Assembly (NCBI GenBank): GCA_024613925.1
Contig: GCA_024613925.1_4713.1
Length of the DNA stretch: 64,000 nt
From: a phage
Direction: 5' to 3' (one strand)
In this document: positions 1 through 64,000 of the stretch, in pieces
Layout of the letters: each line of letters begins with the position of its first letter
Numbering within the stretch: position 1 is the stretch's first letter
The notes under the pieces: generated by a model
The model's input: only the letters and a program-made list of their open reading frames with translations
What the model was told of the DNA's origin: nothing
Database searches by the model: none
Translations under genes and position numbers: made by a program

Positions 1-1750
1 CTTCCCACAGTTCTTCACTACCGCTTACTAAACTCGAGCCAAGACGGATGGCAATCTTGTTTAGCGGTTTGATTGGATCGCTGTTGATTGTCTGGATAAA
101 ATGGATGGTGTAACTACTCAATGTCTTAAGCAGCTGCAGCATTCCGTATTGAATATCCTTAAGACTGGTGACATCTTCCAAATCTTGACCGGTGGCCTTT
201 GTGAAGATATCGAGAGCCAGAATTCCCGCCTCTTCTTGACTGATTGCGTCAAGCTCCCAATCCATCGATAAGAACCATTCCTTGTAGAGCTGTCCAATAC
301 CGAAGTCGACACCAACATCCATGTAGAAGTTTTCAACGATTGCTTCAGCCATGCCTCGAGCTTGATAATGTTCCTGGAGCTGATACATGAACTGATGGCG
401 ACGCCAACCCTGGTAAATCTCGGTAACGGCGCTCAGAAACTCTTCAGTACTGACGACCGCACGCAGCGTCACTTGCTTATCCAAACACCACCAGATCAGT
501 TTATCGGGAATGATAGCAGGATCGGTAATGCTACGGAGATGGTCGAATGTCGGTAGCGTTAATACCCTGACGTGGTTAGCATGGATCTTAGGTACTTCAA
601 TCAGCGTCATACCCATCGAATAGTTCAGCAAATACAAGAACAGCTTGTATGCATCTTTCATCGACATCGTCATGGTATCACCCGTCACCGGGTTGGTTGT
701 TGTCAACCGTGACTGATACATGCCTATCGCGCTAAGATGAATCCATTCGTTCAGCAGGAAATCATACTTAGGATACAATTCACTGTCTGTAAGGTCTTCC
801 GCTTCACTTTCCAACACCTTGGTCGTTAAGGTATTGTTGTCGTGCATCGACATCTTCTCTATCGTGCGGTTAAGCTCGGTATAATACTCCGCTTCGTTAT
901 CCCGCGCTAGAGGGAACTGTTGTTGCATCACGGTAGTGACCTTACGTCTTACCGTGCCATTACCGACGATCTCTTGAAGGTTAAGCGGTTTACGCTCCAT
1001 GTAAACTGTGGGTTTTAACGTCTGAGGTATCTCGGAAGCGTCTTGTTTGATCGAGAACGCACCGATTGGAATCCCACGATCGGTTAATACCTTTTGAATG
1101 AGCTTATCGTAGTTTTCCGTTCTGCCCATGTTTCTTTCAATGTAAGCGATGTTACGATAGAACCAGAGCATTTGGGATTCGGTCATGTATCGCTTGAATC
1201 GATCAAGACCTTGATGGCTTGCCAGATAACTCCAGATATGGAAGCTATGGGCATAATGGGTATGACAGTTTTCCCAACGAATACCTTTTATCATCTCAGG
1301 TATTTGTGTGAATAGGATGGCGTATAGCGCAGGCCAATGAAGCATATCGACGCTCTCATATGCCGGATGTTCCCAGCGTCTGAAGTAATCGTCGATTTCT
1401 TGCTGTAAACGTGGAATAAGATTGGCCTCGCGCGACTCAACCTCTTGTGTATCGTACCAGAGAATCTCATGATTGCGTGCCGCAATTGCTTTCTCGATAT
1501 CGATGGGGTTAAGGATACCCAAGATCAACATACGTTGTTCCGGGTACCGCGCAATTAAACGATTGAAATAATCTCCACCATACGCGTATTCCCTTGCTGT
1601 CATGCGATGCCGTAACATGTTTTCCTTGGTGAACTCGATCTCTTCGAGCGTATCCAGGGAATTTACGGTCATCATTGTCTGACAAGGATGATACTCGCCA
1701 GCGAGATTCATGTAGTATAACCACGTGCGTGGGTCGTCCCCGACGGCCAT
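1..1750 (-). CDS. hypothetical protein, partial; C-terminus runs off the left window edge (at least 583 aa visible)
   Basis: Minus-strand frame checked codon by codon: open from ATG (rc of cat 1748-1750) to position 1. Missing from ORF track because the stop is outside the window. Frame is also open upstream of 1750, so the true start may be as far up as about 1870. No Walker A seen in the visible part. Confidence 0.55.
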   Translation of the reverse strand, partial: MAVGDDPRTWLYYMNLAGEYHPCQTMMTVNSLDTLEEIEFTKENMLRHRMTAREYAYGGDYFNRLIARYPEQRMLILGILNPIDIEKAIAARNHEILWYDTQEVESREANLIPRLQQEIDDYFRRWEHPAYESVDMLHWPALYAILFTQIPEMIKGIRWENCHTHYAHSFHIWSYLASHQGLDRFKRYMTESQMLWFYRNIAYIERNMGRTENYDKLIQKVLTDRGIPIGAFSIKQDASEIPQTLKPTVYMERKPLNLQEIVGNGTVRRKVTTVMQQQFPLARDNEAEYYTELNRTIEKMSMHDNNTLTTKVLESEAEDLTDSELYPKYDFLLNEWIHLSAIGMYQSRLTTTNPVTGDTMTMSMKDAYKLFLYLLNYSMGMTLIEVPKIHANHVRVLTLPTFDHLRSITDPAIIPDKLIWWCLDKQVTLRAVVSTEEFLSAVTEIYQGWRRHQFMYQLQEHYQARGMAEAIVENFYMDVGVDFGIGQLYKEWFLSMDWELDAISQEEAGILALDIFTKATGQDLEDVTSLKDIQYGMLQLLKTLSSYTIHFIQTINSDPIKPLNKIAIRLGSSLVSGSEELWE

Positions 1751-1897
1751 CTGGTAGACTTCGGAAACCTTGAGGTTTAACCGTTCTGCCGTGATGTCGC
1801 TTTTAATAATCAGGGTGTCCGTTAGACGCTGCACGCTTTCCGAATAAAGCTGATAGTCAGTGTTGGACACGATCGGTCCTCCAAGGAGCCAGTGTAA

Positions 1898-4807
1898 ATG
1901 AACGATATAAATAAAGGGCGCGTCGCCCTCGAACGTCAAATGAGTAATAATGACGTTGCGAAGGCACTCATGAACAAATTTGTCGCTCCTGCTCCGCAGT
2001 CACGTCTTTATAATACACGTGATGCGGAAGGAGCGAACGGTCGTTTCGGGTTAGTTGTTCCCGACCAAATGACGATGAACACGGTTACGCGTGCGACCGC
2101 GACAAACATCGAGGATAATAAAAACATCCTCGAGTTGTTCCCTGAACTTAAACGCGTGATGCAGATCTATGTTGCCGCGTTGACGAACCCTAACGATCTT
2201 AAGACGGTCGAGATGTTTATCGACAGCGAAGATTTCCCCGGCAGAGTCGCAGAAATCGTTCAGCCGATGATCGATACCATCGACACGCATTTTAAGAATA
2301 TCTATAAAATAAAGACGCTTATCCCTCGTATCATCGAAGACGTCTTCTTTATCAAGGGCAGTTATAACTTCGTTGTTCTGCCAGAAAGCACGCTCGACCG
2401 CGCCATTAATGGTAACGGTCAACTGAAACTTGAAGAATACGGATTTAAAGACAACCATTTTGCAAGTTGGGGGCTTCTAGGTAACGACAGTCGCAAACGC
2501 CACGAAAATCAATTACCTGCGACGGTTTCGATGGAAGATTATTTCTCAGGCGTTAATGAAACCATACCGTACGATCCTGTTGTTCGCATAGACAGCATTA
2601 AGTTTACCAATACCCTGCTTCGTGATAAGGACGGTAAATTCATTGAAGCGAAGATCGATATTCCGGATATGGTTACGGTTGTCGATAACCCAGACATCCT
2701 CCGCATGCCTATTCTACATCAACGTCGAGCAGCGACCGCGGTACAACGTGCGTTACGTGCGAACACGTTAGGTGGTAGTGGTTTGGTAACACTGTCAGGT
2801 GACCCAACCCTAACCGCTAACCGACGTGAGCTGACGCAAGAACAGGTTAACGAGATCTGGAATAAACTCAACATCCAGCGCCACACCAAGGTATCGCCCG
2901 TTTACGCGCTGGCAACCCCAGATACACTCGATCGTCAAAGCGTCGGTCATCCTGGTGTGATGCATGTACCACCTGAGGCATTAGAACCCGTACATGCGCC
3001 CGGTGATCCTGAGAACCATATCGGGTATTTGGTTCAGTTGGATGAGTTTGGTTATCCAGTACGTTTGGTTGAAGATGCAGCGTATTACAAGCAGTTGGAA
3101 GGTCGGTTGTCGAAGATCACCGCGGATATCGCAGGGACTTCAAGCAACGGCATGGCGAGCGAGATGATTGGTGCAGCCAAGAACATGATCCAAGGTACGT
3201 CATGTAATCAGGTAGACATGTCGGCCTTCGTATCGTCGTACGAATCGCTGATGCAACGTTACATCGTTGAACGTATTGTCAACGGTTATCTTGGCAGTGC
3301 GGTGGAAATCGGCGCGACATCATCGTTTTATCTGTCGATGCTTGCCCGTAGCCTCGCTCACAAGCAGACCCGTGTTTTGTTTATTCCTCGAGAGATGGTG
3401 ACTTACATCGCCTATGAATACAACAAATACGGTATCGGTCGTTCGCTGCTTGAAAGTACGAAGATGATCTCGTCGCAACGAGCCATGCTCATGGTTCAAG
3501 AACTGATGGCGAAAATCAAAAGTTCGTTGAACTATACGACGTTAAGCGTAATGCTTGAAGACACCGACAGAAACCCGGTCGATACCGTCGAACAAGCGCT
3601 GCATAGTTTCGCTCGCGTCTACCAGTCTGGTTTCCCGTTGGGTGAAACTAACCCAATGGATATCATCAACGCGTACGAACGAAGCTCGATTCGATTGAAG
3701 GTTGAGGGGAATAACCCACGCTTCCCGAAATTGAATACAGATGTCAGCGTTGAGCAGCGTAACTATCAGTCTCCTGATAATGAATTGATGGATCGTTATC
3801 GTCGTGACCATTTCATGGGCTTGGGTGTGTCTCCGGAGATTATCGATACTTCCTACCAATCTGAATTCGCAGCTTCTGTGATTACAGCTAACGCGATGCA
3901 AGAGAAACAGTTCACGGTTTGTCGTGAGGTGATCACGAATGGGTTATCGGACCACATCAAGAAATATACGGCATACAGTCCCGTGTTGTTGACGTCGTTA
4001 CGAAACACGGTTCGTGCGAACATGTCTAAGCTCTCCCAGGCACAATTGAAGCAGCTTTTTGGTAGCGATTTCGAAAACGGTGTTATCCGTAACGTTAACG
4101 CCTATCAGGAGATTGACGACCAATCAGCAACAATGGATCTGGATTACACTAAACCAGAAGTCCAGGAAGTTATTGCCGATGCTTATGTGTCCATGTTCTT
4201 AAACAGCCTGCGTGTGCGTTTACCGGATAGCAATGCTCGTCGCCTTGAAGATCAGGTACGTGAATATAATCAGTACAAGGAAGCGATTACTGCGCAACTT
4301 GATGATTATTTAACGCCTGATTACGTCATGGGTCTGGGTGGGGTTGATGAAACAACGCTGCAGATGATCCGCGCATGCATTATTGGTACCGCGATGCGTA
4401 CGTGGGCAAAAGAGAACAACTTCAATCAGGAGCTGGCTGATCTCTTCAGTCTTGACGATAAGAAGAATGCCGTGCAAGATTGGAAACGTATGTCCATGGA
4501 ACATATTGAAGTCATGGGTAAATGCATGGGTGATTTTGCATTGTATATTCAGAATCTGACGAAGAAGATTGAAGAGAAGATGGGAGCTCAAGCACAGGAC
4601 GGCAGCGTTTCATCTGACGGTTCGTGGTCATCCGATTCAAGTAGCGATACCGGTTCTTCTGATGACTTCGGTGGCGGTGACGATTTCGGAGATACCGATT
4701 TCGATACCGAAACGATGGAGGAAACCTCAACAGAAGAAACAACCACATCTGAGGAAACGACTACCAACACAACGTCAGAAGACGACACTTCAGGTGACAT
4801 TGTCTAA
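1898..4807 (+). CDS. large hypothetical protein (969 aa) with a C-terminal acidic S/T/D/E/G-rich low-complexity tail; possibly virion-associated (portal-like size and position, unproven)
   Basis: Long ORF with AAGGAG about 10 nt upstream of ATG 1898; last ~70 aa are almost only S, T, D, E, G; followed by hairpin 4838-4872. Confidence 0.5.
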   Translation: MNDINKGRVALERQMSNNDVAKALMNKFVAPAPQSRLYNTRDAEGANGRFGLVVPDQMTMNTVTRATATNIEDNKNILELFPELKRVMQIYVAALTNPNDLKTVEMFIDSEDFPGRVAEIVQPMIDTIDTHFKNIYKIKTLIPRIIEDVFFIKGSYNFVVLPESTLDRAINGNGQLKLEEYGFKDNHFASWGLLGNDSRKRHENQLPATVSMEDYFSGVNETIPYDPVVRIDSIKFTNTLLRDKDGKFIEAKIDIPDMVTVVDNPDILRMPILHQRRAATAVQRALRANTLGGSGLVTLSGDPTLTANRRELTQEQVNEIWNKLNIQRHTKVSPVYALATPDTLDRQSVGHPGVMHVPPEALEPVHAPGDPENHIGYLVQLDEFGYPVRLVEDAAYYKQLEGRLSKITADIAGTSSNGMASEMIGAAKNMIQGTSCNQVDMSAFVSSYESLMQRYIVERIVNGYLGSAVEIGATSSFYLSMLARSLAHKQTRVLFIPREMVTYIAYEYNKYGIGRSLLESTKMISSQRAMLMVQELMAKIKSSLNYTTLSVMLEDTDRNPVDTVEQALHSFARVYQSGFPLGETNPMDIINAYERSSIRLKVEGNNPRFPKLNTDVSVEQRNYQSPDNELMDRYRRDHFMGLGVSPEIIDTSYQSEFAASVITANAMQEKQFTVCREVITNGLSDHIKKYTAYSPVLLTSLRNTVRANMSKLSQAQLKQLFGSDFENGVIRNVNAYQEIDDQSATMDLDYTKPEVQEVIADAYVSMFLNSLRVRLPDSNARRLEDQVREYNQYKEAITAQLDDYLTPDYVMGLGGVDETTLQMIRACIIGTAMRTWAKENNFNQELADLFSLDDKKNAVQDWKRMSMEHIEVMGKCMGDFALYIQNLTKKIEEKMGAQAQDGSVSSDGSWSSDSSSDTGSSDDFGGGDDFGDTDFDTETMEETSTEETTTSEETTTNTTSEDDTSGDIV

Positions 4808-4837
4808 ACGGATGTAAAAAAAATAACACATAGTTAA

Positions 4838-4872
4838 CCTTCTCCCCAACCCGATGAGGGAAGGGGAGAAGG
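4838..4872. terminator. GC-rich stem-loop of the conserved family, between convergent genes; candidate bidirectional terminator
   Basis: CCTTCTCCCC-AA-CCC-GATGA-GGG-AA-GGGGAGAAGG; A8 tract upstream, GGCTATGCG downstream. Confidence 0.5.
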
Positions 4873-4889
4873 GCTATGCGCTATTTAAT

Positions 4890-5165
4890 TTATTTCGAGG
4901 TTAACCACGATTCAATTGTGGTGAGTTTGCTTCTCAGTACGCGCCAACTAGGGTGTGGTGGGATCACAGCGCCTTTGTCGATTACGGTTAGCTGAACCTG
5001 GTACTTCTGTTGCATACGTGCTACCGTGTCGCTTATCGAGAGGAAAAGCTGGTAACGTTCATATGCCGTCAGTTCACTGTCCTGTTGAACTGCGTTGGCC
5101 GCTAACGTAATTTCGCGTAAGTCCTTTGCATCCACAGAGACGGTAATGAGTTTATATTGACTCAT
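4890..5165 (-). CDS. hypothetical small protein (91 aa)
   Basis: ORF with AAGGA 6 nt upstream of ATG (rc of cat 5163-5165). Confidence 0.5.
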   Translation of the reverse strand: MSQYKLITVSVDAKDLREITLAANAVQQDSELTAYERYQLFLSISDTVARMQQKYQVQLTVIDKGAVIPPHPSWRVLRSKLTTIESWLTSK

Positions 5166-5226
5166 ACGGTTTCCTTATCAACTAGGGTATTGCAGATACA
5201 ATACCCGTCGTCGGACGATAAGTTAA

Positions 5227-7785
5227 TTACTGCTCTTCACGTTCCAGCAGATACTCGGAAGCGGTAATACCGTTTACCGTACGTACTGCTTTCAGACGAG
5301 TATCATCACTCAGAATCACGGTAACAGATTGCAGACCTTTTACTTTGGTTTCGAAGGTCTTGAACACCTGATCCAGCATACGAGCAATGCTTGGGTTGGT
5401 TGCAGCCGATGCGTGAGTGTAACCGCTCTGGTTCAGCTTCAGAATCTTGGCGTTGGTCGGTACGCGAACAACAACATGCGGACGCATCGCGAACACGCTG
5501 TGATTAAACCAGTAAGCATCGTTGCTATCTTCGTCGGTAACGATGTCCGGATTAACACGCATATCCTCGATAGCCGCATCCGCCAAACGACGTTCGATTT
5601 CGTCAGCATCCAGAGAGCCATCTTTCTCCAGTTCTGCACGATACTCGCTCATGGCAACCAGATGACGTTCACGATTCGCTGCGGATTTTTCGTGAGCTGC
5701 TTTCAGGTAGTCATGCATGTTGTACAGTTCAGCCATGGAAAGACGAATGTTCCACTGACCTTCGCCATCACGATTGCAGTAGAGACACTTCAGCATGTTG
5801 ACCCAGGTGTAGTAGCAATTGGAGAACTCATCTTCAATGAACTTCTGGTCCATTTTAAGATCGTGAATCAGCCAACCGGACAGTTCTCCGATATCATCAA
5901 CGAAGCTAGAGATGGTGGTTTCAGAGAAGTTCTTCGGTACGATACGTTTGATCAGCTTATTGACGTCTTTGGTCATGCTATCGTTCAGGAAATGCCAGAT
6001 ACGCAGAGGAATGACATCTCGATACTGTTGCATGATCTGACGATAAGCTTTGATATCGTCGCTACGACCTTTATCAATAGACAACGCATCCAGGAATTCA
6101 TGGATTGCATCCAGCTCTTTGTCGGTATAGGTTCCCAGATAGGAATTGACGGTGGCCAGGAATGCTAATGCGTCGTTTTGGTTAACGTCGGTGTTGGTCT
6201 GCTGAATGATCGCCACTGCGGCTTTAGTTTCAGCATCCTCAACGCTTGACGCTGCGATTGCATCGGTGACGGTAAACAGTTTCATTTCGCGCTGCTCACC
6301 GACAACGATTGGCTCACGCTGAACCGGCTTGTTAAGACTAACACGAACAACTTCTGCTTGCGCGATGCGATCCAGTTTTGCCATTTCCTGCTCTGCCATA
6401 CGACGAGCGGTTGGATCTGATTCAAGTTCGATGTATTCCACTTCTTCCTCCGTGAGGGATGTAATGTCAACAATGGTTTCATGAAGAATTCCGTTTTCGT
6501 CGATACGTGCCCGACGAGCGAAGTGCCTGAAGTCATACAACGTTGGCCAGCGACTATTAGGTGCGTAGTCTTTGGCTTTCAGACGCATCTGCATAAATTC
6601 TTCATGTTGAACAACACGACCGTAACGCTTAGCATCTTCGGTCGCATCAATTGGATTAACGGTCTTTGTTACCGTAGCGGAACGAGCCGTACGAATGGGT
6701 TCCGGTTTCACCTGCGCAGGTTCAGGTTGAACGGGTTTCTGCTGCCCAGCCTTAACATGCCATTCGGGCTCTTCGTACTGCTCAGCAAATTGCTCAGCCG
6801 CTGCAAAGATATCGTTGATACCACCAATATCTCCTTCAGGATTTGTCGAGTAAATCCGTGGTTGTGGTGCCTCGTAACGCGGCGCTGTAGCAGCAGGTGC
6901 ATCATCAACGATAGGATCGTCATCACCAACATCATACAAACGGTTGAACGCACAATCCTTCGAATCGATGTACGATGGCGCTTGTGGTTGAACAACCGTC
7001 GGCCGAGGTTGTGCGCCGTATCCTGGCGTTGTTGGAGCCATACCACGCATAACTGCCGGATTAGGCCGGTATTGCGGTTGTGGATAGGTTCCACCATACA
7101 TGGCATATGCAGGCTGTTGTGGTTGACCGTACCCGTTGCTAACCATTGCGCTTGCTTGCGGCCCACGATAAGTCATCCCCATCTGCATCACCTGCTGCTT
7201 CAAACCACGTGACTTCTGAGCGATTTGCGCTAGGCTTCCGCTTTTATTCAGCTGCGTGTACTTATTCGCGGCTTCCGGGTTAATGCGTGATAATTCAATC
7301 GCGCGATAATATTCCGGGTACTGATTAGGTTCAAAGAGCCACGTTACAAGATGATACAGCGCAACTGTGCTCACAGCAGCAGAGACGATCTGGTCGTCGG
7401 ACGCGTTCTGCGGCATCGGGTTGATGTAAGAGAACACGTTCCAACAACAGTCTTCAACAAGCGATTCCATCATCATGTCGTTATTGGTATAACGTGCGAC
7501 GAACTCGGTTTGTATTTTGTCTTGCTGAGCGAAGTCTTTCAGGACATTAAAGATAGCTTGACGGATTTTAACGATCGTCGCTTCTTGGGTGATGAAGTTA
7601 TAGTTCTGCTGATATGAGGGTTGTTGGTATTGTGGTGGTTGATAGGCGTTATTCGGGTATGCGCCGTACGGTGATTGCTGATACTGTTGCTGACGAACCT
7701 GTTCAGCCGCATAATTAACCGTGCTCGTATAAGGGTTTTCGCTATAGCCCATTTGTTGATACATGTTGTTACTACCGTTATACAT
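5227..7785 (-). CDS. hypothetical protein (852 aa) with Q/Y/P/N-rich low-complexity N-terminus and a second Q/P/Y/G-rich segment
   Basis: ATG with AAAGGA RBS; residues 1-65 and about 197-272 are dominated by Q, Y, P, N, G; the rest looks globular. Confidence 0.6.
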   Translation of the reverse strand: MYNGSNNMYQQMGYSENPYTSTVNYAAEQVRQQQYQQSPYGAYPNNAYQPPQYQQPSYQQNYNFITQEATIVKIRQAIFNVLKDFAQQDKIQTEFVARYTNNDMMMESLVEDCCWNVFSYINPMPQNASDDQIVSAAVSTVALYHLVTWLFEPNQYPEYYRAIELSRINPEAANKYTQLNKSGSLAQIAQKSRGLKQQVMQMGMTYRGPQASAMVSNGYGQPQQPAYAMYGGTYPQPQYRPNPAVMRGMAPTTPGYGAQPRPTVVQPQAPSYIDSKDCAFNRLYDVGDDDPIVDDAPAATAPRYEAPQPRIYSTNPEGDIGGINDIFAAAEQFAEQYEEPEWHVKAGQQKPVQPEPAQVKPEPIRTARSATVTKTVNPIDATEDAKRYGRVVQHEEFMQMRLKAKDYAPNSRWPTLYDFRHFARRARIDENGILHETIVDITSLTEEEVEYIELESDPTARRMAEQEMAKLDRIAQAEVVRVSLNKPVQREPIVVGEQREMKLFTVTDAIAASSVEDAETKAAVAIIQQTNTDVNQNDALAFLATVNSYLGTYTDKELDAIHEFLDALSIDKGRSDDIKAYRQIMQQYRDVIPLRIWHFLNDSMTKDVNKLIKRIVPKNFSETTISSFVDDIGELSGWLIHDLKMDQKFIEDEFSNCYYTWVNMLKCLYCNRDGEGQWNIRLSMAELYNMHDYLKAAHEKSAANRERHLVAMSEYRAELEKDGSLDADEIERRLADAAIEDMRVNPDIVTDEDSNDAYWFNHSVFAMRPHVVVRVPTNAKILKLNQSGYTHASAATNPSIARMLDQVFKTFETKVKGLQSVTVILSDDTRLKAVRTVNGITASEYLLEREEQ

Positions 7786-7819
7786 TTCTTACGATCCTTT
7801 TTATTTATTCGGTTAGGTG

Positions 7820-9616
7820 TCAATCGATTATGTCGTGATCGTTAATTTCTACAATTTCTTCATCGAATCGACCGACGTCTTTCTTCAAGCCTGCATTGGT
7901 TGCTGCAACGTCATTTGCAATTTGTGGGGTAATGATTAACCGACCGCGTTCGTCGATAGGTGCGTACATACTGAACTTCTGACGTCCGGTTGGTTCGGAG
8001 TGTGGAAGATTCAGATAGCTTGCACAGAACGGGATGGAACCACTAACCAAACGACTCTCGTCAGCCAATGCAGCACCGCCTGCGTTTTGGCTCTGGAGAA
8101 CAACATGCGTGCTCACTTTGAACAGCATGCAATCACCAGGTGACTGAATCGATGTTGCCACTTTTTCACGTTTGTCACGATTGCTCTGGATATTGAGAAT
8201 CGCTTCCGTTGCAACTTGATTTCGCAACGCCTTCTGTACATCGCGATTGGTCATCTCTTTACGGTTGTTCTGTCGTTTACCACGTTCCGTGGTTTTAAGA
8301 TGGAACCCCAGTTTAAAGATGCTCTTACGCACATCCTCCATGACATATTCCAACACCATCAATTCCTTACCGAACATCGTCGTGGTATCAACACGACTCA
8401 TTTCGATAGTGACATTATCAATCAGATACGCCATAAATTCGTAGAAGTCGTCGCAAGGAATATTTTCCTGTTTGAACTTCTTCTGTTGAATCTCGTCAAC
8501 GTAAAGATCGAGACTGTCGATGTGGTGGTTTACATCACGCAACAAACGCGCATCCGCATTGTTGTTATTAAAGATAATCAAACCGAGTAATGTACGCCAA
8601 TGGTCTGGCGCATTCGCGAACTCTTCAACCGGATAGTCTTCCGGAAAACGATCGTAATAACGGTCGATGAGATACAAGAATGCACCGACAAGGCCAAGAA
8701 CAATACGTTCCGTGCCTCCACGTCTTACAGCAATTTGAATATCAGGATGTTTGTAACGTACAGCGCTAGCGCTACGACTTTTACCGCTTTTGCTGATACT
8801 AAAGCCTTTAGGAATAACCCCCATGGTGCGATAGATTACCCATTGGTCACGCGGAAAATCACGTTCAGCAAGGTTCCGTCCGGTTACGGCTTCGACACCT
8901 GCAAAACGTCGGAAACACTCACCCACCCCGTACTTCGCAAAGAGATAGTGACCCAGTGTGGTTACGCTGGTGTGGTTGATGTTGTCGCCGTTCACTTTAC
9001 TTTGTTTGGTAAGATGATAGATTTGCGACCAGGGTAATGACAGGTAATGACGATAATCGATACCGGTCGGTGTATCATTGCTCAGGAACTGATACGGTGT
9101 ACGTTTAACCGTGATTTTGTCACGCGGAAGCATGATGAACGCCATGTCTTTCGTGTAACTGATTACAGGGTCAGCGAGCACCGCACTGAGAATGAAGTTC
9201 GCACCACGTAGACGCATTTTACCACCCTGACCTACTGCGGGCAATAGGAGAGGGTGTCGGATAATACAGTAGTCCTTTCCTGGTTCACGACGGTCACCTG
9301 ATTCCATCGCGCCGTACCAGCGGAATTCTAGCATCACCATAAACACATCGGAAGGCGCAAGGTCGAAGGTCAGCTTACCGCTATCCTTCCCTTTGGTTTT
9401 CTTTCCTCCGCTTAAGTAGTGGAACTGTTCGCGGGCCATACAGCGACGCAGGCCATGATACACCAGATCCTTAGGTAAACTATCTTTGCTGTTCCGCCAA
9501 AGACGATCAACATAGGACTCAACATCTTGCATCTTATCGACGACGATGTTGCGTGCTATCTTCTCGTTCATCTTCGGTGCAAGCTCAGCGACAGCTTTGC
9601 AGAATCTAGGATCCAT
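7820..9616 (-). CDS. hypothetical protein (598 aa)
   Basis: ORF-track start 9619 is GTG; the adjacent ATG at 9616 has AAGGAG 6 nt upstream. Confidence 0.6.
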   Translation of the reverse strand: MDPRFCKAVAELAPKMNEKIARNIVVDKMQDVESYVDRLWRNSKDSLPKDLVYHGLRRCMAREQFHYLSGGKKTKGKDSGKLTFDLAPSDVFMVMLEFRWYGAMESGDRREPGKDYCIIRHPLLLPAVGQGGKMRLRGANFILSAVLADPVISYTKDMAFIMLPRDKITVKRTPYQFLSNDTPTGIDYRHYLSLPWSQIYHLTKQSKVNGDNINHTSVTTLGHYLFAKYGVGECFRRFAGVEAVTGRNLAERDFPRDQWVIYRTMGVIPKGFSISKSGKSRSASAVRYKHPDIQIAVRRGGTERIVLGLVGAFLYLIDRYYDRFPEDYPVEEFANAPDHWRTLLGLIIFNNNNADARLLRDVNHHIDSLDLYVDEIQQKKFKQENIPCDDFYEFMAYLIDNVTIEMSRVDTTTMFGKELMVLEYVMEDVRKSIFKLGFHLKTTERGKRQNNRKEMTNRDVQKALRNQVATEAILNIQSNRDKREKVATSIQSPGDCMLFKVSTHVVLQSQNAGGAALADESRLVSGSIPFCASYLNLPHSEPTGRQKFSMYAPIDERGRLIITPQIANDVAATNAGLKKDVGRFDEEIVEINDHDIID

Positions 9617-9655
9617 CACACACTCCTTTCAGAAAGTTGCTTAAGCAGATTAAAG

Positions 9656-11092
9656 TTACTTTTTCGATGCCGCTTTCTCAAGAATCTTGAAAAAGGTCAT
9701 ACCTATACCGACAACGGCCGCAGTTATACTCGCAGCGGCTTTCCAAACATCGACGTTACGTTGACGTCGCGCTTCTTCCGCCTCACGTTGTCTTTTTGCC
9801 TCCTCATCACGTCGACGTATCTCAGCAGCAAACTCGTCGTGCTTACGTTTAGCTTCTTCGTCTCGACGACGAAGTTCAGCGACGAATTCTTCATGTTTGC
9901 GTTTAGCCTCGTCATCACGACGTTTTAAATCAGCTTGATAATCTTCGTGTATTTGTCTACGTAGATCATCTTGACGCTTCATTTCGGCTTGGTGTTGTTC
10001 CATCCTACGTTTTTGTTCGTCTTTAAGCTGATCGAGTTCGGCTTTATGTTGTTCATCGCGCAGCTTTGCGTCGGCGCGATGCGCCTCATGCATCTGTGCG
10101 ATAACTGCCTTGTGTTCATCCGCCATACGTCGCATTTCAGCCATCACCCCTTTAAGGGTTTCTTCTGATGCCTTACGTTCGTAGCTACGTTGGTCGAAAT
10201 CATTTTTGTAGGCTTCTTTTTGGATGGGGTCGCGCCAATGCAATGCCGATTCACGTGTCGGAAAAACATTGTACTTCCACATCTCTTTTTCCAAATCTTC
10301 GACCGGTACGAAGATGGAGTCATTATTCCCGAAGGTAACCAACATACCTGGCGCGCCTGCTCCATTCGTTGGTTTTATTTCGAACGCTTTCCCCAGCACG
10401 TTAACCCATAAGCTATACGGATTATGAAAGTCGGGTGGCGTCCAATGGATAGTGAGTTGCGTTCCGAGAATTCGGAAACCCTCTGTTTTTCCCGTCAAGC
10501 TCCGCGCGCACGTTGCGATGTAGGGGTGATCAATCCCTTTCGTAACGTGGTCTGCGCTTTTGTATTCTCCTTTAACTTTTACGATTGCCACGTTGATTTG
10601 CGCGACATAAGCGGGTTGATTAAAGTTCAACGTGTTGAGGTCAATTTGACATATTTCATCCAGCGTATCGTACCAGTCTTGCTGGTCTAATAGGCGCGGC
10701 ATTTTCTCGGTGTTAACAATACGACGGATATGCGGTTTCCTTATCGCGTAACCTGTGCCGTTTTTAACACGGAGTATATCCCGACGTCTACCCGCGTAGA
10801 CGAAGTTTCTGAATGCACCATTCGCATTAGATACGTCATGGCTGTCAACTATTACAGGACTACGAAATTTTGAACGTCGTACGATCCTGAATGTATTGCC
10901 GTCCTCAACCCTACCAGGAATGTACTGGAACATATTGTCGGAGGTGATCACCAACACGGTATGGCCAGATTCATTAATACATGCCCATCCTAATTCCAGG
11001 TCATATAACGGTTCAGCATAACCGTCAATGCGATAAGCGTGCGTACCATCCCACGGTTCGAACGCGGTATCACATATTGGCATGGAGGGCAT
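9656..11092 (-). CDS. hypothetical tail-anchored membrane protein with charged coiled-coil repeats
   Basis: ORF-track start is TTG; ATG at 11092 has GGAGG 6 nt upstream. Globular N-terminal ~330 aa, then K/R/E/D-rich helix with about 2.5 copies of an 18-aa unit (RRRDEEAKRKH-D/E-EF-A/V-AE), then one hydrophobic helix (AAASITAAVVGIGMTFFKIL) and a short basic tail. Confidence 0.6.
   Translation of the reverse strand: MPSMPICDTAFEPWDGTHAYRIDGYAEPLYDLELGWACINESGHTVLVITSDNMFQYIPGRVEDGNTFRIVRRSKFRSPVIVDSHDVSNANGAFRNFVYAGRRRDILRVKNGTGYAIRKPHIRRIVNTEKMPRLLDQQDWYDTLDEICQIDLNTLNFNQPAYVAQINVAIVKVKGEYKSADHVTKGIDHPYIATCARSLTGKTEGFRILGTQLTIHWTPPDFHNPYSLWVNVLGKAFEIKPTNGAGAPGMLVTFGNNDSIFVPVEDLEKEMWKYNVFPTRESALHWRDPIQKEAYKNDFDQRSYERKASEETLKGVMAEMRRMADEHKAVIAQMHEAHRADAKLRDEQHKAELDQLKDEQKRRMEQHQAEMKRQDDLRRQIHEDYQADLKRRDDEAKRKHEEFVAELRRRDEEAKRKHDEFAAEIRRRDEEAKRQREAEEARRQRNVDVWKAAASITAAVVGIGMTFFKILEKAASKK
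9812..9919. repeat. imperfect tandem repeat, 2 x 54 bp (plus a partial third copy downstream), encoding the 18-aa charged unit of the 9656-11092 protein
   Basis: Units of about 54 bp starting CGACG..., roughly 65 percent identical at DNA level and stronger at protein level. Confidence 0.5.
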
Positions 11093-11242
11093 CGTCAACC
11101 TCCATCTGATTGAAAACTATCACGCATAACGCATTTCCCTTTTCTTGTTCTTATCGAGCCGACAGCCGACGGTTTCAGCATCGTTCCTAGCGCGAGAACG
11201 ACCTTACGTGTTGTCTATGCCTTATTCATCGCAGGCGTCTGT

Positions 11243-11330
11243 CACCTAGGTAATGTAAGCGTCAAATTTTTTCTATTCGCAACGTAAACGGCATAGAAAC
11301 CTCCCCCAACCCTTACGGGCTGAGGGAGGC
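11243..11330. repeat. conserved intergenic cassette, copy C (CACCTAGGTAATGTA ... GCATAGAA ... stem-loop)
   Basis: Shares CACCTAGGTAATGTA with copy A and the GCATAGAA-plus-hairpin module with copies A and B; hairpin at about 11299-11329 (CCTCCCCC-AA-CCC-TTAC-GGG-CTGA-GGGAGG). Confidence 0.5.
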
Positions 11331-11428
11331 TGACTTATGTATCACGGTGCCGGATGAATGTCCGGTGCAATGAAACCATCCGCAACGTTGTCGTCAAGAA
11401 TATCGTCCAACGAAGCAGCTACGGTAGT

Positions 11429-13651
11429 TCAGTTAGTCTGAACAGGCAGCTTGATGTTTTCAGTGTAGACCTTACGCAGGTTCACAACGTTAATCAGACC
11501 CAGCAGCGGGCAGTTGTTAACGAAGCGGCAGCGCGGCTGAACCATGGTTTCTTTAGAAACCTGACCGTTACGGGTAACCTGAGCAACAGATACCAGTTCC
11601 GGTACGTACAGGAACATACCGAAGGTCAGCGGATCCGGAGAACCCTGGATACCACGAGACAGGGTCACGAAGATCTTATCACGCAGCAGGACGTTCGGGT
11701 TATCTACAACCACGAAGTTGAAGCTTACACCAACGGTACGGAAATCACCATCGGTCTGCAGGAACTGCGGGATGTAGTTGTCAGTTGCTACTACGCAACG
11801 CGGTTTCTCATCAGCGTTGGAAGACAGCAGCTGCAGAGCTGGCTGATAACCAGACTCGGAGTACATGCGATATGCCATCTCACGAATCACGTTCATGATC
11901 GCAGCGGACACTTCAGCACGACGTTCTGCAGTGGTGGTACCCTGAACAGATTTCTCCAGGTCCAGATTGATTTCTTCGAACCACGGACGGATCAGGTAAC
12001 GACCGAAACCTTCGATCTGGATGTCGCCGAACTGACGGAAGCGAGAGGTCGCAACCGCTTTCAGTGCGTCTTTGTAGCTGAACAGTTTCTCAACCATCAG
12101 GTTGTCGAAACGTGCGTTAGCAGCTTGGATCAGAACGTCCAGGTCGGCAGCGTTTTCTTCCCAATCCAGCGGACGAGGAATGGAGAACGGAGCCAGCAGG
12201 CCGATTGCGTAACGTTCTTGCTTCATGTTGAAGTCAAGGTGCTTACCGCGTTCACGACGGTTGCTGTTGTTACGACGGATACGCAGTTCGTAACCAACCA
12301 GTTTGAAGCTCAGGTCTTCAGCCAGTTGTTTGAACTCTTCGCTCTTACGCGGTTGTTCGATGTTGTCCTGATCAACCAGGCGATACAGTTCAGCGTTAGC
12401 GCCGTTAACACGCAGACCGGCTTTCTCTACGTTGGAAGAACCGTAAACTTCGATTGCCAGCTGAGCAGCGGATTTCGAATCGATGATGTCCTGCAGCGCT
12501 TCAGCTCGTGCACCTTTAACGTCAACGGTGTGCTCATCAACGAAGATGGAGTGGGTGTCGAACGCCAGGGTCATTTTGCGGAAGTCGCCTTCCAGGGATT
12601 TCTGGAAACCGTTGGTGATCAGACCAGATACGTCGAACGGTACGTAAGAGGTTTTGCTGTGCTTGGTAGATTTGATTTCCACCAGGATTTTGGTCAGCGT
12701 GATCTGGGCGTCCAGCGCATCGGTGTTGTCGCTGTAACCGTTAGCCAGGATGCTATCGTCTTCAGCAATACCGATCATGTCGATCAGTTTATCAACAGCC
12801 AGGTAAGACGTTTTATAAGTTACGCCTTTAATTTCGATGTTGCGCGGAGCAACGATAGCTTTGTCAACGAAGTACTGCGCGTTGGCATCGTCAGCACGAT
12901 AGATCGGATGCAGATCGGTCACGTCGTTGGACAGAACGTCGTTGTACATGAACGCATCCAGCAGCGGACGACGTACCCAATCAGCCGGAGTACCGTCAGC
13001 GTTACGACGCAGGTGGTTGAACACCAGCGGACGACGGAAAGATACGTCGTAACCGATCTGGTTCGGAGCCAGAACGATGGTGTTATACAGTTCGTTACCC
13101 ATGCGGCTCAGACGAGAAGCCTTCACGTTGAACACAACGGAGTACGGCATCATGTCACGCAGTTCTTTCTGGTCGTAAGACAGCTGAACCAGTTCTTCAG
13201 ATTCGCAACCGCAGGAATCAGCAGCCATCATGACGAAGTTAGAGCTGTCAACTTCACGGCCAGACGGAGTGGTGCTGATGTTCATGGAACGTGCTTGTTT
13301 AGCGTATTCCACCGGGTTACCATGAGCCAGCATGATCAGTGCTGCTGCACGAGCCTGCTGTGCGTTCATGGTGAACAGCTGTTCTTCAATACGCTGCTTC
13401 TCTTCCGGAGTGGTGGTTTCGAAGCCCAGCATGGACAGAACCGGTTCTTCTGCTTTACGGATGTCGCTGCTGAAGCTCTTAACATCCATTTCGTTAACCA
13501 GTTTGTCCATGGATTTGAAATCAACCTTAGAAGCAGATTCCATAGACAGGAAGGTGTTCTCCAGACCTTTGTCTGCTGGTTTGCTACCATTAGCGGTCAG
13601 GAACTGGCGAGTGGCCGCGACCTGTTGGCTAAGAAGGGTTTTATCATTCAT
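11429..13651 (-). CDS. major capsid protein candidate (740 aa; size as in phiKZ-type capsid proteins)
   Basis: Very strong codon bias (the antisense strand is stop-free for 766 codons), TGTAAAGGA RBS region, placed in a head-gene block next to the inner-body-like paralogs. No direct homology test was possible. Confidence 0.5.
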   Translation of the reverse strand: MNDKTLLSQQVAATRQFLTANGSKPADKGLENTFLSMESASKVDFKSMDKLVNEMDVKSFSSDIRKAEEPVLSMLGFETTTPEEKQRIEEQLFTMNAQQARAAALIMLAHGNPVEYAKQARSMNISTTPSGREVDSSNFVMMAADSCGCESEELVQLSYDQKELRDMMPYSVVFNVKASRLSRMGNELYNTIVLAPNQIGYDVSFRRPLVFNHLRRNADGTPADWVRRPLLDAFMYNDVLSNDVTDLHPIYRADDANAQYFVDKAIVAPRNIEIKGVTYKTSYLAVDKLIDMIGIAEDDSILANGYSDNTDALDAQITLTKILVEIKSTKHSKTSYVPFDVSGLITNGFQKSLEGDFRKMTLAFDTHSIFVDEHTVDVKGARAEALQDIIDSKSAAQLAIEVYGSSNVEKAGLRVNGANAELYRLVDQDNIEQPRKSEEFKQLAEDLSFKLVGYELRIRRNNSNRRERGKHLDFNMKQERYAIGLLAPFSIPRPLDWEENAADLDVLIQAANARFDNLMVEKLFSYKDALKAVATSRFRQFGDIQIEGFGRYLIRPWFEEINLDLEKSVQGTTTAERRAEVSAAIMNVIREMAYRMYSESGYQPALQLLSSNADEKPRCVVATDNYIPQFLQTDGDFRTVGVSFNFVVVDNPNVLLRDKIFVTLSRGIQGSPDPLTFGMFLYVPELVSVAQVTRNGQVSKETMVQPRCRFVNNCPLLGLINVVNLRKVYTENIKLPVQTN

Positions 13652-13800
13652 TGAAAGTATCCTTTACAGAATTAACTTATATAAGTCGGTCGATAGACCA
13701 TAGCGTACACGCGTGCATGCGCCACTATAGTATCAGTAAACACTTACCGTTATTGAGGTCGTGATACAACACTAAAAATGCCGCATAACTTTTCCCTACG

Positions 13801-14421
13801 TCACAAACGACGCAGGCGATAATGGATGGAACGATTGGTGCAATATGAACGGAACAGCGGCAATTGCGCAACTTCCGCAAGACTCATATTAATTCGCAGG
13901 TGTTCAATAACGGCGCTGTAGTTATCAGCAATACGATCGCTCAATAACTCTTCTGCCAATAAAGGAAGACAATCGACAACAATCGCGATCACATCCTCAT
14001 TAACATAACGCACCCGAACACTCAACGGACGTTTGTCTGGGCTGTAAGTTGGATCCGCCAAACGACGTTCAATATCACGTGGATAGCTCGTCAGTAAATG
14101 GTAATAACCATTGTCATAACGATTGATGTACTCACACAGCACATCAACATTCTTCTCTGGCGGCAAACCTGTTTCGTCATAGTGATACGCAAACATACCA
14201 CCAAGCAGGTTGTTAAGATGAACCGCAGGGTTCGCTTGTTCGTGTTCTTTCGTGATGAAGAAAGGCACGTTCTGGGCTGCGAAATAAAAACCTACATCAT
14301 TGGGCGATAGTATGCCGAAAAGACTTTTAGGGTCTAATAACACCTGTAAGTCATCACGCGCATTTCGAATAATCGCGTGTTCTACCCAATTCGGAACGAC
14401 GAGATATCGGAGTTCCTTCAT
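13801..14421 (-). CDS. hypothetical protein (206 aa)
   Basis: ATG with AGAGG RBS; divergent from the helicase-like gene across a 39-bp spacer. Confidence 0.55.
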   Translation of the reverse strand: MKELRYLVVPNWVEHAIIRNARDDLQVLLDPKSLFGILSPNDVGFYFAAQNVPFFITKEHEQANPAVHLNNLLGGMFAYHYDETGLPPEKNVDVLCEYINRYDNGYYHLLTSYPRDIERRLADPTYSPDKRPLSVRVRYVNEDVIAIVVDCLPLLAEELLSDRIADNYSAVIEHLRINMSLAEVAQLPLFRSYCTNRSIHYRLRRL

Positions 14422-14460
14422 TATGATTACCTCTTTGCAAGTATCGAAAGGATTGAGTCG

Positions 14461-16071
14461 ATGGACCCAAAACAGATAGCCATTAAGATTATTACGTTAC
14501 TGTTTCGTAATGCACAATTGAACCATCCCGATCCCAGTACGATCGAACATGTTAAATCCGTCTTAGATAAAGTCGAACCCCCGAAAAACCATCTCGCTAC
14601 GGACGTAGATAGAGAGGTTTTCAACAACCTGATGAATACCATTCATTGGATGTTGGAACAACCATTATCGGAACCTTTCGATAAACAACAGTTGTTACAA
14701 AGGATACGTTTAGATTGCCTTGAACAAAGCAACCTTTACGAGATTCTTGCCGACGGACTGTACGATATCGAAGACGACGCTCATATCAGTAAGGTCTGTT
14801 CACTCTATTACAACGAATTACGTAATCTGGTTACCCGCCGTCGTGTTTTCGAAACCTTTAGAAACACGTACATGGATATCAGTAACGGGCGACTTGGGGA
14901 TAAAGAATTTTTCGATGCGATGGCGAATTTGAAATTATCGCTAGACAGTATCGAAATGGATACCGAAAATCCCGAAGAGATGGCGTGTATGATTGACGGC
15001 TTTATCGCCGACAGCGAAGACGATATCGAGAAAGTTGAACGTATGTTCGTCAAAGCGATGGAACGTAACAGTCCTGAAGGTGGATTTGTAACCGGCTGGC
15101 AAGGCTTTAATAAAATGTTGGGGTCGGTCGGCGTTTTACGTCGCGGTACCTTAGGACTGATTGGTGCAATGCAGCACCGGAACAAGTCAGGTGTGTTGTT
15201 AAAACTGTTCACGCATCTGGCACTGTACAATAAACCCCATTTCTTTTTTCCGGAGCGAGCAAAGAAAGCATTACTGATTCATTTGTCGACAGAAAACGAA
15301 GTGGAAGAAAACACGCTTCAAATATACAAGAACATGCGAGAACAGGAAACAGGCGAATATGTCGATATTCGTAAGATTGACCCTCGCGAGGCATCACGTT
15401 ATGTGTTGAAGGTGTTCAATGATGCGGGTTTCTCTGTTTGTATGCGTCGTGTTGATGGGATGAGTTATAAACAACTCGCTAATCTCATCGACCATTTCGA
15501 ACGCATGGGTTATGAAGTCATGGCATTGTTCATTGACTATCTGAAAATGTTCTCATCGGAAGGGCTGGATAGAAATGGACCGACCGGCGCATGGCTCCAA
15601 GAACTCTTCAACAAAGTACGTAACCTCTGCAGCGTTAAACGTATTTTAGGTATGACCGTACACCAGCTGTCATCCGACGCGAAGATGCGTGCACGTGACG
15701 GTAACGATGAAGAGTTTGTTGACCAAGTCGCAGGTTTAAGTTACTGGGATGGTTGTAAAGGGATTGACCGTGAGATTGACCTTGAAGTGATTGTTGATAT
15801 CGTTAAGGAACCGGGCAAACGTCAAAGCTGGCAAGTCTTTGCATTAGGGAAAGACCGTCAACCGGATAACGGTTCAACGAAACCTGAAGACAAACATTTC
15901 GCGATGCCATTCCAAACCATCGGGATGCTTCCTGATGATTACGGTAAGAAAGCGGTATATTGCCGCAAGGTTGGCGGACAACCTGTCTCCGAGGGAGGTA
16001 AAGGTCCGTGGAACAAGTTCGATGAAAACGCAGCACCGAGTAATGAATTACAATTTGATTTAGAATTTTAA
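14461..16071 (+). CDS. DnaB-family (SF4) helicase-like protein with non-canonical Walker A
   Basis: ORF-track start is GTG 14377 and overlaps the divergent gene; ATG 14461 has AAAGGA RBS. C-terminal half matches DnaB motifs in order: P-loop region LGLIGAMQHRNKSG (NKS where GKT is expected, nt about 15178-15192), LSTENE (H1a-like), FIDYLKMF (compare IDYLQLM), HQLSSD (compare LSQLNR), CKGIDREIDLEVIV (compare SGSIEQDADLIM). Confidence 0.6.
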   Translation: MDPKQIAIKIITLLFRNAQLNHPDPSTIEHVKSVLDKVEPPKNHLATDVDREVFNNLMNTIHWMLEQPLSEPFDKQQLLQRIRLDCLEQSNLYEILADGLYDIEDDAHISKVCSLYYNELRNLVTRRRVFETFRNTYMDISNGRLGDKEFFDAMANLKLSLDSIEMDTENPEEMACMIDGFIADSEDDIEKVERMFVKAMERNSPEGGFVTGWQGFNKMLGSVGVLRRGTLGLIGAMQHRNKSGVLLKLFTHLALYNKPHFFFPERAKKALLIHLSTENEVEENTLQIYKNMREQETGEYVDIRKIDPREASRYVLKVFNDAGFSVCMRRVDGMSYKQLANLIDHFERMGYEVMALFIDYLKMFSSEGLDRNGPTGAWLQELFNKVRNLCSVKRILGMTVHQLSSDAKMRARDGNDEEFVDQVAGLSYWDGCKGIDREIDLEVIVDIVKEPGKRQSWQVFALGKDRQPDNGSTKPEDKHFAMPFQTIGMLPDDYGKKAVYCRKVGGQPVSEGGKGPWNKFDENAAPSNELQFDLEF

Positions 16072-16095
16072 ACGCAAAAAAAAAGATTGTACGGT

Positions 16096-16127
16096 TCCCT
16101 CCTCCAACCCGTAAGGGAAGGAGGAGG
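16096..16127. terminator. conserved-family stem-loop between convergent genes; candidate bidirectional terminator
   Basis: CCCTCCTCC-AA-CCC-GTAA-GGG-AA-GGAGGAGGG; A9 tract upstream, GGTTATGACC downstream. Confidence 0.5.
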
Positions 16128-16144
16128 GGTTATGACCGCTTTGA

Positions 16145-16471
16145 TTAACTTATTGTCATGAATTCATTAGGTGAAAATTTCCAGCCGTTCTCAGTGAGAA
16201 GCGTGTTGAGTTTCGCCGCAACGATAAGCCATGCGTGCATGGCTGTTACATCGTATTGGCGATTCACTCGACGTTGGTTTTCGATATTGATTTGCTCCTG
16301 TTCAGTGATGTTTGGATAAAGTGCGATAGCGCTAGGTTTACCCAGCGCGCTAGTCATCACCGCCGTACATTCACTGATAATGTTGTTTAAGTGGTAGTTA
16401 TACACCGTTCCACGCATGACGCGATGACGGCATTCGATAATAGCGTCGTAAATGATTTCTCGAGTAATCAT
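16145..16471 (-). CDS. hypothetical small protein (108 aa)
   Basis: ORF starting 7 nt after the stop of the upstream gene (likely translational coupling). Confidence 0.5.
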   Translation of the reverse strand: MITREIIYDAIIECRHRVMRGTVYNYHLNNIISECTAVMTSALGKPSAIALYPNITEQEQINIENQRRVNRQYDVTAMHAWLIVAAKLNTLLTENGWKFSPNEFMTIS

Positions 16472-16477
16472 GATAAT

Positions 16478-16879
16478 TTAAAACATACGGTCGTTTTTAG
16501 CACGGGCGTTCATTACCAGATCGTAGATGCCTGCGGTTCGTAAGCACTCTTCGTAGTAACGATGTGCGCCTTCATCAGCCATCCATGATAACCCTCGGCT
16601 ATCCGCAACAATAACCAGTTTATTATTGTTGAACGCACACACCACACGGTAGGTCGCGTTGTTATTCGGATCGCGAGTGATAAGTTCGTAGACGCCGTTA
16701 ACAGGTTTACTGAATTCACCATTTAACGGAACGAGTTCGGTAGTACCTTCAGCAAACGTTACGTTGATCGGTGATGGATCTTTAGCGATAACAGTATATT
16801 CCACATTGTGTTCTTTACTGGTCATAATACCGAAGTAAGAACTCACAGGGGAACGTGGTACACTAAGAATATTAAACAT
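16478..16879 (-). CDS. hypothetical small protein (133 aa)
   Basis: ATG with AGAGGA RBS. Confidence 0.55.
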   Translation of the reverse strand: MFNILSVPRSPVSSYFGIMTSKEHNVEYTVIAKDPSPINVTFAEGTTELVPLNGEFSKPVNGVYELITRDPNNNATYRVVCAFNNNKLVIVADSRGLSWMADEGAHRYYEECLRTAGIYDLVMNARAKNDRMF

Positions 16880-16949
16880 AGATGTTGTCCTCTTAATTGG
16901 ATTTAGATTGTTGGGTGTGTTATTGGGAAATGAAAACGTTGTTTCGGTT

Positions 16950-17519
16950 TTAGACGATGAGTGACCAGGTAGTAAGCACCCCGCTCGCGAATTCGAGCTT
17001 AAGACGTTTACCGATAAGTTGTTGCTGGATCATCTTCTCGGTGATACGTCGATCGTGCTGAACCGCTTTATCAAACGCTTCTTTCGCTTCAGCTTGGTAG
17101 AAGTTCGTTTCTTCGTTTTCGTCGATCTCTTCGAGAGCATCGTCGTCGATGTCAGCAAGTTTCACTCGACCGTTTTCATCAGGTTGTTCTGCAGGTTCAT
17201 TGTCATAAGGCGTGTCTTTTGTTGGTGCGACACGATGTTGCAACTCGACCTGCGTTAACATGATCTCCATCTCACCATCGATAGGAATGATTTCATCGAC
17301 GCTGCCGTTTTCGGTCAACTCCCGACTTTCCAGTAATGTCGTCGTAACAGAGAACACCTCTTCAACAGGAACCTCATCATCGTCGATAGTGTTAACCGTA
17401 TTGCTGGTAACTTCAGCAACGACCATCAAATCAAATGCGTGAGGGTCACCTGGCATTTTGATTCCTGGAAGTTTGTTGAGGTACCAAGGATCAAGAATCA
17501 TGATTTCTGGATTAAACAT
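16950..17519 (-). CDS. hypothetical highly acidic protein (189 aa)
   Basis: ATG with AAAGG RBS; long D/E-rich stretches (DDDEVPVEE, IDDDALEEIDENEE). Confidence 0.55.
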   Translation of the reverse strand: MFNPEIMILDPWYLNKLPGIKMPGDPHAFDLMVVAEVTSNTVNTIDDDEVPVEEVFSVTTTLLESRELTENGSVDEIIPIDGEMEIMLTQVELQHRVAPTKDTPYDNEPAEQPDENGRVKLADIDDDALEEIDENEETNFYQAEAKEAFDKAVQHDRRITEKMIQQQLIGKRLKLEFASGVLTTWSLIV

Positions 17520-17834
17520 CGTATTTTACCTTTCTATGTTAGGTGGGTTGCGGATAGAAGAATCAATGCATAGATTGATCGTTCTTTGTTAGAAATTATT
17601 GCCGAACCGGTTATGGTTATATGGTTGGTAGTACGCCATAGGCTCCGGTTTAGGGATTTCCATGGTCGGATTTTTGGAATTGATTGCCATCACGTAAATT
17701 GTTACGGGCGATACCGCGTGATTCATTTCGACGGCCACACGGTTGTTTGATCGATTGTTCAACTGGTACTGATTACGATTGGTTGATAACAGTAGAGCTA
17801 CTGCCTAAAACTCTACCGTTGTTTAGATACCGTA

Positions 17835-18695
17835 TTAGGATATACGGTGCATCGTCGGTGCGATTGGTCGTTGACCAAGGTAGAATGTATATCTCGGACG
17901 ATTTTTCGGTGCCTGGTTCGGTTGAGGATTCTTCGAATCGATAGCTAACACGTAGTACTGAAGTGTGGGGTTGAGTGTCGTCAGATAGTTTCTGATGAAC
18001 TCCTCGTTTAAACTTTCAGTCGGGGTTAGTATGTGCCCGTTGATTGTAACGACGGTACCATCGGAACGTATTTCACGAACAATGCACCAAGCCCCCGCAC
18101 CAACATCGGTAGGAATAGTCGTGCTGGGAGTAATGGTTAGATATTTATCGAAGAATTCGCAACAAAGAGGATGCATGTAGACCGTTACGGTATCATCTCC
18201 TGGCGAGGTTCTCTCTTTTGTTACAGGATCCTTCGTCGGTACAAATGTGTTAATTTTGGCTACCTTATCAGCATCTTCGTTCGCTTCGATATAAATCTCT
18301 GCTTTACCATGTACGCTCTGAGCTATACGACGTAACTGTTCGTATGTTTTCGGTGAGGTTAGCTGTACCCGACTGAGCAGCTCATCGTACCAAGCTTCGA
18401 AGGTGCTTGTTGGTATCTTAACGTATGCCTTATTTCCGGTTTCATTTTCATCCCGGAAGATAATCGCAACGGTATCAGGCTCATCAAGAGAATCCAGGTA
18501 AACAATGTGTTCGACCAACGCAGAAAACGTTTTACGTCCGGTTCCTCCATAGTACGGGTTTGCTGAATGAACCAGCCGCCAGTTACATGAAGTTTGGATA
18601 TGATCGAAGGCGTTGATCATGTTTTTACTGTAACGAAAAATTTCAGTAAAATATTCTTTACGTTCTTTACTAAGACGTTTGTATATCTTGGTCAT
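17835..18695 (-). CDS. hypothetical protein (286 aa), tandem paralog of 18749-19549
   Basis: AAGGAG RBS; C-terminal block VYMHPLCCEFFDKYLTITPSTTIPTDVGAGAWCIVREIRSDGTVVTINGH aligns with IYVHPECRTTYDRYLTIAGGTSAPSPVGIGEWRTIREVYPDGRIVTLCGR of the neighbour. Confidence 0.6.
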   Translation of the reverse strand: MTKIYKRLSKERKEYFTEIFRYSKNMINAFDHIQTSCNWRLVHSANPYYGGTGRKTFSALVEHIVYLDSLDEPDTVAIIFRDENETGNKAYVKIPTSTFEAWYDELLSRVQLTSPKTYEQLRRIAQSVHGKAEIYIEANEDADKVAKINTFVPTKDPVTKERTSPGDDTVTVYMHPLCCEFFDKYLTITPSTTIPTDVGAGAWCIVREIRSDGTVVTINGHILTPTESLNEEFIRNYLTTLNPTLQYYVLAIDSKNPQPNQAPKNRPRYTFYLGQRPIAPTMHRIS

Positions 18696-18748
18696 TTTTG
18701 TAGCTCCTTGATTAAAGTAAGGATGGATACGATTATTTATTATCGCTT

Positions 18749-19549
18749 TTAGTTTTTACCATTCCCCCAGCAGGGTTCTTCGTAAAAATGGTGCGGATAG
18801 CGATAATGAGAATTATTGGGTCTTCCTGTCGTTTCTTTCTGTGAGTCGACGACTAACGCGTAAAATAATTGGTGCTTGTCCATCATCGAAAAGTAAGAGG
18901 CAAGCAGTTTTTCGTTTAACGCGTCGCATGGTCGACAGGTACGACCACAAAGCGTTACGATACGGCCGTCAGGATAAACTTCACGGATCGTTCGCCATTC
19001 ACCGATACCAACCGGCGATGGTGCTGATGTGCCGCCCGCTATCGTTAAATATCGGTCGTACGTAGTACGGCATTCGGGATGAACGTAAATTGGCTGGGTA
19101 TTAGTACTGTCGTTTTCGGTTTGATGTTTACTCACGTATACCTCAAGGTAGATCGTTGGTAATCCGATTAGAACGCCGGTATCACGACGTTTTTTGGTAA
19201 TCCGAGGACGGATACTATCGAGCACGCTTTCCAGTTTTTCTGCGACTTCGTCAGCCGGTAATATATACCAGTATTGTGGTTCTGGGTCATCACCATGACT
19301 GAATAAGATACGACAGTCGGTGCTATTATTTTCTTCTACTTCAGGCGGGAAGATGATGGTGTGAACCGTATGACGTTCTGCGATATAAAATCCTTCGGGT
19401 CCCTCAGTTTTGGTAAGTGTAAAGGACCAGGGTGAACAATCTTCAGGTGATAAGCCTGCTAGGAAAAAGTTCGTCCGGATTGGCGCGTCCCATTTCGTGA
19501 TCATGTTAGCGTGACCAATAACACCTAACTTTTGATAAATATCTGTCAT
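18749..19549 (-). CDS. hypothetical protein (about 266 aa), tandem paralog of 17835-18695
   Basis: ORF-track start 19675 would run through the conserved hairpin; internal ATG at 19549 has GAGGA RBS 7 nt upstream. Confidence 0.6.
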   Translation of the reverse strand: MTDIYQKLGVIGHANMITKWDAPIRTNFFLAGLSPEDCSPWSFTLTKTEGPEGFYIAERHTVHTIIFPPEVEENNSTDCRILFSHGDDPEPQYWYILPADEVAEKLESVLDSIRPRITKKRRDTGVLIGLPTIYLEVYVSKHQTENDSTNTQPIYVHPECRTTYDRYLTIAGGTSAPSPVGIGEWRTIREVYPDGRIVTLCGRTCRPCDALNEKLLASYFSMMDKHQLFYALVVDSQKETTGRPNNSHYRYPHHFYEEPCWGNGKN

Positions 19550-19605
19550 GATTGTATCCTCGATTATTAAGAGAAATTTACAATGATAACAGTAACCGCT
19601 GTTAT

Positions 19606-19700
19606 CACCTAGGTAATGTAGTCGTGAAATAAACTGGGGTAATGCGAAATAAGACAGCATAGAACCCTCTCCCAACCCGTAAGGGAAGGGAGAGGGAATA
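19606..19700. repeat. conserved intergenic cassette, copy A (about 90 bp, near-identical to copy B), includes stem-loop 19665-19696
   Basis: CACCTAGGTAATGTAGTCGTGAAATAAACTG ... CGAAATAAGACAGCATAGAA-CCCTCTCCCAACCCGTAAGGGAAGGGAGAGGG-AATAT. Confidence 0.6.
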
Positions 19701-19702
19701 TA

Positions 19703-20335
19703 TCACCAATGATCGAAGGAACCAGGAGTGTTACGAACGATCTCAACTTGGAAGGTTATTGGTACTGATGGCAATGAAACATATTCGCGTTGCGATAGCG
19801 GGACGTTGTCTTCTCGCTCATCGATGCGAGCAGAACCTGTCAGAAATTGGAACATAGCGACTTGAAGCTCATCGGTGAAACGGAGGTACTCACCGATGTG
19901 TGGTGTTGCATCATATCGAATAAGTACGTTGCCAAACCGTCGTGCGATATTTGGAGTATCTGTGAACGAAACAGGGAAATCCAAAGTCATTCCCATCGTT
20001 TCACCTGGCTTCATTTTCCGAATCGACGCAATTGGCACGTCGAAGATATTCCATTCTTCTTTCATCGTGTCTGGAAACACACCGCGATACAAGATGGTCT
20101 TTTGATGACGATGAACGGGTTGTAAACGGTCAACCAATATTTTCAAAGGTTTAAGTTCTTCAGCCAATTCATAATCTGCTTGGATGTTCCACTTTGCCGC
20201 AAGTTCCATTAGGTTGGGATACGCGCTATATTTATTGACGATAGCCCAGTTAACATTACGCAAATCAATAGGAAGGAATTTGATAATTTCCTTGTTGAAT
20301 ATCCATTGGTTTAATTTCTTAATCTCCGAAAGCAT
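19703..20335 (-). CDS. hypothetical protein (about 210 aa)
   Basis: ORF-track start 20434 overlaps the upstream gene by 83 nt; the internal ATG at 20335 lies 16 nt after the upstream stop with a weak AGTGAG RBS. Start uncertain. Confidence 0.5.
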   Translation of the reverse strand: MLSEIKKLNQWIFNKEIIKFLPIDLRNVNWAIVNKYSAYPNLMELAAKWNIQADYELAEELKPLKILVDRLQPVHRHQKTILYRGVFPDTMKEEWNIFDVPIASIRKMKPGETMGMTLDFPVSFTDTPNIARRFGNVLIRYDATPHIGEYLRFTDELQVAMFQFLTGSARIDEREDNVPLSQREYVSLPSVPITFQVEIVRNTPGSFDHW

Positions 20336-20351
20336 GATGTACTCACTACAG

Positions 20352-21719
20352 CTAAACGGTTGGACGAACGGTGTTGTCTTTTTCTGGTGCAAGCCATAAC
20401 GTGACCGTACCATGGCATGTCCACTGTGGTTCACGTACAGAAGAACCAGCCATCGTTACAGCGCAATCGGTACGCATGACAACCCCGTATGCTTCGCAGA
20501 GATTGTTATCCTGCATCCATACAACTTTAGCAGGCATGCCGGGATACAACATATCCATGTTTGCGTATTCCCACACCAACTGCATTGTTCTACCGCGTAA
20601 TCCAGCAGTATTACTTAATTCACGCCACCGGTTATCGGTTACGCGTCCCATCCCTTTCGCCACCTTCACGTTATCGCTACGCTCTTCAGTTACGTACTCG
20701 CTAACGTTTACAGTACGACTGATTATTGTATCGCCTCCTTTTGATAACGTCATTCCCTGACTCATCTGACTTGCCGAAACAAAACGCCCACCCGCATTAC
20801 CTAACAACGAAGCCGCGTTATTGATGTCGTTTACCGACGCCCCTCTCGTACATGCAATTTCCACGTATTTGTCACGATTGATCCAGGTCTTGTCCATCCC
20901 CGGAAACATATCGGCAGGATAGTTGTAAAAGATAGCCGTACGGCGACCGTCAGAGAAACGGGTTTCGTCATAGAGAGGATAAATATACAGATACGGGGAT
21001 TGGTAATAACAACCGACGTCCGCTGAATAAATACCGACCTGGTTCTGGATTTTGTCTACGAGATCCATTGCGTTGGTACCATGCGGAAGAATAAGCAACT
21101 TGAACAGGTTGTCGTTATTCGGTGCAACAATATCCACACCCTGCATTTTGAATCCGGTGTCGGCTTCAACCGCAGAAAGTATCTTGCTGAATTCGAGCCG
21201 TAACACATCCAGCACTTTCGACCCGGTATAGTTCTCACCGGTTTCTGATTGCATGAAGCTTTCAAGAACAGGATCGAACAGTTGAAATTGAAGATCGACC
21301 ATTTGTTCGTAGTCTTTCTTCGAAGAATCGGTTGCGGTACGTTCGTCGTTAGCAGACATACGACTGTCTACGGTTGTTAAACAAACCGCTCGGTAGACGT
21401 AAGCTTGTGCAGCATCGTCTACGGTTTGGCGTTGTCCGCGCATCAGGCTGTACGCCTGCACGATGATGCGCATTTTAAGTTGTTGTTGGTACGGTAGAAT
21501 GTATTTTCCGTAACTGCCTGGCGGGAACTTTACAGAGATATAAAGTTCATCTCCTGCGTTACGTTCGTAGTCTCGATACGTGTGGACTTGAGTCACTAAA
21601 GGAACAGACACCGTCATTGACGGCGTGATTAATTCCGCGGTGACTTTATACGCAACAGCAACTGCTTCCTGCGCAAATGTACCGATATACCGTCCTAACG
21701 GCGTCTGTTTGTAATCCAT
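20352..21719 (-). CDS. hypothetical protein (455 aa), possibly structural
   Basis: Long ORF; its ATG is 2 nt after the stop of the upstream gene (operon-like packing). Confidence 0.6.
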   Translation of the reverse strand: MDYKQTPLGRYIGTFAQEAVAVAYKVTAELITPSMTVSVPLVTQVHTYRDYERNAGDELYISVKFPPGSYGKYILPYQQQLKMRIIVQAYSLMRGQRQTVDDAAQAYVYRAVCLTTVDSRMSANDERTATDSSKKDYEQMVDLQFQLFDPVLESFMQSETGENYTGSKVLDVLRLEFSKILSAVEADTGFKMQGVDIVAPNNDNLFKLLILPHGTNAMDLVDKIQNQVGIYSADVGCYYQSPYLYIYPLYDETRFSDGRRTAIFYNYPADMFPGMDKTWINRDKYVEIACTRGASVNDINNAASLLGNAGGRFVSASQMSQGMTLSKGGDTIISRTVNVSEYVTEERSDNVKVAKGMGRVTDNRWRELSNTAGLRGRTMQLVWEYANMDMLYPGMPAKVVWMQDNNLCEAYGVVMRTDCAVTMAGSSVREPQWTCHGTVTLWLAPEKDNTVRPTV

Positions 21720-21721
21720 GT

Positions 21722-22327
21722 TTAACGACCCCGTTGCTGTTGTTGAATGATGAATTCTTCGATCTTCGTACCACGGAATTCGCTGTGACGAACCGCTTGC
21801 AGTTGCTCTTCAACGGTTGGGCCTGCATTGAGACCACCACGACGTGCGCGGTTGATGCCGATTTTACGGCGCTGGCCGATTTCACGTAAACGTGAAGATA
21901 ATCCGCTCATTTCGGTTGGGTCTTTAATGCGACCGCGTGCAACGTTCCACAGACCACCCATGAACTCTTCGAGGATACGGCTGGCTTCGAGAGACGGTAC
22001 GCGTGCGTTAGGATCGTTTTCGAGATTGTATTTAACGTATTCCGTGTGTTCCAGAAGAAGCATGAACATCTTCATGGCGTTCACGTCAGGATTTGCGATA
22101 CGCATAGGGACACCGCGAGAATGTTTTTCAGCAGCCTGCGGTACAGTGAGCTGTGCGGGCACCTCTTCGTTCATGGCCATATCGTCGATTTCTGCGACCC
22201 CTGAAGAGTAGACACCGCTGACTTCGTTGGTGTAGTTATCCACCATGAATTTACGGGGAATCCAGAATTCGAATTTACGTTCAAATAGACGTTTGGTTGG
22301 GGTATCTTTAACGTGTTGTAGACTCAT
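21722..22327 (-). CDS. hypothetical protein (201 aa)
   Basis: ORF; start overlaps the stop of the upstream gene. Confidence 0.55.
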   Translation of the reverse strand: MSLQHVKDTPTKRLFERKFEFWIPRKFMVDNYTNEVSGVYSSGVAEIDDMAMNEEVPAQLTVPQAAEKHSRGVPMRIANPDVNAMKMFMLLLEHTEYVKYNLENDPNARVPSLEASRILEEFMGGLWNVARGRIKDPTEMSGLSSRLREIGQRRKIGINRARRGGLNAGPTVEEQLQAVRHSEFRGTKIEEFIIQQQQRGR

Positions 22328-23640
22328 GGTTCAATAGCTCCTGCTCGTAACAGCATGATAACGAACGGTGTGAAATAATAACGATCTAGCGGAGAAAGCA
22401 ACGGTATTGCGTCAACCATCTGTTTTAGTGCTGGATGGCTGATCGCTTTCTCATCGACCATATCACGTACCATACTCTCAATGATCGTCATTGGGGCTTG
22501 ATTGCGGTAGAAAGCCTCTGTGAAAACATAGTACGGATCGTCCGCTACCGATGGAAACAACGGAACGCCGTCATACTCCATCGATGTAAGGTTGGTCACC
22601 AACGGGTTTGTCGGTGGTGTGTTTTCAGGTACAGCCAACTCTTTACCGACGTCTTCACCGAGCGACGTGGTCGCAGGCCACATACAGAACCGCGCACCAC
22701 TAAAACGAATCCCGCCTGCAGCCGGGTATTGATAGAAACGCTTTGTTGACAACAGTGTGAATTTCACCGTCAACCGCGCCTCGTCTTCCCGACGTCCGTC
22801 CATGACCCATTCATAGACAGAAATCGCATTCGCTTCCTGGCTGTCGTCTACGTTAAGACGTCCGAAGTTCCATGAAGGTTTTCCTTCAAGCGACGACCAT
22901 AATTTCGTAAACGCGTTAACGCACCAGGGGTCGTAGGTTGCAGCATCTTGACCAGGAACAAGCAGTGTGTTGAGTTCACGGCTGTAGAATTCATGGTAAT
23001 ACGCGTGACAAAGTCCCAGTGCACGACGGAGATAATCATACTTACGATTGTATTTCTCCGTTGCCATTACGGGATGTTTTCCGTGCTTTAACTGGTCTTG
23101 GTCGTATAGTGTATCCTCAACGATTTTCGCTTCCAGTTCGATAAGCTGTTTTTCGTCAAGAATACGTTGGAAGGAAATATCGCATTCGTAAGCCGGTGCT
23201 AAGCTGATGTTCTTCGGCGTGATTCGGGTGATCGTGTACACCGCGATACGATGATCGAGACCGGAGATTAACAGCATGTTACCTAAAAGAGGAACCGATA
23301 CCGCCGGAAGTACACATGTACCCTCTGATTGAAAACGTGCGGTACCGTTGTCATACGACGGCGTCAATGATGACATTAACTTGATAGGGTAATGTCTGAT
23401 GCGGCGGTACTGCTGTTCAGCGATGTCGCGGTTAGCCTGAAAACTGCTTTGTTCATCATCACGACCGAGAATCTGTTCGTAATAATCGCATTCTACGGAA
23501 TAACCGGATGCGTAATTCACCAGTCCGATTTGACTATTGTATTGCTCATCCACCACCGCAGAACGATAAACATCGTCGCGAGCCTTCGCGGGCTGTTGGG
23601 GGTTGATGATGGGTTTCGCGGGCTTCTTAGCGAGCGCCAT
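22324..23640 (-). CDS. hypothetical protein (438 aa)
   Basis: Long ORF; 14-nt overlap with the upstream gene. Confidence 0.6.
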   Translation of the reverse strand: MALAKKPAKPIINPQQPAKARDDVYRSAVVDEQYNSQIGLVNYASGYSVECDYYEQILGRDDEQSSFQANRDIAEQQYRRIRHYPIKLMSSLTPSYDNGTARFQSEGTCVLPAVSVPLLGNMLLISGLDHRIAVYTITRITPKNISLAPAYECDISFQRILDEKQLIELEAKIVEDTLYDQDQLKHGKHPVMATEKYNRKYDYLRRALGLCHAYYHEFYSRELNTLLVPGQDAATYDPWCVNAFTKLWSSLEGKPSWNFGRLNVDDSQEANAISVYEWVMDGRREDEARLTVKFTLLSTKRFYQYPAAGGIRFSGARFCMWPATTSLGEDVGKELAVPENTPPTNPLVTNLTSMEYDGVPLFPSVADDPYYVFTEAFYRNQAPMTIIESMVRDMVDEKAISHPALKQMVDAIPLLSPLDRYYFTPFVIMLLRAGAIEP

Positions 23641-25192
23641 AGCGTTTCACTCCTACGATGGTACCGACAAGAATTCTCGGCACGAATAAACTACGATGTT
23701 TGAACCACGAAGCGGTTGTTGGGATACGTTTGATGGCTTCGATAAGCCCGATTAGCGTATAGCATCCCCGACTGTTCTTCTTAGGCCAGTACTTTTTATC
23801 TAAACCTAATACCGCAAACAGTTCATCCACCAGATTGGGATAACAACACAACGCTTCAAGTGTTTCAACCTGTAACTGACTTAAATCTAACAGTATCGCT
23901 AGACGAACGTGGTAATCACTCCGTAAGTCTAACGGATCTTTCGCTTCAAGATCACCAACATCGGTTAATGTCCACGCGTCTCTTGCGTAGCGGTATTTAC
24001 CCTTCCAAACCTCAAGGAAAAAAGGAGACTGGTAATGGCATTTTGACCATTCCGGGTACTCACGGAACCACCGAACAAGATCGGGATGGAATTCACCTTC
24101 TTCGGCTAACGAGTCCAACGTCACCAACAGGTTAGGTTGTTCAGGATCGATAGCAAGCAGTGCGGTGAAAAGCGTGCTTGATGGAAGCTCGGTCTCCACG
24201 CTCGATGGAGGCAGCCATTCATCCAAATCGGGATACCGATACGCTTGAATCGACGCACCTTGTTCCGGCAAGAACGAATCACGAAGAATGTCCTGATACT
24301 GCACCACCATACCACCACGACGCGCACGGGATTTATCGCGCACCGAGAGGCTTGGTTTGTAAAGGTACTCTTCGGGGAGTATCTGTTGGTGTACTTGAAC
24401 AGGATACCGTGCTACGATGTGTGTTGGTGTGTCGTACGTGTAACGGTAAGAGAAGGTTGCGTTGTACGAAGAACTGTTCTCGTTCTTCTCTGGCTTCGGA
24501 GCGTCGGTGAAATCAAATTGACCAGAGATCTCTTCTTGCATTTCCCTGATAACCAATTTAACGCTCTTACCGTCACCGGCAACTGTCGTCATGGTGGTTG
24601 CACGGTTGTCGAACCCGTCTCTAAGGTATTCGCTGAACTTATCCCCGTAACCCGCTAATGCTTCTCGGTGTGTGTGAATAACTTTTAACAGCATGAGAAA
24701 CTGTGTTGGGATCGCATAGCTGTATTCAGCGCTAAGAAAGGCAGCGACGTGCTGGCTTGTCAGCAAACGTTTCATGTCATACCACCAACGTTCGGCAGTG
24801 ACCTGATCTTCGAACCGTTTGGTGATCTGCATGGTTGCAACCATCGTACTGTAAACAGGTACCAGCGATACACCAAGGTTACGGTCTTCAAATACGGGAA
24901 GACTGTTTCGTTTGTAAACGGTATCGTACATAGAGGCCTGTTCTTCAGGGACAATGTTAAGTTCAATTTGGATAAACCCGTCAGCAGGCCCTTTTACATC
25001 CTGATCAACAACTTGCGGCGGTTGCTCGTTCGCAGCGCTCATTTTAGCGTGAAGCGCTTCCCCTCGAAAAAGAATGTTCTCCCGATTATAATCCCACCCG
25101 CAAAGCTCGCTGATCTGCCGTAACACCGCGATTGCAACCGGACGTGTTACCGTCGCGTATACGTCATTGATTTTTCGATCAAGTTTAGGCAT
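23627..25192 (-). CDS. hypothetical protein (about 521 aa)
   Basis: ORF-track start is GTG 25219; ATG 25192 has GAGGA RBS and overlaps the upstream stop by 8 nt. Confidence 0.6.
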   Translation of the reverse strand: MPKLDRKINDVYATVTRPVAIAVLRQISELCGWDYNRENILFRGEALHAKMSAANEQPPQVVDQDVKGPADGFIQIELNIVPEEQASMYDTVYKRNSLPVFEDRNLGVSLVPVYSTMVATMQITKRFEDQVTAERWWYDMKRLLTSQHVAAFLSAEYSYAIPTQFLMLLKVIHTHREALAGYGDKFSEYLRDGFDNRATTMTTVAGDGKSVKLVIREMQEEISGQFDFTDAPKPEKNENSSSYNATFSYRYTYDTPTHIVARYPVQVHQQILPEEYLYKPSLSVRDKSRARRGGMVVQYQDILRDSFLPEQGASIQAYRYPDLDEWLPPSSVETELPSSTLFTALLAIDPEQPNLLVTLDSLAEEGEFHPDLVRWFREYPEWSKCHYQSPFFLEVWKGKYRYARDAWTLTDVGDLEAKDPLDLRSDYHVRLAILLDLSQLQVETLEALCCYPNLVDELFAVLGLDKKYWPKKNSRGCYTLIGLIEAIKRIPTTASWFKHRSLFVPRILVGTIVGVKRYGAR

Positions 25193-25568
25193 CGGTGTCG
25201 TCCTCGCTAATTTCCTCACCTCCTTGTTGTCGATATCCGGTATAATGAATCAGACTGCTCTGTAGAAGCTCTTTAACGAGCCCTAGACGCGTTTTATCTG
25301 TTTCATTGGACGTTTCCATTAATGTTTCTATTTCGTTGTTTAAAACAGCGTATAGCGCTTCTAACGGCAATCCTTGGATGATTGGTTTGATGGTACCTTC
25401 CGGTAGTGCCGCAACAGGAATCTGCACGACGGTTTCATGTGCGGTATGTGGGTTGATACGGCAAATATACATACCGGGTACTGAATGTCGCGGGCACGCC
25501 GCTACCAAGCATGTCTGTTGCTGCGCACCGTTAAGTGCGAGTGAAAGAAATTTTGCTTCACGTGTCAT
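25185..25568 (-). CDS. hypothetical small protein (127 aa)
   Basis: ATG with AGGA RBS 8 nt upstream. Confidence 0.5.
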   Translation of the reverse strand: MTREAKFLSLALNGAQQQTCLVAACPRHSVPGMYICRINPHTAHETVVQIPVAALPEGTIKPIIQGLPLEALYAVLNNEIETLMETSNETDKTRLGLVKELLQSSLIHYTGYRQQGGEEISEDDTDA

Positions 25569-25618
25569 CGCAGATTCCTGTTTGAAAGATAAGATATCAC
25601 ATGATGGTCGACAGCATA

Positions 25619-25642
25619 AAGCCCACCCCGAAGGGCGGGCTG
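25619..25642. terminator. short GC-rich stem-loop followed by TTTATGCG (minus-strand reading: hairpin then TTATGCTGTC)
   Basis: GCCC-A-CCC cgaa GGG-C-GGGC with one mismatch; lies between the stop of 25657-29043 and the start of 25185-25568. Confidence 0.45.
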
Positions 25643-25656
25643 TTTATGCGTACGGA

Positions 25657-28600
25657 TTACTTGTAGGCACCGCAATGGGCTTTGATGAGGAAAAGCACCG
25701 CTTGCATCGGTTTATTGAACTGTTGCCATAACGTCAATGCCGGATGGAACAACCAATCTTCCAGGCCAAGAACAATGCCGTAGTTAATGACATTATTAAC
25801 ATCGTTCTCAATGTTGAATTCGCTATCCAGGAATTTATCGATTGAACGCAGGGTCTGCATGGCGTTGTCAGCAATAAGCCAAGCTTCATGCGCTTCACGA
25901 GCCGCACGCAGCACTGCCTCCAGTTCGCTGATAGTAGCTACCGGTAATTCCTCACTGGTGAGGTCGTCAGAAACCGTAAACTGGCGATTGATACCGGTGT
26001 AGATCCACTGCATCAGTTTCGCTGCTTCCTCGTTCGGGTTGTTACGCGTTGTCGCATAAGTCGCGCTCACCTTCACGATGTGCGTTTCACCAAGATACGC
26101 TTTGGAACCAACGCCTTTACGATCGCTGTTTTTCCACGGTTGTACGGTAGCGACCATGAGCTTGTCCCATTTCTGAATAGGAATACGCTTCAGACCAACA
26201 ACCGATCCAGCGGATGTTTCGGACTGGTTGCTCTTCCGCACTTCGCTGAGTTCACGATCGATAGCAACGATTAATTCACGCGTCATGTTACCAAGCATTT
26301 TGATTTCACCCAACGCAGCGATGAGCTTCTTCACATCGGTAACAGGTTCACCACCGATGGTAAGATGACGGATGAAACGTTTCAGAATAATCCGTTCCGC
26401 TGCTGGGTTACCGCGACGCGCTTTAGCCAATGCTTGCTGCGTTTCGGCGAACAGCTTATCCCATGGAGCCGTAGCGGCGGTATAGTAACGGTGGTTGGTT
26501 TCAATCCAGTTACCGATACGGTTGACCGCACTCTTAACGGTATCCATGAATCCTTCCATCGCAATTTCGGTAGCTTCGACGTTACCCTGGAAGTTATCAG
26601 GACCGATCTCACGTGCCGCTACCAGAATACCTTCCACAGCACTCACCGCATGGCGACCGATAGCCAGATTTCGCTGCGCTTCTTCAGCTCGCTCAACGAA
26701 TTCCACCACCGCAGGATCATCAACGATTTCCGCCTCAGCAACAACACGTGTACCGGCATCGCCTTCCAGCGTCTCGATCGTTACAACAGGATCGTTTTCA
26801 CCAGCAACATCCTGGTACTCTTCCTGTTTAAGATCACCGTTATCTGCCGCAGCGATAGCGTTCATTATGCGGATGGTGACCTCACCAAGTTCTTGCGAAA
26901 CGAATCCATAAACGGTGCAAGCAGTCGTTGCGAAGTTCATCAATGTGCGCGTACGCTGCGTGATGTAACGTGCGCCGGATTCGTTTTCCAGTTTATCGAG
27001 ATCCCGGATTAACTGCTCGGCTGTTTCTTGAAGCTGTGTTACCGCCTTCAAGAGATCTTCGTCGAACAGTTTCTTCGATGCATCAACTAACATATCAGCA
27101 TTGACGTTGGATGGTACCGTATCGCCTTGCTGTTTCATCTCGCTCAGCTCATCGCGGAACTTACGGATACCTTCTAAAGCGTCGTCAACGGAATATCCGA
27201 ATGCCTTAACGCCCGCCATTCCGAGAGCTGCTTTCATATCGCCAGGATGTTGAACTTGCTCGCCTTCCTTGCTGTTCTTTAACTCATCGAAATATTGACG
27301 TGATGCGTCCGCAATACGCTTGCTGTCTTTTACTGCGTTAACGATCTTATCAACCGATTTCGAATCGTTTGCAAGTAACGTGTCAAGCTTGTTCCATGCA
27401 ACATCAACTTTCTTCCCGTTGTTAGCCTCGCCCGGCGGTGGAAGCAGCTTCATCACTGGTGTTGTGCGTTGTTCTTTGGTGAGCTTACCAGCTTTCTCTT
27501 CGATTTTCTTTTTATTAACACCGAAAAGTTTTCTTAGGCGCGCCACGATGGCTTTTAAGAACTTCACAACCGCTTCGTAAACCGACTTCAGAATCTGTTT
27601 AAAGCGACCGGGTTTCTTGTCACCGTCTTCCAGATTAAGATCGCTGTTCAGTGCGACATCAAGCTGTTTGTACGATTCCATGATGTATTCGTCTTTGATT
27701 TCAGGACGAATCTCGAAGCTTTCCATCGGACCTTCAGCCGGACGGAATTCCATTTTCAGTTCGCCTTGCAGAGTAGGGTCGACGATGGCGATTGCTTCAC
27801 CCTGACCATCAGCGTTAAAGCGTTCAGCGTAACGAGTACGGCGAACAATAACGCTCTTATCCCCATCAAGACGACGTACCACCATGGTACCAGGAATGTA
27901 TGGTTGTTCTGTTTCAATGACGGTTACATCTGCCTCACCTTCACCGAGAATAACAGATGCGCGCTGCTCAACAACAGGAACATCTAACACACCACGGGCT
28001 TCCAGCTCTTGATGAATTTCGAACGACTCTTGTTTCAGATCTTCATCTTCTTCGTTTTCGTCGTCCTCATCATCGTCACCTTCGGTGTTTTCATCACCCT
28101 CGGTGGTTGTGTCGTCGGTGGCACCAGCGTCAGCGTCGGTGTTAGCAGGTTCTTCGGACGCAGGTTCGGTGGTGTTGTCCTCCGTGGACGACCCGTCAGT
28201 GTTATCGACATCAACATCACCTTGCAGTTCTGTTTCCTGAGCAACTGCTTCGGCTTTCTGCTCACCGGTATTACCGTCATTAGCGTCGACAACAGGTTGT
28301 TCGTCAGCGACGGTATCTTCAACCTTTTCTACTTTCTCCACGACACGTTTAATCACGGTGACTTTGATGGGTTCTTCCGTTGTTTTGGTTTCTGGCGTCA
28401 CCTCGGCTGCCGCAGCCGCTGTTTCAGCAATAGGTTCTGCTTTTTCCGGTTCGACGACATTACCCTTAACACCTTCGGTGGTTTCTGCAGGTTGCGCTGC
28501 CTGTTCGATTTGTGCCGGATTGGTTGGATCGATGGCATTAGCCGCATCCTGAATCTTGTTCTTCAGATTGTCGCGGTCAGCGCTAACGGTTGGGTCATTG

Positions 28601-29043
28601 GTTACTTTCGGTGCCGGTGTTTCGGTCGGTGCGTTTGCCGGATACGGGTTCTTCGGCTCTTCGCCAGGTGCGGTCGGTACCGCGATCAGAACGAACGGTT
28701 GAACGTCGTTACCGTCTTCCATGGTTACACCGCCGTTGCTCGGTGTGAAACGAATTCGCAAACTACCATCGATAGGACGGGTCACGATAACAGCACGCAC
28801 GACATCCTCACCGTTCTCATCCGTGCTACGAATCACGCGAACGGCATCATCAACGGTAGCCCCTTCCTCGAGCGTATCTGATTCGATCGTCGCTTCGATG
28901 CTGTCTGGCCGTGCCGCTGTAGGTAATGCGATCACTTGCTCTTCTTTATCAGTAGAAAGCGTTGCTTTGACTTCGATAGGTGTATCGCTGCTTTCCAGGT
29001 TAAGATGCGACTTACGCATCAGATCAGCTAACGATTTTTTCAT
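25657..29043 (-). CDS. large hypothetical protein (1128 aa) with a central acidic low-complexity region; virion-type candidate
   Basis: ATG with AGAGGA RBS; central region rich in D/E/T/G (for example GDDDEDDENEEDEDL). Confidence 0.55.
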   Translation of the reverse strand: MKKSLADLMRKSHLNLESSDTPIEVKATLSTDKEEQVIALPTAARPDSIEATIESDTLEEGATVDDAVRVIRSTDENGEDVVRAVIVTRPIDGSLRIRFTPSNGGVTMEDGNDVQPFVLIAVPTAPGEEPKNPYPANAPTETPAPKVTNDPTVSADRDNLKNKIQDAANAIDPTNPAQIEQAAQPAETTEGVKGNVVEPEKAEPIAETAAAAAEVTPETKTTEEPIKVTVIKRVVEKVEKVEDTVADEQPVVDANDGNTGEQKAEAVAQETELQGDVDVDNTDGSSTEDNTTEPASEEPANTDADAGATDDTTTEGDENTEGDDDEDDENEEDEDLKQESFEIHQELEARGVLDVPVVEQRASVILGEGEADVTVIETEQPYIPGTMVVRRLDGDKSVIVRRTRYAERFNADGQGEAIAIVDPTLQGELKMEFRPAEGPMESFEIRPEIKDEYIMESYKQLDVALNSDLNLEDGDKKPGRFKQILKSVYEAVVKFLKAIVARLRKLFGVNKKKIEEKAGKLTKEQRTTPVMKLLPPPGEANNGKKVDVAWNKLDTLLANDSKSVDKIVNAVKDSKRIADASRQYFDELKNSKEGEQVQHPGDMKAALGMAGVKAFGYSVDDALEGIRKFRDELSEMKQQGDTVPSNVNADMLVDASKKLFDEDLLKAVTQLQETAEQLIRDLDKLENESGARYITQRTRTLMNFATTACTVYGFVSQELGEVTIRIMNAIAAADNGDLKQEEYQDVAGENDPVVTIETLEGDAGTRVVAEAEIVDDPAVVEFVERAEEAQRNLAIGRHAVSAVEGILVAAREIGPDNFQGNVEATEIAMEGFMDTVKSAVNRIGNWIETNHRYYTAATAPWDKLFAETQQALAKARRGNPAAERIILKRFIRHLTIGGEPVTDVKKLIAALGEIKMLGNMTRELIVAIDRELSEVRKSNQSETSAGSVVGLKRIPIQKWDKLMVATVQPWKNSDRKGVGSKAYLGETHIVKVSATYATTRNNPNEEAAKLMQWIYTGINRQFTVSDDLTSEELPVATISELEAVLRAAREAHEAWLIADNAMQTLRSIDKFLDSEFNIENDVNNVINYGIVLGLEDWLFHPALTLWQQFNKPMQAVLFLIKAHCGAYK

Positions 29044-29058
29044 AAAGCGTTATTCCTC

Positions 29059-30165
29059 TTAAAAGTAATATTTCAGCGCCTCGCGAGAGACATCAAGCAT
29101 AGCCGCTGTTGAATTCGTAAAGAACTCGGCATAGCCCACAAGCGGCACCTTGATCCACGCGGTATACGCTGTAAGGTATCGAGAAAGGGCTACCATAGCA
29201 TCATCAGAAGCAGTAGTAACTGACAACTGACCTTGTTGACGATAAACGTCGTTAAGTTTTGCTTGTAGATTCCCCGCAATTTCGAGTAACTCGTTGGCGT
29301 ACTTTTTACGATGGTAACTAACCAGTAAATCAACACCCTTATTCACAGACTCGAGCAGAATACCAACTTGTTCTAATGTTGGCATTGTAACCACCATATC
29401 CCGTTCAACGGACGGTACATCCTGGACTTCAAACCGTGCGGATTGAATAGCAAGGGACTGTTGAATTGAACCAGAACCTGATGTGGTAACCTGATCGAGT
29501 CGCAGCATACGGTTGCCCAGTAACGTTACGTTGACGAGTCTCGATTCGTTCAGCGTACTGTAGACTTTATGCAATAACGTGTACGCATCACGGTTAATCA
29601 CATCGATTAATGCGGTATCCGTCTGTTTTAAGATAATGTCGAGCGCTCGATCTAACGTATTAGCGAACTGCTTGAAATCATTACGGAACGACGAAGACAA
29701 GAGATATTCAGCGATCGCTAAATTCTGCTTGTATAACGTATTCCCGGTTGTGAAATCGAACCCAAAACTGTTTCCATACCGTAGGTGCGGAGCCAGCGTT
29801 GACGAAGCTTCGAAGCTTTGCGCGATGGGTTTACGACCAACGGCTTTTGTGTAATGACGACGGATGTTACTGAGTTCGAGTTGTAGTGCGCGACTACGAT
29901 CGATAAACCGTGCGATAAACGCGGTAATGTTCCGCAACGTTGTCCAGATTGCATCGATGATAGCTTTGATGATTTTCATCGCAAGCTGATCGTACGATTC
30001 CATTGTGAGGAGATCAGCACTTTCTGTGGTATAACTGGTTGCTGGAATACCGCCTGCTTGCTGATAAATAAGCTGGTGAATTTGTCGTTGCGTTGCTGTC
30101 TCTGGCACAGGTAATGTTTTTAACAAGCTTAACGCTTGAATCTGTCCATCATAGGTCTGCAGCAT
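29059..30165 (-). CDS. head/inner-body-like paralog 1 of 5 (hypothetical)
   Basis: Internal ATG 30165 with GAGGA RBS (ORF-track start overlaps upstream gene). Shares with the next four genes a block of E-[S/G]-[F/Y]-[D/K/G] followed 15-20 aa later by a Trp-containing helix (TMESYDQ...IWTTL). Confidence 0.55.
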   Translation of the reverse strand: MLQTYDGQIQALSLLKTLPVPETATQRQIHQLIYQQAGGIPATSYTTESADLLTMESYDQLAMKIIKAIIDAIWTTLRNITAFIARFIDRSRALQLELSNIRRHYTKAVGRKPIAQSFEASSTLAPHLRYGNSFGFDFTTGNTLYKQNLAIAEYLLSSSFRNDFKQFANTLDRALDIILKQTDTALIDVINRDAYTLLHKVYSTLNESRLVNVTLLGNRMLRLDQVTTSGSGSIQQSLAIQSARFEVQDVPSVERDMVVTMPTLEQVGILLESVNKGVDLLVSYHRKKYANELLEIAGNLQAKLNDVYRQQGQLSVTTASDDAMVALSRYLTAYTAWIKVPLVGYAEFFTNSTAAMLDVSREALKYYF

Positions 30166-31450
30166 TGCTGGTTTCCTCAAGTTCGAGATGCGCGTCAAGA
30201 TAATCATTAAGACCATCGATGACGTCGCAGACAGTTAACAGGAATCGGGCAAAAGCAACCGCCTGGAAGCCGACGACGTTACGCGCGATACCTACACGTT
30301 GAACGATAGCGGATGCTGCGGTATCGCTGTTATCCATCTGTTGTAGCAAACGCTCGTAAGGTTGAATCCATTCGTCCTGGTCGGCAAGGCTTGCTTCAAG
30401 ACAACGCTTAAATTCCAACTGTCGTAACGTCGACCATAACGTACTTAATGCGTTGATGATCGCGCTGGTTCCGTCGATAACATCGTTTAACGGCAAGAAA
30501 CGGAATCCGTCTTTTGCTGATTGGAAAGATACGGCTTCCCACACAACGCTGAATTGCGTTCCTGTTGCGTCTTCGATGTTGTGTAATTTAAGATAGGAAG
30601 CACCAACAGGTACGTCAACGACCAGATCGTCTGTTCCGGTAGGCGTTAACGGCTTCTCGCATAACGCATCGTTGATGACCTCGAGAATATTCTCCCAACA
30701 GGCTTCGTTTTCTGCAGCGATACCTTCTTTGTTATCCGCTGATGGTGCTTTTAGTAGCTGCATTAATAACGGATCAAGTTGACGATGCCATGCTGCGAGG
30801 ATTCCTGTGTTCGTTACGATGTTTTCTGCGGTTTGTCGTAGATCAGCAATACTGCTTACGGCACCGCCTTTCGGATGAAGATATCGCCAGTTGTAGGGAA
30901 AGTTCTCCCAGAATGCGTTATCTTCATTAACATCGTATTCGGAAATAGTTTTCAACGCAGCCGCTTTCTTTAATAACGGCTTCACCTGACGAACGAATCG
31001 ACGATGACAACGATTGCAGATATCGATCGCGTAGCGGTACAATTCGTTCATGTAAAGCCATAATGCTCGGGTTGCTTCTTTTGCGGTCTTGTCAAAACTT
31101 TCCATGTTCAAGCTCATCCCGCCGGAAGTTTCCTCTTCCAGACCCTCGATGATGTGGTTTGGATCCATTCCCATTCCGGCTGCTGCGGTCGATGCGATAT
31201 GTTTGATCGTGCTGATATCGCGTTCTTCAACTTCAGCCATGTTTGGGACAATATCCAGCCTGAGTTTATTTAATGTTTGAAGGTGTTGTTCACCTTCTTT
31301 CATCACCGTGTTTGTTTCGTCGATTGAGTGAAACTGGTTCTCAATATTACTGGCATCGAGAATGTTGCCAGCGATACCGAACGATTCTACAGGTTCATCA
31401 TCAATCCCTTGAAACAACGATGTCATGGGTTGTTGTAACACGTTTTCCAT
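30149..31450 (-). CDS. head/inner-body-like paralog 2 of 5 (hypothetical)
   Basis: AGGAG RBS; acidic N-terminal ~110 aa, then NMESFDKTAKEATRALWLYM block. Confidence 0.55.
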   Translation of the reverse strand: MENVLQQPMTSLFQGIDDEPVESFGIAGNILDASNIENQFHSIDETNTVMKEGEQHLQTLNKLRLDIVPNMAEVEERDISTIKHIASTAAAGMGMDPNHIIEGLEEETSGGMSLNMESFDKTAKEATRALWLYMNELYRYAIDICNRCHRRFVRQVKPLLKKAAALKTISEYDVNEDNAFWENFPYNWRYLHPKGGAVSSIADLRQTAENIVTNTGILAAWHRQLDPLLMQLLKAPSADNKEGIAAENEACWENILEVINDALCEKPLTPTGTDDLVVDVPVGASYLKLHNIEDATGTQFSVVWEAVSFQSAKDGFRFLPLNDVIDGTSAIINALSTLWSTLRQLEFKRCLEASLADQDEWIQPYERLLQQMDNSDTAASAIVQRVGIARNVVGFQAVAFARFLLTVCDVIDGLNDYLDAHLELEETSNAADL

Positions 31451-31557
31451 TTGGGACTCCTACGTAGGAAAATCTTGGCGGGTGATCATGTCCGCCATTT
31501 ACCTTCTGAACCGTTGATTCAGAAGTCAAAAGATAACCGGATACCAACGCCATAAAA

Positions 31558-31590
31558 CCTTCCTCCAACCCAACAGGGAAGGAGGAAGGG
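31558..31590. terminator. conserved-family stem-loop between tandem minus-strand genes
   Basis: CCTTCCTCC-AA-CCC-AACA-GGG-AA-GGAGGAAGG; on the minus strand it is followed by TTTTATGG. Confidence 0.5.
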
Positions 31591-31599
31591 ATATGATGA

Positions 31600-32889
31600 T
31601 TATGCTTTTTCGGTTACAGCATCGAAATATTTCGCTGCGGCAAATACAGCATCTGCATATTGACGGTTAGCAACACGGAGAATCTTAGCTGCTAATACCG
31701 CGCTCAATCGCGCCATTTCAGAAATGGCGCTTATATAAGGGCGAACGGTTTCACGATCTGCTTCCGGTAGATTGTCGAGCATACCGTCCCATTTAGTTTT
31801 AATTTTCATACCGTTTAGTTTAGCGGTACGTTCGACAGTACTCGTTAAACTTTCCGTCTGGTTAAAATACGCAGGGTCAACAATACGAAACGCGTTAAGA
31901 TACGAAGTCAGTGCAGCTTTCAATTCGTCGTCGTTATTGAAAATGTTCGCGTTTTCGATACTACCGGTCGCGGTTTCTTCAACTTCGATCTGAATATTCT
32001 TCACGAGCGCGCAGGCCTTAATGGTATCTTTCTCAGCCAAAAGAGCGTCAAGACCTTTAACAACATATCGTTTCCCACCGCTTTCTGGTATTTTGAGTCC
32101 TTTTAACGCAGGCTTGATAGCGTAAATATAATCGTCCAGAATATCGGCAAGTGTCGTCAAATCAGTTAGTTTATTAACTTTCTTGTTAATGTCGTCAGTT
32201 TGGAGTAGTAAAAAAGCGGATGCTTGTGTGGATGCCGCTAACTGCTCGATATGTTTACGAACCTCCAACGCGTTAACCATTTTTGCGTTAGGGAACATGC
32301 TAATCATATTCCCGGTCGGTTTATTTAGTTGTTTGATGTGACGCTCGCCTTTATTTACAGCGGTTGCAACATCGGTAATTTTTTTATACGCTACCGCAAG
32401 GTTTTTGAAAAGCAGCTGAATCAGTTTACATAACTGTTCAGCCATGTTCGCAATGATTACCCAAACTGCGTATAACGCTTGTGCTGCGCGTTCTTTAAAG
32501 CCTTCCAGTACAATAGCCTGTCCTTCCACCAAACGATCGTCAGCTTGGAACATGTCTTCATCGGACATCCCCAGGTTTGCTGCTGACGTCGAAGCAATCT
32601 GACGGATAAGGGCGATGTCGCTCGCACGTGCTTCCGGGATCGTAGGCGCGATCATGTACGCGGTATCTTCCAGCGTTGCTGAGGTACGCACTGCAATTTC
32701 AGCCAGTTCGCTGGATTCATCGATCGTCTCGTCGGTGCGTCGAATCACCAACTCAACTTCGTCCTCTTCGATTTCTGCGTTGGGATCATTTTGCTCCGCT
32801 GGAATTGTCGCAAGAAGATCTTCGGCGCTCAGCAAAGCGAGTTCGAATGCGTTTTTATTGACGTTATCAAAAAGAGAGATGCGGGCCAT
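31600..32889 (-). CDS. head/inner-body-like paralog 3 of 5 (hypothetical)
   Basis: AAGGA RBS; acidic N-terminal region, then VLEGFKERAAQALYAVWVII block. Confidence 0.55.
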   Translation of the reverse strand: MARISLFDNVNKNAFELALLSAEDLLATIPAEQNDPNAEIEEDEVELVIRRTDETIDESSELAEIAVRTSATLEDTAYMIAPTIPEARASDIALIRQIASTSAANLGMSDEDMFQADDRLVEGQAIVLEGFKERAAQALYAVWVIIANMAEQLCKLIQLLFKNLAVAYKKITDVATAVNKGERHIKQLNKPTGNMISMFPNAKMVNALEVRKHIEQLAASTQASAFLLLQTDDINKKVNKLTDLTTLADILDDYIYAIKPALKGLKIPESGGKRYVVKGLDALLAEKDTIKACALVKNIQIEVEETATGSIENANIFNNDDELKAALTSYLNAFRIVDPAYFNQTESLTSTVERTAKLNGMKIKTKWDGMLDNLPEADRETVRPYISAISEMARLSAVLAAKILRVANRQYADAVFAAAKYFDAVTEKA

Positions 32890-32898
32890 GTTAGTTCC

Positions 32899-34215
32899 TT
32901 AACCTTTGGTATAAGCTTTAACGAGAGTGTTGATAAATGAGGTCAATGCACGAAGATACTGGTAAGCGAACTGGTTTTGAATACGGTTCTCTTTACCGCA
33001 AAGCAGAATCGCGCGCTTAACGAGTTTAGGATAGATCTCGACGTATGGCTGGTAGCTTGCATCAAAATTCTGCTCGTTGAAGCGTTTCATGGTGATTTCC
33101 TGGATGCGCTCCATGGTGCGAATTTTATTGCGAGAGAACATCTCAGAGAAAGCACGTCCGCGTTTTGTTACCATCAACAGATCTTTCGCGAACGTCAGTT
33201 GTCGAACGCTACGCAAATCGTCAGGTGTCGGTAGGACGTACGTTTCCGGATCGCTATCCCATTCAACATCTTCAACGACAATATCCAAGTCGAGGTAACG
33301 TTTAACCGCATCGATGATATTGTCTTTTGACGCATCGAATTCTTTCAAGAAGACTGCACCGTTGATGTAACGGATACGTTTCCCGGAAACCGTTGGAGTG
33401 ATAACGTCAGTACCTTCCACGGAACCGCGATTTTCCAGTGTCGATTTGACAGCGTGCAAGAAAGACAGATAATCAACGGGAAGTTTTTCGACCTTATCTA
33501 AATGGAAGTCGATGATGTTTAATCCTAACCCATCAATAACCGAATAACCATCCGATTTAAGGAACATCTGATTGAAGGTATCGATGTTGCTTTTCAGCGT
33601 GTCTACACCACCAACGCTGTTACGGTTAGGGAAAAGCGTCCGCCACTCCGCTTTAAACGCAACTTCTTTATTTTCCTCGTATTTGCCTTTAGGCATTTGT
33701 TCGAGGGCTGCAACGGCTTTTTGAAAATTGCGCGTCTCGTCGTAAACAAGACGGGTAAGCTTCTCGAAGGCTGCTGCCAAGGTCAGGGCAATATCAACAA
33801 TGATATCCCAGATCTTTTTCATGGCTTTTACAACGGTGTCCTTAAACCCTTCAACAACCAAAGCTTCTCCAACCTCAACACGATCGGTTGGCGTCAGCAA
33901 TGCTTCGGAGGGTAGACCCAGAGCAATCGATGCGGATTCTTGCACGTTACGAACTAATGCAACGTCACTGTAGTTAGCCGATTCGATAGTCGGAGCAACA
34001 TCAAAACTGATTTCCCGTAATGCGGCAACAGCAGGGAAAGCACGATCAAGTGCATCTTCATGTTCGTCGATTGTCGCTAAACGTAATTCAACGCCATCGG
34101 CATCGATAACTTCAGCGGTAGGCTCCACAGCAAGCGCCTCAGCAACAATAGGATCTTTTTCAAACGCCTCAAGGCTAATATCGCCTTGGGTCGCAAATAA
34201 CGGTATGTGTACCAT
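32899..34215 (-). CDS. head/inner-body-like paralog 4 of 5 (hypothetical)
   Basis: ORF-track start is TTG 34239; ATG 34215 has GGAGA RBS. Acidic N-terminal region, then VVEGFKDTVVKAMKKIWDII block. Confidence 0.55.
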   Translation of the reverse strand: MVHIPLFATQGDISLEAFEKDPIVAEALAVEPTAEVIDADGVELRLATIDEHEDALDRAFPAVAALREISFDVAPTIESANYSDVALVRNVQESASIALGLPSEALLTPTDRVEVGEALVVEGFKDTVVKAMKKIWDIIVDIALTLAAAFEKLTRLVYDETRNFQKAVAALEQMPKGKYEENKEVAFKAEWRTLFPNRNSVGGVDTLKSNIDTFNQMFLKSDGYSVIDGLGLNIIDFHLDKVEKLPVDYLSFLHAVKSTLENRGSVEGTDVITPTVSGKRIRYINGAVFLKEFDASKDNIIDAVKRYLDLDIVVEDVEWDSDPETYVLPTPDDLRSVRQLTFAKDLLMVTKRGRAFSEMFSRNKIRTMERIQEITMKRFNEQNFDASYQPYVEIYPKLVKRAILLCGKENRIQNQFAYQYLRALTSFINTLVKAYTKG

Positions 34216-34263
34216 GTGTTGTCTCCAGTAATGATTCAAAAGATAAACCTGAGCGGCATAGAA

Positions 34264-34295
34264 CCCTCTCCCTTCCCTTACGGGTTGGGAGAGGG
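34264..34295. terminator. conserved-family stem-loop with the 14-nt core in the inverted orientation
   Basis: CCCTCTCCC-TT-CCC-TTAC-GGG-TT-GGGAGAGGG; flanks (GCATAGAAC ... GATATATC) match copy 19665-19696, whose core is the reverse complement. Confidence 0.55.
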
Positions 34296-34317
34296 GATAT
34301 ATCAGTTTATTAACTGA

Positions 34318-35655
34318 TTACTGCTGTGCTTTCTTTGCTTCCAGAGCTTCCTTTTTCGCGTAGTATTTCGACTGGATGTGCCCTTTCAGCATTTTAGCAA
34401 CGCCGTCCAGAACAGCGTTACCTGCCTGAACACCGTATTTCATCAGACCGACCTGCGGGTTCACGTAGCAGGAACGTGCGTCTTTCAGTGCAGACAGTAC
34501 AGCTTGAACACGCTGTTTTTCCTGAGCGGAAACATCGCCTTTCTTAGACAGATCGGCTTCCATATCGTCACCGAATTTAACAGCGTCTTTGAAGCCCTGG
34601 GATTTCTTACCGATGGTGCCTTTCAGTGCAATCAGTTTATCAGCCAGTACATCAACGCTGTGAACCGCAGCAGTCAGTTGATTCTGAGACAGAACAGGCG
34701 CTTCAACTTCTTTCGCTTCGCCGGAACGTTCCCAGGTTACTTTACCGTCGTTGGTTTTGAAACCCCAACCAGCCGGGCCAGTAACATCTGCGATCGCCGG
34801 TGCGTTCAGTTTATCAGTGTATTCGGTGTGGGACTTAGATTTGACTAACCCAACGAATTTATCAGCACGATCGTCAGCAGCCTTCATTGCTTTCTCGAAG
34901 GTGTCAGCGATTTTAGTCGCTGCGGTAACCAGATCGTCACCACCGATATAGCCAGAAACGCCGCTACCCAGAGTAACTTTGGCATTTTCAGCAACGCCAA
35001 TACTCTTGCCGATCATTTCTTTCAGTTTAGCAGCACGTGCTTTCAGTTTGGTCGCGCCGTCGAAGATGCGATCCATGAACTTCACGAAGGTTTCCCAGGA
35101 AGTTTTCAGGAAGTTCTTGATGGTTGCCCACAGTTTCTGCCACCATTTTTGTTCTTCCAGGAAGATCATGTTGGTCGCATCGTAACGGGAAGCGGAACCA
35201 CCGAAGCTTTCGAAGGACGGCATGGTTTCCGGCATTTTGAAACCGATAGTACCACACAAACGTTTCAGATTACGCATGTGTTCCTGAGCGGTTTGTGCAG
35301 ACATACCGCCGTCTTTCAGGTAGCTTTCGGTTGCAACAACGGTTTCCGTCAGTTCATCCATGGCTTCATCCATGGCTTCTGCGGTTTCGTCGTCTTTTGC
35401 AATTTCGATAACAACAGCATCAACCTGCTCGATATCACCACGAACTTCGATAGCCAGTTCGGTTTCAGCTGCGGTATCTTCAGCGATTTCAGCACGTTCG
35501 GTCAGTTCAGCCACAACGTTTTCATCCGCTGCTGCAGCATCAGCTGCCGGTTCTGCTTCAACGGTTGCCGCTGCATCCGGATCGATCTCAGCAGCCAGTT
35601 GAACCAGCTGTGCGTTAGATGGATTTGCGACAAGACGATCAAAAATAGAAGGCAT
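34318..35655 (-). CDS. head/inner-body-like paralog 5 of 5; abundant head protein candidate (445 aa)
   Basis: Strong codon bias (long antisense shadow ORFs), TGTAAAGGA RBS region like the capsid-like gene, A/E/D-rich N-terminal ~100 aa, then SFESFGG...WWQKLW block. Confidence 0.55.
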   Translation of the reverse strand: MPSIFDRLVANPSNAQLVQLAAEIDPDAAATVEAEPAADAAAADENVVAELTERAEIAEDTAAETELAIEVRGDIEQVDAVVIEIAKDDETAEAMDEAMDELTETVVATESYLKDGGMSAQTAQEHMRNLKRLCGTIGFKMPETMPSFESFGGSASRYDATNMIFLEEQKWWQKLWATIKNFLKTSWETFVKFMDRIFDGATKLKARAAKLKEMIGKSIGVAENAKVTLGSGVSGYIGGDDLVTAATKIADTFEKAMKAADDRADKFVGLVKSKSHTEYTDKLNAPAIADVTGPAGWGFKTNDGKVTWERSGEAKEVEAPVLSQNQLTAAVHSVDVLADKLIALKGTIGKKSQGFKDAVKFGDDMEADLSKKGDVSAQEKQRVQAVLSALKDARSCYVNPQVGLMKYGVQAGNAVLDGVAKMLKGHIQSKYYAKKEALEAKKAQQ

Positions 35656-35719
35656 AATTTGTTTCCTTTACAATAAATTACACATTAGCTAATGCGGCTT
35701 AAGTGAACCGTCAGCTCAC

Positions 35720-36250
35720 TTAAAAGCCCTTAAAACCCGGTGCCATAGGTTGCCCAAACACCGCATTCAAAGTACATATGATGTCCTGGATGCCATTGTC
35801 CCAATGGAGCCAAGTACGCACCATCTCTTCGTCTGACAACGTGATATAACTCATAAGTTTACCGCTGCTTTCCAGACGTTGGTGCGAACTTAACGACTGA
35901 CGATCCGACCAGTTATCAATCAATTGACCCGCAATCTGAACGTTCGTGTCTCGTCTACCCGTGTGAATGAACCGTAGTGTATCACGGATAAACTCCAGAC
36001 TGGTGAAGTTCAGATTTGGGTTATGGCTGTTCATTTCCACCCAATCGGTGATAGGGTACATCAAACGATAAAGGGTAGAAAGAACCTGACGTTCATATTT
36101 CCAGTCATCGAGAGGAGTACCGTCGACCAGACGCTGATACAAACTAACAACGTCGCGATCGTAGTTCTCCTGGCGTTTTACACCGTTAACCGGAAATCCA
36201 AAGAACCCGGTACCGTATAACGTTAAAGGGACGTCACGAAGTGCATTCAT
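35720..36250 (-). CDS. hypothetical protein (176 aa)
   Basis: ORF; ATGA start/stop overlap with the upstream gene. Confidence 0.55.
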   Translation of the reverse strand: MNALRDVPLTLYGTGFFGFPVNGVKRQENYDRDVVSLYQRLVDGTPLDDWKYERQVLSTLYRLMYPITDWVEMNSHNPNLNFTSLEFIRDTLRFIHTGRRDTNVQIAGQLIDNWSDRQSLSSHQRLESSGKLMSYITLSDEEMVRTWLHWDNGIQDIICTLNAVFGQPMAPGFKGF

Positions 36251-37149
36251 ACAGCTGCCTCTTCTTTTCGTTTAATATCATAACGAAGTTTCTTCAGTCG
36301 CTCTTCGTGATATTCGATCTGCTGCTGGATTTTTGGATCGTTGCCTGCATTCTGTTGCTTTTGCTTCAGTGACAAAATCCAATACTCCAACGCTTGGGCT
36401 TCTTCTTTGGCTGCTTGTAACGACGCTTCTTCACGTTCGCTGCGCCAGATGCGATAACGGTAAATAAGCGTGTTGGTCATTTGAGTGTCGGACCATGAAC
36501 CCATACGCATCGGGTCAGTATTACCTGCGTTGTACAATCCATTACCAACACCGTCTTCATCAGAAACCACAACATCCGGGATTTTATCCAACCCAGCAAG
36601 GATCTGTTGTTTCTGTCCACACAGCACCTCGGTGGCGATGGCGAAACCGTACATGTTGGCGGTCAGGTAAGCAATCTCGTTTTTGGTGAAGAACTCACCA
36701 AGTGCTTTATCACCACCTGGCATGCTTTCGCAGATGACCGTCGCACGAAGCAGCGTACGAGCGTAGCTAACGTAGAAGCCCAGGGACTCAACAAGACGTA
36801 CCAGAGCGGCTTCTTTGAAACTTAGGCCGTCAGCAGCAACATCGATTTCCAGGTTTTTGTTAACACGTTTAACAATTTCTGGAATCAGGTCAACAGCATT
36901 ACGTAGCGCTAAGTGAACGTTTTCTACCCAGCTTCCAGAGCGAACGCGGGTTAAACGCTGGTGAAGATCCTTATCGGCAAGTTTCCATAAGGCGCTTTCA
37001 CCCTTTTGGAGAAGCGAAGCGGATGTCTCGTAGTAAGGAATCGCGGTGTTGTTGATTTCGTCACGGATTGATTCAAGTGCGTCAGCAACACCGGTGCGTT
37101 TAAAAAGCGGCTTCAAACCGCGAATGAATTCTTTAAAATCGATTGCCAT
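36247..37149 (-). CDS. hypothetical protein (300 aa)
   Basis: ORF with AGGTG RBS. Confidence 0.55.
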   Translation of the reverse strand: MAIDFKEFIRGLKPLFKRTGVADALESIRDEINNTAIPYYETSASLLQKGESALWKLADKDLHQRLTRVRSGSWVENVHLALRNAVDLIPEIVKRVNKNLEIDVAADGLSFKEAALVRLVESLGFYVSYARTLLRATVICESMPGGDKALGEFFTKNEIAYLTANMYGFAIATEVLCGQKQQILAGLDKIPDVVVSDEDGVGNGLYNAGNTDPMRMGSWSDTQMTNTLIYRYRIWRSEREEASLQAAKEEAQALEYWILSLKQKQQNAGNDPKIQQQIEYHEERLKKLRYDIKRKEEAAV

Positions 37150-37188
37150 GAGTGAGCACCTATGCTATTTCGAAACAGGTTGCGTGTA

Positions 37189-38295
37189 TTAACGAATCTG
37201 TGGGACGTTTCCGGTACGGAGCGCCTGGAGGATCGTCAGAAGATCGGAACCCGAGGTTGACGAACTGTTGGATTTTTCCAGTTGCTTGAAGCTTACGGTG
37301 GTCCCTTGATCCAAGCTGTGGAAATAGAAGGTCACCATCTCTTCAGCTTCGTCGATGATGATCAACTGCATTGCGAGGGCTTCAGCCATGACTTTCTGAC
37401 GTGTGGTATAGTCAGATAAACGACGTCCGATCTTACGCTCGATGGCTTCCTGGTTAGCCTTAGAGATGATATAGGTGGAGGCGATGGCTCCAGAAGAAGG
37501 GATCTTTGTGCTCGCTGCAGCTTTTGCGGCATTGATGCGCGCAGCATTAACAGCCTTACGGATACCCTCTTTATCCATGCGTGAGATTCGTTTGTGTTCA
37601 CGAACCAGATCGCTAAGCAGGATCATATCGCTCCAGAAAGACAGCTCACCGGCCATCATGCGATGCCAACGTGCTCGCCAGGTGTTCTGTGGACCGCCGA
37701 TCGCTAAAATCGACGCAAGCACTTCCGCTGGTGAACTTGCGATACGCATGCTGATATTCAGCGGCATTTTCATCGTTGCCTGACCATCGGTCAGCGTCAC
37801 GGTTAAGAACTTCCCGGTGACCGCATTCGCATCTTTGTTCAGCAATTCGATCGCCGCGTCGCTGGCTCCAACATCGAGGCTATTTTTTTGTTTCCCCTGC
37901 AGGTTGAATCCTTTGCCGTCAAGGAAAACAAGGCTTTTGCTATCCGCACTTTCCAGCGCTAATTTAATAGCCTTATCCGTCAGGTTAGCGTTACGGTTTG
38001 GATTCACGCGACCCAGCGTTTTATCGACACTGATATTACCCACCTGCATGATGGTGTTCAACGCCAGTAAATAGAACCCGGTATACATGTTTTCAGCGGT
38101 GCGCATGCAGTTGCCTAACGCATTGCGTGCGTCGCTATAATACAACTCACGTTCAAAGATCAGCGGTGCGATAACGCGTGAAGGTTGTGAGAGTTCAACC
38201 AGCGAACCTGGCTGGATAAGTTTATTAACTTCGTAGACTTTAGCGATACCGGACGCAACAACGTTAACAGCGTCGGCAATTTCTGATGCTACCAT
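37189..38295 (-). CDS. hypothetical protein (368 aa), likely abundant structural
   Basis: ATG with TGTAAATAAGGA RBS region; divergent from 38330-39535 across only about 35 bp. Confidence 0.55.
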   Translation of the reverse strand: MVASEIADAVNVVASGIAKVYEVNKLIQPGSLVELSQPSRVIAPLIFERELYYSDARNALGNCMRTAENMYTGFYLLALNTIMQVGNISVDKTLGRVNPNRNANLTDKAIKLALESADSKSLVFLDGKGFNLQGKQKNSLDVGASDAAIELLNKDANAVTGKFLTVTLTDGQATMKMPLNISMRIASSPAEVLASILAIGGPQNTWRARWHRMMAGELSFWSDMILLSDLVREHKRISRMDKEGIRKAVNAARINAAKAAASTKIPSSGAIASTYIISKANQEAIERKIGRRLSDYTTRQKVMAEALAMQLIIIDEAEEMVTFYFHSLDQGTTVSFKQLEKSNSSSTSGSDLLTILQALRTGNVPQIR

Positions 38296-38329
38296 ATTGA
38301 AATCCTTATTTACAAATAAAGGAAAGAAA

Positions 38330-39535
38330 ATGTCTAATTACTACGACCAAGCTATTCAAACCATTCAGGAGAATAATGCGTCGTTAACACCCGAAGCTGT
38401 GGAGGCAGCGGGCAATGCGGTGTTATTCACTGATTCGGATTGGGCAATAGCGCGGAAGAATATTCGTACCAGTGTCGGTCAAGGGACATACGAGGACAGT
38501 ATCGCCAGACGGTATCGGAATGTTTCACCTATTCCAGGGAACAGCCCGATTCCGATTAACCGCGATCATGCCGGTATTACCTTCTTCACACGACCTAATT
38601 TACATCTTACCGACGCGAACTTAAAACGAGATCGACGTTTGTGGTCGTTACGCACGGATAACCCTAACAGTATTCAGGCTGTTGTCCGCGACTACTTGGA
38701 CCCTGTGGGTGCCAGAAAGCGGAACCATCGAGGACGTGCCATCGTCGATGAGCGCAATCCATTCATAAGTATACTGACGGACAACCTGACGGATATCAGC
38801 GGTTTCAATGACATGGAAATGCAGGTCTATCAGGGCAAACCGGGATTACGCCAAGAAACCGTTGTGATGGCTGACGGTTCAGTGGATATGTTTCAACCCT
38901 ATAACCTGAACGCGACGTTCAAGAACATCATGGGTAACCCCATCATGTTCCTTCATTATATTTGGTTGATTTACATCGCTGGTGTGCATAATGGCGAACT
39001 GACGCCAAGCCCTCAGGCCATCATCGATAACGAAATGGATTACTGGACAAGATGTTATCGTATCATCTTGGATCCGACTGGGATGTATGTTCGTTATATC
39101 TTCGCACCGACCGCGATGTTTCCTGTCGGGTTACCGATCGGTAATATGGCTAACTACAGCATCGATAAACCCTTCACGCAGGATAACGAACGTATCACTA
39201 TCCCATACCAAGCGGTTGGTAATAACGCATTCGATGAAATTCTGAAGGATGAATTCAATCGACTTGTCTTGATGTTCTATTACGGTGAGAACGATACCCG
39301 TACGTTCCTTGAAGATGAGGAGTTGGTACCTATCTCACCCTACGAACGTCGAATCATGTCGTATCGTGTCGATATGTATCCATTTATTCATCCGTTGACC
39401 TCAGAGCTTCTTTGGTTCGTACCCGCTGATGATTACAACGAATTCTATCTGGATCTTGAGCCGTCGGCGTTACCACCGGATACGTTCAGTCGCGATCTTG
39501 TCCGAACCACCATTCCGCAAAATTACGAGGGATAA
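38330..39535 (+). CDS. hypothetical protein (about 401 aa), likely structural
   Basis: ORF-track start is TTG 38297; ATG 38330 has AAAGGAAAG RBS. Confidence 0.55.
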   Translation: MSNYYDQAIQTIQENNASLTPEAVEAAGNAVLFTDSDWAIARKNIRTSVGQGTYEDSIARRYRNVSPIPGNSPIPINRDHAGITFFTRPNLHLTDANLKRDRRLWSLRTDNPNSIQAVVRDYLDPVGARKRNHRGRAIVDERNPFISILTDNLTDISGFNDMEMQVYQGKPGLRQETVVMADGSVDMFQPYNLNATFKNIMGNPIMFLHYIWLIYIAGVHNGELTPSPQAIIDNEMDYWTRCYRIILDPTGMYVRYIFAPTAMFPVGLPIGNMANYSIDKPFTQDNERITIPYQAVGNNAFDEILKDEFNRLVLMFYYGENDTRTFLEDEELVPISPYERRIMSYRVDMYPFIHPLTSELLWFVPADDYNEFYLDLEPSALPPDTFSRDLVRTTIPQNYEG

Positions 39536-39538
39536 TAA

Positions 39539-42532
39539 ATGAGCGTAACCAACAAAGATCTTGCTGAACAGCTCAATCGCTATATGCTTTCACCTATTGA
39601 AATGCAGGCTGTTGCAAGCGATATGATTCGTTTGGCCTCTGATGGCGAGTTAACCCTGGTTGACCCCAGCTGTCCGTTTGTTTATCTGCTGGAGGTTGCA
39701 ACAGCAACGGCGGCGAACCAGAACGCACGAGATGAGTCCCGTGTTCGCGAACTGTATCCGAAGCTTGCAACCAACTGGAGCCAGCTCTATCGTTGGATGT
39801 ATGACGAGTCGTACGTCGGACGTTTCGCAATGCCGGGTAAAACGGAAATCATTTATTCGTTAGGGTATCAGGAAATCCTCGACCGGGCTGTAGAGATTCC
39901 CAACACCATCGCCTCCGATGATTTAAGCCGTTCTTACAGCCGTAAGTTAGTGATACCACGTACGACGGCGTTTACGGTAGCCGGAATGGATTTCGGGTTG
40001 CATTATCCCATCGAAATCCAAGTACAGGCGCACGATCAGATACGCGTTGTTTATAACACCGATAACATCAGCCCGTTGCAAACCTTGGAGAGTAACCAAG
40101 TTGAGTACGGGGTTGTTCGCGTAAAAGCGGGTAAAGTGTTGGTGATGCGTATCCCGCTGTTCCAGTTTAAAACGCTGGTAAAAGATGTGCCGTTTAACAG
40201 CGTTCACGGGATGAACAGCAGCATTACCTTCGAAGATCAGTTTTACCATTGTCGTGCGTACATGTCGTCGGACAACGATACCTGGACGGAGATAGCGACA
40301 ACACACAGCCAGCAGATCTACGATCCGTTAACACCAACCATCGCGTTACAAGTAGAAGGGAACAAACTGAACTGGCGTGTTCCTGAAATTTATTTGTCTC
40401 AAGGTACGATGGATAAAAGCACCATTCGACTTGAGGTGTTGACGACGAAAGGGAAAATCAGCGTCGACCCGTCTGATTACGACGTGACCGATTGGAAAGA
40501 TAACTACATCGATTTGTCGCCAAAAGCCGAACAGAAATACAGTGCGCCGCTAAGTGCGTTCAATATTAAAGGGATTTATAGTGAAGGGGCATTGTCGGGT
40601 GGACGATCTGCGTTAACGTTCGAGGAACAACGTGAACGCGTTATGGCGGGCGTGAACAAAACCAAGGTGCCGATCACAGGAACGCAGGTAGAGCTGGTGC
40701 TTCAAGATGCGGGTTATGGGATGGTGACCACCATCGATAACGTAACCAATCGTTCGTTCCTGGCAACCCGAGATTTACCGCAATTGAGCGACAGCGTGCC
40801 GCAAGCCGGTTCGTTGATGGGGTCTTTCTATACGTCAGCCGCAGCATTGGTGAAAAGTAAGTTTGTCGCTGATAACGGCGATCGTATTACGATTAAACCG
40901 GATTGCTTGTATCGTGACAGTAACGGAAGTATCGCGCTGTTGTCGGACGATGAAATTGACCGTATTAATGCAGGCAACTCCGATGCGAAGTTGAACGCGG
41001 TAAACAACACCATGTTGTTTTACAGTCCGTTTCATTACGTATTAGACGCAACAAGCGATTTCGACATCCATGCTTATTACCTGGATGCCCCTAAGATCGG
41101 CACACAAGCATTCCTCGACGCGAACGAGACAATCCCGTTAACCGCTATGGTGACCGGATACCGTCTGGATCGTATCGCTGAAGGATATCGTCTAAGCCTC
41201 ATTGTAGAAGGTAACGACGCATGGAAGGCGCTCGACGATAAAAACGTGCACATCCAGCTGGGGTTCAATCCGCGGGGTGAGGGCGATTATGCGACGATGT
41301 TGGCGTCACCGACAACCGATGAACAAGGTCGTCGTTTGTTCACCTTCGATATCACCACGAATTATGATTTTACGCGGATCCTGGCCGATGATTCCACGGC
41401 GTATGAACCGTATATCGCACTGACTTCGTTCTCGATGTATGAATCAACACCGCGGGATTATTGGGCATCACTGCAGCAGTATTTGGAAATCTTCCATGTG
41501 GTGACGGATTACGCACCGGAAGATGTCGACGGTATTTTACACAGTGCTTCCGATAATTACCTGGTTAAGAAACTTACGCTTCAAAATGGGTATTGTTTCT
41601 ACCGTGAACGTCTCACCGCAACCTTTGGTTATGATCTGGATGGCCTTTGGATGCGTTCTCGTACGGTGGCCTCGGAGATCACGTATAAACGTTACACCGA
41701 GAACATCCCGTGGGTGTATGACGAAGACATTCCAGCGACGGATGAGACCGGTTCGGTTATCATCGAGCAAGGTGATGATGGTACGTTGTCGGTTAAATAT
41801 CTGCATCGTAAAGGTGACCCGAAATTAAACAGTGATGGAAGCCAAGCCTATCGTTATCTGAAAGGCGACATCATGAAAGATAATTACGGTAATCCGATCC
41901 CTGTCGATGAACGTGAGGTTCTGCGTAACCTGGACATGTTCTTTATCGATGCGTCGTATCTGCTCGCGAACGATACGGACGTGATTGACTATCGTAACAC
42001 GATTCCTACACAGCTTATTGAGTGGATTCAGAACGATATCAGCACGTTCAGGAATTTCTGTTATGAGGAAACAGCGATTTCACTGTATCCTAAGCAATCG
42101 CTGGGGTATGTGGATGTTATTGTGGAAAACGGATTGGAAACAACGCTTCCTGCTGCCTTATCGTTCAACGTGACGCTTTACTTACCGGCTAAGCAATACG
42201 CAGACTTGGATCTACGTCAAGTCCTTCAAGCGATGGTATCGAAAGTCATCAATGAATGTTTAACATCCCGTACGGTGGCTAAAGCAGAAATGATCGCGAT
42301 GATTCGTGAAGAGGGTGGTGACGACATCCTGAACGTTGAAATCGATGATTTTGGACCAGGTAAGAACCTCAGTGTTTATACCGCGAAGAACGATGGTGTT
42401 CGTTGTGCGGTGAAGAAAGAGCTTTATGTGAAAGCGGATGGTATCTTGTCCGTACGCGAAGCGATTGATGTGAATTTTGTGAAACACGCACAAAGCAACA
42501 GTTCAGCGCTAGCGCAAGGCCTTCGTGTCTAA
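39539..42532 (+). CDS. large hypothetical protein (997 aa), virion-type candidate
   Basis: ATG with GAGGGA RBS, 3 nt after the previous stop; ends at hairpin 42554-42585. Confidence 0.55.
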   Translation: MSVTNKDLAEQLNRYMLSPIEMQAVASDMIRLASDGELTLVDPSCPFVYLLEVATATAANQNARDESRVRELYPKLATNWSQLYRWMYDESYVGRFAMPGKTEIIYSLGYQEILDRAVEIPNTIASDDLSRSYSRKLVIPRTTAFTVAGMDFGLHYPIEIQVQAHDQIRVVYNTDNISPLQTLESNQVEYGVVRVKAGKVLVMRIPLFQFKTLVKDVPFNSVHGMNSSITFEDQFYHCRAYMSSDNDTWTEIATTHSQQIYDPLTPTIALQVEGNKLNWRVPEIYLSQGTMDKSTIRLEVLTTKGKISVDPSDYDVTDWKDNYIDLSPKAEQKYSAPLSAFNIKGIYSEGALSGGRSALTFEEQRERVMAGVNKTKVPITGTQVELVLQDAGYGMVTTIDNVTNRSFLATRDLPQLSDSVPQAGSLMGSFYTSAAALVKSKFVADNGDRITIKPDCLYRDSNGSIALLSDDEIDRINAGNSDAKLNAVNNTMLFYSPFHYVLDATSDFDIHAYYLDAPKIGTQAFLDANETIPLTAMVTGYRLDRIAEGYRLSLIVEGNDAWKALDDKNVHIQLGFNPRGEGDYATMLASPTTDEQGRRLFTFDITTNYDFTRILADDSTAYEPYIALTSFSMYESTPRDYWASLQQYLEIFHVVTDYAPEDVDGILHSASDNYLVKKLTLQNGYCFYRERLTATFGYDLDGLWMRSRTVASEITYKRYTENIPWVYDEDIPATDETGSVIIEQGDDGTLSVKYLHRKGDPKLNSDGSQAYRYLKGDIMKDNYGNPIPVDEREVLRNLDMFFIDASYLLANDTDVIDYRNTIPTQLIEWIQNDISTFRNFCYEETAISLYPKQSLGYVDVIVENGLETTLPAALSFNVTLYLPAKQYADLDLRQVLQAMVSKVINECLTSRTVAKAEMIAMIREEGGDDILNVEIDDFGPGKNLSVYTAKNDGVRCAVKKELYVKADGILSVREAIDVNFVKHAQSNSSALAQGLRV

Positions 42533-42553
42533 AACAAAATAGCATGAGCATAA

Positions 42554-42585
42554 CCCTCCTCCTTCCCTGATGGGAAGGAGGAGGG
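42554..42585. terminator. perfect 14-bp GC-rich stem-loop between convergent genes; candidate bidirectional terminator
   Basis: CCCTCCTCCTTCCC-tgat-GGGAAGGAGGAGGG; family variant in which the usual 2x2 internal loop is base-paired. Confidence 0.55.
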
Positions 42586-42594
42586 AATATGCTG

Positions 42595-45500
42595 TTATCT
42601 TACGTTATTGCTATTCTGCTGTTCGCTGAACCAACCGTACACCTTGAGATCGGTACCGTATTTCAATGCGATATACGCATTGAGCGCAGCACAGAACAAA
42701 GACGCGAATGCCCATATCAGCGAAGGATCAACATCTTCCGTTACCACCGGGAGAGTATTATCCGGTTCCCACGATGGAGAACCGTCCATGAACGTCGTGT
42801 ACCATTCCCGCCGTTGTTCTTCGGTGGTAAAGTCGCTATGGGGTTCCAATGCTTCTTTTGCCAAACGTCGATATTCGAACATATGCGTTGCTAAAGCCGA
42901 TGAGTTACCAGATTCGCCTTCATAGTTCGGATCCACCGCATAACAGAGTTCTGTTGAATCTAACAAAGCAACCGCCTGTGTGATGCTGTCGGCAGTGCCT
43001 GCACCATAGAGCTCGATAGACTGCGAAAGCTTCTCACAGAACGCATTTAACGCGGCAGGATTGGACACCTGAAGGTCAAGGCCTAATGTCCACGGATAGT
43101 TACTGAACACACCCGTAAACCGCGGCATGACACCCAACAGATGTTGTCCGATTACGGCACGGTTATAAACAGCCCGGTTATAGACTTGAAACGCAGCCTC
43201 CAAGGCTTGGTTATAATGACGACGAAGTTCGTCACGCGAGTTGCGGAATCTGTTTGCCGCAAGACTCGTGGCTGCGACGCTACAAACATCGTAATTGGTG
43301 GACGAGAGCACAGTTTCGTTAAGATCGAACGATTCCTGTTTCAACGATCCGCTAACCGCTGCTGCTTCGCTGTTTGCTTTATCGACAACTGTACTCAAAG
43401 CGTTGATGTAACGTTTCGCTCGGACTTCCAACCATTGTGCAATGCCGAGAATATCCACCGCAGCTTTAGCAAGATCGCGTGCATTCACGATTTCGTTCTT
43501 CAACGCCCCTAAACCTTTATTCTCAGGCGAAGAGGCTTGTTGACGAATCATGCTGTTCAACATGGTAAGCAGATTATCCAACTCATGTCCACTGACCTTG
43601 TTACGCGCATCGGTAATCGGCCCTTGCAGGAATTTACGGCAACCGTCGTTGTATCGAATCAGTTTATCCACATCGATCGATTCGTTCGTAGATTCCTTGA
43701 ACTGATCCTTCAATTCTTCACGGTAGTCATGGATTTCACTTGCGAGATTATCGATAGTGATACCGTTATGTCCAAGAAGAACTTTATTGAAGCTACCTTT
43801 CTCGAATGCAAGAGCAAGACCTTCACGAATCTTAGCGAGTTTATCCTGATCGAGTTCACGACCGTTCGATAGCTCTTTCACTTCCGAGCTGATTAGTGCC
43901 GCAACGTTACCCAGATTGTCGGTAACCCCTTTGAACGCTCCCGACCAGATCGTTCCTGCTTCAGCATATTTCGCAATGGTCTGAATACCGACGGTGTGCA
44001 GCGACGCTAAACGTTTCTTCGTGCCTTCGGTAAGCAGTGCGTCTTTAGCTCGCGTAAGTTGACTGTTATTAGCTTCCGCCTGCTGAATCGCCGCTTTCGC
44101 ACTTCCATTACGCCAGCTCTTAACCAACCAATCAACCAAACGTTTTAAGATGTTGACGGTGTATTCCATCGTCCGCCGTAACGTTTCCCACGCGCTTTCT
44201 GCGGTATAGATGCCGTACCCTTCCATCTTCAACGCTTTCAAGCTTGTTTGACGTGCCAACCATTCTACCGTTGCAGAACAAACGTTTACTAATGCTTCCA
44301 GGTAGTTGTAATAGACGTCTGTTGCGGCCGTTTCGTTGAGCTTTGAATGCAGATAAAACTGATCGTAAAGTTCGTCGTCATCGCCGAAGGCATCGTAGTT
44401 CCACAGCTCAGTATCGCAGCCTGTGCCGCAGAAGACGTCTGCTGTTGTAAACTCTTTAAGCGCTTTAGCCGCATCATTCGTCAGGAATTTACCTGTTTCA
44501 ACTACATCATCGACGTTAAGCTTGGGGAGTTCATCAGTAACTGGCTCTTGCAACATTAACGTGTTGAAGAATGCGTTGTACTTGTATCCGAGCCATTTTG
44601 GATAACTGCTTTCAGGTATCGTAGACAACGGCTTGATTTTCTTGGCTTCAGCCAGCGTGTCTTTTGCAACCTGATATTGGTTTTCCCCGGCCTTGATACG
44701 ACGTAATGCTTTTTCTTCCAACTGCTGGAGTTTGGCATGCCGTGCTTGTGCGGGAGCTTCAACAAGTTTTTGTACCGACCGCACTGCAGAAATCGCTTCT
44801 TTTAATACGATCATCGGCATACGAACTTTGCCGTCGTCAAAACTAAGAGCCCGAGCGACACGCTTACTTACGACAGGTTTGTCGTGGATATTTCGTTCCA
44901 CCCACGATTTGTTTGCGTAAGTTTGGGTGAGCTGCTGCTGGATATTTTCAAGGTATTTCCAGCTTTTGGACGCTTTGCTATCCAAAAGCGGATTCGGTCC
45001 CTTCTTATCGAAAAGTTTCAGAATCGGATCAAAGAAACCTTCCTGTACGAGATCGATACACGTGTAACCATCAGCCGCTTCGATTTCCTCTTGGGTTTTA
45101 TCCCAGAGTTGTTCACTGTGTACCGCACGAGCTGTTTCTGATACGGACATAATAACTTCAGTGACAACCTCAGCGTAAGACAATACTGCCCGCACCCACT
45201 CTACCAACATACGCTGATAGATAACACGTTGACATTGACAACGTGTGATGATGGCGAGATAACTTACGCTGTCGAGTTGTTCATTCGTACGAACATCCTC
45301 AACTTGTTCAATTAGTTGTTTAACTAACTGTGCTGTCTCTGGGTAATCGTGGACGACGTCGCGAATAACTTGCGAAGCATACACTGCGGTACCAAGGGCG
45401 AGATGGAGTTTGGTTGCATCCCACTCTTTTTCTGCTGTTGCCGGATTGTTCGGTATTAGGTAACCGATATCGTCGAAATATGGCTTAATAACATCGATAT

Positions 45501-46191
45501 TAGTCTTACTCTTAGTCGGTATCAGCGTATCATCAATGTTGCTTTGGTCTGGTGTTAATGCTAGCATACCCTTGAGAATTTGAGTATCAGCAGCGTATAA
45601 CGAAGTTAATGCTTCAGTTACGTCAGCGAGATCGATAATAGGCGACCATACCTTCAAGAGTTTACTTTCGTATTTCTCAATCGCGATTTCGATATCTTCC
45701 TTTACATCGGGATGATCGATAAGACGACCTACCGTCTGTTGTATCTCGGCAAATCGGTTGACATGATTTTGAGTCAATGCGGTAAAATCGTCAACGTACG
45801 ACGCATTGTCTTCAAGACGCGTAAGTTCCTGCTCCAGAAGATCTTTTACTTGCGTGGCGGATGCGTTTCTCAACTGTTCCCCGATAATCGCGATGGCTTT
45901 ATCGACAACACGGCAGGCTTCATTGAAACCGGTTGTTGAAGGTAACTCGGTCCATAATGCCAGCGGCTTACCTTCCATTGCGTCAGGAAGGGAATATGAC
46001 AACATTGCTAGTTGTTGACGTGATACCTGTTTGTCACGATGTAACGTTTCTTTCAACGCCAGAAGCTCATCAAGACCCACACTGCTAGGGATCGTGGGAT
46101 GTGATACGGCGTTGATATTTTCTGTCAATGACTCAAGAACCAATAAACCATTTTCAGCGGAAGATAACCCTGCTTTAAGGTATTTGTTCAT
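42595..46191 (-). CDS. giant hypothetical protein (1198 aa), predominantly helical by composition
   Basis: ATG with GGAG RBS immediately after hairpin 46207-46237; no catalytic motif recognised. Confidence 0.55.
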   Translation of the reverse strand: MNKYLKAGLSSAENGLLVLESLTENINAVSHPTIPSSVGLDELLALKETLHRDKQVSRQQLAMLSYSLPDAMEGKPLALWTELPSTTGFNEACRVVDKAIAIIGEQLRNASATQVKDLLEQELTRLEDNASYVDDFTALTQNHVNRFAEIQQTVGRLIDHPDVKEDIEIAIEKYESKLLKVWSPIIDLADVTEALTSLYAADTQILKGMLALTPDQSNIDDTLIPTKSKTNIDVIKPYFDDIGYLIPNNPATAEKEWDATKLHLALGTAVYASQVIRDVVHDYPETAQLVKQLIEQVEDVRTNEQLDSVSYLAIITRCQCQRVIYQRMLVEWVRAVLSYAEVVTEVIMSVSETARAVHSEQLWDKTQEEIEAADGYTCIDLVQEGFFDPILKLFDKKGPNPLLDSKASKSWKYLENIQQQLTQTYANKSWVERNIHDKPVVSKRVARALSFDDGKVRMPMIVLKEAISAVRSVQKLVEAPAQARHAKLQQLEEKALRRIKAGENQYQVAKDTLAEAKKIKPLSTIPESSYPKWLGYKYNAFFNTLMLQEPVTDELPKLNVDDVVETGKFLTNDAAKALKEFTTADVFCGTGCDTELWNYDAFGDDDELYDQFYLHSKLNETAATDVYYNYLEALVNVCSATVEWLARQTSLKALKMEGYGIYTAESAWETLRRTMEYTVNILKRLVDWLVKSWRNGSAKAAIQQAEANNSQLTRAKDALLTEGTKKRLASLHTVGIQTIAKYAEAGTIWSGAFKGVTDNLGNVAALISSEVKELSNGRELDQDKLAKIREGLALAFEKGSFNKVLLGHNGITIDNLASEIHDYREELKDQFKESTNESIDVDKLIRYNDGCRKFLQGPITDARNKVSGHELDNLLTMLNSMIRQQASSPENKGLGALKNEIVNARDLAKAAVDILGIAQWLEVRAKRYINALSTVVDKANSEAAAVSGSLKQESFDLNETVLSSTNYDVCSVAATSLAANRFRNSRDELRRHYNQALEAAFQVYNRAVYNRAVIGQHLLGVMPRFTGVFSNYPWTLGLDLQVSNPAALNAFCEKLSQSIELYGAGTADSITQAVALLDSTELCYAVDPNYEGESGNSSALATHMFEYRRLAKEALEPHSDFTTEEQRREWYTTFMDGSPSWEPDNTLPVVTEDVDPSLIWAFASLFCAALNAYIALKYGTDLKVYGWFSEQQNSNNVR

Positions 46192-46206
46192 AAAACACTC
46201 CGTTGA

Positions 46207-46237
46207 CCTAGGTGGAGGCCAATAACCTCCACCTAGG
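46207..46237. promoter_or_regulatory. 12-bp stem-loop just upstream of the RBS of the 1198-aa gene
   Basis: CCTAGGTGGAGG-ccaataa-CCTCCACCTAGG; different sequence from the main hairpin family. Confidence 0.45.
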
Positions 46238-46272
46238 GTTGAACAACGCGTACGGTTATACGGTACGCACGA

Positions 46273-49068
46273 TTACGCTAATTTACCGAAACCGGCTTTC
46301 TGTAGTTTCTCGTTGATCAGTTTTGCTTCCGCGAAAACATAATCACGATACGCAGTAACTAATCCGTCCACCCGTGAGCGCAAGGCTTCTTCGAAGCTAT
46401 ACCACGCAGCGATTTCACGAATCTGTGCGTTGATATAATCAACGGTTGAGTGAAGCTCGGTTGCGTTTTCTTGCGGGATGGCTTTCACCTGGCGAGCAAC
46501 GTCATTTAAACGACGGAACTGTGTTTCGATTTCTTTAAACTTACTGTCGGCAAGTTTGCTGAATTCATCACCGGAACGGGTAAATAACAGATAGCTGTTG
46601 CCGTCAAGTGCGGTCGCTAACTGCTGAAGTACGTTGGTGTCCGGATACACTGGGGTACCGCTTTGCAGTACTTTCTCACCGAATTCCGCGAAGTCCTTCG
46701 GTGGTAAGTGCGCAGACGTTGTCAACTCGTTGAAACGGAAAGTCAGCGAATTATCATACAGCATCCGGTACGCTTCCATACCCTGTTTCATGGTACCAGC
46801 CAGGTTAGCCAGACGCGGAGCAATCTCGCCTTCTTTAGCGCGTTTCTGGTCTTCTAACGCCCCTTCGAGTTCTTTACACTGGTCGTTCAGATACACGATA
46901 CGATCGGGACGCAGACGACGCATCTCACGAAGAATAGTATCCAGCTTACCTTCCTGGAAATAACCTAACGTTAAAGACGTACACGCTTGCTGAAGACGAT
47001 CGAACACCGGTAAGGTTACCATCTCTTTACGGATACCATCAACAATCGCAGAAACAGCCGAAAGTTTCTGTTCGGTAGTTAATGGAACGTCAGAGACCGA
47101 CTTACTCGGCGCACCAACAACGTTACGCATTGCGTCGGTATCCTCGGTTTTATCAACCTCTTTACGAACATGCTCGTCAGGAACATAAACGTTCGCGTTA
47201 CGTTTCGCCTGCTTGATAGCATCGCTGGCCGCTTTTTCGGTGGCAGCTACGCTATCGGTACGTTTCTTCAAGAGTTCGATAATCCAGAGCAACAGACGAC
47301 GAATCGCGGTATAGGCCGTCGTGATGATGACGCCGATAACAGCCATCTTCATGATACCGAACGATTCCATGGTCGGCTCTAACGCCTGGTCTGGCATATA
47401 CCGTTCACGTAGCTCGAGATAGATCTGCTCGTCCGGTTTGCTGATCTCACCACGATGCGATGTCCGATAGATAGCTTCATCAATTTCAACAAGATCTTTG
47501 CGTGCCTGACGGTCTGTTTCGGTCAAATAAGCGCAGCCGGATACGTCGTCTTCAAAACTTTCGAACTTAAAGAAATCGACAACCATCTTGGCAAGCGTCT
47601 CTTTCTTAGCAGGGTCGAATGTCTTCGCATTTTCTTTTATTTCCTTGAATTTCTCTTTATAGTCATTCAAGGGTTTTACCGCCCTTGTCTTCAACGCGTT
47701 ATAGATAGTTTTCCAACTTTCTTCACGTTCTAAGATAAGGAAGTAATTTTTGAGTTCAAAAGCACGATAACGTGCAACGAGCTGCTCCACCTGAATGTGG
47801 GCGAGCTGGATATCCATTAACCAACGCGACATCGCCGAGATCAAACGGCTATAAGCGAACAACGTTTGGTAGGTTAACTTCATGTATGTTTCATACAGCT
47901 CAATATCGCCGCTCTGAATATTGGCCGTTGGATTCATTTCCTTCGTTGCTTTGAAAACTTGCTCTGCTTCTTTCAAGGTCTTCTCGAACTTAACCTCGTT
48001 GAAAGCAGTGAATGGCTCAGCCAACTCGTGCATTTTATCATGAAGCTCGCGTACCCATTCTTCCTTGTTGTTGCGAATACTGATGTCGTCATGAAGCTCG
48101 GTTTGATGTTTTCGTACCCATTCTTCCACGATATCGGCTGCGGAAACAATCGGGACGCGATCTGAAATGAGTGGGACGATCGCGTGAAGCGCCCCGACAC
48201 ATTCTGGTGTGTCCCAGTATTTTTGGAGTTCATCACGGAAACGGTTGATGTTTTCTAAGGTGGTACCTAAATCAAGGAAAGTACCGCCATTATGACTCAT
48301 TTGTGCAACCAGATCGGCAAATACCTTTTGTTTTTCGATGACAAAAGGAACCATCTGCATAAGCCACTCAGCGGTTGCTTTAGCCTTTTCTTTCAGGTTC
48401 TTATCGGCGATTTCTTTGAGGTTAATCGCACTACCGTATCCGGCCAGTTCTTTGTAAATATCACTAAGTGTCATCTCTTTATCCAACATTTCTTTGAAAC
48501 GTGGATAATCCGCACCTAACGCGTCGATGACTTCTTGGATGACGTCGTCTGTGGTAGCGATAAATTTATTTGTGCCGCCGTAATGTTTCCAGATTTTCTG
48601 TAGCATCTTCTTAAAGAATTCGAAGACGAATGTCCAGATACGCTTGATGAGTTCCCAGACTTTCTTCGCGCCATCAACAAACAGTTTAGAGACCTTAGCA
48701 ACGAATCCTTCCTGCACCAACTCAACGCCGTTACGTGACGGGATTTCCGTGAAGAAAGCATCCGGCAGTTGTTTCGGGAACGCGTCACCAAGACGCATAC
48801 GCAGTTCGGGTACATCAGCGCGAGAAATACCGCGTGTCGTTAGTTGCTCGTGAAGACGAACGTTTTCTTCACCAGAGGCTACGAATTCGTTAACATCGAA
48901 GGACACCATTGCTTCCTGATCTTCGGTGGTAACGACGCTTGAACCATCGCTGGTTTGGATGTCTTCGTCAGGGAATGCCATGAGCATACCGTGACGCATT
49001 TCAACCACCCCGTAATCGGTTGCTAAACCGAATTCGTTATGATCGGGGGTAATAACTGGGATACTCAT
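46273..49068 (-). CDS. giant hypothetical protein (931 aa) with one predicted internal TM helix
   Basis: AAGGAG RBS; ATGA overlap with the upstream gene; hydrophobic segment MAVIGVIITTAYTAIRRLLLWII near residue 570. Confidence 0.55.
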   Translation of the reverse strand: MSIPVITPDHNEFGLATDYGVVEMRHGMLMAFPDEDIQTSDGSSVVTTEDQEAMVSFDVNEFVASGEENVRLHEQLTTRGISRADVPELRMRLGDAFPKQLPDAFFTEIPSRNGVELVQEGFVAKVSKLFVDGAKKVWELIKRIWTFVFEFFKKMLQKIWKHYGGTNKFIATTDDVIQEVIDALGADYPRFKEMLDKEMTLSDIYKELAGYGSAINLKEIADKNLKEKAKATAEWLMQMVPFVIEKQKVFADLVAQMSHNGGTFLDLGTTLENINRFRDELQKYWDTPECVGALHAIVPLISDRVPIVSAADIVEEWVRKHQTELHDDISIRNNKEEWVRELHDKMHELAEPFTAFNEVKFEKTLKEAEQVFKATKEMNPTANIQSGDIELYETYMKLTYQTLFAYSRLISAMSRWLMDIQLAHIQVEQLVARYRAFELKNYFLILEREESWKTIYNALKTRAVKPLNDYKEKFKEIKENAKTFDPAKKETLAKMVVDFFKFESFEDDVSGCAYLTETDRQARKDLVEIDEAIYRTSHRGEISKPDEQIYLELRERYMPDQALEPTMESFGIMKMAVIGVIITTAYTAIRRLLLWIIELLKKRTDSVAATEKAASDAIKQAKRNANVYVPDEHVRKEVDKTEDTDAMRNVVGAPSKSVSDVPLTTEQKLSAVSAIVDGIRKEMVTLPVFDRLQQACTSLTLGYFQEGKLDTILREMRRLRPDRIVYLNDQCKELEGALEDQKRAKEGEIAPRLANLAGTMKQGMEAYRMLYDNSLTFRFNELTTSAHLPPKDFAEFGEKVLQSGTPVYPDTNVLQQLATALDGNSYLLFTRSGDEFSKLADSKFKEIETQFRRLNDVARQVKAIPQENATELHSTVDYINAQIREIAAWYSFEEALRSRVDGLVTAYRDYVFAEAKLINEKLQKAGFGKLA

Positions 49069-49505
49069 GCATTCTCTCCTTGCAGTGCGTTAGCGAAAGC
49101 CGTTGCGAGTTGCGCAACCAGCTTAGGATCAACACCTTCGATAACGTCGGGCAGTCCTGCGGTTTCTTGGTCACGAACAGCGGAGGCTAATAACAACATG
49201 GTTTCAGGTGCTGTCGGCTCGTGCACCATGCGGTAACGCAAGCACCAGAAATAGCGAGCGACGTCTAACGCGTCAGCTAACCCGATAACCAGTACCTTGT
49301 TCAGCTTATCCAGCCCTTCACGGATTTTAGGGAGATGTTCACGAACGAAGATGCTATCCGCAGTCAGATCTTCTTTTTCAGCGAATACTGGCATGCTGTA
49401 ACCGGCGATGTAACCTGCGGCAATACTTAATGCACGGGTCTGTTGTTCGGCCGGGAAGTCACGTACCAGGTCTTTCAGCTGAACGGCGAAATCAGAAATA
49501 TTCAT
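49065..49505 (-). CDS. hypothetical protein (146 aa)
   Basis: ATG with AAGGA RBS. Confidence 0.5.
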   Translation of the reverse strand: MNISDFAVQLKDLVRDFPAEQQTRALSIAAGYIAGYSMPVFAEKEDLTADSIFVREHLPKIREGLDKLNKVLVIGLADALDVARYFWCLRYRMVHEPTAPETMLLLASAVRDQETAGLPDVIEGVDPKLVAQLATAFANALQGENA

Positions 49506-49538
49506 GTTAAATTCCTTTATAGTAGAAGGTGAATTAGG

Positions 49539-50858
49539 TTACGCGACGACAGAGTCGAGTTTCGCTGACACTTTGAACAGATCGTTGTTGATAACCGTAG
49601 ACAGTGTTTTCTGAACCTGCTCCTGCTTCACGGCTTGATGAACGTCAGGACGCAATGCGATGGTAATGAGCTCCATAATGGTACGATTATCGTTGAGAGT
49701 TTTCAAGATCTTGTCGATTTCCTTTATTGCGTCTAATGTCGATACGCGGATATCCTGAGGCAAATCGCGATCTTTAAGACGCCCAACCAACTCTTGTTTT
49801 AATTTCGCAACACGATCCTTATCACTGGTATACGTGGAATAGGTGAAGTCATACTGCGTTATTGTTTTCAGGTTGACGAAAAGAGCCACCGTGCCCATTG
49901 TACCCAGGAATGGGTTAATTAACGATAAACCGGCGATTGCACTAATAACTGACAATGAACATATGGCATATTGCGCCCAAACACTAACGCGATCCCTTAC
50001 TGATATTCTTCCGAAGTGTTTATACATCTTCGCTAGTGTGTCTGCCATTGCAGCCCCACCACCATGACGGGTGACGAATTGATCAGCAGCAAATTCCGCT
50101 GAGGTATCAGAATACCGTCCGGTATGCGTTGCGACACGTGCCTGTTCTTCTTTATTGCTTATATACACGGTATACCAAGTGGCAACATCGCTTGATTCCG
50201 CAATGGCGTTGACATCAACCGTTGTGCCCATCGCATCGTTTAATGATTTCGCGAGAGTGATCTTTTTCTCTTTATCCGTTGTTTGCAGTAGTTCGCGTGC
50301 GACGGTTGCGAGAGAAAAATCGGTCTTAGCGGATTCGGCGATAAATTCCAGGAAAGTAAAAGCATGCCCAACCTCGTGCATGATAAGCGCTGCTTTGTTT
50401 TCTGGAATAAATTCCGTGGTACGAATAAATCCGTCGGTTACTAATACACGGATAGTGATTTTCTCGAATGCGCCTTTCACCCTACCGTTGACAAGATCGA
50501 CCACACCGACGACTTCGTCGATGTTTTTGCTTAACTGTTTAAAGTCGCTGTTTCGGTAGAACTGTTTACGCCATTCCTCAATAAGCACGTTGTTTTTTGT
50601 AATATCCGGAGTAATACAGAAACAGTTAACTTCACTCATGTTCGGTATTACTTCTGTCTGGATAGTCAACCCAGTGTATTTGCGTATTAAATCGGTTAAT
50701 ATTTTACCACCGATATATTTTACCTTTTCCTCATAGCTGGTAAGATTATCCATTGTTTTGAAGAACTCGGTCATTTCCTTGAACATGGAACCATCTTGAA
50801 ACTTGATGGCCTCCATCGTTAATTCGTCATGACCATACACGCGTTGTAGTAATGACAT
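49539..50858 (-). CDS. putative membrane-associated zinc metalloprotease (HExxH ... ExxAD, M48/M56-like)
   Basis: HEVGH at residues 161-165 and EFAAD at 255-259 (spacing typical of HtpX/Ste24/BlaR1-type gluzincins, from memory); two hydrophobic helices at about residues 293-330. Confidence 0.5.
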   Translation of the reverse strand: MSLLQRVYGHDELTMEAIKFQDGSMFKEMTEFFKTMDNLTSYEEKVKYIGGKILTDLIRKYTGLTIQTEVIPNMSEVNCFCITPDITKNNVLIEEWRKQFYRNSDFKQLSKNIDEVVGVVDLVNGRVKGAFEKITIRVLVTDGFIRTTEFIPENKAALIMHEVGHAFTFLEFIAESAKTDFSLATVARELLQTTDKEKKITLAKSLNDAMGTTVDVNAIAESSDVATWYTVYISNKEEQARVATHTGRYSDTSAEFAADQFVTRHGGGAAMADTLAKMYKHFGRISVRDRVSVWAQYAICSLSVISAIAGLSLINPFLGTMGTVALFVNLKTITQYDFTYSTYTSDKDRVAKLKQELVGRLKDRDLPQDIRVSTLDAIKEIDKILKTLNDNRTIMELITIALRPDVHQAVKQEQVQKTLSTVINNDLFKVSAKLDSVVA

Positions 50859-51080
50859 ATTACACTCTCTAAATTCACGTAAATTTAAGGGTTAATGGAT
50901 CGGCTGGCCGCACCAATCACAATGTGTTCGTTGCTATGCAACGGCATTCATAGAAATACCTTTTGACGGTAACATCACCTTTCACACCCCAAGCGATAAG
51001 AGTGGTCGGTTAAAAACAACAGAACGTGGGGATGATATAGAAAATCACCTTTTTAACACTTATTACGAGTTTATCAAGCC

Positions 51081-52580
51081 ATGAGCGAACAAGAACGAAA
51101 ACCTAAGAAGAAACTGCTCGGTATTCAATGTCGACACATCAGCTATAACGAAGCGAACGATGGCAGCAAGAACGACCTCATGATCGCAAAAGAGATCATG
51201 TTCTTTGATGATAATACGCAAGCGACGAACCTTCGCTTCTTCGAGAATTACAAACGTCCGTTTTGGGTGACGGTAGAGAGTAAACGCAAGAACAAATATA
51301 AAAAGGAAAGCGAGAAGCTATCGCATGTGCGTCGCTACGATGTCCGTCAAAGTGAACTGGTTGAAAAGATCAGTTCGGTGCTTTATAAAAGACGTGCTGA
51401 TGATAACACCCGTTTACAACAGCTTGCACGGAGTCCCTACCTCTATGGCACGGACGTTAGCGCCAGCTGTTATTTAAAAACCCAATACAATACAAAATGG
51501 CCGGAATACGTCGATAAATTACCTGCTTCCATTGCCTGTTTCGATATCGAAACCGACGTTGTCCACGGGCACGGTAAGATCGTCTGTATGTCTATTACAA
51601 TGGGATACAATGCGATACTTTGCTATACCAAGGACTTCGTTGGTCATATTCCGAATGCGATTGAGAAAACCCATGAGAAGATTCGATATTACCTGGCCGA
51701 ACGTCTGAACACCAAAGAAGATCCGCACGCATTTGAAAAATACCAATACGATGTTCGAATCGTAGAAAGTCCAGCACAAGCGGTCATCCAATGCATGCAG
51801 AAGGTTCACGAATGGCAACCGGATTATCTCCTTGGCTGGAATATCGCGTTCGATATTCCGCGTATGCTCCAGGCACTGAACGAGGAAGGGTATCGTCCCG
51901 AGGATGTTTTCTCCGATCCTCGTGTACCACCTAAATACCGTATTGCTCGCTGGGTGCCACCGAAGACCGACAAGGTATCTGCTTCAGGTCGTAAAACCAA
52001 CCTTACCCTTGAGCAAACCTGGCCGATGTTTTATACGATGGCCACGTATCAGGTTATGGATGCGATGTGTGGTTATAAGTTCGTTCGTTTAGGAAGACCG
52101 GATGAGGGACGCTATTCACTCGATGCGGTATTAGAGCGAAATAAATGCCATACGAAATTAAAAGCAATTCCTGGTACAGAAGGGTTCACAGAGCTCGCCT
52201 GGCACGAAGAGATGCAAACGAACCATCAAATCGACTACGGCGTATATAACCTTTGGGATAACCAAGGCATCGAGGCGTTGGACCAGAAAACAAAAGACTA
52301 TTCGATGACCATCCCTATTCGTTTGGCGGCGTCGGATTTGAAAGATTTCAGTTCTAACCCTAAACGTATCTGCGATAAACTTTTCTTCGTTTATCTTAAC
52401 CGTGGGGAAGTCATGGGATGCACCGCCGACGATATGACTCAGGAAGAAGATAAGTGGGTTATCTCACGAACCGGACATATCGTCACATTACCATGCGATC
52501 TCATGGCGGACAACGGCATTCATCTCTTCTGGGATATGCCGAACCTGAGAAGTTATATTCGATTATTTGTTGCGGATTAA
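51081..52580 (+). CDS. family-B DNA polymerase, N-terminal 3'-5' exonuclease part (exon 1 or N-terminal fragment)
   Basis: Exo I FDIETD (residues 154-159, nt 51540-51557), Exo II GWNIAFDIP (about 253-261), Exo III-like YQVMD (324-328). No motif B or C before the stop at 52578-52580; the called stop is probably intron sequence. Confidence 0.65.
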   Translation: MSEQERKPKKKLLGIQCRHISYNEANDGSKNDLMIAKEIMFFDDNTQATNLRFFENYKRPFWVTVESKRKNKYKKESEKLSHVRRYDVRQSELVEKISSVLYKRRADDNTRLQQLARSPYLYGTDVSASCYLKTQYNTKWPEYVDKLPASIACFDIETDVVHGHGKIVCMSITMGYNAILCYTKDFVGHIPNAIEKTHEKIRYYLAERLNTKEDPHAFEKYQYDVRIVESPAQAVIQCMQKVHEWQPDYLLGWNIAFDIPRMLQALNEEGYRPEDVFSDPRVPPKYRIARWVPPKTDKVSASGRKTNLTLEQTWPMFYTMATYQVMDAMCGYKFVRLGRPDEGRYSLDAVLERNKCHTKLKAIPGTEGFTELAWHEEMQTNHQIDYGVYNLWDNQGIEALDQKTKDYSMTIPIRLAASDLKDFSSNPKRICDKLFFVYLNRGEVMGCTADDMTQEEDKWVISRTGHIVTLPCDLMADNGIHLFWDMPNLRSYIRLFVAD

Positions 52581-52648
52581 GAAATAAATCGGTTAAGTAT
52601 TACTACTCTGTTCGATGGTTATGGGATAACCAAATGGAGTAGTCATGC

Positions 52649-53755
52649 ATGAATAAATGGTATTTACCAGAGGCACGTTTTAAATACTACGCAACTGACG
52701 ATGGTCTTTTCCATTCAACTGGAGAGGCTGTTCCGGTTACCGTTAAAGATGGTATCTCGTATGTCGAGATCGACTGGTATCGTGGTCTAGGTCTATATGA
52801 CGCCGGACTCGCTGTTATGTGTGCGTTGAGAGCGATAAACATACCAATCTACTTACTTGATCAAGCATATTCTCTTTACATTGACGGGAATCCTGAGAAT
52901 GTAAAACGTGAGAACCTGCTTTACCGTTTCAAAGGCGGTAGGTTGGAAGTACCTGGATGTCCCGGCTATTATTTCATCCCCTTCCATTCTCGTTATGCTA
53001 TTAACGAGGAAGGTTTGGTGATCAATGTCGAGACGGGGTTCGAAAAACGCTGGTCGCAAATGAAACCTAACAAGAAACAAAAGACCCATGGCGGTTACGT
53101 TTACCAACGTACGGTAAATGATAACGGATTCACATCCCAGCTTTATCAGCATCGTGCTATGGGTTACGTGTTTCTTGAATACGGTGCCGACGTTATGGAT
53201 AAGACAATAAACCATAAGAACGGCATCAAATGGGATAATCGTCCATGTAACATTGAGTGGGCAACGTATACGGACAATAATAAGCATGCGGTTGATAGCG
53301 GTCTTCGTACAGAAGGATTGCATCCTGTTAAGGTTAAGGATTACAACACCGGTGAAGTCAGGGTATTCCCTTCAATCGCTGCGTGTTGTGCTGCTTATCC
53401 ATGCTTGGAACGTAAACGTGTTTGGTATTGGATGACGCGTAAAACGAAATTCATGCCAGCCTGCAATCTGTATTTCAAAGAAGTTGACGATGATACCCCA
53501 TGGCCAGATTGGCAGATCGGACAGCCTCGTCGTCTTCAAGAATATACGATGCCTAACCCTATCGCAGCTATCGATAAACAAACTGGTAAACGTTATGTGT
53601 TTGCATCAATTGCTCACGCACAACGAGAGACAGGTGTTTCTAACGTGACTATCATGAAGTACTGTCGTAATAGGCTTACAGAAGGTCGTTCTCCATTCAT
53701 CTTCCGCTATTTTGAAGATGTTAGTTCGATGCCTGTAGGCCTTAACGACGCTTAA
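52649..53755 (+). CDS. HNH homing endonuclease (I-HmuI-like)
   Basis: GGAG RBS; HNH core INHKNGIKWDNRPCNIEWATYTDNNKHA; two helix-turn-helix-like modules (FPSIAACCAAYP and FASIAHAQRETGVSNVTIMKYCRN). Confidence 0.8.
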   Translation: MNKWYLPEARFKYYATDDGLFHSTGEAVPVTVKDGISYVEIDWYRGLGLYDAGLAVMCALRAINIPIYLLDQAYSLYIDGNPENVKRENLLYRFKGGRLEVPGCPGYYFIPFHSRYAINEEGLVINVETGFEKRWSQMKPNKKQKTHGGYVYQRTVNDNGFTSQLYQHRAMGYVFLEYGADVMDKTINHKNGIKWDNRPCNIEWATYTDNNKHAVDSGLRTEGLHPVKVKDYNTGEVRVFPSIAACCAAYPCLERKRVWYWMTRKTKFMPACNLYFKEVDDDTPWPDWQIGQPRRLQEYTMPNPIAAIDKQTGKRYVFASIAHAQRETGVSNVTIMKYCRNRLTEGRSPFIFRYFEDVSSMPVGLNDA

Positions 53756-53759
53756 CCGA

Positions 53760-54110
53760 TTTTAGGTCCCGGTGGGGATAACGCCCCCACCGGATTCCCG
53801 TTAATTGCTGGAACCCCCTAAAGCCTTTCGACCACAGCGGATTCTGAAAAGAAAAACGTCAAGGTTAGAAAACAGAAAGGATGTTCGTAAGGAAACGATA
53901 AATGGGCAATCAGCAGCGAAGCTTCTAAGGGCCTGCATTAGCAATAAGACCTAAGAAGAACGTTCAACGACTATCCGGTCGCGCGGAGTAAGGGACAAGC
54001 GTCCCCAAACACGGGAGGGGTGCGAAAGCATTCCATGATATAGTCTGCTCCTAAGTGAAAGCTTAGGCGGGTGGTACACACCGGCATAAGAGTTGCGTCT
54101 TATGTGGACA
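53760..54110 (+). ncRNA. group I intron catalytic core (ribozyme) candidate
   Basis: P-like AATTGCTGGAA (53803-53813), Q-like AATCAGCAGCG (53908-53918), R-like GTTCAACGACTAT (53962-53974), S-like GATATAGTC (54037-54045); P7 pairing GACTA/TAGTC; hairpins CCTAAG-tgaaag-CTTAGG and CATAAGA-gttgcg-TCTTATG at the 3' side. Confidence 0.6.
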
Positions 54111-54368
54111 ATGGCTTGACATTTCTTCAAGTTATCCCAACGGGCAGATACTGCTCAATCTATCCAGAGCATGTGTTTTTCGTGAGCTCTCGCGCATTGA
54201 GGGCGTCTCTGACTATCAATTCAGGAAGTTAGGTATCAACTTTATTACCGGAGGTAAAACGAACGCTGTAGACTTCTGTAGAATCGTTTATAAAGCGCCA
54301 TCGATGTTTGAACTCTTAGAACATTTCGATGCGACGCGTCCAAAAGAGGAAGCGCGGACCATCGAATG
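54105..54368 (+). CDS. possible downstream exon of the DNA polymerase gene (no ATG; motif-A-like DISSSYPN)
   Basis: About 100 stop-free codons directly 3' of the ribozyme core without an initiator Met; contains D-I-S-S-S-Y-P-N (compare DxxSLYPS) and KLGINFITGG. Too short to complete a polymerase. Boundaries tentative. Confidence 0.3.
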
Positions 54369-54416
54369 ATTCAAGTAAGTTGATCCTCGTTTAACAAAAA
54401 AGAAAACGCATGCGAA

Positions 54417-54456
54417 GCCCCTCCCCCTGGCGGAAGCCGGAGGGAGGGGTGGGGTT
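54417..54456. terminator. GC-rich imperfect stem-loop between convergent genes
   Basis: CCCCTCCCCCTGGC-ggaa-GCCGGAGGGAGGGG followed by TGGGGTTTATG. Confidence 0.45.
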
Positions 54457-54941
54457 TATGCGTGTTCGTTGCCAACCTTCACTTTGTAATCAGCGTCGGT
54501 TAAGAAAATAGACAGGAATCCATGTTCTTTGCAAATCTGACTAAGGATGTCAGCAATGATTTCGTTGATCATCGGTTTGTTTGCAAGGGCATAGATGTAC
54601 CCGGGTGTAAAAGAAAGTGCATGATTGATCATAGGCTCATGAGAAGCCAAGATAAGGATCACGTGATGCTTCCCATCGTCGGTAACGACCGCTTGCGTAG
54701 ACACGAAGAAATCAGTGAAGCAGCAGCGATCACAGGCTTTAGGTATATACAAATCACCCAGAGCTTCGTCGCGTGCTTTTATGTGTGTTTCAGGGGTGAT
54801 GCTGCTAAGTTGATCTTCAGCGAGATCCAAGACATCCTCAATCGTTTTAAGAATAGCGTTGCGGAAATCCTCGCGGTAGAATGGGATGATATCACGATCG
54901 TTCATGTAATCGCCGGATTCGATAGTAAAGTTGATGTTCAT
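54456..54941 (-). CDS. hypothetical small protein (161 aa), member of the small-gene array
   Basis: ATG with AGGAG RBS. Confidence 0.55.
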   Translation of the reverse strand: MNINFTIESGDYMNDRDIIPFYREDFRNAILKTIEDVLDLAEDQLSSITPETHIKARDEALGDLYIPKACDRCCFTDFFVSTQAVVTDDGKHHVILILASHEPMINHALSFTPGYIYALANKPMINEIIADILSQICKEHGFLSIFLTDADYKVKVGNEHA

Positions 54942-55011
54942 TGAATGCTCCTAGTGGTTATGTCGATTGATTGATGTATTGATTTATGTTTGAAGGTGTT
55001 GTTCACCTTCG

Positions 55012-55452
55012 TTAGATATCATCATCCGTGGTGCCGTAGGACATATGCTGAATTAATTTTCTCGGCTCGATGAAAATACGACATGTGATAAACACATCGG
55101 GATCGTATTGCTCCACGCAACGTCCGAAGGCTTGTTTTGCGGCTTGACGCACCGATGTTATTTCCTGATCGTTCATCGCATTATCGAATTCGATGTTGAT
55201 CGTGATTTTATCGGGAAATAAATAGATAAAGTAATCGCCACTGATACCACCATCATCAAAGTGACGTTCATTGTAACACTGGACGAGCTTACCTTCACGT
55301 TCTTTCTGATACCATCCAAGGATACTATTAAGACCTCTGTCCACGCATTCGAATGCTTGAGTAATAACATCCTCAACGACGGAGGCTGCCGTGGGACCAT
55401 TGAATAGACGATCTAAGCGCTTTTTCATCGATTTGTCGGTTTTCATGTTCAT
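55012..55452 (-). CDS. hypothetical small protein (about 146 aa), member of the small-gene array
   Basis: ORF-track ATG 55479 abuts the hairpin with no RBS; internal ATG 55452 has AGGAAAAG RBS. Confidence 0.5.
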   Translation of the reverse strand: MNMKTDKSMKKRLDRLFNGPTAASVVEDVITQAFECVDRGLNSILGWYQKEREGKLVQCYNERHFDDGGISGDYFIYLFPDKITINIEFDNAMNDQEITSVRQAAKQAFGRCVEQYDPDVFITCRIFIEPRKLIQHMSYGTTDDDI

Positions 55453-55481
55453 TGTTTCTTTTCCTGTTATAGTCAACATAT

Positions 55482-55516
55482 AGCCCTTCCCCGGCCTTGA
55501 CGGCTAGGGAAGGGTA
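55482..55516. promoter_or_regulatory. imperfect GC-rich stem-loop in the 5' leader of 55012-55452
   Basis: CCCTTCCCC-GGCC-ttga-CGGC-ta-GGGAAGGG. Confidence 0.4.
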
Positions 55517-55529
55517 TGTTTACGTGTAA

Positions 55530-55925
55530 TTACTCTTTGACGTCAGTTGTCGTTTCGACATGCTTCTCACTACTGACGTACCAGAGCAGGTACGTTGGGA
55601 AAAGATTGACCTCTAAGCTAAATGGGATATTGTATTTCTCTTCCATTTTACAGAGATGTTCTTTAAGTAAATTTCTCGCGTCTCTGTCACCACGAACAGA
55701 GTGCCAGTCTAGTTCTTTGTTCTCCTTTACCAGGACCTCTACGATGATACGTTGCTCGTGAACCTCGGTTTTCACAGTGAAAAGTAAATCGCTGCTATCA
55801 AAACGGGTAAAACGAATGTATGAGCCAGGTGTTTTTTCTTGTTTAATAATATCGATCATGGTAGAAATGCGCGGATGATCGATGTTGTCGTTAACAGCTT
55901 TAACGATGGATTCTACAATGCTCAT
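55530..55925 (-). CDS. hypothetical small protein (131 aa), member of the small-gene array
   Basis: ATG with AAGGA RBS. Confidence 0.55.
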   Translation of the reverse strand: MSIVESIVKAVNDNIDHPRISTMIDIIKQEKTPGSYIRFTRFDSSDLLFTVKTEVHEQRIIVEVLVKENKELDWHSVRGDRDARNLLKEHLCKMEEKYNIPFSLEVNLFPTYLLWYVSSEKHVETTTDVKE

Positions 55926-56084
55926 TTTTTTTATCCTTAATGTTATCGGTTTAGAAATATTACTTAAATATTGTTTTATTTATCGATGGTTGTTACCCAT
56001 GATGGGAAAGCCGGATGGAAACAGAGCGTGAACGTAACCTTCGTATCGTATTTAATCGCTGAACTTTATCTTTGATAGACATGA

Positions 56085-56543
56085 TTACCCCTTAGCTCCT
56101 TCTTCGTCTGGAGAGTATTCCATCGTGTAGAATTCATAACCATCGGAAAACTTGAGTGTTAATGTAATAGGGAAATCGCACGGCATAGCTGATTTCGTAA
56201 ATGCGTTATTAGCAACATCAGCCAACCGACGTATAGCATCAACCCCGCTGACGCTGAATGGTAGTTGTATGTTGATAAGGATACGATGCTTGTAAACATA
56301 GAAAACAACGGTACTGTCGAGATAAACGCTATGGAACGGTATTGTTGGGATGCGTTCCACAATGGTAAAATACGTCCCGTCATTATCGCTATGCCCCATC
56401 GACCAAATATCGGATTTGCGTAGATTTTGTTTGAGGGATTCGATACTTCGAGTGACGGTCTCAGCAACAGGCGTGACGTAAGTGTCTCTATGCGAGTCGA
56501 AAAGTTCGTTGACGTTAGATTCGAATGAATACATTGTTGCCAT
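56085..56543 (-). CDS. hypothetical small protein (152 aa), paralog of 56610-57104
   Basis: GAGGT RBS; C-terminal CDFPITLTLKFSDGYEFYTMEYSPDEE aligns with FDMPVILTINGHDGSGLFEFHYDPDNE of the neighbour. Confidence 0.55.
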   Translation of the reverse strand: MATMYSFESNVNELFDSHRDTYVTPVAETVTRSIESLKQNLRKSDIWSMGHSDNDGTYFTIVERIPTIPFHSVYLDSTVVFYVYKHRILINIQLPFSVSGVDAIRRLADVANNAFTKSAMPCDFPITLTLKFSDGYEFYTMEYSPDEEGAKG

Positions 56544-56609
56544 TTTCTACCTCAATAGTTTAACCGGCACGTGTCCCCACCTAACAAGGGACACGATATC
56601 GTTGATTAA

Positions 56610-57104
56610 TTACTCTTCTGTGTTTTCATTGTCAGGATCGTAGTGGAATTCGAACAGCCCTGAACCGTCGTGTCCGTTGATTGTTAGTATAACGGGCATA
56701 TCGAATCCTCGGACGCGCGAATGAAAACACTGTGCTAATTTGAGTTTGGCGTATGCCACTATTTCATTGACGGCAATGCACGACTCACCTGTTATACTCA
56801 GTATAACGTCGATACTAACAATGTTGTCGTGCAACGCAAAACGCCAACGATCGATACGAGTATTATCTTTAGCGGTTGTCTCGTTTACGAGATAGACTTT
56901 ATCATCAACCGACAAAGCGGGACTCCAGCAACGTTCGTTTATTAAATTCGCCTGGAGTTTTAGTATCGTCTGATCGATAATATCCCAACACGTAACCAGC
57001 GTGACGTCAGGCACTGAGTAGAGAAGGGCGAGCACTTTATCCTTTATTTTAGGTGTCTCTGCAGGACGTCCGCAAATACCATGCATTTCAACTTTCTTAT
57101 TCAT
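56610..57104 (-). CDS. hypothetical small protein (about 164 aa), paralog of 56085-56543
   Basis: ORF-track start is GTG 57110; ATG 57104 follows. Confidence 0.55.
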   Translation of the reverse strand: MNKKVEMHGICGRPAETPKIKDKVLALLYSVPDVTLVTCWDIIDQTILKLQANLINERCWSPALSVDDKVYLVNETTAKDNTRIDRWRFALHDNIVSIDVILSITGESCIAVNEIVAYAKLKLAQCFHSRVRGFDMPVILTINGHDGSGLFEFHYDPDNENTEE

Positions 57105-57148
57105 ATTCACTTCTTTCTTAATCTAAATGTTAGTTGGGGATGGGATGC

Positions 57149-57751
57149 TTACATGCTTTCTAGCATATTGACGATCATGGAACCCATACCGAAACTCGGT
57201 CTCTCACCGATATACTCAGCAAGTTGACGGTGTACGTCTTTTGGATTTCCTTCTTCACCATCGGCATCGATGTAGACCGAAAAAGAAACCGAATCGGAAT
57301 CCACGCTGATAACCAGACGACGTTCATTGCGTTCCTTGAGCGTGTCGACGATAGATGCTTTCAGTACCGGGATCGCATTCATCGCGTGCAAGATATCTCC
57401 ATCGGGTTTCGGCAGATCGATCTTTTCTTTCAGGTCGATATTGATGTTGGTTACAATTGGGTTGAGGTCGACCTTGACATAATCGTTGGGATACATGCGA
57501 ATAATCGCACGATCGATATCTGAACCGTAAAAGTCAACACGTAGCTTTAACACTTCTTTGTTTGGATCCATGTTTTCATCCATACCCGCCTGCAAGAAAC
57601 GTTCTACGTTATCCAGTTCACGATAAACTGACGCTTCGATTTCTTTCAGATAGTTGGCTGCGGTTTCATGTTCCTTACGTAGCTCGTCTTTAAGGAGCTG
57701 TACGGTGGTTTCACTGGAACGAATGCTGTTCGCGAATTGGGTAATTGACAT
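57149..57751 (-). CDS. hypothetical protein (about 200 aa), member of the small-gene array
   Basis: ORF-track start is TTG 57781; internal ATG 57751 has AAGGAA RBS. Confidence 0.5.
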   Translation of the reverse strand: MSITQFANSIRSSETTVQLLKDELRKEHETAANYLKEIEASVYRELDNVERFLQAGMDENMDPNKEVLKLRVDFYGSDIDRAIIRMYPNDYVKVDLNPIVTNINIDLKEKIDLPKPDGDILHAMNAIPVLKASIVDTLKERNERRLVISVDSDSVSFSVYIDADGEEGNPKDVHRQLAEYIGERPSFGMGSMIVNMLESM

Positions 57752-57800
57752 ATTGAATTCCTTAAATTCTCTTGAGTTCAATTAATGATGAAAAGCTGTA

Positions 57801-57827
57801 AAAAAAAAAGGTGGGGCGAACCCCACC
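57801..57827 (-). terminator. canonical rho-independent terminator for minus-strand transcription
   Basis: Plus strand A9-GGTGGGG-cgaa-CCCCACC; as minus-strand RNA this is a 7-bp GC stem with GNRA-type loop followed directly by U9; lies just after the stop of 57853-58278. Confidence 0.7.
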
Positions 57828-57852
57828 AAAACGTCAGACACACGCAGGAAAA

Positions 57853-58278
57853 TTAATTCAGTGATGCATATAAGGCATAACGACTGTAGATCTCAACCGC
57901 CGGTCCGTTATGGGTTAACAGACCATCCTGGCTGTAATACTGGAAAAATGAATAACGTTTGTCGAAGTGATAAACAAAAGCAATGTCTTTGCCGTCAAAA
58001 CCCATGACGCGCGGCCTGTTTTTATCTAGCAACGCTTTGACTTTTAACAGTGTTGCCGCACGCGCTTTAACATTAGGGATTAATCCATCACAATCGATAT
58101 AAACCGTGTAACCTGTTTCAGATGTTGCGACGGTTGTATTGCGATTGACGCGAAAGATTTTTGTTTTGTACGTATCATCTTCAAGAATTGGGTTTTGTTT
58201 TTCGTATTTTCGTTTACGTAGAAATTCTACAACGGTGATATAGTTAGCGGTAATATGCCCGGTTATAGCTTGTAACAT
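57853..58278 (-). CDS. hypothetical small protein (141 aa), member of the small-gene array
   Basis: ATG with AAAGGA RBS. Confidence 0.55.
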   Translation of the reverse strand: MLQAITGHITANYITVVEFLRKRKYEKQNPILEDDTYKTKIFRVNRNTTVATSETGYTVYIDCDGLIPNVKARAATLLKVKALLDKNRPRVMGFDGKDIAFVYHFDKRYSFFQYYSQDGLLTHNGPAVEIYSRYALYASLN

Positions 58279-58395
58279 CTCGACATCCTTTTATATTGGA
58301 TTGATTGCAATTGTCTTAAATAGATGATAAGATATTTTGCTCTTATCATTAAGGTAACGCTTACGCGTCGCGTTCATGATGTCATGCATCATGAA

Positions 58396-58486
58396 GGTAA
58401 TGTAGTCGTGAAATAAACTGCGTTAACACGAAATAAAACAGCATAGAACCCTCTCCCAACCCGTAAGGGAAGGGAGAGGGAATATT
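58396..58486. repeat. conserved intergenic cassette, copy B (near-identical to copy A), includes stem-loop 58449-58480
   Basis: GGTAATGTAGTCGTGAAATAAACTG ... CGAAATAAAACAGCATAGAA-CCCTCTCCCAACCCGTAAGGGAAGGGAGAGGG-AATAT. Confidence 0.6.
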
Positions 58487-58493
58487 AAAATTG

Positions 58494-58949
58494 TCACTTT
58501 ATATTGAACGCTTTTCGCAACGCATTAAGAACTAAATTAATTTCTTGCGCTTGTAACTTTAATCCCTGTGCTGAGCCATCAAACCCAAGCCAACGCCATA
58601 CAAGGCATTTTACAGGTTTGTTGTTATCGTCGATACTATATGTGATCTCCAGTGTACTTTGATACGCGTAGTCACCATGTGTTTTCAGCGACTGATTGAA
58701 ATAAATATCAAATGCTTCTTCTATAGCCTGTTTACCGCGATCGTTACAAACAAACGCGATGTATCCGTCGGAATATCCAACTTCCTCTGGATGTCCTTGG
58801 CAGGAGAAAATACTGATGGCGTCTTGCTGAGCAAGATTGAACACCGTGAAGAAATCACCAAATAAAGGATCGAGATTTAATGCGTTGTTATCGATAAGGT
58901 TCCTTACCGCTTTACGGTATTCTCCCAGACTATTGTTCGCTGTAAACAT
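58494..58949 (-). CDS. hypothetical small protein (151 aa), member of the small-gene array
   Basis: ATG with AAAGGT RBS. Confidence 0.55.
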   Translation of the reverse strand: MFTANNSLGEYRKAVRNLIDNNALNLDPLFGDFFTVFNLAQQDAISIFSCQGHPEEVGYSDGYIAFVCNDRGKQAIEEAFDIYFNQSLKTHGDYAYQSTLEITYSIDDNNKPVKCLVWRWLGFDGSAQGLKLQAQEINLVLNALRKAFNIK

Positions 58950-58959
58950 TCTTTTACCT

Positions 58960-59361
58960 TTAAATATCGTGGATAGCGGTGCCGTTTAGCCAACAATACA
59001 ACTTAATGCGACACGGATAGCGATTCGTAGCCAAGAGCAGTTCGTCGCGTAAACGCTGGTAGATTTCATCCTGGTGTTCACGATCAATTGGGTAATCAGC
59101 CCAACATTCGATCATGACGTCACCATTCGTCAGAATCGTCGTACGCATCCTGTCCTGGATACGGCGGTCTTTCCCGGCATTAGGGAAATACATTCCTTCA
59201 GTACGAATAAGGTCGCCGCAGGGCATGACTAACCATTCGTTCGTTTTGCCGGTATTCTTATAATCCATTACGGCTTGCATTGCGGTGTCAACGCTAAAAG
59301 AAACATAATTCCAAACGGATGTCCAACGATAGATTGCGGGTTGTTCGAGTGTTTCGTTCAT
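58960..59361 (-). CDS. hypothetical small protein (133 aa), member of the small-gene array
   Basis: ORF; upstream hairpin 59417-59448 followed (minus sense) by CTTTATGCCG. Confidence 0.5.
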   Translation of the reverse strand: MNETLEQPAIYRWTSVWNYVSFSVDTAMQAVMDYKNTGKTNEWLVMPCGDLIRTEGMYFPNAGKDRRIQDRMRTTILTNGDVMIECWADYPIDREHQDEIYQRLRDELLLATNRYPCRIKLYCWLNGTAIHDI

Positions 59362-59416
59362 GGAGTGCTTGTCCTATTTTTTATTTTCTGCACAGGATAA
59401 ATTCAACGGCATAAAG

Positions 59417-59448
59417 CCCTTCCCTGCCCTTATATGGGGCGGGAAGAG
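59417..59448. terminator. imperfect GC-rich stem-loop flanked on both strands by TTTATG
   Basis: CCCTTCCCTGCCC-ttatat-GGGGCGGGAAG. Confidence 0.45.
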
Positions 59449-59575
59449 TTTATGACCGCAATGAGAATCTCTCACGACAAGCTCACGACGATTATCGCAT
59501 CACCCCGCGAGTGAGGGAGATCAGGATCACCTCCTACGTCGTAACGACAGCAATCCCGTTACGTCGCCTTAGACG

Positions 59576-60202
59576 TTATGCAAAGCGACGCATGTAACCT
59601 GCCAGATAGTTACGCGTATCGAAGTAGGCAATTTCAGGAATTGCGATATTAAGGTCGATAGCGCGGATTTCAACTTGGCGACGGCTTTCATCATAGATCG
59701 CATCCATCAGACGCAGTACTGTCAGGAAAGCCATGCGTGTATGGTAGTCCAGCGGCATGTTATCGATACCGCGATACAGATAACGGTTTGCATTAAATGC
59801 CCCTTCGCTGTTATCTTTCCAGATCTTCAGAATATCAGCAAAGGCGGTGCGGAAAACCTCAGGATTATCCACATCCAGTAACGCACGGAAAGCAGACATT
59901 AAAGACCGCTGATGACGGATCAACGACTGCGGCGTTTGCGGCATGGTCGGACCCATTTCTTCCGCATATTTCTGGAACGGGGCAACCAGGGTTGCGGCAC
60001 GAGAAGCCACGATAGAAACAGCAGGCGATTCTTTCACCGCTGGTTTCGCAGGCTTTTCTTCAACAACGGTTTCCTTCTTCTCAACAGCGACCGTTTCCGG
60101 CTGTGCTACAACATCACCAACCGGAGCATCTGCAATGGTGGTTTCTACCGCAGTAATCTCCTCGTCCATTTTTGCAGAACGTTGGTCTTTATTCTTGCTC
60201 AT
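59576..60202 (-). CDS. hypothetical protein (208 aa) with a disordered A/P/K/E/V-rich N-terminal region
   Basis: ATG with AAAGGAA RBS. Confidence 0.55.
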   Translation of the reverse strand: MSKNKDQRSAKMDEEITAVETTIADAPVGDVVAQPETVAVEKKETVVEEKPAKPAVKESPAVSIVASRAATLVAPFQKYAEEMGPTMPQTPQSLIRHQRSLMSAFRALLDVDNPEVFRTAFADILKIWKDNSEGAFNANRYLYRGIDNMPLDYHTRMAFLTVLRLMDAIYDESRRQVEIRAIDLNIAIPEIAYFDTRNYLAGYMRRFA

Positions 60203-60227
60203 GTTTATTTCCTTTCATTTAACAAGG

Positions 60228-61529
60228 TTAACTAATATAAAGTTCAGGATCGTAAGGCGCTAACGATACACTGGCGTTATGCATTGCTTTCATCATAGTG
60301 TTCATGAAAACGTTGTTTACACCGGTGATCTCTGCCCCGATCGCATCTGGGGTTGGAGCCATCGCGTTACCGCAACAGGTAGCACAGTATTCCAATGGGC
60401 CTGCTTTACAACGTTGAGGATCACGTAACTTGATGGTCTGTCCTTCCAAGGAAGCGAGTAATTCAGCATCAATAAGTTTAAGCGCCGCGCCGTCGATCAT
60501 GTAACGGCCGACAAGCAGCTTATCTTTGATGTGGTCGCGGTTTACCGTGAACAGAATATGTTCGTGGGTACCGCAGTCGTCCATCGTGATTTTAAGGTTC
60601 TGTGTCGCACGTTGCGATTCTTTCGCCGTCTGTCCAGCTAAAGCGGTCAACGCACCACGTGAGAACGAACCAGCACGTGCGCTGTTGTTGTACTCCGCCC
60701 AATGGTCGACACGCATCCCTTCAGCCAGGCTGTGTGTGATAACGTTACGTTTACCGGGGTCAACGAAGTCGGCTTCAACCCCCATCATGATGTGCGTTTT
60801 CTTTCGAGTATTACCGAAACTCTTGCCTGGGTTAATATAGAACCCTTCCGATTCATCGCCCTTAAAGGATTCCTTATCCATTTTGGTTAACGTGGCTTCG
60901 AGTTTGATCAGTTCTTCAGGCGTGAACTTACCTTCCTCTTGTAAGCGTGCCAACTCTTTATCACGATAGGCAATAATATCATCATCGACCGTTAACGCCT
61001 TATCGCTCATCGATGGGACAATTAAACGGTTGATGGCGGTTAGCGCACTGATATTGTTGGTGAATTTCTTCACTTCGCTTGCGTACAACGGACCAATTGG
61101 ACGTTCGTTAGGATCGGGTATTCCCTCTTCAGGATCGTCCGCTACGCGTGGCGCAATCAGTGACTCCAGTGTACCGCTGGTTAACCGTCCTGCCTGATAT
61201 TCAATCTGAATACCGAAAGCATCATAAAGGACGTACATATTGAACAGAGCTTCGCCGAAGGTTGTGGTGGTTGTGTTCTTAACCGACGGTAGATCGCCAG
61301 GTGCGAGCTCCAATGGCTCCCAGAAACTCAACAAGGGTTTTGTTGGCTCGGTTTCCCACCGGTGTTCTTCACCGTCGATGGTAACCGTAACGACGTTACC
61401 TTGACGACGTAATTTAGGCTGATACTTCTCAGCGCCACCTTCCGTAAAAGCAAATGCGTCGTTAATCCATTCAAGATAACGGTAGTGCCCTTCACGCATC
61501 GCGTAAAGGAAATATTCACGAGGTGTCAT
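60228..61529 (-). CDS. hypothetical protein (433 aa) with Cys-rich C-terminal motif
   Basis: Long ORF; C-terminus contains RCKAGPLEYCATCCGN and, upstream, DDCGTHEH (possible metal site). No confident family assignment. Confidence 0.55.
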   Translation of the reverse strand: MTPREYFLYAMREGHYRYLEWINDAFAFTEGGAEKYQPKLRRQGNVVTVTIDGEEHRWETEPTKPLLSFWEPLELAPGDLPSVKNTTTTTFGEALFNMYVLYDAFGIQIEYQAGRLTSGTLESLIAPRVADDPEEGIPDPNERPIGPLYASEVKKFTNNISALTAINRLIVPSMSDKALTVDDDIIAYRDKELARLQEEGKFTPEELIKLEATLTKMDKESFKGDESEGFYINPGKSFGNTRKKTHIMMGVEADFVDPGKRNVITHSLAEGMRVDHWAEYNNSARAGSFSRGALTALAGQTAKESQRATQNLKITMDDCGTHEHILFTVNRDHIKDKLLVGRYMIDGAALKLIDAELLASLEGQTIKLRDPQRCKAGPLEYCATCCGNAMAPTPDAIGAEITGVNNVFMNTMMKAMHNASVSLAPYDPELYIS

Positions 61530-61542
61530 GTAACAACTCCTT

Positions 61543-62421
61543 TTAAACCCGGGTCAGGTCACCGTGACGTGAAACGAACTCTGATAACGCTCGGGTTGCT
61601 TCTTTGGATTCTTCAGCCATCGGGAAGTTTGCGGTAATAAGTTCTCGTAAGACAGGGACGAGTTCGTTATCTTCGAGATCGGAAGCTAAAGCGAATGCAA
61701 TCAGTTCTTGGGTGTATGCGTACGGTTGCTGACGTAATGCAGCAAGCTGATCCCGACACTGCGCCATCAGCAGGTCCAGTGGAACCGCTATCGTACCCCC
61801 TTCATCAATATACTGGCTGAACACCGGTGGGAACGCATCGCTGATGACACGAATACGTCGACGAATATGATCCGGAATCTGGACGTTTTCCTCGTCGACT
61901 ATGTTCTCGCTGTCTTTCTCCAGCTTCTTGGTCAGTACCTGTTGAATGCGTGGGAGTAAGCTTGAATGTACGAAACCGATTAATGGGGTTACATTCGCAG
62001 CATCAACGCTGTAAATATGATGCACGCATTCCGCCAGCGCTTCAGCTGTGGTGTAGTCTTCATCTTCAACGATAGCAAGTAGAAAAGCGGTATCGTCGTG
62101 TGTTTCCAGGTCTAATAACGTAGACGCTAGCGCATGAAGATATTTCAGGCTATCCAGCGATAGCTGTCCTTCGTTAATTCGGATCCCGAAGGCAAGCAAT
62201 TGTTGTTTATAAAGTTCGATACATCCGTTTGTTAAAATGATGTCTAATTCGTTTAAATCGTATTGTTCCCCAGCACCTGACAACATCGTACTGCAGAACG
62301 TTTCCAGTTGTTCACATTTAAAATCTTGGTATAAACGATGCATGCAGTGCTGTAACAGCGTACGCCTTGTTTCAGGGATCTTACCTTCTAACAAAGCCAA
62401 GACGGAATCAATCATATCCAC
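61543..62421 (-). CDS. hypothetical protein (292 aa)
   Basis: ORF 14 nt downstream of the previous gene on the same strand. Confidence 0.55.
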   Translation of the reverse strand: MDMIDSVLALLEGKIPETRRTLLQHCMHRLYQDFKCEQLETFCSTMLSGAGEQYDLNELDIILTNGCIELYKQQLLAFGIRINEGQLSLDSLKYLHALASTLLDLETHDDTAFLLAIVEDEDYTTAEALAECVHHIYSVDAANVTPLIGFVHSSLLPRIQQVLTKKLEKDSENIVDEENVQIPDHIRRRIRVISDAFPPVFSQYIDEGGTIAVPLDLLMAQCRDQLAALRQQPYAYTQELIAFALASDLEDNELVPVLRELITANFPMAEESKEATRALSEFVSRHGDLTRV

Positions 62422-62511
62422 TCCGATGCGGTAAATGTCTACTAGCTCTCATAATCTATTGAAGAAACTACCAGCTTACGCCAACTTAGATTAATCAGGA
62501 GTAACCATCCC

Positions 62512-62985
62512 ATGCCAGTTTCATCCAAACCAAGAAAAAAATCCGTAGGAAACCCTAAAGCTCAGGAAACAACAGCAATTCGTTGGGACGAGTTACGTGA
62601 ACCTATCGAAAACTGCGAATTGTTATTAGGTACCCTGGGTGCGGCTATTTACCAAGCGACGCAACCCTGTCGTTTACGATTAACCCAAAACAAACGTGAT
62701 GAGTTCGTTGCGTTATCAACAAGCACGAATAAAGATCTGACCGAACTTCAAACCGAGTTGACGACGATCAAGAACTCCATTACGCCGATGTACGGTAAAG
62801 AAGTTGATGAACAAAGTATTCTGTTACAGTACAACTACGGGATGTCGTTAATGAACATCCTGGAACGCGCATCCGATATTCTGCGTCCTGACGTTGCACG
62901 CCTGAGCCAACTGCGTGTCGAAGGGATGGAGAACCAGATCCGATTCGCTAACAGTGTTAAATCTCAAGGAGCCACCGAAGCATGA
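62512..62985 (+). CDS. hypothetical protein (157 aa)
   Basis: ATG with AGGAG RBS; ATGA overlap with the next gene. Confidence 0.55.
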   Translation: MPVSSKPRKKSVGNPKAQETTAIRWDELREPIENCELLLGTLGAAIYQATQPCRLRLTQNKRDEFVALSTSTNKDLTELQTELTTIKNSITPMYGKEVDEQSILLQYNYGMSLMNILERASDILRPDVARLSQLRVEGMENQIRFANSVKSQGATEA

Positions 62986-64000
62986 GCGAACAAGAAAAAG
63001 AAGTCGTGACGAATCAGGAAGCCGTTGAGCGTTCAGAGTCGTCCGCTGAAACAACGATTCCAGCAAGTTCCGATCCTGTTGGTTCCGCACAGCAGGAAAG
63101 TAAAGACGAAGTAAACACTACTAAAGAAGATGTAGTGGCTCCAGAAGCAACCCGTGAAGAAGAACCGTCACATCCGCCGCTGGTCGATTTCTCGAAGGCG
63201 ACGATACGTTTCCAATGCGAAGACATTCGTCCTAAGAGTCCGAAGAAAACAAAACGCCAGCCGCTGGTGTTACCGCTGTATTCTCCACGTGTGCAGACAA
63301 CGTATTACCGGGAATACATCAACGAAGCAATGGATACCGTACAAGCCATTGTCGCTCAACGCGGTAAACCTACAGACGAACAGTTTGATAAATTCAGTAA
63401 AGCGGTGGTACAATCGGTTGCTGATGGACAATACCATCCGCGTGGCCCAGCTCACGATCGCGCGTTGGAACGTAAGGGCAGTCAGTGGACTAACGTACCC
63501 GTAGACTCATCGGGTGTTGGTCGCGTTATTCCTGGCATCCCGCAACCGAACCATATCCCTGATGATGTCGAAGCGCCGCTGACAGGAACCGATGCGATCT
63601 ATTTTGCCATCCGCAATACGAAATCAGGCGCACCTGCGGTAATGCCGTTATGGCATAGCGGTATTAAGCTGCAGTTCAATCCGCCATCAAATGAACGTGT
63701 TGCAATTATGCACGAACGTATTGCACGCGATAAAATCCTGGGTGGACGTGATAGCACCGGTTTCCTGTTTTCGGCAACCTCGATTATCACCATGAAGCAT
63801 GCTATCGAATTAGCGTTAGAATGCTGTTACATGGCCAACGTACCGAACCTGGATATCCAGCGTTTGAAAGACATTATTCCGGTTACCGATGTTCCGGCAT
63901 TGTTGTTGAACGTGCTGGTAACCATGTATCCGTACGGGTATCCTTACGTACAGACCTGCTATCAGAATCCAGAAACCTGCGACTATCGTGTCGAAGACAC
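62982..64000 (+). CDS. hypothetical protein, partial (N-terminal 339 aa; continues past the right edge)
   Basis: ATG 62982 with AAGGAG RBS; frame translated by hand and open to the window end; missing from ORF track because there is no in-window stop. Confidence 0.55.
   Translation, partial: MSEQEKEVVTNQEAVERSESSAETTIPASSDPVGSAQQESKDEVNTTKEDVVAPEATREEEPSHPPLVDFSKATIRFQCEDIRPKSPKKTKRQPLVLPLYSPRVQTTYYREYINEAMDTVQAIVAQRGKPTDEQFDKFSKAVVQSVADGQYHPRGPAHDRALERKGSQWTNVPVDSSGVGRVIPGIPQPNHIPDDVEAPLTGTDAIYFAIRNTKSGAPAVMPLWHSGIKLQFNPPSNERVAIMHERIARDKILGGRDSTGFLFSATSIITMKHAIELALECCYMANVPNLDIQRLKDIIPVTDVPALLLNVLVTMYPYGYPYVQTCYQNPETCDYRVED

Follow-up and report, generated by a model that had tools for sequence, protein, structure and literature searches.

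Locus and domain architecture

In the 64-kb stretch of phage DNA analysed here (the window), which has 97.6% nucleotide identity to the E. coli jumbo phage Goslar, we identified an ORF of 852 aa that is 98.8% identical to Goslar gp038 (HOV27_gp038, YP_009820723.1) by tblastn. It is preceded by an AAGGA ribosome-binding site about 9 nt 5' of the ATG and lies 34 nt downstream of a co-directional nvRNAP subunit gene. By tblastn, the product of this neighbouring gene matches PhiKZ gp123 and 233 other chimalliviruses, and the corresponding upstream neighbour of gp038 is named nvRNAP in Goslar Table S4 (bioRxiv 10.64898/2026.04.21.720040). A scan for promoters and terminators found nothing above shuffled expectation. 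Pfam and PHROGs scans of the 852-aa protein gave no meaningful match; the sole candidate, Cas9_C_2, was sub-threshold and was dismissed. The genes, and the regions that we distinguish within the 852-aa protein, are as follows.

7820..9619, minus strand: nvRNAP subunit gene (phrog_2943 'polymerase', E 7e-120)
5227..7785, minus strand: gene for the Goslar gp038 ortholog, 852 aa (ORF listing)
7591..7785, minus strand: LCR1, the Gln/Tyr/Asn/Pro-rich N-terminal tail, residues 1-65 (composition, FoldIndex, AF2)
7198..7590, minus strand: helical N-terminal domain (NTD), residues ~66-196 (AF2, hhalign)
6970..7197, minus strand: LCR2, the Pro/Gln/Gly/Tyr/Ala/Met-rich first part of the linker, residues 197-272 (composition, FoldIndex, AF2)
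6586..6969, minus strand: second part of the linker, acidic and Pro/Ala-rich, residues 273-400 (composition, FoldIndex)
5230..6585, minus strand: C-terminal domain (CTD), residues ~401-852 (hhalign to the JADA CTD)

The predicted architecture is tail, NTD, long linker and CTD, with neither low-complexity region (LCR) inside a folded domain; residues 1-272, which span both LCRs, run from nt 7785 down to 6970. FoldIndex marks residues 1-70, 168-263 and 270-415 as unfolded. In an AF2 model of fragment 1-290, residues 61-205 form a helical bundle (helices to ~203, pLDDT 59-80), and pLDDT falls to 27-39 in LCR1 and to 25-31 at residues 206-290 of the LCR2 region. Both LCRs are thus predicted to be disordered by both methods, and the possibility that these stretches are ordered, which the first-pass annotation had named as grounds for rejecting its proposal, does not apply. 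The same annotation had pictured the two stretches as fused to a single large globular C-terminal part. The folded NTD between the LCRs (residues 66-196), the disordered segment 273-400 and the identity of the protein had been missed. The full-length AF2 model also places a short predicted amphipathic acidic helix at about residues 324-335, followed by the motif EEPEW. Within the CTD, an insertion of ~85 aa that is predicted to be helical (residues ~675-760, nt 5506-5763) has no equivalent in PhiKZ JADA.

Relationship to the JADA family

JADA is produced early and abundantly by chimalliviruses and is essential to them. Its gene immediately follows an nvRNAP subunit gene, and the protein is built from a helical NTD (residues 1-170), a long disordered linker and a CTD that forms a ring-shaped homodimer (PMC12931631). 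Profile comparisons show the 852-aa protein to be a highly divergent JADA ortholog (PhiKZ gp124 / Pa36 gp316, PDB 9RP3). For the CTD, a Goslar-clade profile aligned by hhalign with a PhiKZ-seeded profile at 99.2% probability (E 3.5e-19) over 341 columns, covering query residues 405-849, and the PhiKZ-seeded profile had been built independently from 73 sequences with the Goslar clade excluded. The NTD likewise matched a PhiKZ-seeded NTD profile (93.4%, E 2.6e-7, 112 columns). The link to the solved structure comes through PhiKZ gp124, which matches PDB 9RP3, 'Gp316/JADA', over its full length with 1666 bits. In addition, Eowyn gp146, PhiKZ gp124 and RAY gp4 gave weak collinear BLASTP matches to the CTD of the 852-aa protein. 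A disordered stretch is predicted between NTD and CTD, as in JADA, and the gene shares the published hallmark of the family in that it immediately follows the nvRNAP subunit gene and is co-directional with it. Of 84 chimallivirus loci, 81 have an ORF of 500 aa or longer that starts no more than 1.5 kb downstream of this gene for the nvRNAP subunit.

Ordinary sequence searches did not make this connection. A phmmer search of the 852-aa protein against the PDB returned nothing at E <= 10, and PhiKZ JADA was not reached from it by tblastn against 50,697 phage records. Searching homologs with the full-length protein recovered only four close relatives, and the alignments A2 and A4 gave a single match each. 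When residues 274-852 were compared exhaustively by phmmer with 1.84 billion cluster representatives, just two clusters came up, the protein's own and P0005, the latter at 38% identity to the query. The full-length AF2 model, with a mean pLDDT of 37.8, is too poor for a fold search. For the NTD, Foldseek against BFVD gave no significant match; the weak ones (E 0.04-0.2) were uncharacterised myovirus proteins of 660-870 aa, one of them from Erwinia phage RisingSun. Goslar gp038, identified here as a JADA ortholog from profiles and synteny, is missed by such searches.

Compared with PhiKZ and Pa36 JADA, the window protein has the same predicted order of helical NTD, long disordered linker and large CTD, and it belongs to the same phage family, Chimalliviridae. 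LCR2 is the counterpart of the 'long disordered or flexible region' at residues 170-270 of JADA, and in Pa36 JADA both the N-terminal region and the linker are without cryo-EM density (PMC12931631). The proteins differ in that identity is only ~17% over the aligned CTD columns, and in that the window protein, 131 aa longer than PhiKZ gp124, has an extra Gln/Tyr-rich tail of 65 aa, a longer linker (~200 aa) and the CTD insertion described above.

JADA is of wider interest as an essential protein that is conserved in nucleus-forming jumbo phages and that triggers a host defence system, and the assignment of gp038 would bring it within a genetically tractable E. coli model system. When PhiKZ124 is knocked down, phage transcription is strongly perturbed (PMC12571901). 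Activation of Avs5 (a Sir2-STAND protein), early expression, essentiality and recruitment to the early-infection (EPI) vesicle are known only for the Pa36 and PhiKZ orthologs (PMC12931631, PMC12571901). Since the family is expressed early, a role of the LCRs during assembly, one of the functions that the first-pass annotation had offered, is unlikely.

Composition, selection and recurrence of the low-complexity regions

The compositional analysis bears out the original observation of Q/Y/P/N-rich stretches at residues 1-65 and 197-272. LCR1 comprises 22% Gln, 18% Tyr, 14% Asn, 9% Pro and 8% Ser with about 5% charged residues, and LCR2 comprises 17% Pro, 16% Gln, 12% Gly, 11% Tyr, 11% Ala and 9% Met. 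In 40-aa windows the combined fraction of Q, N, Y, P, G and S reaches 0.70-0.78 in LCR1 and 0.65-0.68 in LCR2, compared with about 0.15-0.35 in the C-terminal half of the protein, and the Shannon entropy has its minimum of 2.82 bits at residue 24 against a protein median of 3.69. With 36% Q+N over 65 aa, LCR1 agrees with the usual description of a prion-like sequence (at least about 60 residues, Q/N-rich, few charged or hydrophobic residues). LCR2 has a Q+N content of only ~19% and is better termed P/Q/G/Y-rich. The resemblance to prion-like domains therefore holds in the loose sense of sequences that are rich in Q, N and Y and poor in charged and aliphatic residues. Tandem Repeats Finder detected no tandem repeat in the DNA, so the bias is compositional and does not reflect a recent slippage array. 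The 13 aromatic residues of LCR1 are mostly 5 residues apart, with a gap variance of 3.64 compared with 15.0 in shuffles (P ~0.01), and the aromatics of LCR2 show no such regularity (P 0.32).

For comparisons across genes we defined a prion-like window as 40 aa with Q+N >= 20%, DEKR <= 10% and QNYGSPM >= 65%, a composition rule of this analysis that is read against a local background and is not a trained predictor such as PLAAC or PAPA. Of the 76 ORFs in the 64-kb stretch that reach 100 aa, only the 852-aa ORF contains one. The composition is not peculiar to this phage, as 53 of 75 syntenic chimallivirus family members have a prion-like window and just one of 366 neighbouring ORFs does; the first impression that such sequences are uncommon in phage proteins and the expectation that orthologs would share them are both borne out by these counts. 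About 22 of the 75 family members lack a prion-like window by this rule. Of the 74 adjacent genes, 27 have such a window starting at residue 1 and 50 have one beyond the NTD.

Linkers in the family vary from 92 to 425 aa, with a median of 170 aa, and their sequences are barely alignable. Relative to the CTDs, they are depleted of aliphatic residues plus Phe (12% vs 27%) and of Lys (1.8% vs 5.7%), whereas aromatics are retained (7.3% vs 8.0%). At least 11 members of several separate clades, for example Serratia PCH45 and Ralstonia FLC4-4C, have Arg/Asp/Gly/Ser-rich linkers instead, another grammar typical of RNA-binding condensate proteins. This class rests on linker-restricted composition and not on enrichment, because a loose Arg/Asp-window criterion is non-specific (16 of 74 family members vs 46 of 367 background ORFs).

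Both LCR1 and LCR2 are translated and under purifying selection. Compared with a relative of 89% identity, dN/dS is 0.13 for the LCRs and 0.14 for the folded NTD, and dS of the N-terminal module is about 10 times that of the CTD. Among the relatives, P0003, P0004 and L008 have an LCR1 that is longer by a 9-residue Q/P/Y insertion and smaller indels. The JADA family and its disordered linker are already published, and we did not find the composition of the linker described in the literature searched; the survey 'Prion-like domains in phagobiota' does not mention jumbo or phiKZ-like phages. A linker previously described simply as disordered has a low-complexity grammar that is under selection and conserved in position. 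This grammar comes in two alternative forms, both typical of condensate and RNA-binding proteins. The role of the linker bears on the organisation of the earliest compartment of infection; should it prove a mere spacer, the finding would shrink to routine annotation.

Possible roles as adhesive arms, tethers or condensate formers

We think it reasonably likely that LCR1 and LCR2 are the disordered tail and linker of a divergent JADA and serve as sticker-and-spacer adhesive arms. In this scheme the aromatic Tyr residues, together with Met, would be the stickers, and Q, N, P and G the spacers, in both LCRs. On a dimeric core they would give four flexible arms, weakly adhesive to one another and to partners, which may help to concentrate JADA at the EPI vesicle or the nascent phage nucleus. 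The arms might also gather ligands of the NTD, possibly nascent RNA or factors of transcription or translation. An even distribution of aromatics among polar spacers, the feature expected of such sequences, was found in LCR1. Condensate formation by the LCRs, which the first-pass annotation had suggested, is plausible from their sequence, and the role in weak multivalent binding that it had also suggested is testable but unproven.

A simpler explanation, possible although rather unlikely in our judgement, is that the LCRs are passive entropic tethers which only space the NTD flexibly from the dimeric CTD, and that their composition results from relaxed constraint and the avoidance of aggregation and proteolysis and not from adhesion. 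The variation of the linkers in sequence, length and compositional class, which even switches between clades, is what a passive spacer would show and counts against an adhesive role; the tenfold excess of dS in the N-terminal module is likewise consistent with free exchange. Relaxed constraint, however, does not agree well with a dN/dS in the LCRs that equals that of the folded NTD, nor with a bias that is both strong and recurrent across the family relative to neighbouring ORFs. The retention of aromatics alongside the depletion of aliphatics and Lys, and the even spacing of Tyr in LCR1, also speak against a passive tether, and the alternative linker classes are low-complexity in their turn and not generic. 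The behaviour of the Pa36 ortholog also favours a tether: Pa36 JADA is diffuse if expressed alone and forms foci at the EPI vesicle only on infection (PMC12931631). Since it is diffuse without infection, its linker does not drive assembly alone at those expression levels, and the formation of foci on infection would be equally compatible with a scaffold and with a client that is recruited there.

An extension of the adhesive-arm reading, which we regard as doubtful, is that the JADA linker is a conserved condensate-forming module of the Chimalliviridae that nucleates an early gene-expression hub around the EPI vesicle. The linker, Gln/Gly/Pro-rich with aromatics in most lineages and Arg/Asp/Gly/Ser-rich in others, would sit on a dimeric DNA- or RNA-binding core, and the hub would be phase-separated. 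If true, bacterial viruses would possess a counterpart to the viral factories of eukaryotes, and the hub would account for the essentiality of JADA, for the disruption of phage transcription on its loss and for the patrolling of that site by host Avs5.

It appears improbable that gp038 is instead a packaged and ejected virion protein whose disorder would facilitate its transit through the tail or its contacts with DNA in the capsid. The protein was detected in CsCl-purified Goslar virions with 26 peptides (28% coverage) at ~17-39 copies per virion, similar to the vRNAP subunit gp078 (~21 copies), but the same preparation holds non-virion proteins at equal or higher levels, including PhuZ (~171), chimallin (~126), ChmC (~78) and thymidylate synthase (~20) (bioRxiv 10.64898/2026.04.21.720040, Table S4). 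PhiKZ gp124 carries no annotation as a structural protein and is expressed early, being abundant at 10 min (PMC12931631). Moreover, gp038 is absent from the modelled Goslar cryo-EM structure.

We consider it improbable that the LCRs serve to hijack host factors, binding specific host proteins through short motifs or by mimicry of P/Q/G-rich linkers. Linkers similarly rich in Q, P and G do occur in E. coli SSB and FtsK. Across the family, however, short motifs are not conserved, as the EEPEW type is limited to the Goslar clade and RAY, and the composition recurs although the hosts span Pseudomonas to Vibrio. PhiKZ gp058, gp124 and gp287 are said second-hand to bind host DnaX and FtsZ (PMC11849849), but a literature search did not find the primary data for the binding of gp124.

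A self-templating amyloid prion switch can be dismissed as extremely unlikely: the Q/N-richness of LCR1 and its few charges are offset by proline at 9% in LCR1 and 17% in LCR2, evenly interspersed in a manner that disfavours cross-beta amyloid, other clades have Arg/Asp-rich linkers, and a heritable conformation is of no obvious use to a lytic phage with a short cycle.

Several known systems offer parallels to the adhesive arms proposed here. In E. coli SSB, a Gly/Gln/Pro-rich disordered linker connects the oligomeric core, which binds nucleic acid, with an interaction module and has been reported to promote condensates; it is not homologous to the LCRs, is poorer in aromatics and has a defined acidic tip motif at its end. 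The chimallivirus protein ChmC, of a small Whirly-like fold, is unrelated to gp038 and is encoded at another locus (Goslar gp176). ChmC is a conserved, nucleus-associated RNA-binding protein linked to gene expression, and it provides a precedent for discussing protein-RNA condensation in chimalliviruses (NAR 2024, PMC11077065). With regard to composition, the LCRs resemble polar, tyrosine-containing domains of eukaryotes in that Tyr recurs regularly among Q/N/S/G/P spacers and charged or aliphatic residues are scarce. Both are also predicted to be disordered and are joined to folded domains related to nucleic acids. The eukaryotic examples are the Tyr/Gln/Gly/Ser 'prion-like' low-complexity domains of the RNA-binding proteins FUS, EWS and TAF15. 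These share no homology with the LCRs, which occur in a bacterial and viral context and are both shorter (65 and 76 aa vs ~160-260 aa) and more proline-rich.

Identity of the window protein

The DNA shares 97.6% nucleotide identity with Escherichia phage vB_EcoM_Goslar across the window's first 25 kb. Goslar belongs to the Chimalliviridae and is a nucleus-forming jumbo phage; its gp038, annotated as hypothetical, is 98.8% identical to the 852-aa protein studied here (the window protein); neighbours of gp038 are gp041 (major capsid protein), gp040, gp037 and gp036 (portal, on the opposite strand). The window protein had no match in Pfam, PHROGs or the PDB, and tblastn against 50,697 phage records matched Goslar only. 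A search of 5.8 billion proteins yielded only four close relatives, and an exhaustive phmmer search, run with the last 579 residues on 1.84 billion representatives, added one cluster, P0005 (38% identity), located in a syntenic contig.

The lead to its identity was a shared position directly behind the gene for an nvRNAP subunit (homolog of PhiKZ gp123; 7820..9619(-) in the window), where PhiKZ gp124 (721 aa), Eowyn gp146 (790 aa) and RAY gp4 (827 aa) are also encoded. These gave weak, collinear BLASTP matches to the window protein (E 4e-4, 4e-5 and 2e-3, respectively), and PhiKZ gp124 matched PDB 9RP3, 'Gp316/JADA', along its full length. We fetched 80 IMG/VR loci with the nvRNAP subunit as anchor; an ORF of at least 500 aa began at most 1.5 kb downstream of the subunit gene in 81 of the 84 loci carrying it. 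In profile-profile comparisons, the Goslar-clade C-terminal domain (CTD) matched a PhiKZ-seeded profile, built without any Goslar-clade sequence, with 99.2% probability (E 3.5e-19, 341 columns), and the N-terminal domain (NTD) gave 93.4% (E 2.6e-7). By these two matches the window ORF is, at the level of sequence, a highly divergent JADA ortholog: a new member, difficult to detect, of a family described only recently. In the distant Pseudomonas phage EL, gp81 (L089:4838-7177) is likewise encoded behind the nvRNAP subunit and still hits the JADA CTD profile (E 2.7e-9); its N-terminus is Gly/Gln/Met/Asn-rich, and its N-terminal domain was not recognised by the NTD profile.

Low-complexity regions and domain layout

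The first-pass annotation had described two prion-like regions rich in Q, Y, P and N, fused to a large globular C-terminal part, with a possible condensate role. The compositional bias is real and not a chance feature, and the interpretation is partly supported.

Features of the window protein
5227..7785, (-) strand: ORF, 852 aa
6969-7785, (-) strand: flagged stretch, residues 1-272
Residues 1-65: LCR1, N-terminal tail; Q 22%, Y 18%, N 14%, P 9%, S 8%
Residues ~66-203: helical NTD, AF2 pLDDT 59-80
Residues 197-272: LCR2, first part of the inter-domain linker; P 17%, Q 16%, G 12%, Y 11%, A 11%, M 9%
Residues 273-400: acidic, Pro/Ala-rich disordered stretch of the linker
Residues ~401-852: CTD, with an insertion of ~85 aa

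Of the 76 ORFs in the window that reach 100 aa, only that of the window protein has a 40-aa stretch with Q+N >= 20%, charged residues <= 10% and QNYGSPM >= 65%. No DNA tandem repeat was found beneath the bias. Both regions are constrained and translated, as seen from an AAGGA ribosome-binding site ahead of the ATG and from a dN/dS against an 89%-identical relative of 0.13 in both LCRs, close to the 0.14 of the folded domain between them. In LCR1, the aromatic residues (12 Tyr, one Phe) fall once per ~5 residues, a more even spacing than shuffled sequences show (P ~0.01); LCR2 aromatics showed no regularity against shuffles.

Both regions are predicted to be disordered, by FoldIndex (unfolded segments 1-70, 168-263 and 270-415) and by AF2 run on residues 1-290 (pLDDT 27-39 in LCR1 and 25-31 in LCR2), which makes LCR1 an N-terminal tail and LCR2 the start of the inter-domain linker. 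The folded NTD between the LCRs had been overlooked in the first description. Further along the linker, a predicted short acidic amphipathic helix is followed by 'EEPEW' (6756-6827(-), residues 320-343, DIFAAAEQFAEQYEEPEW). This motif type is common to the window protein, P0005 ('EEEDPMW') and RAY gp4 ('EEPMF'), is absent from other family members, and may be a lineage-specific docking motif.

Against the IMG/VR relative L008 (5227-7785(-) versus L008:6835-9426), dS was 1.16-1.18 for residues 1-196, 0.77 for 197-272, 0.26 for 273-400 and 0.11 for the CTD. This mosaic suggests that recombination between Goslar-like phages swapped an N-terminal module that covers the tail, the NTD and the start of the linker.

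Low-complexity composition across the family

Prion-like windows, scored by a composition rule against other ORFs of the same loci, occurred in 52 of 74 distinct genes downstream of the nvRNAP subunit gene, beginning at residue 1 in 27 and lying after the NTD in 50. With a displaced homolog on contig L014 included, the count was 53/75, against 1/366 other ORFs, so the bias is kept among orthologs in both composition and position. Family linkers (median 170 aa) are 50% Q/N/G/P/S/M; compared with the CTD they are poor in aliphatic residues plus Phe (12% versus 27%) and in Lys (1.8% versus 5.7%), and retain aromatics (7.3% versus 8.0%). Clades differ in flavour, with Q/Y/P linkers in Goslar and Eowyn, Q/M/P linkers in RAY, and GWGQ, GGFNQGG or QGFGG repeats in others. 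The L014 homolog (9345-11189, 614 aa) has both prion-like windows. Other ORFs separate it from the nvRNAP subunit gene, which lies ~2.7 kb upstream, so the adjacency published as 'invariant' is not without exceptions.

In at least 11 members from several separate clades of an nvRNAP tree, Arg/Asp/Gly/Ser-rich linkers with almost no Lys take the place of the Gln-rich type; their runs are RGG-, RS- or RD-like, for example GGSRRGGRRSSSRGDERRRGRGRGRDRDD. They include Serratia phage PCH45 (L087:5142-7205), Ralstonia phage FLC4-4C gp119 (L086:5188-7278) and loci L039, L045, L053, L066 and L085; a loose Arg/Asp-window rule had no specificity against background ORFs, and the class is therefore descriptive only.

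Possible role of the disordered regions

JADA is Chimalliviridae-specific, and its gene directly follows that of an nvRNAP subunit; the protein is expressed early, is abundant at 10 min (PMC12931631) and is essential (PMC12931631; PMC12571901). Its CTD forms a rigid ring-like homodimer and alone triggers the Avs5 defence system, and the N-terminal part lacks cryo-EM density; fluorescently tagged JADA is diffuse until infection, when it gathers in foci at the early-infection (EPI) vesicle (PMC12931631). Phage transcription is strongly disturbed when PhiKZ124 is knocked down (PMC12571901). The disordered linker is already known. In text searches of the JADA papers, we found no mention of low-complexity composition, condensates or a Goslar ortholog; relative to these, the conserved low-complexity grammar within the disorder and the Tyr/Gln-rich N-terminal tail added in Goslar-type members appear to be new. 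A wider search for condensate-related chimallivirus proteins found ChmC alone.

Two tails and two linkers on a dimeric core, with aromatic 'stickers' in polar spacers, would provide flexible, weakly adhesive valency, which could help to gather JADA and its partners, possibly with RNA, at the EPI vesicle. This model fits the infection-only foci, the transcription phenotype and the Arg-rich linkers of other clades, and makes the putative condensate role of this essential protein open to experimental test. Against it, a JADA ortholog is diffuse when expressed alone (PMC12931631), and linker length and class vary widely in the sequences compared. A passive tether is a serious, if less likely, rival. 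Whether gp038 is packaged in the virion is ambiguous: Goslar virion mass spectrometry put it at an estimated ~25 copies, but PhuZ, chimallin, ChmC and thymidylate synthase were about as abundant or more so in that preparation. With 9-17% proline, the regions are unlikely to form a true amyloid prion.

Directly upstream of the nvRNAP subunit gene, the 480-aa gp040 homolog (9656-11098(-)) has near its end a charged repeat in three copies, '(K/R)RRD(D/E)EAKRKH(E/D)EF(V/A)AE(L/I)R', followed by a hydrophobic, tail-anchor-like segment, AAASITAAVVGIGMTFFKIL. By position it corresponds to PhiKZ gp122; gp122 knock-down perturbs phage transcription, as does that of gp124 (PMC12571901).

Follow-up and report, generated by a model that had tools for sequence, protein, structure and literature searches.

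The gene, its operon and its expression

The window is a stretch of 64,000 nucleotides of DNA from a giant, Goslar-like phage of E. coli (GenBank assembly GCA_024613925.1, contig GCA_024613925.1_4713.1), and all the features described below lie on its minus strand. The open reading frame at 9656..11092 begins with an ATG at 11092, is preceded 6 nt 5' of that codon by the Shine-Dalgarno sequence GGAGG (11099..11103, read from the sequence), and encodes a protein of 478 amino acids. A 3-kb query (window positions 9000-12000) showed 98.5% nucleotide identity to Goslar, and the protein is 98% identical to Goslar gp040; the matching gene is annotated as hypothetical protein HOV27_gp040, and the bounds of the ORF agree. 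In Table S3 of Prichard 2023, Goslar gp040, phiKZ gp122 and RAY gp001* are the same core gene, cg35, which is labelled hypothetical and flagged there as specific to phages that encode chimallin; some 20 'hypothetical' genes, cg35 among them, are confined to nucleus-forming phages. The window gene is the Goslar-clade member of this uncharacterised family.

The relationship within the family is remote, because a HMMER profile of the Goslar-type N-terminal domain, run against 1.84 billion representative proteins, recovered just three clusters, which share one synteny, and no distant annotated relative. Two profile searches of a 5.8-billion-protein set, the first of which was flooded by charged-word candidates, added only phiKZ gp122, SPN3US-like and Erwinia-phage members; PHIKZ122 was recovered by a mixed-profile search. 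The window protein matches phrog_7727 (E 2.5e-5), RP12 and Xoo-sp14 match both phrog_7727 and phrog_7286, and gp222 of the phiKZ-like phage SL2 matches phrog_15024 and phrog_7286, a chain that connects the window protein through RP12 and Xoo-sp14 to phiKZ gp122. With Foldseek, 26 chimallivirus orthologs, all uncharacterised proteins, were found in BFVD at E <= 1e-3, and this database also holds metagenomic members of 523-549 aa. Neither the protein, nor the family profile, nor 20 aligned members matched anything in Pfam, among NCBI-style domains or in a PDB sequence search, and the window protein received no PHROG function or PADLOC-type annotation. A match of its C-terminal 120 aa to phrog_1893 (E 0.008) was weak, likely compositional, and was discarded. 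In the literature search, no paper paired Goslar with gp40, the name 'gp122' in phiKZ-related papers designated other proteins (PhiPA3 gp122, SPN3US gp122), and the reviews and early-infection (EPI) vesicle papers mentioned neither the cg35 family nor any transmembrane phage protein.

The upstream neighbour is the major capsid protein gene (PhiKZ_MCP, 11429..13651; Pfam PF25620, E 1e-216), which forms a separate transcription unit. The gene for the beta-N subunit of the non-virion RNA polymerase (nvRNAP) starts 36 nt downstream in the same operon (7820..9616; Goslar gp039, phiKZ gp123, cg36), as identified from the annotation, the nvRNAP listed in Goslar Table S4 and Prichard Table S3. The third gene of the operon (5227..7785) encodes an 852-aa protein that we treat as the positional equivalent of JADA (phiKZ gp124), on the basis of its position, of the Prichard ortholog column that lists PHIKZ124, and of a weak collinear BLASTP match to SL2 gp220 in one segment (E 4e-4); it gave no PDB or PHROG match. 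The order capsid, cg35, nvRNAP beta-N on the same strand was observed in the window and in P0015, P0017, Xoo-sp14, RP12, SL2, Eowyn, PA1C, SPFM11 and pVa-21. Indeed, cg35 lies directly upstream of the polymerase subunit gene in every examined lineage with the region preserved and complete in the record (PCH45, in which the post-capsid region is rearranged, and Deimos-Minion, whose record ends there, were left out of this count). Across lineages, the spacing between cg35 and the polymerase gene is 0-52 nt, whereas that between cg35 and the capsid gene is about 190-390 nt.

A GC-rich terminator-like hairpin after the capsid stop codon (11300..11329, from the sequence) parts the capsid unit from the window gene, and the motif TCTATGCCG follows it directly (11289..11297). 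This motif has six exact matches in the window, every one of them intergenic and minus-strand, versus 2.0 expected, and could belong to the terminator or represent a TATG start site of the phiKZ-late type, TATG being the phiKZ late consensus (PMC4666361). The late-promoter reading of the TATG at 11291-11294 was not adopted, because the arrangement of hairpin and TTTATGCCG is also present 3' of the capsid gene in distant chimalliviruses and may be a terminator. Closer to the gene, the motif TACATTACCT, preceded by an A-run (11248..11257), is a candidate early (virion RNA polymerase) promoter of the operon: it has three exact copies in the window and recurs at the corresponding position 5' of the P0015 and P0017 orthologs, which are 27% identical, with TATATTAC in the phiKZ-like SL2 and Eowyn. 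The early promoters of these phages have been described as AT-rich motifs of roughly 10 nt near -10 (PMC7598289). The TTACC of the upstream motif also resembles the phiKZ middle-promoter motif, and this counts against an early promoter.

In phiKZ, the gp122 mRNA is early and chimallin-independent, with PHIKZ122 reads of 3405, 4255, 2580, 2200 and 945 between 5 and 30 min and an increase in these reads when chmA is silenced, as for the polymerase gene PHIKZ074. By extension, the window gene is probably expressed early together with the RNA polymerase genes and not with the adjacent capsid gene. Its Goslar counterpart, gp040, is absent from the virion proteome, a list that includes even trace polymerase. 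Silencing of PHIKZ122 with ASO weakly reduced plaques and ChmA and strongly altered phage transcription at 30 min, as was also the case for PHIKZ124. The effect on transcription could be a polar effect on gp123, whose start lies 9 nt further on. This weak ASO phenotype and the description 'hypothetical, core, unique to chimallin-encoding phages' made up the prior knowledge on cg35.

The position of the gene immediately downstream of the capsid gene, within core block 5 with its many structural genes, could indicate a membrane-bound nucleator or tether of procapsids, an analogue of T4 gp20-gp40 with a head that would engage portal, scaffold or capsid protein at the inner membrane prior to the departure of the capsids for the phage nucleus. 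Absence from mature virions is expected of an assembly factor; the membrane is the reported site of capsid assembly in these phages (PMC10299810), and giant phages have no identified scaffold or initiator (PMC5694885). As is supposed here for the window protein, T4 prohead initiation (PMC5694885) relies on a phage-encoded, membrane-associated factor that virions lack and whose gene lies close to head genes; the two systems show no homology. In addition, the phiKZ ortholog mRNA behaves in the opposite way to that of the capsid gene, in all lineages the capsid and cg35 genes are parted by a terminator hairpin and a separate promoter-like motif, the tight linkage is with the polymerase gene rather than with head genes, and silencing perturbs transcription and causes only a weak plaque defect, that seen with the capsid gene being very strong. 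A role in procapsid assembly is for these reasons distinctly improbable.

The head and the C-terminal hydrophobic segment

The protein consists of a beta-rich N-domain (aa 1-283), a predicted helix (aa 289-475) and, within the end of this helix, an uncharged hydrophobic segment (aa 452-468). The same layout of a head predicted to be cytoplasmic, a charged helical stalk and a putative C-terminal anchor is conserved in positional orthologs of at least eight chimallivirus lineages, which supports the architecture proposed in the sequence-only reading. The phiKZ gp122, cg35 and RAY gp001 proteins share both this three-part architecture and the position between the capsid and nvRNAP beta-N genes; what distinguishes the Goslar clade is a stalk two to four times longer and made of 18-aa units.

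The N-domain (10244..11092) has an orphan fold and ends in a conserved (Y/F)x(F/Y)..(S/T)xxEA motif, as judged from alignments and low-confidence AlphaFold models. These models were obtained from a 10-sequence full-length alignment and a 20-sequence N-domain alignment, and in the two runs the domain was beta-rich with a pLDDT of about 54-56. The globular head of the earlier description corresponds to this domain, modelled as beta-rich at low confidence, and no binding function could be read from it because the model is too poor. Foldseek matches of the N-domain to Sm/Tudor-like barrels in the PDB (E > 0.6) were treated as noise.

The putative tail anchor, AAASITAAVVGIGMTFF (aa 452-468, 9689..9739; identified with the Kyte-Doolittle [KD] and Hessa scales), comprises 17 uncharged residues with small-xxx-small spacing, and is the sole hydrophobic segment of the protein by KD, all eight top windows being C-terminal (aa 447-474). 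The N-terminus is polar, and neither a signal peptide nor, by KD, a second TM segment was found. The segment reached a KD maximum of 1.76-1.82 (KD19 1.76, versus the usual cut-off of 1.6), a summed value of +1.4 kcal/mol on the Hessa scale, and, by adding up the Wimley-White octanol scale values, a total of about -1.5 kcal/mol. The Wimley-White scan had its optimum at aa 213-233, an aromatic, proline-containing beta region of the N-domain that is not a helix, and was therefore uninformative for the anchor. Hydrophobicity is borderline on every scale, and membrane insertion by AAASITAAVVGIGMTFF is marginally supported; of the single C-terminal TM helix proposed earlier, the lone hydrophobic segment at the right end of the protein was recovered, but its strength is marginal.

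Immediately before this segment lies the conserved juxta-anchor motif RQRNVDVWK (aa 443-451, 9740..9766), defined from the ortholog alignment, with an approximate family consensus R-K-(N/D)-(T/S)-x-(E/D)-(F/W/L)-(W/L)-K. It is kept in the Goslar-like, P0015, Xoo-sp14, RP12, SPN3US-like and pVa-21 orthologs and is looser in P0017. After the segment, the sequence ends in the short basic tail KILEKAASKK (aa 469-478, 9659..9688), followed by the stop codon (9656-9658). Four lysines are present in this tail, which would have to cross the membrane, a feature that counts against insertion.

Six other lineages carry anchor-like segments of 13-20 uncharged residues at the C-terminus; the run is of 13-17 residues in all except pVa-21, where it reaches 20 residues with a poor Hessa value (+8.7). 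Across seven lineages the segment is bracketed by W/F-K and K, and only hydrophobic or small substitutions occur within it. In contrast to the Goslar type, no clean hydrophobic anchor is present in the phiKZ and PhiPA3-like orthologs, their C-termini being amphipathic and interrupted by charged residues, and therefore a true transmembrane anchor is not universal in the family. The experimental data on the family were obtained in precisely these phages.

These features have to be weighed against the possibility that the protein is not a membrane protein, and that its C-terminal helix is an oligomerisation element or a peg into an assembly, for example the chimallin shell, with the stalk forming a straight, non-supercoiled parallel bundle of 18 residues per five turns. 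The marginal values on all three scales and the amphipathic phiKZ and PhiPA3-like C-termini agree with it, and the small-xxx-small spacing (read from the sequence) would suit helix-helix packing. Nevertheless, 16-17 uncharged residues placed between an aromatic-Lys pair and a Lys at the extreme C-terminus constitute a classic tail-anchor signature, the substitutions among lineages are lipid-tolerant and leave no conserved polar face, and the SPN3US-like ortholog stops exactly where the hydrophobic segment ends. We regard the non-membrane alternative as unlikely.

Tail-anchored proteins of the bacterial inner membrane include ElaB, YqjD and YgaM (DUF883), of about 100 aa, whose reported partner is the ribosome. 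They resemble the window protein in having a cytoplasmic charged helical region, one C-terminal hydrophobic helix, a short basic tail and no signal peptide; unlike it, they lack a large head domain, and the two groups share no sequence similarity (the Pfam search was negative). Phage membrane proteins are often lysis factors, and a single hydrophobic helix joined to a long helical domain is superficially i-spanin-like. A holin-, antiholin- or spanin-like protein for lysis or superinfection exclusion is nonetheless most improbable: the topology is the reverse of that of an i-spanin, with a large cytoplasmic domain that has no export signal and an anchor at the C-terminus; the neighbours are capsid and polymerase genes, with no endolysin or o-spanin nearby; the gene is core, specific to nucleus-forming phages, early in phiKZ, and in an operon with the polymerase; and the protein has no Pfam, PHROG-function or PADLOC-type annotation. 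The N-terminal or multiple TMDs, the periplasmic helix and the linkage to endolysin or o-spanin genes of the spanin/holin class are not found here.

The charged stalk and its 18-residue units

The stalk (aa 284-451, 9740..10243) is delimited by the AlphaFold helix and a charge-pair test, and its approximately 168 residues would span about 25 nm as a straight helix. AlphaFold predicted one continuous helix over aa 289-475, with pLDDT values of 72-87 for aa 320-440. Between aa 300 and 447, DEKR residues make up 54% of the sequence and the net charge is 0. At a lag of 18 residues, aa 301-447 gave 45 identities, whereas no lag in any of 20,000 shuffles exceeded 35. An array of six in-register 18-aa (54-nt) units was defined at aa 335-442 (9767..10090) from a register table, the shuffle test and the per-position profile; in the closest pair (aa 389-406 and 407-424, 9821-9928), 14 of 18 residues are identical. 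These results bear out the highly charged helix of imperfect 18-aa repeats described from the sequence alone.

Opposite charges at i/i+3,4 occur 83 times in the stalk (42.7 +/- 5.1 in shuffles, about 8 SD above them), while like-charge pairs occur 10 times (41.3 +/- 5.1), and neither value was reached in any of 5000 shuffles. This dense pairing of acids and bases is that of the ER/K type of single alpha-helix (SAH), known as a rigid spacer of set length from the lever extensions of myosin VI and X, caldesmon and INCENP. The stalk shares with these spacers a long unbroken helix, few hydrophobic residues and the lack of a heptad seam, but it differs from classic SAHs, in which roughly 75-80% of the residues are charged, in its 54% charged residues, in its many A, Q and H, and in an 18-periodic L/A/F stripe, as well as in being phage-encoded and fused to a putative membrane anchor.

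A coiled-coil check, suggested along with the first description of the helix, gave a negative result. Occupancy of the a/d positions in the best heptad phase was 26% (38% with Ala counted), and the Fourier amplitude of hydrophobicity peaked at 3.63 residues per turn (0.535) rather than at 3.5 (0.27), values by which a canonical heptad coiled coil was ruled out. The same peak would be compatible with the non-supercoiled bundle considered above, as would the distribution of hydrophobic residues: positions 1, 8 and 15 of the 18-mer are hydrophobic or Ala in 67% of cases, forming a narrow stripe, and in the best-conserved units these positions, occupied by L/I, A and F, are confined to an arc of 40 degrees next to H12 and V/A16. 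Against the bundle, LIVMFWY residues represent only 16% of the stalk and the i/i+4 salt-bridge pattern is extreme, as would suit a single helix.

In the DNA, the repetition is real but weak and resides mainly at the protein level. Identity at a lag of 54 nt was 47%, versus 17-36% at neighbouring lags, and the best pair of units shares 36 of 54 nucleotides (67%). TRF with a minimum score of 30 reported no tandem repeat, and exact direct repeats in the DNA that encodes the stalk reach 8 nt at most. The 54-bp DNA repeats first placed at 9812-9919 are the same pair as 9821-9928, but 9 nt out of register and with 36/54 identity at best. A slippage-prone, contingency-type tandem repeat was rejected, there being no long near-identical copies.

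The number of units varies among related phages, as had been anticipated. Close relatives encode proteins of 460, 478, 489 and 507 aa that differ by exact 18-aa indels plus one 11-aa indel, resulting in stalks of 150, 168, 179 and 197 residues in phages whose flanks and N-domain are for the most part 93-100% identical. Stalks measure 150-197 aa in Goslar-like phages versus 46-126 aa in other lineages, where periods of 18 or 11 also occur. The indels lie in a hypervariable, recombining central cassette (9800..10160, approximate bounds, from sliding nucleotide identity and the indel alignment), in which identity falls to 46-78%, compared with 93-100% in the majority of 90-nt windows across the flanks and N-domain and about 88% in one intergenic window. 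One deletion junction lies between short 'EQH(K/Q)AE' direct repeats (9983-10000 and 10037-10054). The variation looks like the outcome of old gains and losses of units together with recombinational swapping of the stalk cassette between lineages. Of the two routes to length change suggested earlier, slippage or recombination, the second fits this picture, but slippage in the present day is unlikely because the DNA copies are at best 67% identical, with no exact repeat longer than 8 nt.

A stalk without functional meaning would also vary: the job of the protein might reside in the N-domain alone, for instance as a chaperone of polymerase assembly, and the helix might be a linker that drifts, duplicates and recombines neutrally. 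The four-fold range of lengths across the family (46-197 aa), the low sequence conservation, the central cassette being the most divergent part of the locus, and the lack of a known function for the stalk are in line with this explanation. However, the retention of 14 of 18 residues with just 36 of 54 nucleotides in the best pair indicates selection on the protein sequence, and the charge pattern is far beyond what composition gives. Moreover, all three observed indels are of 18 or 11 residues and thus helix-commensurate, with both periods recurring in other lineages, and the membrane-proximal unit and the juxta-anchor motif hardly change even where overall identity drops to 27%. A purely neutral stalk appears rather improbable.

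A possible tether at early-infection membranes

We tentatively favour, with somewhat less than even confidence, an early tail-anchored tether that would keep a partner in the cytoplasm at a fixed spacing from the inner membrane or that of the early vesicle. The protein would be synthesised early from its own promoter, together with the non-virion RNA polymerase subunit and the JADA-like protein, and its C-terminal hydrophobic helix would insert post-translationally into a cytoplasm-facing membrane, either the inner membrane or an EPI vesicle derived from it. The beta-rich head would then be held in the cytoplasm at the tip of a stiff, salt-bridged ER/K-type helix. This stalk would act as a spacer whose length shifts in helix-commensurate steps of 18 residues (five turns, about 2.7 nm) or 11 residues (three turns), and, since its length changes in such quanta, it could set the distance from the membrane of the head and its bound partner while roughly keeping their rotational register. 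The leading candidate partners are the operon neighbours, the nascent polymerase and/or JADA.

Golgins and SNAREs, the tail-anchored tethers of eukaryotes, also combine a C-terminal anchor with an extended helical rod that captures or positions a partner off the membrane. Their rods are heptad coiled coils, a pattern that the window stalk does not show; there is no homology, and no role in fusion is implied by the comparison.

In nucleus-forming phages, the injected genome resides first in a lipid vesicle and is then passed to the protein shell. JADA, an Avs5 activator, was found at EPI vesicles in a phiKZ-like phage; expressed alone it is cytosolic, and it relocates to these vesicles upon infection, although how a soluble protein reaches them is left unexplained (PMC12931631). 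The searchable papers name no phage-encoded membrane protein for the vesicle stage. Given that cg35 is early in phiKZ and that most lineages carry the tail-anchor signature, the family is a concrete candidate for this missing membrane link. The cg35 and JADA genes belong to the same conserved early string, gp122-gp123-gp124, are largely restricted to Chimalliviridae, and have similar transcription phenotypes upon silencing; on the other hand, they encode different proteins with different folds, JADA has no hydrophobic anchor, and vesicle localisation has been demonstrated for JADA only.

A more specific version of the tether, which we consider doubtful, would make cg35 an integral membrane component of the EPI-vesicle stage, translated from the earliest transcripts, whose head recruits JADA and/or the nascent polymerase, or the first chimallin patches, and keeps them at a distance given by the stalk, thereby coupling the vesicle to the protein nucleus that succeeds it. 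If so, the stalk alleles, swapped and quantised in length, would amount to natural variants of a 'molecular ruler', and stalk diversity might be maintained by host sensors that survey the vesicle surface. If the segment is not a membrane anchor, what is left of the finding is an orphan core protein with an unusual charged helix of modular build. The stalks of 150, 168, 179 and 197 residues provide a ready allelic series for asking whether the distance from the membrane matters.

Charged stalk and its 18-residue units

The gene at 9656-11092 (minus strand; ATG start with GGAGG upstream) encodes 478 aa and lies in a 3-kb region with 98.5% identity to a nucleus-forming jumbo phage of the Chimalliviridae, Escherichia phage vB_EcoM_Goslar; there the equivalent gene, gp040, is annotated as 'hypothetical protein'. 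The sequence-only reading described the product as a tail-anchored protein with a charged repeat helix; the feature as a whole was confirmed, and has more structure than that reading saw. The charged helix does follow the N-terminal domain (N-domain): D, E, K and R make up 54% of aa 300-447 with a net charge of zero, and AlphaFold predicted one unbroken helix over aa 289-475. At spacings i/i+3 and i/i+4 there are 83 opposite-charge pairs (42.7 +/- 5.1 in shuffles) and 10 like-charge pairs (41.3 +/- 5.1). Large hydrophobics account for 16% of this stalk, heptad a/d occupancy is 26%, and the hydrophobic periodicity peaks at 3.63, not 3.5, residues per turn. In its excess of opposite-charge pairs and its few large hydrophobics the stalk resembles ER/K single alpha-helices, and its pattern, judged by sequence, is of this type and not that of a canonical coiled coil. 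A narrow L/A/F stripe runs along it with an 18-residue period, with which a straight parallel bundle is possibly compatible.

The proposed 18-aa repeats were borne out by 45 lag-18 identities in aa 301-447 (the best lag across 20,000 shuffles gave 35) and by six in-register units at aa 335-442, the youngest pair of which (aa 389-406 and 407-424) is identical at 14/18 positions. The corresponding 54-bp DNA repeats are present but weak: DNA identity at lag 54 is 47%, the best unit pair matches at 36/54 positions, the longest exact direct repeat in the stalk DNA is 8 nt, and TRF reported no tandem repeat. A clear protein repeat over such a faint DNA repeat indicates that the amino-acid repeat has been kept despite extensive synonymous divergence. 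Significant lag-18 periodicity was also observed in the stalks of two homologs about 27% identical to the window protein (P0015 and P0017) and of two Erwinia-phage-type proteins, and lag-11 periodicity in those of Eowyn and P0028. Stalks of Goslar-like phages measure 150-197 aa and those of other lineages 46-126 aa. Even where overall identity is 27%, the last unit and the motif before the C-terminal segment are nearly invariant. Three metagenomic 'Myoviridae sp.' members in BFVD (A0A8S5USF1, A0A8S5MWF5, A0A8S5P297) reach 523-549 aa, above every Goslar-like allele, and may have still longer stalks or additional domains.

Lengths of 460, 478, 489 and 507 aa were found among close homologs, which come from metagenomes and from assemblies of Salmonella and E. 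coli. The 460-aa form lacks one 18-aa unit (HKAELDQLKDEQKRRMEQ, lost between two short EQH(K/Q)AE direct repeats), the 507-aa form has gained a different one, and an 11-aa insertion is common to the 489- and 507-aa forms; all three indels are of 18 or 11 residues. Eighteen residues make five alpha-helical turns, and 11 make three. We infer that stalk length evolves by helix-commensurate steps, which would change its reach by ~2.7 or 1.65 nm and roughly retain rotational register. In sliding-window comparisons, identity between the window phage and that with the 507-aa form was 93-100% over most of the N-domain, C-terminal anchor, polymerase gene and 3' end of the capsid gene, dropping to ~88% in a single intergenic window; the 460- and 489-aa phages were 92-100% identical in those same flanking parts. 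Across the central stalk (about 9800-10160) identity fell to 46-78% within these pairs, and the 507- and 489-aa alleles were closer to each other (76-91%). Together, these values indicate that the central stalk is a cassette exchanged between lineages; as read from the alignments, each of two stalk allele types occurs on both of two backbone types, and every type has an 18-aa indel of its own. The expectation that repeat number could vary by slippage or recombination held for the variation itself; slippage would not be supported by DNA repeats as diverged as the present ones. Some NCBI assemblies that carry the labels Salmonella enterica and E. coli O157 contain Goslar-like contigs of ~244 kb (proteins P0006, P0012, P0013, P0014); in several of these records the annotated protein begins at an internal Met and has 327 or 345 aa, its N-terminal 133 residues being missed.

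C-terminal segment and the cg35 family

By Kyte-Doolittle, the sole hydrophobic stretch is aa 452-468 (AAASITAAVVGIGMTFF), with W-K before it and KILEKAASKK after it; its hydrophobicity was marginal by every scale tried. Of the single C-terminal TM helix claimed earlier, the one hydrophobic C-terminal stretch therefore stands, and the TM call is borderline. An uncharged run of 13-17 mostly hydrophobic or small residues is found at this place in Goslar-like phages, P0015, P0017, Xoo-sp14, RP12, Eowyn and SPN3US-like phages; that of pVa-21 has 20 residues and is far less hydrophobic (Hessa +8.7). A conserved motif, R-K-(N/D)-(T/S)-x-(E/D)-(F/W/L)-(W/L)-K, precedes the run, and the protein end or a short basic tail follows it. 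Substitutions across lineages are hydrophobic for hydrophobic, and no conserved polar face was found in the anchor among the lineages aligned. Judged by sequence, these features are those of a tail anchor, with which most of the protein would lie in the cytoplasm. A serious rival is a non-membrane protein that forms an oligomeric bundle or docks into another assembly, as suggested by the marginal hydrophobicity and by the way in which the orthologs of Pseudomonas phages end: in phiKZ and PhiPA3-like phages the corresponding segment contains charged residues and looks amphipathic. These residues, and the Ala/Gly-rich, marginal character of the Goslar-type segment, call for caution over the tail anchor.

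An N-domain profile searched against 1.84 billion representative proteins retrieved three clusters only, in all of which the gene is flanked by a phiKZ-type capsid gene on one side and a ~600-aa polymerase-like gene on the other. The same position in Xoo-sp14, RP12, SL2, Eowyn, PhiPA3-like, SPN3US-like and pVa-21 phages always holds a 334-384-aa protein. The orthologs, whose groups were chained by PHROG profiles, share a 225-300-aa N-domain with a terminal (Y/F)x(F/Y)..EA motif, a charged helix and a C-terminal hydrophobic segment. Foldseek against BFVD returned 26 chimallivirus 'uncharacterized proteins' and no other match at E <= 1e-3. A core-genome study of nucleus-forming phages lists the family as cg35 (Goslar gp040 = phiKZ gp122 = RAY gp001), 'hypothetical', and flags it among genes unique to chimallin-encoding phages; it is therefore already catalogued, though functionally blank and uncharacterised. 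No published account of its architecture was found in the searchable literature. In Serratia phage PCH45 (L012, 5487-8000), several small ORFs of 110-220 aa lie behind the capsid gene, without a single 330-480-aa gene and then a polymerase subunit; this lineage may have a rearranged or split gene string.

Transcription unit and timing

Upstream of gp040, on the same strand, lies the phiKZ-type major capsid gene (PF25620, E 1e-216), and 36 nt downstream a ~598-aa subunit labelled non-virion RNA polymerase (nvRNAP) in the Goslar virion study. A 766-aa ORF (11354-13654, plus strand) is antisense to the whole capsid gene; it exceeds the capsid ORF in length, misled a length-greedy gene caller and is probably a by-product of codon composition.

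The capsid stop codon is followed by a strong hairpin and, 40 nt on, by TACATTACCT with an A-run before it. Intergenic cassettes of a GC-rich hairpin (CCCTCTCCC..GTAA..GGGAGAGGG type) with TYTATGCYG directly after it lie on the minus strand at 11289-11329, 19655-19690, 25612-25640, 34254-34290, 58439-58475 and 59407-59445; TYTATGCYG has six exact matches in the window (2.0 expected), all on the gene strand. A hairpin with TTTATGCCG likewise lies behind the capsid gene in Xoo-sp14, RP12, Eowyn and the phiKZ-like SL2, and the cassette may serve as a terminator signature across the family, as a TATG start site of the phiKZ late type, or as both. The exact 10-mer TACATTACCT occurs at 11248-11257, 19611-19620 and 58395-58404 (minus strand), ~41 nt downstream of three cassettes and within a ~100-nt block conserved in the alignment of these copies (A3), and also in loci from other phages (L002, 105-114 of the spacer; L005, ~165-175). 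It is kept at the same place in phages with only 27%-identical proteins and is therefore a candidate for an early promoter in Goslar-like phages. Upstream of the orthologs in P0015, P0017, RP12, SL2 and Eowyn, the layout recurs with an identical or closely similar motif of 8-10 nt, and fits jumbo-phage early promoters as described (PMC7598289). This layout, together with a spacing of 0-52 nt to the polymerase gene in all lineages, sets the gene transcriptionally apart from the capsid gene and ties it to the polymerase gene. The hairpin/TATG/TACATTACCT cassette also precedes a stretch at ~17,800-19,550 (~1.8-2.5 kb, between the gp047 and gp048 equivalents) that is missing from Goslar and carries two orphan ORFs of 286 and 308 aa without a Pfam match; it resembles an inserted accessory module.

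In phiKZ, normalised gp122 reads peak at 5-10 min, are about four- to seven-fold lower by 30 min and continue upward under chimallin silencing, a pattern like that of the early polymerase gene PHIKZ074 and opposite to that of the capsid gene PHIKZ120. The nvRNAP subunits, gp123 included, are early-gene products (PMC4666361), and gp040 would likewise be early in the window phage. It is missing from the Goslar virion proteome, though the trace contaminants nvRNAP gp039 and DNA polymerase are present there. A role in capsid assembly, suggested by the adjoining capsid gene, is disfavoured, since both the timing and the structure of the transcription unit oppose it. A phiKZ antisense screen classed gp122 as 'core genome, uncharacterized', scored its effects on plaques and on the level of ChmA (chimallin) as weak, and named its silencing beside that of ChmA, nvRNAP, PicA and gp124 as having a strong effect on phage transcription at 30 min; polarity on gp123 is a possible cause.

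A conserved gene string with JADA

The gene right after the polymerase subunit, phiKZ gp124, has since been characterised as JADA, which is early, abundant and largely restricted to Chimalliviridae. JADA alone is diffuse; upon infection it forms foci at early-infection vesicles, where it is sensed by the Avs5 defence. Its positional equivalent in the window is an 852-aa ORF (5227-7785, minus strand), which the core-genome table groups with PHIKZ124 and which gave one weak collinear BLASTP segment; profile and PDB searches with it returned no match. From gene order, the conserved string consists of cg35 with its putative tail anchor, nvRNAP beta-N and JADA, in that order.

Read most economically, cg35 would be an early membrane-anchored spacer at the inner membrane or at a vesicle derived from it, with its operon neighbours as candidate partners. 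The hydrophobic C-terminus would then be inserted in the vesicle membrane, and the shared operon suggests that cg35 may bind JADA or the polymerase. What is new is the conserved architecture of a stalk plus putative tail anchor, the quantised, recombining stalk of the Goslar clade, and the tie of cg35 to an early vesicle-associated gene string.

Like phiKZ-like gp124, the 852-aa protein contains a long low-complexity linker rich in Q, P, G and Y, at about aa 1-60 and 190-265. Purified Goslar virions contain roughly 25 copies of the orthologous gp038, and JADA is described as early-expressed; the JADA-position protein may be both packaged and made early.

Follow-up and report, generated by a model that had tools for sequence, protein, structure and literature searches.

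A divergent DnaB-like replicative helicase gene with a remodelled P-loop in a Goslar-like chimallivirus

A divergent DnaB-like helicase has already been described in jumbo phages related to phiKZ. Iyer et al. (2021, PMC7824862) reported no DnaG or AEP primase in group 1 jumbo phages and described a divergent DnaB whose ATP-binding motif is modified and whose Mg2+ site is intact; they judged it to be catalytically active. The motif is printed there as 'Walker B', evidently a slip for Walker A. The replicative helicase was listed among the core genes of the Chimalliviridae and used as a phylogenetic marker, which agreed with the polymerase and the major capsid protein (MCP), and a GFP fusion of the DnaB-like helicase of phage RAY, gp315, was located inside the phage nucleus (Prichard et al. 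2023, PMC10299810). Pfam devotes a separate entry to the family (PF20307, divDNAB, 'Divergent DnaB-like ATPase'), whose member in the E. coli jumbo phage vB_EcoM_Goslar, gp043, is labeled 'DnaB-like replicative helicase' in RefSeq. Thus, the RefSeq annotation, the Pfam entry and the altered ATP-binding motif, noted in 2021, were all known before this analysis.

Here, we examined a gene in a 64,000-nucleotide stretch of phage DNA (contig GCA_024613925.1_4713.1 of NCBI GenBank assembly GCA_024613925.1), which is referred to below as the window. The gene is located at positions 14461..16071 on the + strand, from an ATG to the stop codon inclusive, and encodes 536 amino acids. It showed 98.0% nucleotide identity and 99.3% amino-acid identity to its ortholog Goslar gp043, and its product matched PF20307 with an E value of 1.8e-120 (402.3 bits against a gathering cutoff of 26, profile positions 3-355 of 356) and PHROG 3213 with an E value of 1.8e-122. 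The ortholog in phiKZ is gp118, which showed 31% identity to the window protein (E=9e-62). Another candidate, phiKZ gp122, had been guessed from an ASO table and was ruled out; the phiKZ annotation gives gp118, which is absent from the ASO paper. In chimalliviruses, this divergent DnaB-type replicative helicase has been described before, and relative to PF20307 the gene shows nothing of substance that is new.

The whole window is collinear with positions 32008..91828 of the Goslar genome, with identities of 88-98%, and a Pfam search of the ORFs in the window's insertion relative to Goslar returned no matches. The Goslar annotation includes a nuclear shell protein and PhuZ. By this collinearity and the gene content of Goslar, the source phage is of the phiKZ-like, chimallin-encoding type. 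A word-indexed search gave 23 family clusters at 90% identity, and family representatives at 50% identity numbered 1599 with E<=1e-3 and 656 with E<=1e-30. Homologs were found in 282 phage records, all of them phiKZ-like, whose hosts were Pseudomonas, Erwinia, Salmonella, Vibrio, Serratia, Aeromonas, Klebsiella, Ralstonia, and others.

The start of the gene could also be read further upstream, from a GTG at 14377, but this longer frame would run into the divergent upstream gene. The N-terminus MDxKLL of the family and a likely ribosome-binding site, AAGGA (14448..14452, + strand), 8 nt 5' of the ATG, support the start at 14461. In the AF2 model of the protein (pLDDT 80.6), a helical N-terminal tier is followed by a long linker helix and then by a C-terminal tier with a RecA fold. 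The all-helical tier and the linker helix (aa 1-203; 14461..15069, + strand) are the predicted equivalent of the DnaB N-terminal domain according to AF2 and Foldseek. In the ATPase tier (aa ~210-485; 15088..15915, + strand), the model shows the alternating strands and helices of a RecA fold, and the same region gave the profile and hhalign matches to the DnaB C-terminal domain. The best PDB matches in Foldseek were full-length DnaB of V. cholerae, G. stearothermophilus, and E. coli, together with T4 gp41, with E values of 1e-15 to 1e-13 over ~500 columns. The predicted structure therefore has the two-tier architecture of DnaB, with both tiers matched.

The ATPase tier contains the motifs of a DnaB-type motor, all on the + strand. 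The P-loop, or Walker A motif, reads GAMQHRNKSG (aa 235-244; 15163..15192) and is remodelled, with N241 (nt 15181-15183) in place of the Gly before K242. The segment LSTENE (15283..15300) carries the catalytic Glu, E278, which was aligned to the Glu of DnaB SLEM. The Walker B motif IDYLKM (aa 358-363; 15532..15549), which includes D359, was aligned to DnaB IDYLQL, and the sensor glutamine motif HQLSSD (aa 401-406; 15661..15678), which includes Q402, to DnaB (A/S)QLS/N. In addition, LGKDRQ (15844..15861), with K464 and R466 as the putative lysine/arginine finger, was aligned to GKQRN of E. coli DnaB, and GIDREIDLEVIV is located at aa 434-445. All four motifs quoted in an initial annotation made from the letters of the window (GAMQHRNKSG, IDYLKM, HQLSSD, and the segment at aa 434-445) were found in the ORF.

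The same annotation assigned the protein to the DnaB family and noted that Asn replaces the Gly preceding the Walker A Lys, and three alignments bore this out. A 24-member family profile matched Aquifex DnaB (4nmn) with an E value of 1.5e-5 and placed 'ALqhnfKsG' opposite 'ARPGMGKTA'. In the hhalign comparison with E. coli DnaB (86% probability, E=4.9e-6, 254 columns), AMQHRNKS stood opposite ARPSMGKT, and STEN was paired with SLEM, IDYLKM with IDYLQL, HQLS with SQLN, and GKDR with GKQR. The hhalign comparison of the family with T4 gp41 was non-significant (probability 0.24), and its register was identical. Because the register agrees in the three alignments, N241 occupies the Gly position of GK[ST]. 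The protein contains no shifted canonical P-loop. GAMQHRNKSG itself does not fit the canonical [AG]xxxxGK[ST], with the Lys and Ser kept. The window protein alone had no match to Pfam DnaB_C (PF03796) at E<=0.1, and a few homologs had a precomputed or faint match to this entry.

Compared with bacterial DnaB and T4 gp41, the window protein is alike in the two-tier predicted fold, the Walker A Lys-Ser/Thr, the catalytic Glu, the Walker B IDYL, the QLS sensor, and the GKxR finger. It differs from them in its low identity (12-15%) and in a P-loop that has no Gly before the Lys and has His at the position three residues before the Lys (K-3). In the phage group, no DnaG-type primase and no known loader is recognisable. 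T7 gp4 is also a phage RecA-fold SF4 ring helicase, but it has a canonical GxGKS P-loop and a fused primase domain that is absent here. The acidic C-terminal tail of T7 gp4, with its terminal aromatic residue, contacts the polymerase. The window protein ends in a disordered aromatic and acidic tail (aa 516-536; 16006..16068, + strand; pLDDT < 50 in the AF2 model), and the tails of the family finish with motifs such as PFWDF, WWAE, and DLEF. By its residues, the tail of the window helicase may resemble that of T7 gp4, which is a lead, and it might have a role in partner binding.

Within PF20307, Goslar gp043, phiKZ gp118, and RAY gp315 have in common with the window protein the remodelled P-loop pattern, the capsid-adjacent position, and the phage family. 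The Goslar clade differs from the other members in its longer C-terminal tail, and the window protein differs from most members in having the minority Asn (~10% of representatives) before the Lys, where the majority have Tyr or Phe.

To our knowledge, Gly at the position before the Lys (K-1) is near-universal in P-loop NTPases. The variation at this position was examined in an alignment of 171 sequences that drew on the window protein, 23 homologs, and the top 150 representatives, the last described as representatives at <=50% identity. The K-1 residue, N241 in the window protein, was Tyr in 72, Phe in 63, Asn in 17, Trp in 8, Gly in 4, His in 4, and Ser, Cys, and Asp in one sequence each. The first Gly of the Walker A motif (G235) was Gly in only 76 of the 171 sequences, and K-3 (H239) was His in 149. 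The Lys (K242), Ser/Thr243, E278, and D359 were each present in 171/171, and Y360 in 170, Q402 in 168, K464 in 167, and R466 in 166. On a neighbor-joining (NJ) tree, position 241 required at least 52 changes and K242 required 0; Asn at position 241 formed 13 separate pure clades and Gly formed 4. The family pattern [GSNA]-A-[LM]-Q-H-x-[YFWNHG]-K-[ST]-G was matched by the P-loop of the window protein, and the P-loop of phiKZ gp118 reads GGLQHQYKSG.

GK[ST] was present in 4 of the 171 members, and the gene context was checked for one of them, P0090 (VIGALEHQGKSTVS). This GKS member lies on contigs of 87-99 kb that carry a phiKZ-type MCP and a 202-aa ORF followed by the divergently transcribed helicase. 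The initial annotation had reasoned that orthologs with GKT or GKS would speak against its reading of the motif. Such orthologs exist, and P0090 is a positional one. From the GK[ST] orthologs, including P0090, it follows that position 241 interchanges G, N, Y, and F freely. As far as the aligned sequences tell, the missing Walker A Gly is a variable trait of the whole family and is not peculiar to this gene.

This variation also bears on a narrower reading, in which Asn at K-1 gives the Goslar clade a property absent from the Tyr/Phe majority, for example in NTP preference or regulation. The exact GAMQHRNKSG is identical throughout the clade (the window protein and P0001-P0003) at only 74% overall identity, and the AF2 models of an Asn and a Gly variant differ. 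In the model of the window protein, strand beta1 covers aa 231-236, M237 and Q238 are the only coil, and helix alpha1 starts from H239 (K-3). In that of P0090, a canonical loop of five residues separates the strand from the helix, which starts from the lysine. These geometries were compared only through the DSSP strings of unliganded AF2 models, which makes the differences weak evidence. The occurrence of Asn in scattered lineages fits better with near-neutral exchange within Y, F, W, N, H, and G. The 13 separate lineages in which Asn arises led us to reject a clade-specific innovation, and a special property of the Goslar clade is accordingly very improbable.

The residues found at K-1 in the 171 sequences include no beta-branched, Pro, or aliphatic one. 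In the P-loop 'nest' geometry, a left-handed backbone conformation is favoured by Gly and Asn, and the K-1 residue set would be compatible with a position that requires such a conformation. The His at K-3 is a second deviation, because most P-loop classes have a small residue (Gly, Ala, or Ser) there (PMC9599529). The models hint that non-Gly variants may take a helix-extended P-loop, and an unusual nucleotide-binding geometry, which was raised as an alternative in the initial annotation, is plausible. A stronger version of this idea is that the P-loop of PF20307, in which K-1 is aromatic or Asn, K-3 is His, and the first Gly varies, represents a structurally distinct way of triphosphate binding in a RecA-fold motor. 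Helix alpha1 might be extended at its N terminus, for example, with a side chain touching the nucleotide or the neighbouring subunit, which could alter NTP preference or coupling and could have co-evolved with the divergent polymerase in the phage nucleus. We put this proposal forward tentatively and regard it as rather doubtful.

The substitution had also been taken to suggest a non-catalytic loader or regulator. According to this reading, loss of the Walker A Gly abolishes nucleotide binding or hydrolysis, and the protein would be a pseudo-helicase with a loading, scaffolding, or regulatory role. The Gly before the Lys is indeed replaced, K-3 is His rather than a small residue (PMC9599529), and a PDB sequence search (noise with a single-sequence phmmer query; repeated with the family profile) and the literature yielded no enzymology and no other biochemical or structural study of any family member. 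Because no such study was found, we infer ATPase activity from conservation only. However, the Lys, the Ser/Thr, the catalytic Glu, and the Walker B Asp are invariant and the sensor Gln and Arg finger are near-invariant among the 171 sequences, which would be unexpected in a dead ATPase. The exchange of G, N, Y, and F among orthologs, at least 52 times on the tree, and the GKS motif of P0090 in a like gene context also argue against inactivation, as does the judgment of Iyer et al. (2021, PMC7824862) that the family is active.

Furthermore, the gene is under purifying selection. It differs from Goslar gp043 by 27 synonymous and 5 non-synonymous changes (dN/dS 0.045), and the 4 amino-acid changes are all confined to the N-terminal half, outside the ATPase tier. 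In phiKZ, Table S2 of a TnSeq study (PMC12676376) lists 0 insertions in the 1476 bp of PHIKZ118, as for the MCP, and 17 in an adjacent gene of 369 bp; these counts come from the supplement, and orf118 is not discussed in the main text. By these counts, phiKZ gp118 looks essential-like, and the zero count could partly reflect polar effects.

The possibility of a second, canonical helicase elsewhere in the genome was also considered, since it had been proposed as a check in the initial annotation. The Goslar annotation lists only two other helicases, both SF2 (gp160 and gp164). Searches of the Goslar genome and the window by tblastn with E. coli DnaB, T4 gp41, and UvsX returned no matches, not even gp043, showing that there is no canonical DnaB in either and that this search is insensitive to a divergent DnaB. 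A tblastn search with the window helicase itself found no second copy. Besides thymidylate kinase, SbcC, and the SF2 helicase gp164, a scan for the canonical [AG]xxxxGK[ST] picked up a few matches that look like chance, and no other RecA- or DnaB-like candidate. Thus, neither the annotation, tblastn, nor the Walker A scan revealed a second canonical helicase, and the genome offers no alternative SF4 helicase for a pseudo-helicase to load or regulate. The loader or regulator reading is unsupported, given the conserved catalytic residues, the dN/dS of 0.045, the phiKZ TnSeq counts, and the lack of another SF4 helicase; we consider it highly unlikely. From the conservation of its sequence, the window helicase is in all likelihood catalytically active.

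The surroundings of the gene were also examined. The upstream neighbour (13801..14421, - strand) encodes 206 amino acids, and the phiKZ-type MCP (11429..13651, - strand) was identified by Pfam PF25620 with an E value of 1.2e-216. The initial annotation called the location inside a structural block atypical and the 206-aa protein unknown. Neither description was borne out. The arrangement of an RNAP subunit, a hypothetical gene, the phiKZ-type MCP, and a small ORF (177-213 aa), with the helicase divergent, was conserved in 8 of the 8 loci checked, namely, those of the window/Goslar, phiKZ, KEN51, PhiEaH1, Aphrodite1, RSF1, OBP, and the P0090 metagenomic contig. This synteny corresponds to core-genome block 5 of Prichard et al. 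(2023, PMC10299810), which holds the helicase and the MCP and also an RNAP subunit. According to the Goslar annotation and a cryo-EM preprint (10.64898/2026.04.21.720040), the neighbour is the homolog of Goslar gp42, a component of the inner-capsid vertex-binding complex and itself a homolog of phiKZ gp119. BLASTP of the 206-aa protein against phiKZ-type gp119 was non-significant (E=0.15), and the positional orthologs of the neighbour diverged too much in a 6-way alignment for homology to be shown. The 206-aa protein is a structural component rather than a partner of the helicase.

With the gene placed among capsid genes and divergent from a capsid vertex protein, it might instead encode an active RecA-fold motor other than the fork helicase, for example a capsid or packaging motor. 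A recombination or branch-migration ATPase (RadA/Sms-like) is another form of the same idea, since these phages depend heavily on recombination, with RuvC and SbcC as examples in Goslar, and the phage group has no primase to couple with (Iyer et al. 2021); the Goslar annotation likewise lists no primase. On the other hand, the best structural matches of the predicted model are the two-tier DnaB and gp41, including the N-terminal tier, and the RAY ortholog shares its location inside the nucleus with the DNA polymerase rather than being found with capsids (PMC10299810). The helicase phylogeny is congruent with those of the polymerase and other core genes, and gene order does not track functional modules in these phages, as block 5 with its RNAP subunit illustrates (PMC10299810). 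Moreover, the Goslar virion cryo-EM paper (10.64898/2026.04.21.720040) makes no mention of gp43 or a helicase. A motor that acts away from the fork is therefore unlikely, though somewhat less so than an inactive protein.

Altogether, we consider it highly probable that the gene encodes a catalytically competent DnaB-type (SF4, RecA-fold) replicative helicase of a Goslar-like chimallivirus, with a remodelled P-loop. By analogy with DnaB, the protein would form a ring, probably a hexamer, and act as an NTP-driven ssDNA translocase that unwinds DNA at the replication fork inside the phage nucleus, presumably together with the family's divergent B-type DNA polymerase. The P-loop is remodelled family-wide to [GSNA]-A-L-Q-H-x-[YFN..]-K-[ST]-G, in which K-1 is mostly aromatic, Asn in ~10% of lineages including the Goslar clade, and occasionally Gly. 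Because the residue before the Lys is interchangeable and the other catalytic residues are kept, phosphate binding by backbone amides is presumed to be kept in a loop of modified conformation.

The missing Gly is a family-wide feature that evolves freely within Y, F, W, N, H, and G, and it should not be read as inactivation. The interest of the case is biochemical and belongs to the family as a whole, in which NTP would be hydrolyzed by a motor whose Walker lysine follows a bulky residue and whose K-3 is His. The apparent essentiality of the gene in phiKZ makes this helicase a sensible choice for structural studies of the chimallivirus replisome.

The divergent DnaB-like helicase encoded at 14461..16071 (+) ends in a disordered C-terminal tail (aa 516-536; window 16006..16068) in which aromatic and acidic residues are abundant (PWNKFDEN...LQFDLEF), and the C-terminal ends of other members of its family, the PF20307 proteins of phiKZ-like phages, are PFWDF, WWAE or FFENT. 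The tail of T7 gp4, which binds the polymerase, is acidic and terminates in Phe, and the helicase tail bears a possible resemblance to it. Compared with the family consensus, the phiKZ ortholog (NC_004629, 115975..117450) is annotated with an N-terminus that is approximately 23 aa shorter. The PhiPA3 ortholog was matched at two separate places within its record (HQ630627), and it may therefore be split or interrupted.

The 206-aa ORF next to the helicase gene (13801..14421, -) was described as an unknown in the initial annotation. The ORF is the equivalent of gp42 of phage Goslar, which was identified by cryo-EM as a capsid inner vertex-binding-complex protein and a homolog of phiKZ gp119 (10.64898/2026.04.21.720040). 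The Goslar gp42/phiKZ gp119 homology of the 206-aa protein was undetected by sequence comparison alone.

In addition, a stretch of approximately 2.7 kb (17622..20352), located between the equivalents of gp047 and gp048, is missing in Goslar. Two of its ORFs, of 286 aa (17835..18695, -) and 308 aa (18749..19675, -), are paralogs that share 32% identity over their C-terminal 110 aa (E = 5e-21). Neither these two ORFs nor a third ORF (19703..20434, -) showed a match in Pfam. Window 19545..19701 and 58388..58489 both matched a single Goslar intergenic segment (49657..49816), located upstream of gp048, with 89-96% identity. The two copies constitute a repeated intergenic element, which is possibly a promoter or a recombination site. 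One of the copies adjoins the 2.7-kb insertion.

Three further stretches, 44231..45892, 49806..50755, and 55515..56098, showed no match to Goslar in blastn, and their surroundings are collinear with Goslar at 88-98% identity. The first of them lies within a long ORF (42595..46191, -). A homing-endonuclease ORF with HNH_3 and NUMOD1 domains (52649..53755, +) is the immediate downstream neighbour of the gene for the DNA polymerase B exonuclease domain (51081..52580) and lies within a region showing no alignment to Goslar (52581..54113). Goslar carries its own NUMOD1/HNH gene, gp069, at the equivalent place, which points to a replacement of the homing endonuclease.

Follow-up and report, generated by a model that had tools for sequence, protein, structure and literature searches.

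At 19665-19696 of the window, as we call the whole 64,000-nucleotide stretch of phage DNA analysed here, lies a GC-rich stem-loop that recurs in similar form between other genes and is usually followed by a pyrimidine-rich flank carrying the word TATG. Do these elements end transcripts, start them, or do both? An earlier note on this DNA had offered all three answers, the flank being a U-rich terminator tail, a TATG-type late-promoter start, or part of a combined terminator-promoter unit. The hairpin family is real and highly non-random, and it is largely ordinary, of a kind already mapped experimentally in phiKZ. On our analysis the phage is a Goslar-like jumbo phage related to phiKZ, and with a probability of roughly 0.8 the hairpins are its intrinsic, factor-independent transcription terminators. 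Our own computations show that the family exists, is enriched, has a characteristic position relative to genes, is directional, covaries and shares its sequence with the phiKZ motif. The mapping of 3' ends comes from the literature on relatives, and termination in this phage we infer from the homology of the signal with mapped phiKZ-type sites.

Over positions 19546-26000 the window is 97% identical to Escherichia phage vB_EcoM_Goslar (8-kb query, 18000-26000), a 237-kb, phiKZ-like, nucleus-forming jumbo phage of E. coli. Goslar orthologues were found for 45 window ORFs, mostly at 95-100% amino-acid identity; they include an RNA polymerase beta-like subunit, and orthologues of phiKZ-type RNA polymerase subunits are encoded. 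The whole Goslar genome, with 247 annotated genes, served as the comparison set. Most window genes are carried by the minus strand, so the transcribed sense of most elements is the reverse complement of the given letters. A search of the window for tRNAs returned none.

Letters and folds were checked at all 14 sites listed in the earlier note, and a hairpin is present at each. In the core type, a C/T-rich 5' arm pairs over 9-10 bp with a G/A-rich 3' arm; a 2x2 internal loop separates this stem from an inner CCC/GGG stem, which is capped by a loop of 4-5 nt. Hairpins of this type are at 4838, 11300, 16097, 19665, 31558, 34264, 42554 and 58449. Looser relatives start at 25619, 46207, 54418, 55484 and 59419. 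Sense RNAs of the family fold at -25 to -37 kcal/mol (z-scores -4.4 to -8.1), with the T10 terminator at 57810 reaching -14 kcal/mol. When a 44-nt fold was slid along both strands with a cut-off of -20 kcal/mol, 13 window hairpins reached the cut-off on both strands, compared with 0, 3 and 1 in three dinucleotide shuffles. Twelve of the 13 are intergenic, in a window of which intergenic DNA makes up 6.6%, and the other (53755) is part of a group I intron. This intron, at 53742-54067, was the sole hit of an Rfam gathering-score search of the window, in which the family hairpins found no match. Across 20 aligned window and Goslar copies, pairing holds in 100% of the cells and 6 of the 12 pairs vary on both sides, with compensatory examples in CCCTCTCCC/GGGAGAGGG, CCCTCCTCC/GGAGGAGGG, CCTTCCTCC/GGAGGAAGG and CATCCTCCC/GGGAGGATG. 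The pyrimidine-5'/purine-3' polarity of the arms holds, whichever strand is read, in 12 of the 14 window hairpins, the stem at 46207 being mixed and that at 57810 opposite.

The A-A internal loop and GNRA-like terminal loop first described for the family do not occur in every sense RNA. At 19665, 31558 and 58449 both lie on the non-transcribed strand, and in the sense RNA the internal loop is U-U and the terminal loop UUAC or UGUU. At 42554 the supposed internal loop is TT/AA, which pairs to give a perfect 14-bp stem. Between orthologous copies, the inner 14 nt can be inverted, as in 34264-34295 and 42554-42585 compared with Goslar 63715-63746 and 71990-72021 (AACCCGTAAGGGAA versus TTCCCTCACGGGTT); one orthologous pair is only half flipped, so that a perfect 14-bp stem replaces the 2x2 internal loop. 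Since these inversions separate phages that are 97% identical, the inner orientation of the hairpin is apparently not under selection. In IMG/VR the specific inner module occurs in 25 stretches; 21 of these belong to three Goslar-type contigs, Goslar itself included, and the remaining four are single matches on short contigs.

The element that raised the question spans 19654-19696 on the minus strand and lies 6 nt past the stop codon of the ORF at 19703-20350. Its sense RNA reads CCCUCUCCC UU CCC UUAC GGG UU GGGAGAGGG (hairpin 19665-19696), followed at 19654-19664 by the tail TTCTATGCTGT. An identical hairpin at 58449-58480 carries the same tail (58438-58480, minus). Also on the minus strand are the hairpin at 31558-31589 with tail TTTTATGGCGT (31547-31589), 10 nt past the stop codon of 31600-32889 and with the next start codon 107 nt on, and the hairpin at 34264-34295 with tail TTCTATGCCGC (34253-34295), one of the copies inverted over its inner 14 nt relative to Goslar. 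Downstream of the major capsid gene (11429-13651, minus), 99 nt past its stop codon, a putative terminator at 11288-11331 (minus) consists of a hairpin at 11300-11329 and then the tail TTTCTATGCCGT; in its sense RNA, G-U pairs close the internal loop to give a continuous 15-bp stem of -30.0 kcal/mol, compared with -18.5 kcal/mol for the antisense.

Four elements lie between convergent genes, where a single hairpin would act in both directions. At 4827-4881, between genes 1898-4807 (plus) and 4890-5165 (minus), the hairpin (4838-4872) has a 10-bp outer stem, an AA/AA internal loop, a CCC/GGG inner stem and a 5-nt loop, and its tails are GCTATGCGC on the plus side and TTAACTATGTG, then a T8 run, on the minus side. 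The element at 16076-16138 (hairpin 16097-16128), between genes 14461-16071 (plus) and 16145-16471 (minus), has the plus tail GTTATGACCG; its minus side is without TATG and has a T9 run 12 nt downstream. The perfect 14-bp stem at 42554-42585 (element 42546-42595), between genes 39539-42532 (plus) and 42595-46191 (minus), carries the tails AATATGCTGT (plus) and TTATGCTC (minus) and folds at about -37 kcal/mol on either strand. At 54412-54464 the hairpin 54418-54449 (CCCCTCCCCCTGGC GGAA GCCGGAGGGAGGGG) lies 6 nt from the end of 54456-54941 (minus), with TGGGGTTTATGCGTG as its plus tail and a minus side without TATG. A8-A9 runs at 4808-4837 and 16072-16096 lie upstream of two of these convergent hairpins; read on the minus strand, they are T8-T9 runs 12-13 nt past the hairpin and give the minus direction an additional tail of more classical type.

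The looser members are all on the minus strand apart from that at 54418. The element at 25611-25649 is a shorter, phiKZ-like relative with stem GCCCGCCC/GGGUGGGC, a UUCG loop and a GCAUAAA/UUUAUGC extension; its tail, GGCTTTATGCTGT, is the exact phiKZ tail motif, and the orthologous Goslar site is annotated 'putative transcriptional terminator'. At 46207-46237 a 12-bp stem (CCTAGGTGGAGG) with a 7-nt loop and without a TATG tail sits 15 nt before the next start codon. The hairpin at 55484-55514 (CCCTTCCCTAGCC GUCAA GGCCGGGGAAGGG) is followed by tail CTATATGTTG (element 55474-55514), and that at 59419-59446 by GGCTTTATGCCGT, again the exact phiKZ tail motif (element 59406-59446). At 57800-57827 (minus) lies what looks like a classical intrinsic terminator, GGUGGGG UUCG CCCCACC followed by U10, without TATG and with an arm polarity opposite to that of other family members; the orthologous Goslar site has an annotated terminator. 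Two further tandem junctions have weaker hairpins without a TATG tail right after stop codons (5185-5206 and 56565-56601), which may be extra, low-efficiency terminators outside the family.

The hairpins had been placed at nearly every gene boundary, which overstates their frequency: they occupy 14 of the 50 junctions in the window. These are all 4 convergent junctions, 10 of the 41 tandem ones and none of the 5 divergent ones. The hairpins lie 6-130 nt past a stop codon, mostly 6-35 nt, and usually 15-207 nt before the next start codon. The Goslar genome gives the same picture, with hairpins at 16/19 convergent, 33/207 tandem and 2/20 divergent junctions; intergenic DNA, 7% of that genome, contains 57 of its 90 strong hairpins. 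Terminators, but not promoters, would be expected to be placed in this way. Moreover, at Goslar tandem junctions the sense RNA is stabler than the antisense in 28 of 35 cases (Wilcoxon p = 6e-4); among control hairpins within Goslar coding regions, it is stabler in 13 and less stable in 19. The hairpin signal is thus directional and acts at the RNA level.

The tail that follows most of the hairpins is itself enriched. TATGCYGT occurs 9 times in the window against 3.4 expected, a count that none of 100 shuffles reaches, and 6 of the 9 copies are directly 3' of family hairpins; with up to one mismatch, GGBYTTATKYYGT has 8 window matches against 2.7 expected, 5 of them on family hairpins. The claim that the flank accompanies most hairpins holds to this extent, but no TATG tail is found at 46207 or 57810, and at 16097 and 54418 it is absent from the minus side. 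Family tails read UUCUAUG, UUUUAUG, UUAUG or CUUUAUG; they lack the canonical uninterrupted U-tract (about 4 or more U) right after the hairpin, and U10 is seen only at 57810. TATG is present in the tail of 26/38 sense directions at Goslar convergent junctions and 20/35 at tandem junctions, compared with 7/37 antisense directions at tandem junctions, 0/4 directions at divergent junctions and a chance level of 5-9%. The equal presence of the tail on the sense sides of convergent and tandem junctions ties it to the gene end, regardless of whether a gene in the same orientation follows. Aligned on TATG, the tail logos of Goslar, phiKZ, 201phi2-1 and Ea35-70 agree, with Y, Y, G and T as the next positions. 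Free TATG in upstream intergenic DNA, with hairpins masked, shows neither YYGT context nor strand bias (63 sense versus 54 antisense), and a scan of the same DNA for strand-biased TATG located no free-standing late promoters.

A general start-codon role for the ATG of the tail was rejected, as ORFs beginning there have a median length of 17 codons. The in-frame tail ATG at 19660 is probably part of an untranslated leader. Goslar_00047 (62 aa) starts at a terminator-tail ATG and aligns only to the untranslated-looking leader of a window ORF; it is probably a spurious gene call.

The closest known counterparts are in phiKZ and 201phi2-1. ONT-cappable-seq of phiKZ yielded 133 termination regions, and 61 predicted intrinsic terminators share one motif, 5'-BCCYCCCCHWWDGGGRRGGBYTTATKYYGT-3', at which transcript 3' ends map (Putzeys et al. 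2024, PMC10914365); the listed ends fall 6-9 nt past the stem, at or just after TATG. 'Motif A' of 201phi2-1 (n=59) is the same terminator motif, and eight strong 201phi2-1 terminators, picked for the variety of their motifs, were active in uninfected cells when tested in a terminator trap with two reporters (PMC11512511). We recovered phiKZ motif sites in a 50-kb phiKZ segment, such as GCCCTCCCTTCGGGGAGGGCTTTATGTTGT, one of them bidirectional between convergent genes 129 and 130. The window hairpins share with these sites a Y-rich 5' arm, an R-rich 3' arm and a short loop, a tail (Y)TTATG-YY-GT 1-3 nt past the stem, a location just downstream of genes that is two-way at convergent pairs, and the setting of a phiKZ-like phage with its own multisubunit RNA polymerases. 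The reading of the flank as a terminator tail is supported, since the mapped terminators of phiKZ and 201phi2-1 (PMC10914365) have this same tail and the flank tracks gene 3' ends. The window family differs from the phiKZ sites in that the window stem is bipartite (9-10 bp, a 2x2 A-A or U-U loop, then 3 bp) where that of phiKZ has about 7 bp, in that the window tail is often TTCTATG rather than TTTATG, and in the host, E. coli, and genus, Goslarvirus. The full 30-nt phiKZ IUPAC motif with up to 4 mismatches has one match in the window against 8 in the 50-kb phiKZ segment, because the window stem is longer; the arms and the tail are not the cause.

Like Rho-independent terminators in general, these elements have a stable GC-rich hairpin followed by a U-containing stretch, with 57810 as the textbook case, the phiKZ 3' ends fall 6-9 nt past the stem, and the 201phi2-1 motif terminators work with the host polymerase in the reporter. 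Unlike them, the family has a short, interrupted U-tract (UUCUAU) followed by the conserved non-U positions G, Y, Y, G, U. In the 50-kb segments of other phages surveyed for the tail, SPN3US and AR9 also have intergenic GC- or AT-rich hairpins at gene ends, but with plain T-rich tails (TTATTTTTT) and without TATG-YYGT. EL has the terminator tail in part. Erwinia phage Ea35-70 (50001-100000) keeps the tail TTATGCCG and reverses the arm polarity to 5' GGAGG...CCTCC 3', so the pyrimidine-first polarity is not required for the tail. The hairpin-plus-TTATGYYGT signal is thus common to Phikzvirus, Serwervirus, Goslarvirus and Agricanvirus, and not to SPN3US or AR9, which makes it older than these four genera. 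It is probably a terminator signal tuned to the unusual polymerases of these phages.

Could the same TATG also start the next transcript? The hairpin would then stop the transcript arriving from upstream, and the late promoter of the next gene would have as its +1 the G of the neighbouring TATG. TATG with its G as +1 is a necessary, though insufficient, late-promoter element for the phiKZ non-virion RNA polymerase (Yakunina et al. 2015, PMC4666361; PMC12809450), so that tail and late promoter share a word read by the same phage polymerase family, and tails at tandem sites lie 30-200 nt upstream of the next start codon. The mapped phiKZ starts nevertheless speak against this arrangement. In a table of 149 phiKZ start sites, each with 50 bp of upstream sequence (bioRxiv 10.1101/2023.10.13.562163 supplement), none falls on a TATG directly after a terminator hairpin; the starts with a hairpin less than 50 bp upstream sit 5-40 nt on, at a second early, middle or late motif, as in P049 (...GGGTTCCCTTATGCTATGT), P054 (...GGCTCCCTTTTATGCTGTTAGACCATGATCTTATG), P139 (...GCTACTCTTTTATGTTGCCATGGGTATCTTATGA), P075 and others. 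No hairpin lies upstream of P119L, the best-studied late promoter of phiKZ, and late promoters of phiKZ (PMC4666361) differ from the family in lacking both a conserved upstream hairpin and conserved downstream positions. In the window, 4838 and 42554 carry the TATG tail on both sides of convergent gene pairs, and in Goslar the tail is as frequent at convergent junctions, where no gene lies downstream, as at tandem ones (26/38 versus 20/35). Divergent junctions have hairpins in 0/5 cases in the window and in 2/20 in Goslar, neither of the latter with a tail, and the YYGT extension is specific to TATG linked to a hairpin. We accordingly regard a start site within the tail as very unlikely. What survives of the combined terminator-promoter unit is proximity: separate promoters often follow the terminator by 5-50 nt. 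An N4-type DNA hairpin promoter, a further candidate, was dropped on the gene-end position and the RNA-level asymmetry.

Two other explanations would remove termination from the account. In one, polymerase reads through, an endonuclease cuts in the tail and the hairpin blocks 3'-5' exonucleases, so that the mapped 3' ends would be processed ends and not termination points. ONT 3' ends cannot tell termination from trimming back to a protective hairpin, the hairpins are far stabler (-25 to -37 kcal/mol) than termination needs, and a cleavage site could explain why four genera conserve the +3 G and +4 T of the tail, which lie past the mapped 3' end. But the eight 201phi2-1 terminators worked in the two-reporter trap in uninfected cells (PMC11512511), 6-9 nt past the stem is the classical distance of intrinsic termination, and a protective hairpin and a terminator are compatible; processing in place of termination is in our estimate improbable. 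In the other, the elements would be REP/MITE-like palindromes or protein-binding cruciforms that spread through intergenic DNA with no role in transcription. Near-identical copies at many loci, the inner module in other viral contigs and the flipping of the inner segment between window and Goslar orthologous copies, typical of palindrome dynamics, would all suit such an element, although the near-identity of the copies is explained just as well if terminator modules spread by duplication. Its tail, however, is orientation-specific and tied to gene 3' ends, it is essentially absent from divergent junctions, and G-U pairs stabilise the sense RNA over the antisense, a difference that is meaningless for a DNA duplex or cruciform and argues against a purely DNA-level palindrome. 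We give this explanation almost no credence.

Under the terminator reading, transcription of a gene end would allow the C/U-rich 5' arm and the G/A-rich 3' arm to fold into a very stable RNA hairpin; the polymerase would stop 6-9 nt past the stem, inside the tail YTT(Y)TATG-YYGT, and the transcript would be released. At convergent gene pairs, one palindromic hairpin with a tail on each side would serve both directions. The tail would belong to the stop signal, and the next transcript would not start in it; where that transcript begins nearby, it would use a separate promoter further downstream. Against the terminator reading stand the tail, a poor canonical U-tract (UUCUAU), the ambiguity of ONT 3' ends already mentioned, and the members without a tail (46207, 57810 and the minus side of 16097).

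The literature searched offered no explanation of why the late-promoter word TATG should appear in a terminator tail. One tentative and rather doubtful answer is that the phage multisubunit RNA polymerase itself reads the tail as a sequence-specific pause/release signal. At late promoters its beta-like subunit, GP123, binds TATG in the single-stranded non-template strand, and the elongating enzyme might reach the register of the initiation complex at about the time that the hairpin has formed. The same four letters would then mark starts and stops, a stalled or released enzyme might pass to promoters 5-50 nt downstream, and DNA-level recognition would account for the conservation, in four genera, of G and T at +3 and +4 past the RNA end. 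In phiKZ, T011 and T015, which have the same tail, lie directly upstream of the early promoters P012 and P017; the tail is therefore not confined to late-gene regions, which counts against a specific link with the non-virion enzyme. The presence of TATG in the tail bears in any case on how these polymerases choose sites.

Downstream of three terminator tails, by 40-50 nt, exact copies of TACATTACCT occur at 11248-11257, 19611-19620 and 58395-58404 (all minus), inside a longer common block, TTTATTTCACGACTACATTACCT. In the intergenic DNA of Goslar, CATTACC occurs five times, 64-164 nt ahead of gene starts. The TACATTACCT block resembles the phiKZ middle-promoter element AAanTTACc and, judged by this resemblance, may be the real promoter following these terminators.

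With the family, the probable terminators of a Goslar-type jumbo phage of E. coli are mapped; among the Goslar counterparts of these 14 sites, the Goslar GenBank record marks only 2 as terminators. The map also exposes at least one gene call, beginning at a tail ATG, that is probably spurious.

The window departs from Goslar in several places. Some 2.7 kb within 17520-20351 are absent from Goslar and hold three minus-strand ORFs (17835-18695, 18749-19549 and 19703-20350). At 49539-50858 amino-acid identity falls to 48%, and the products of 55012-57110 are 72-86% identical, compared with 97-100% in the neighbours in both cases. The product of 42595-46191 has 1198 aa and its Goslar orthologue 930 aa, in which nothing matches the N-terminal 650 residues of the window protein. 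The plus-strand region 52649-54378 contains the group I intron (53742-54067; Rfam RF00028, 73 bits), and upstream of the intron is an HNH/NUMOD endonuclease ORF only 42% identical to its Goslar counterpart. A stop-free open frame ending near 54375 could be a downstream exon.
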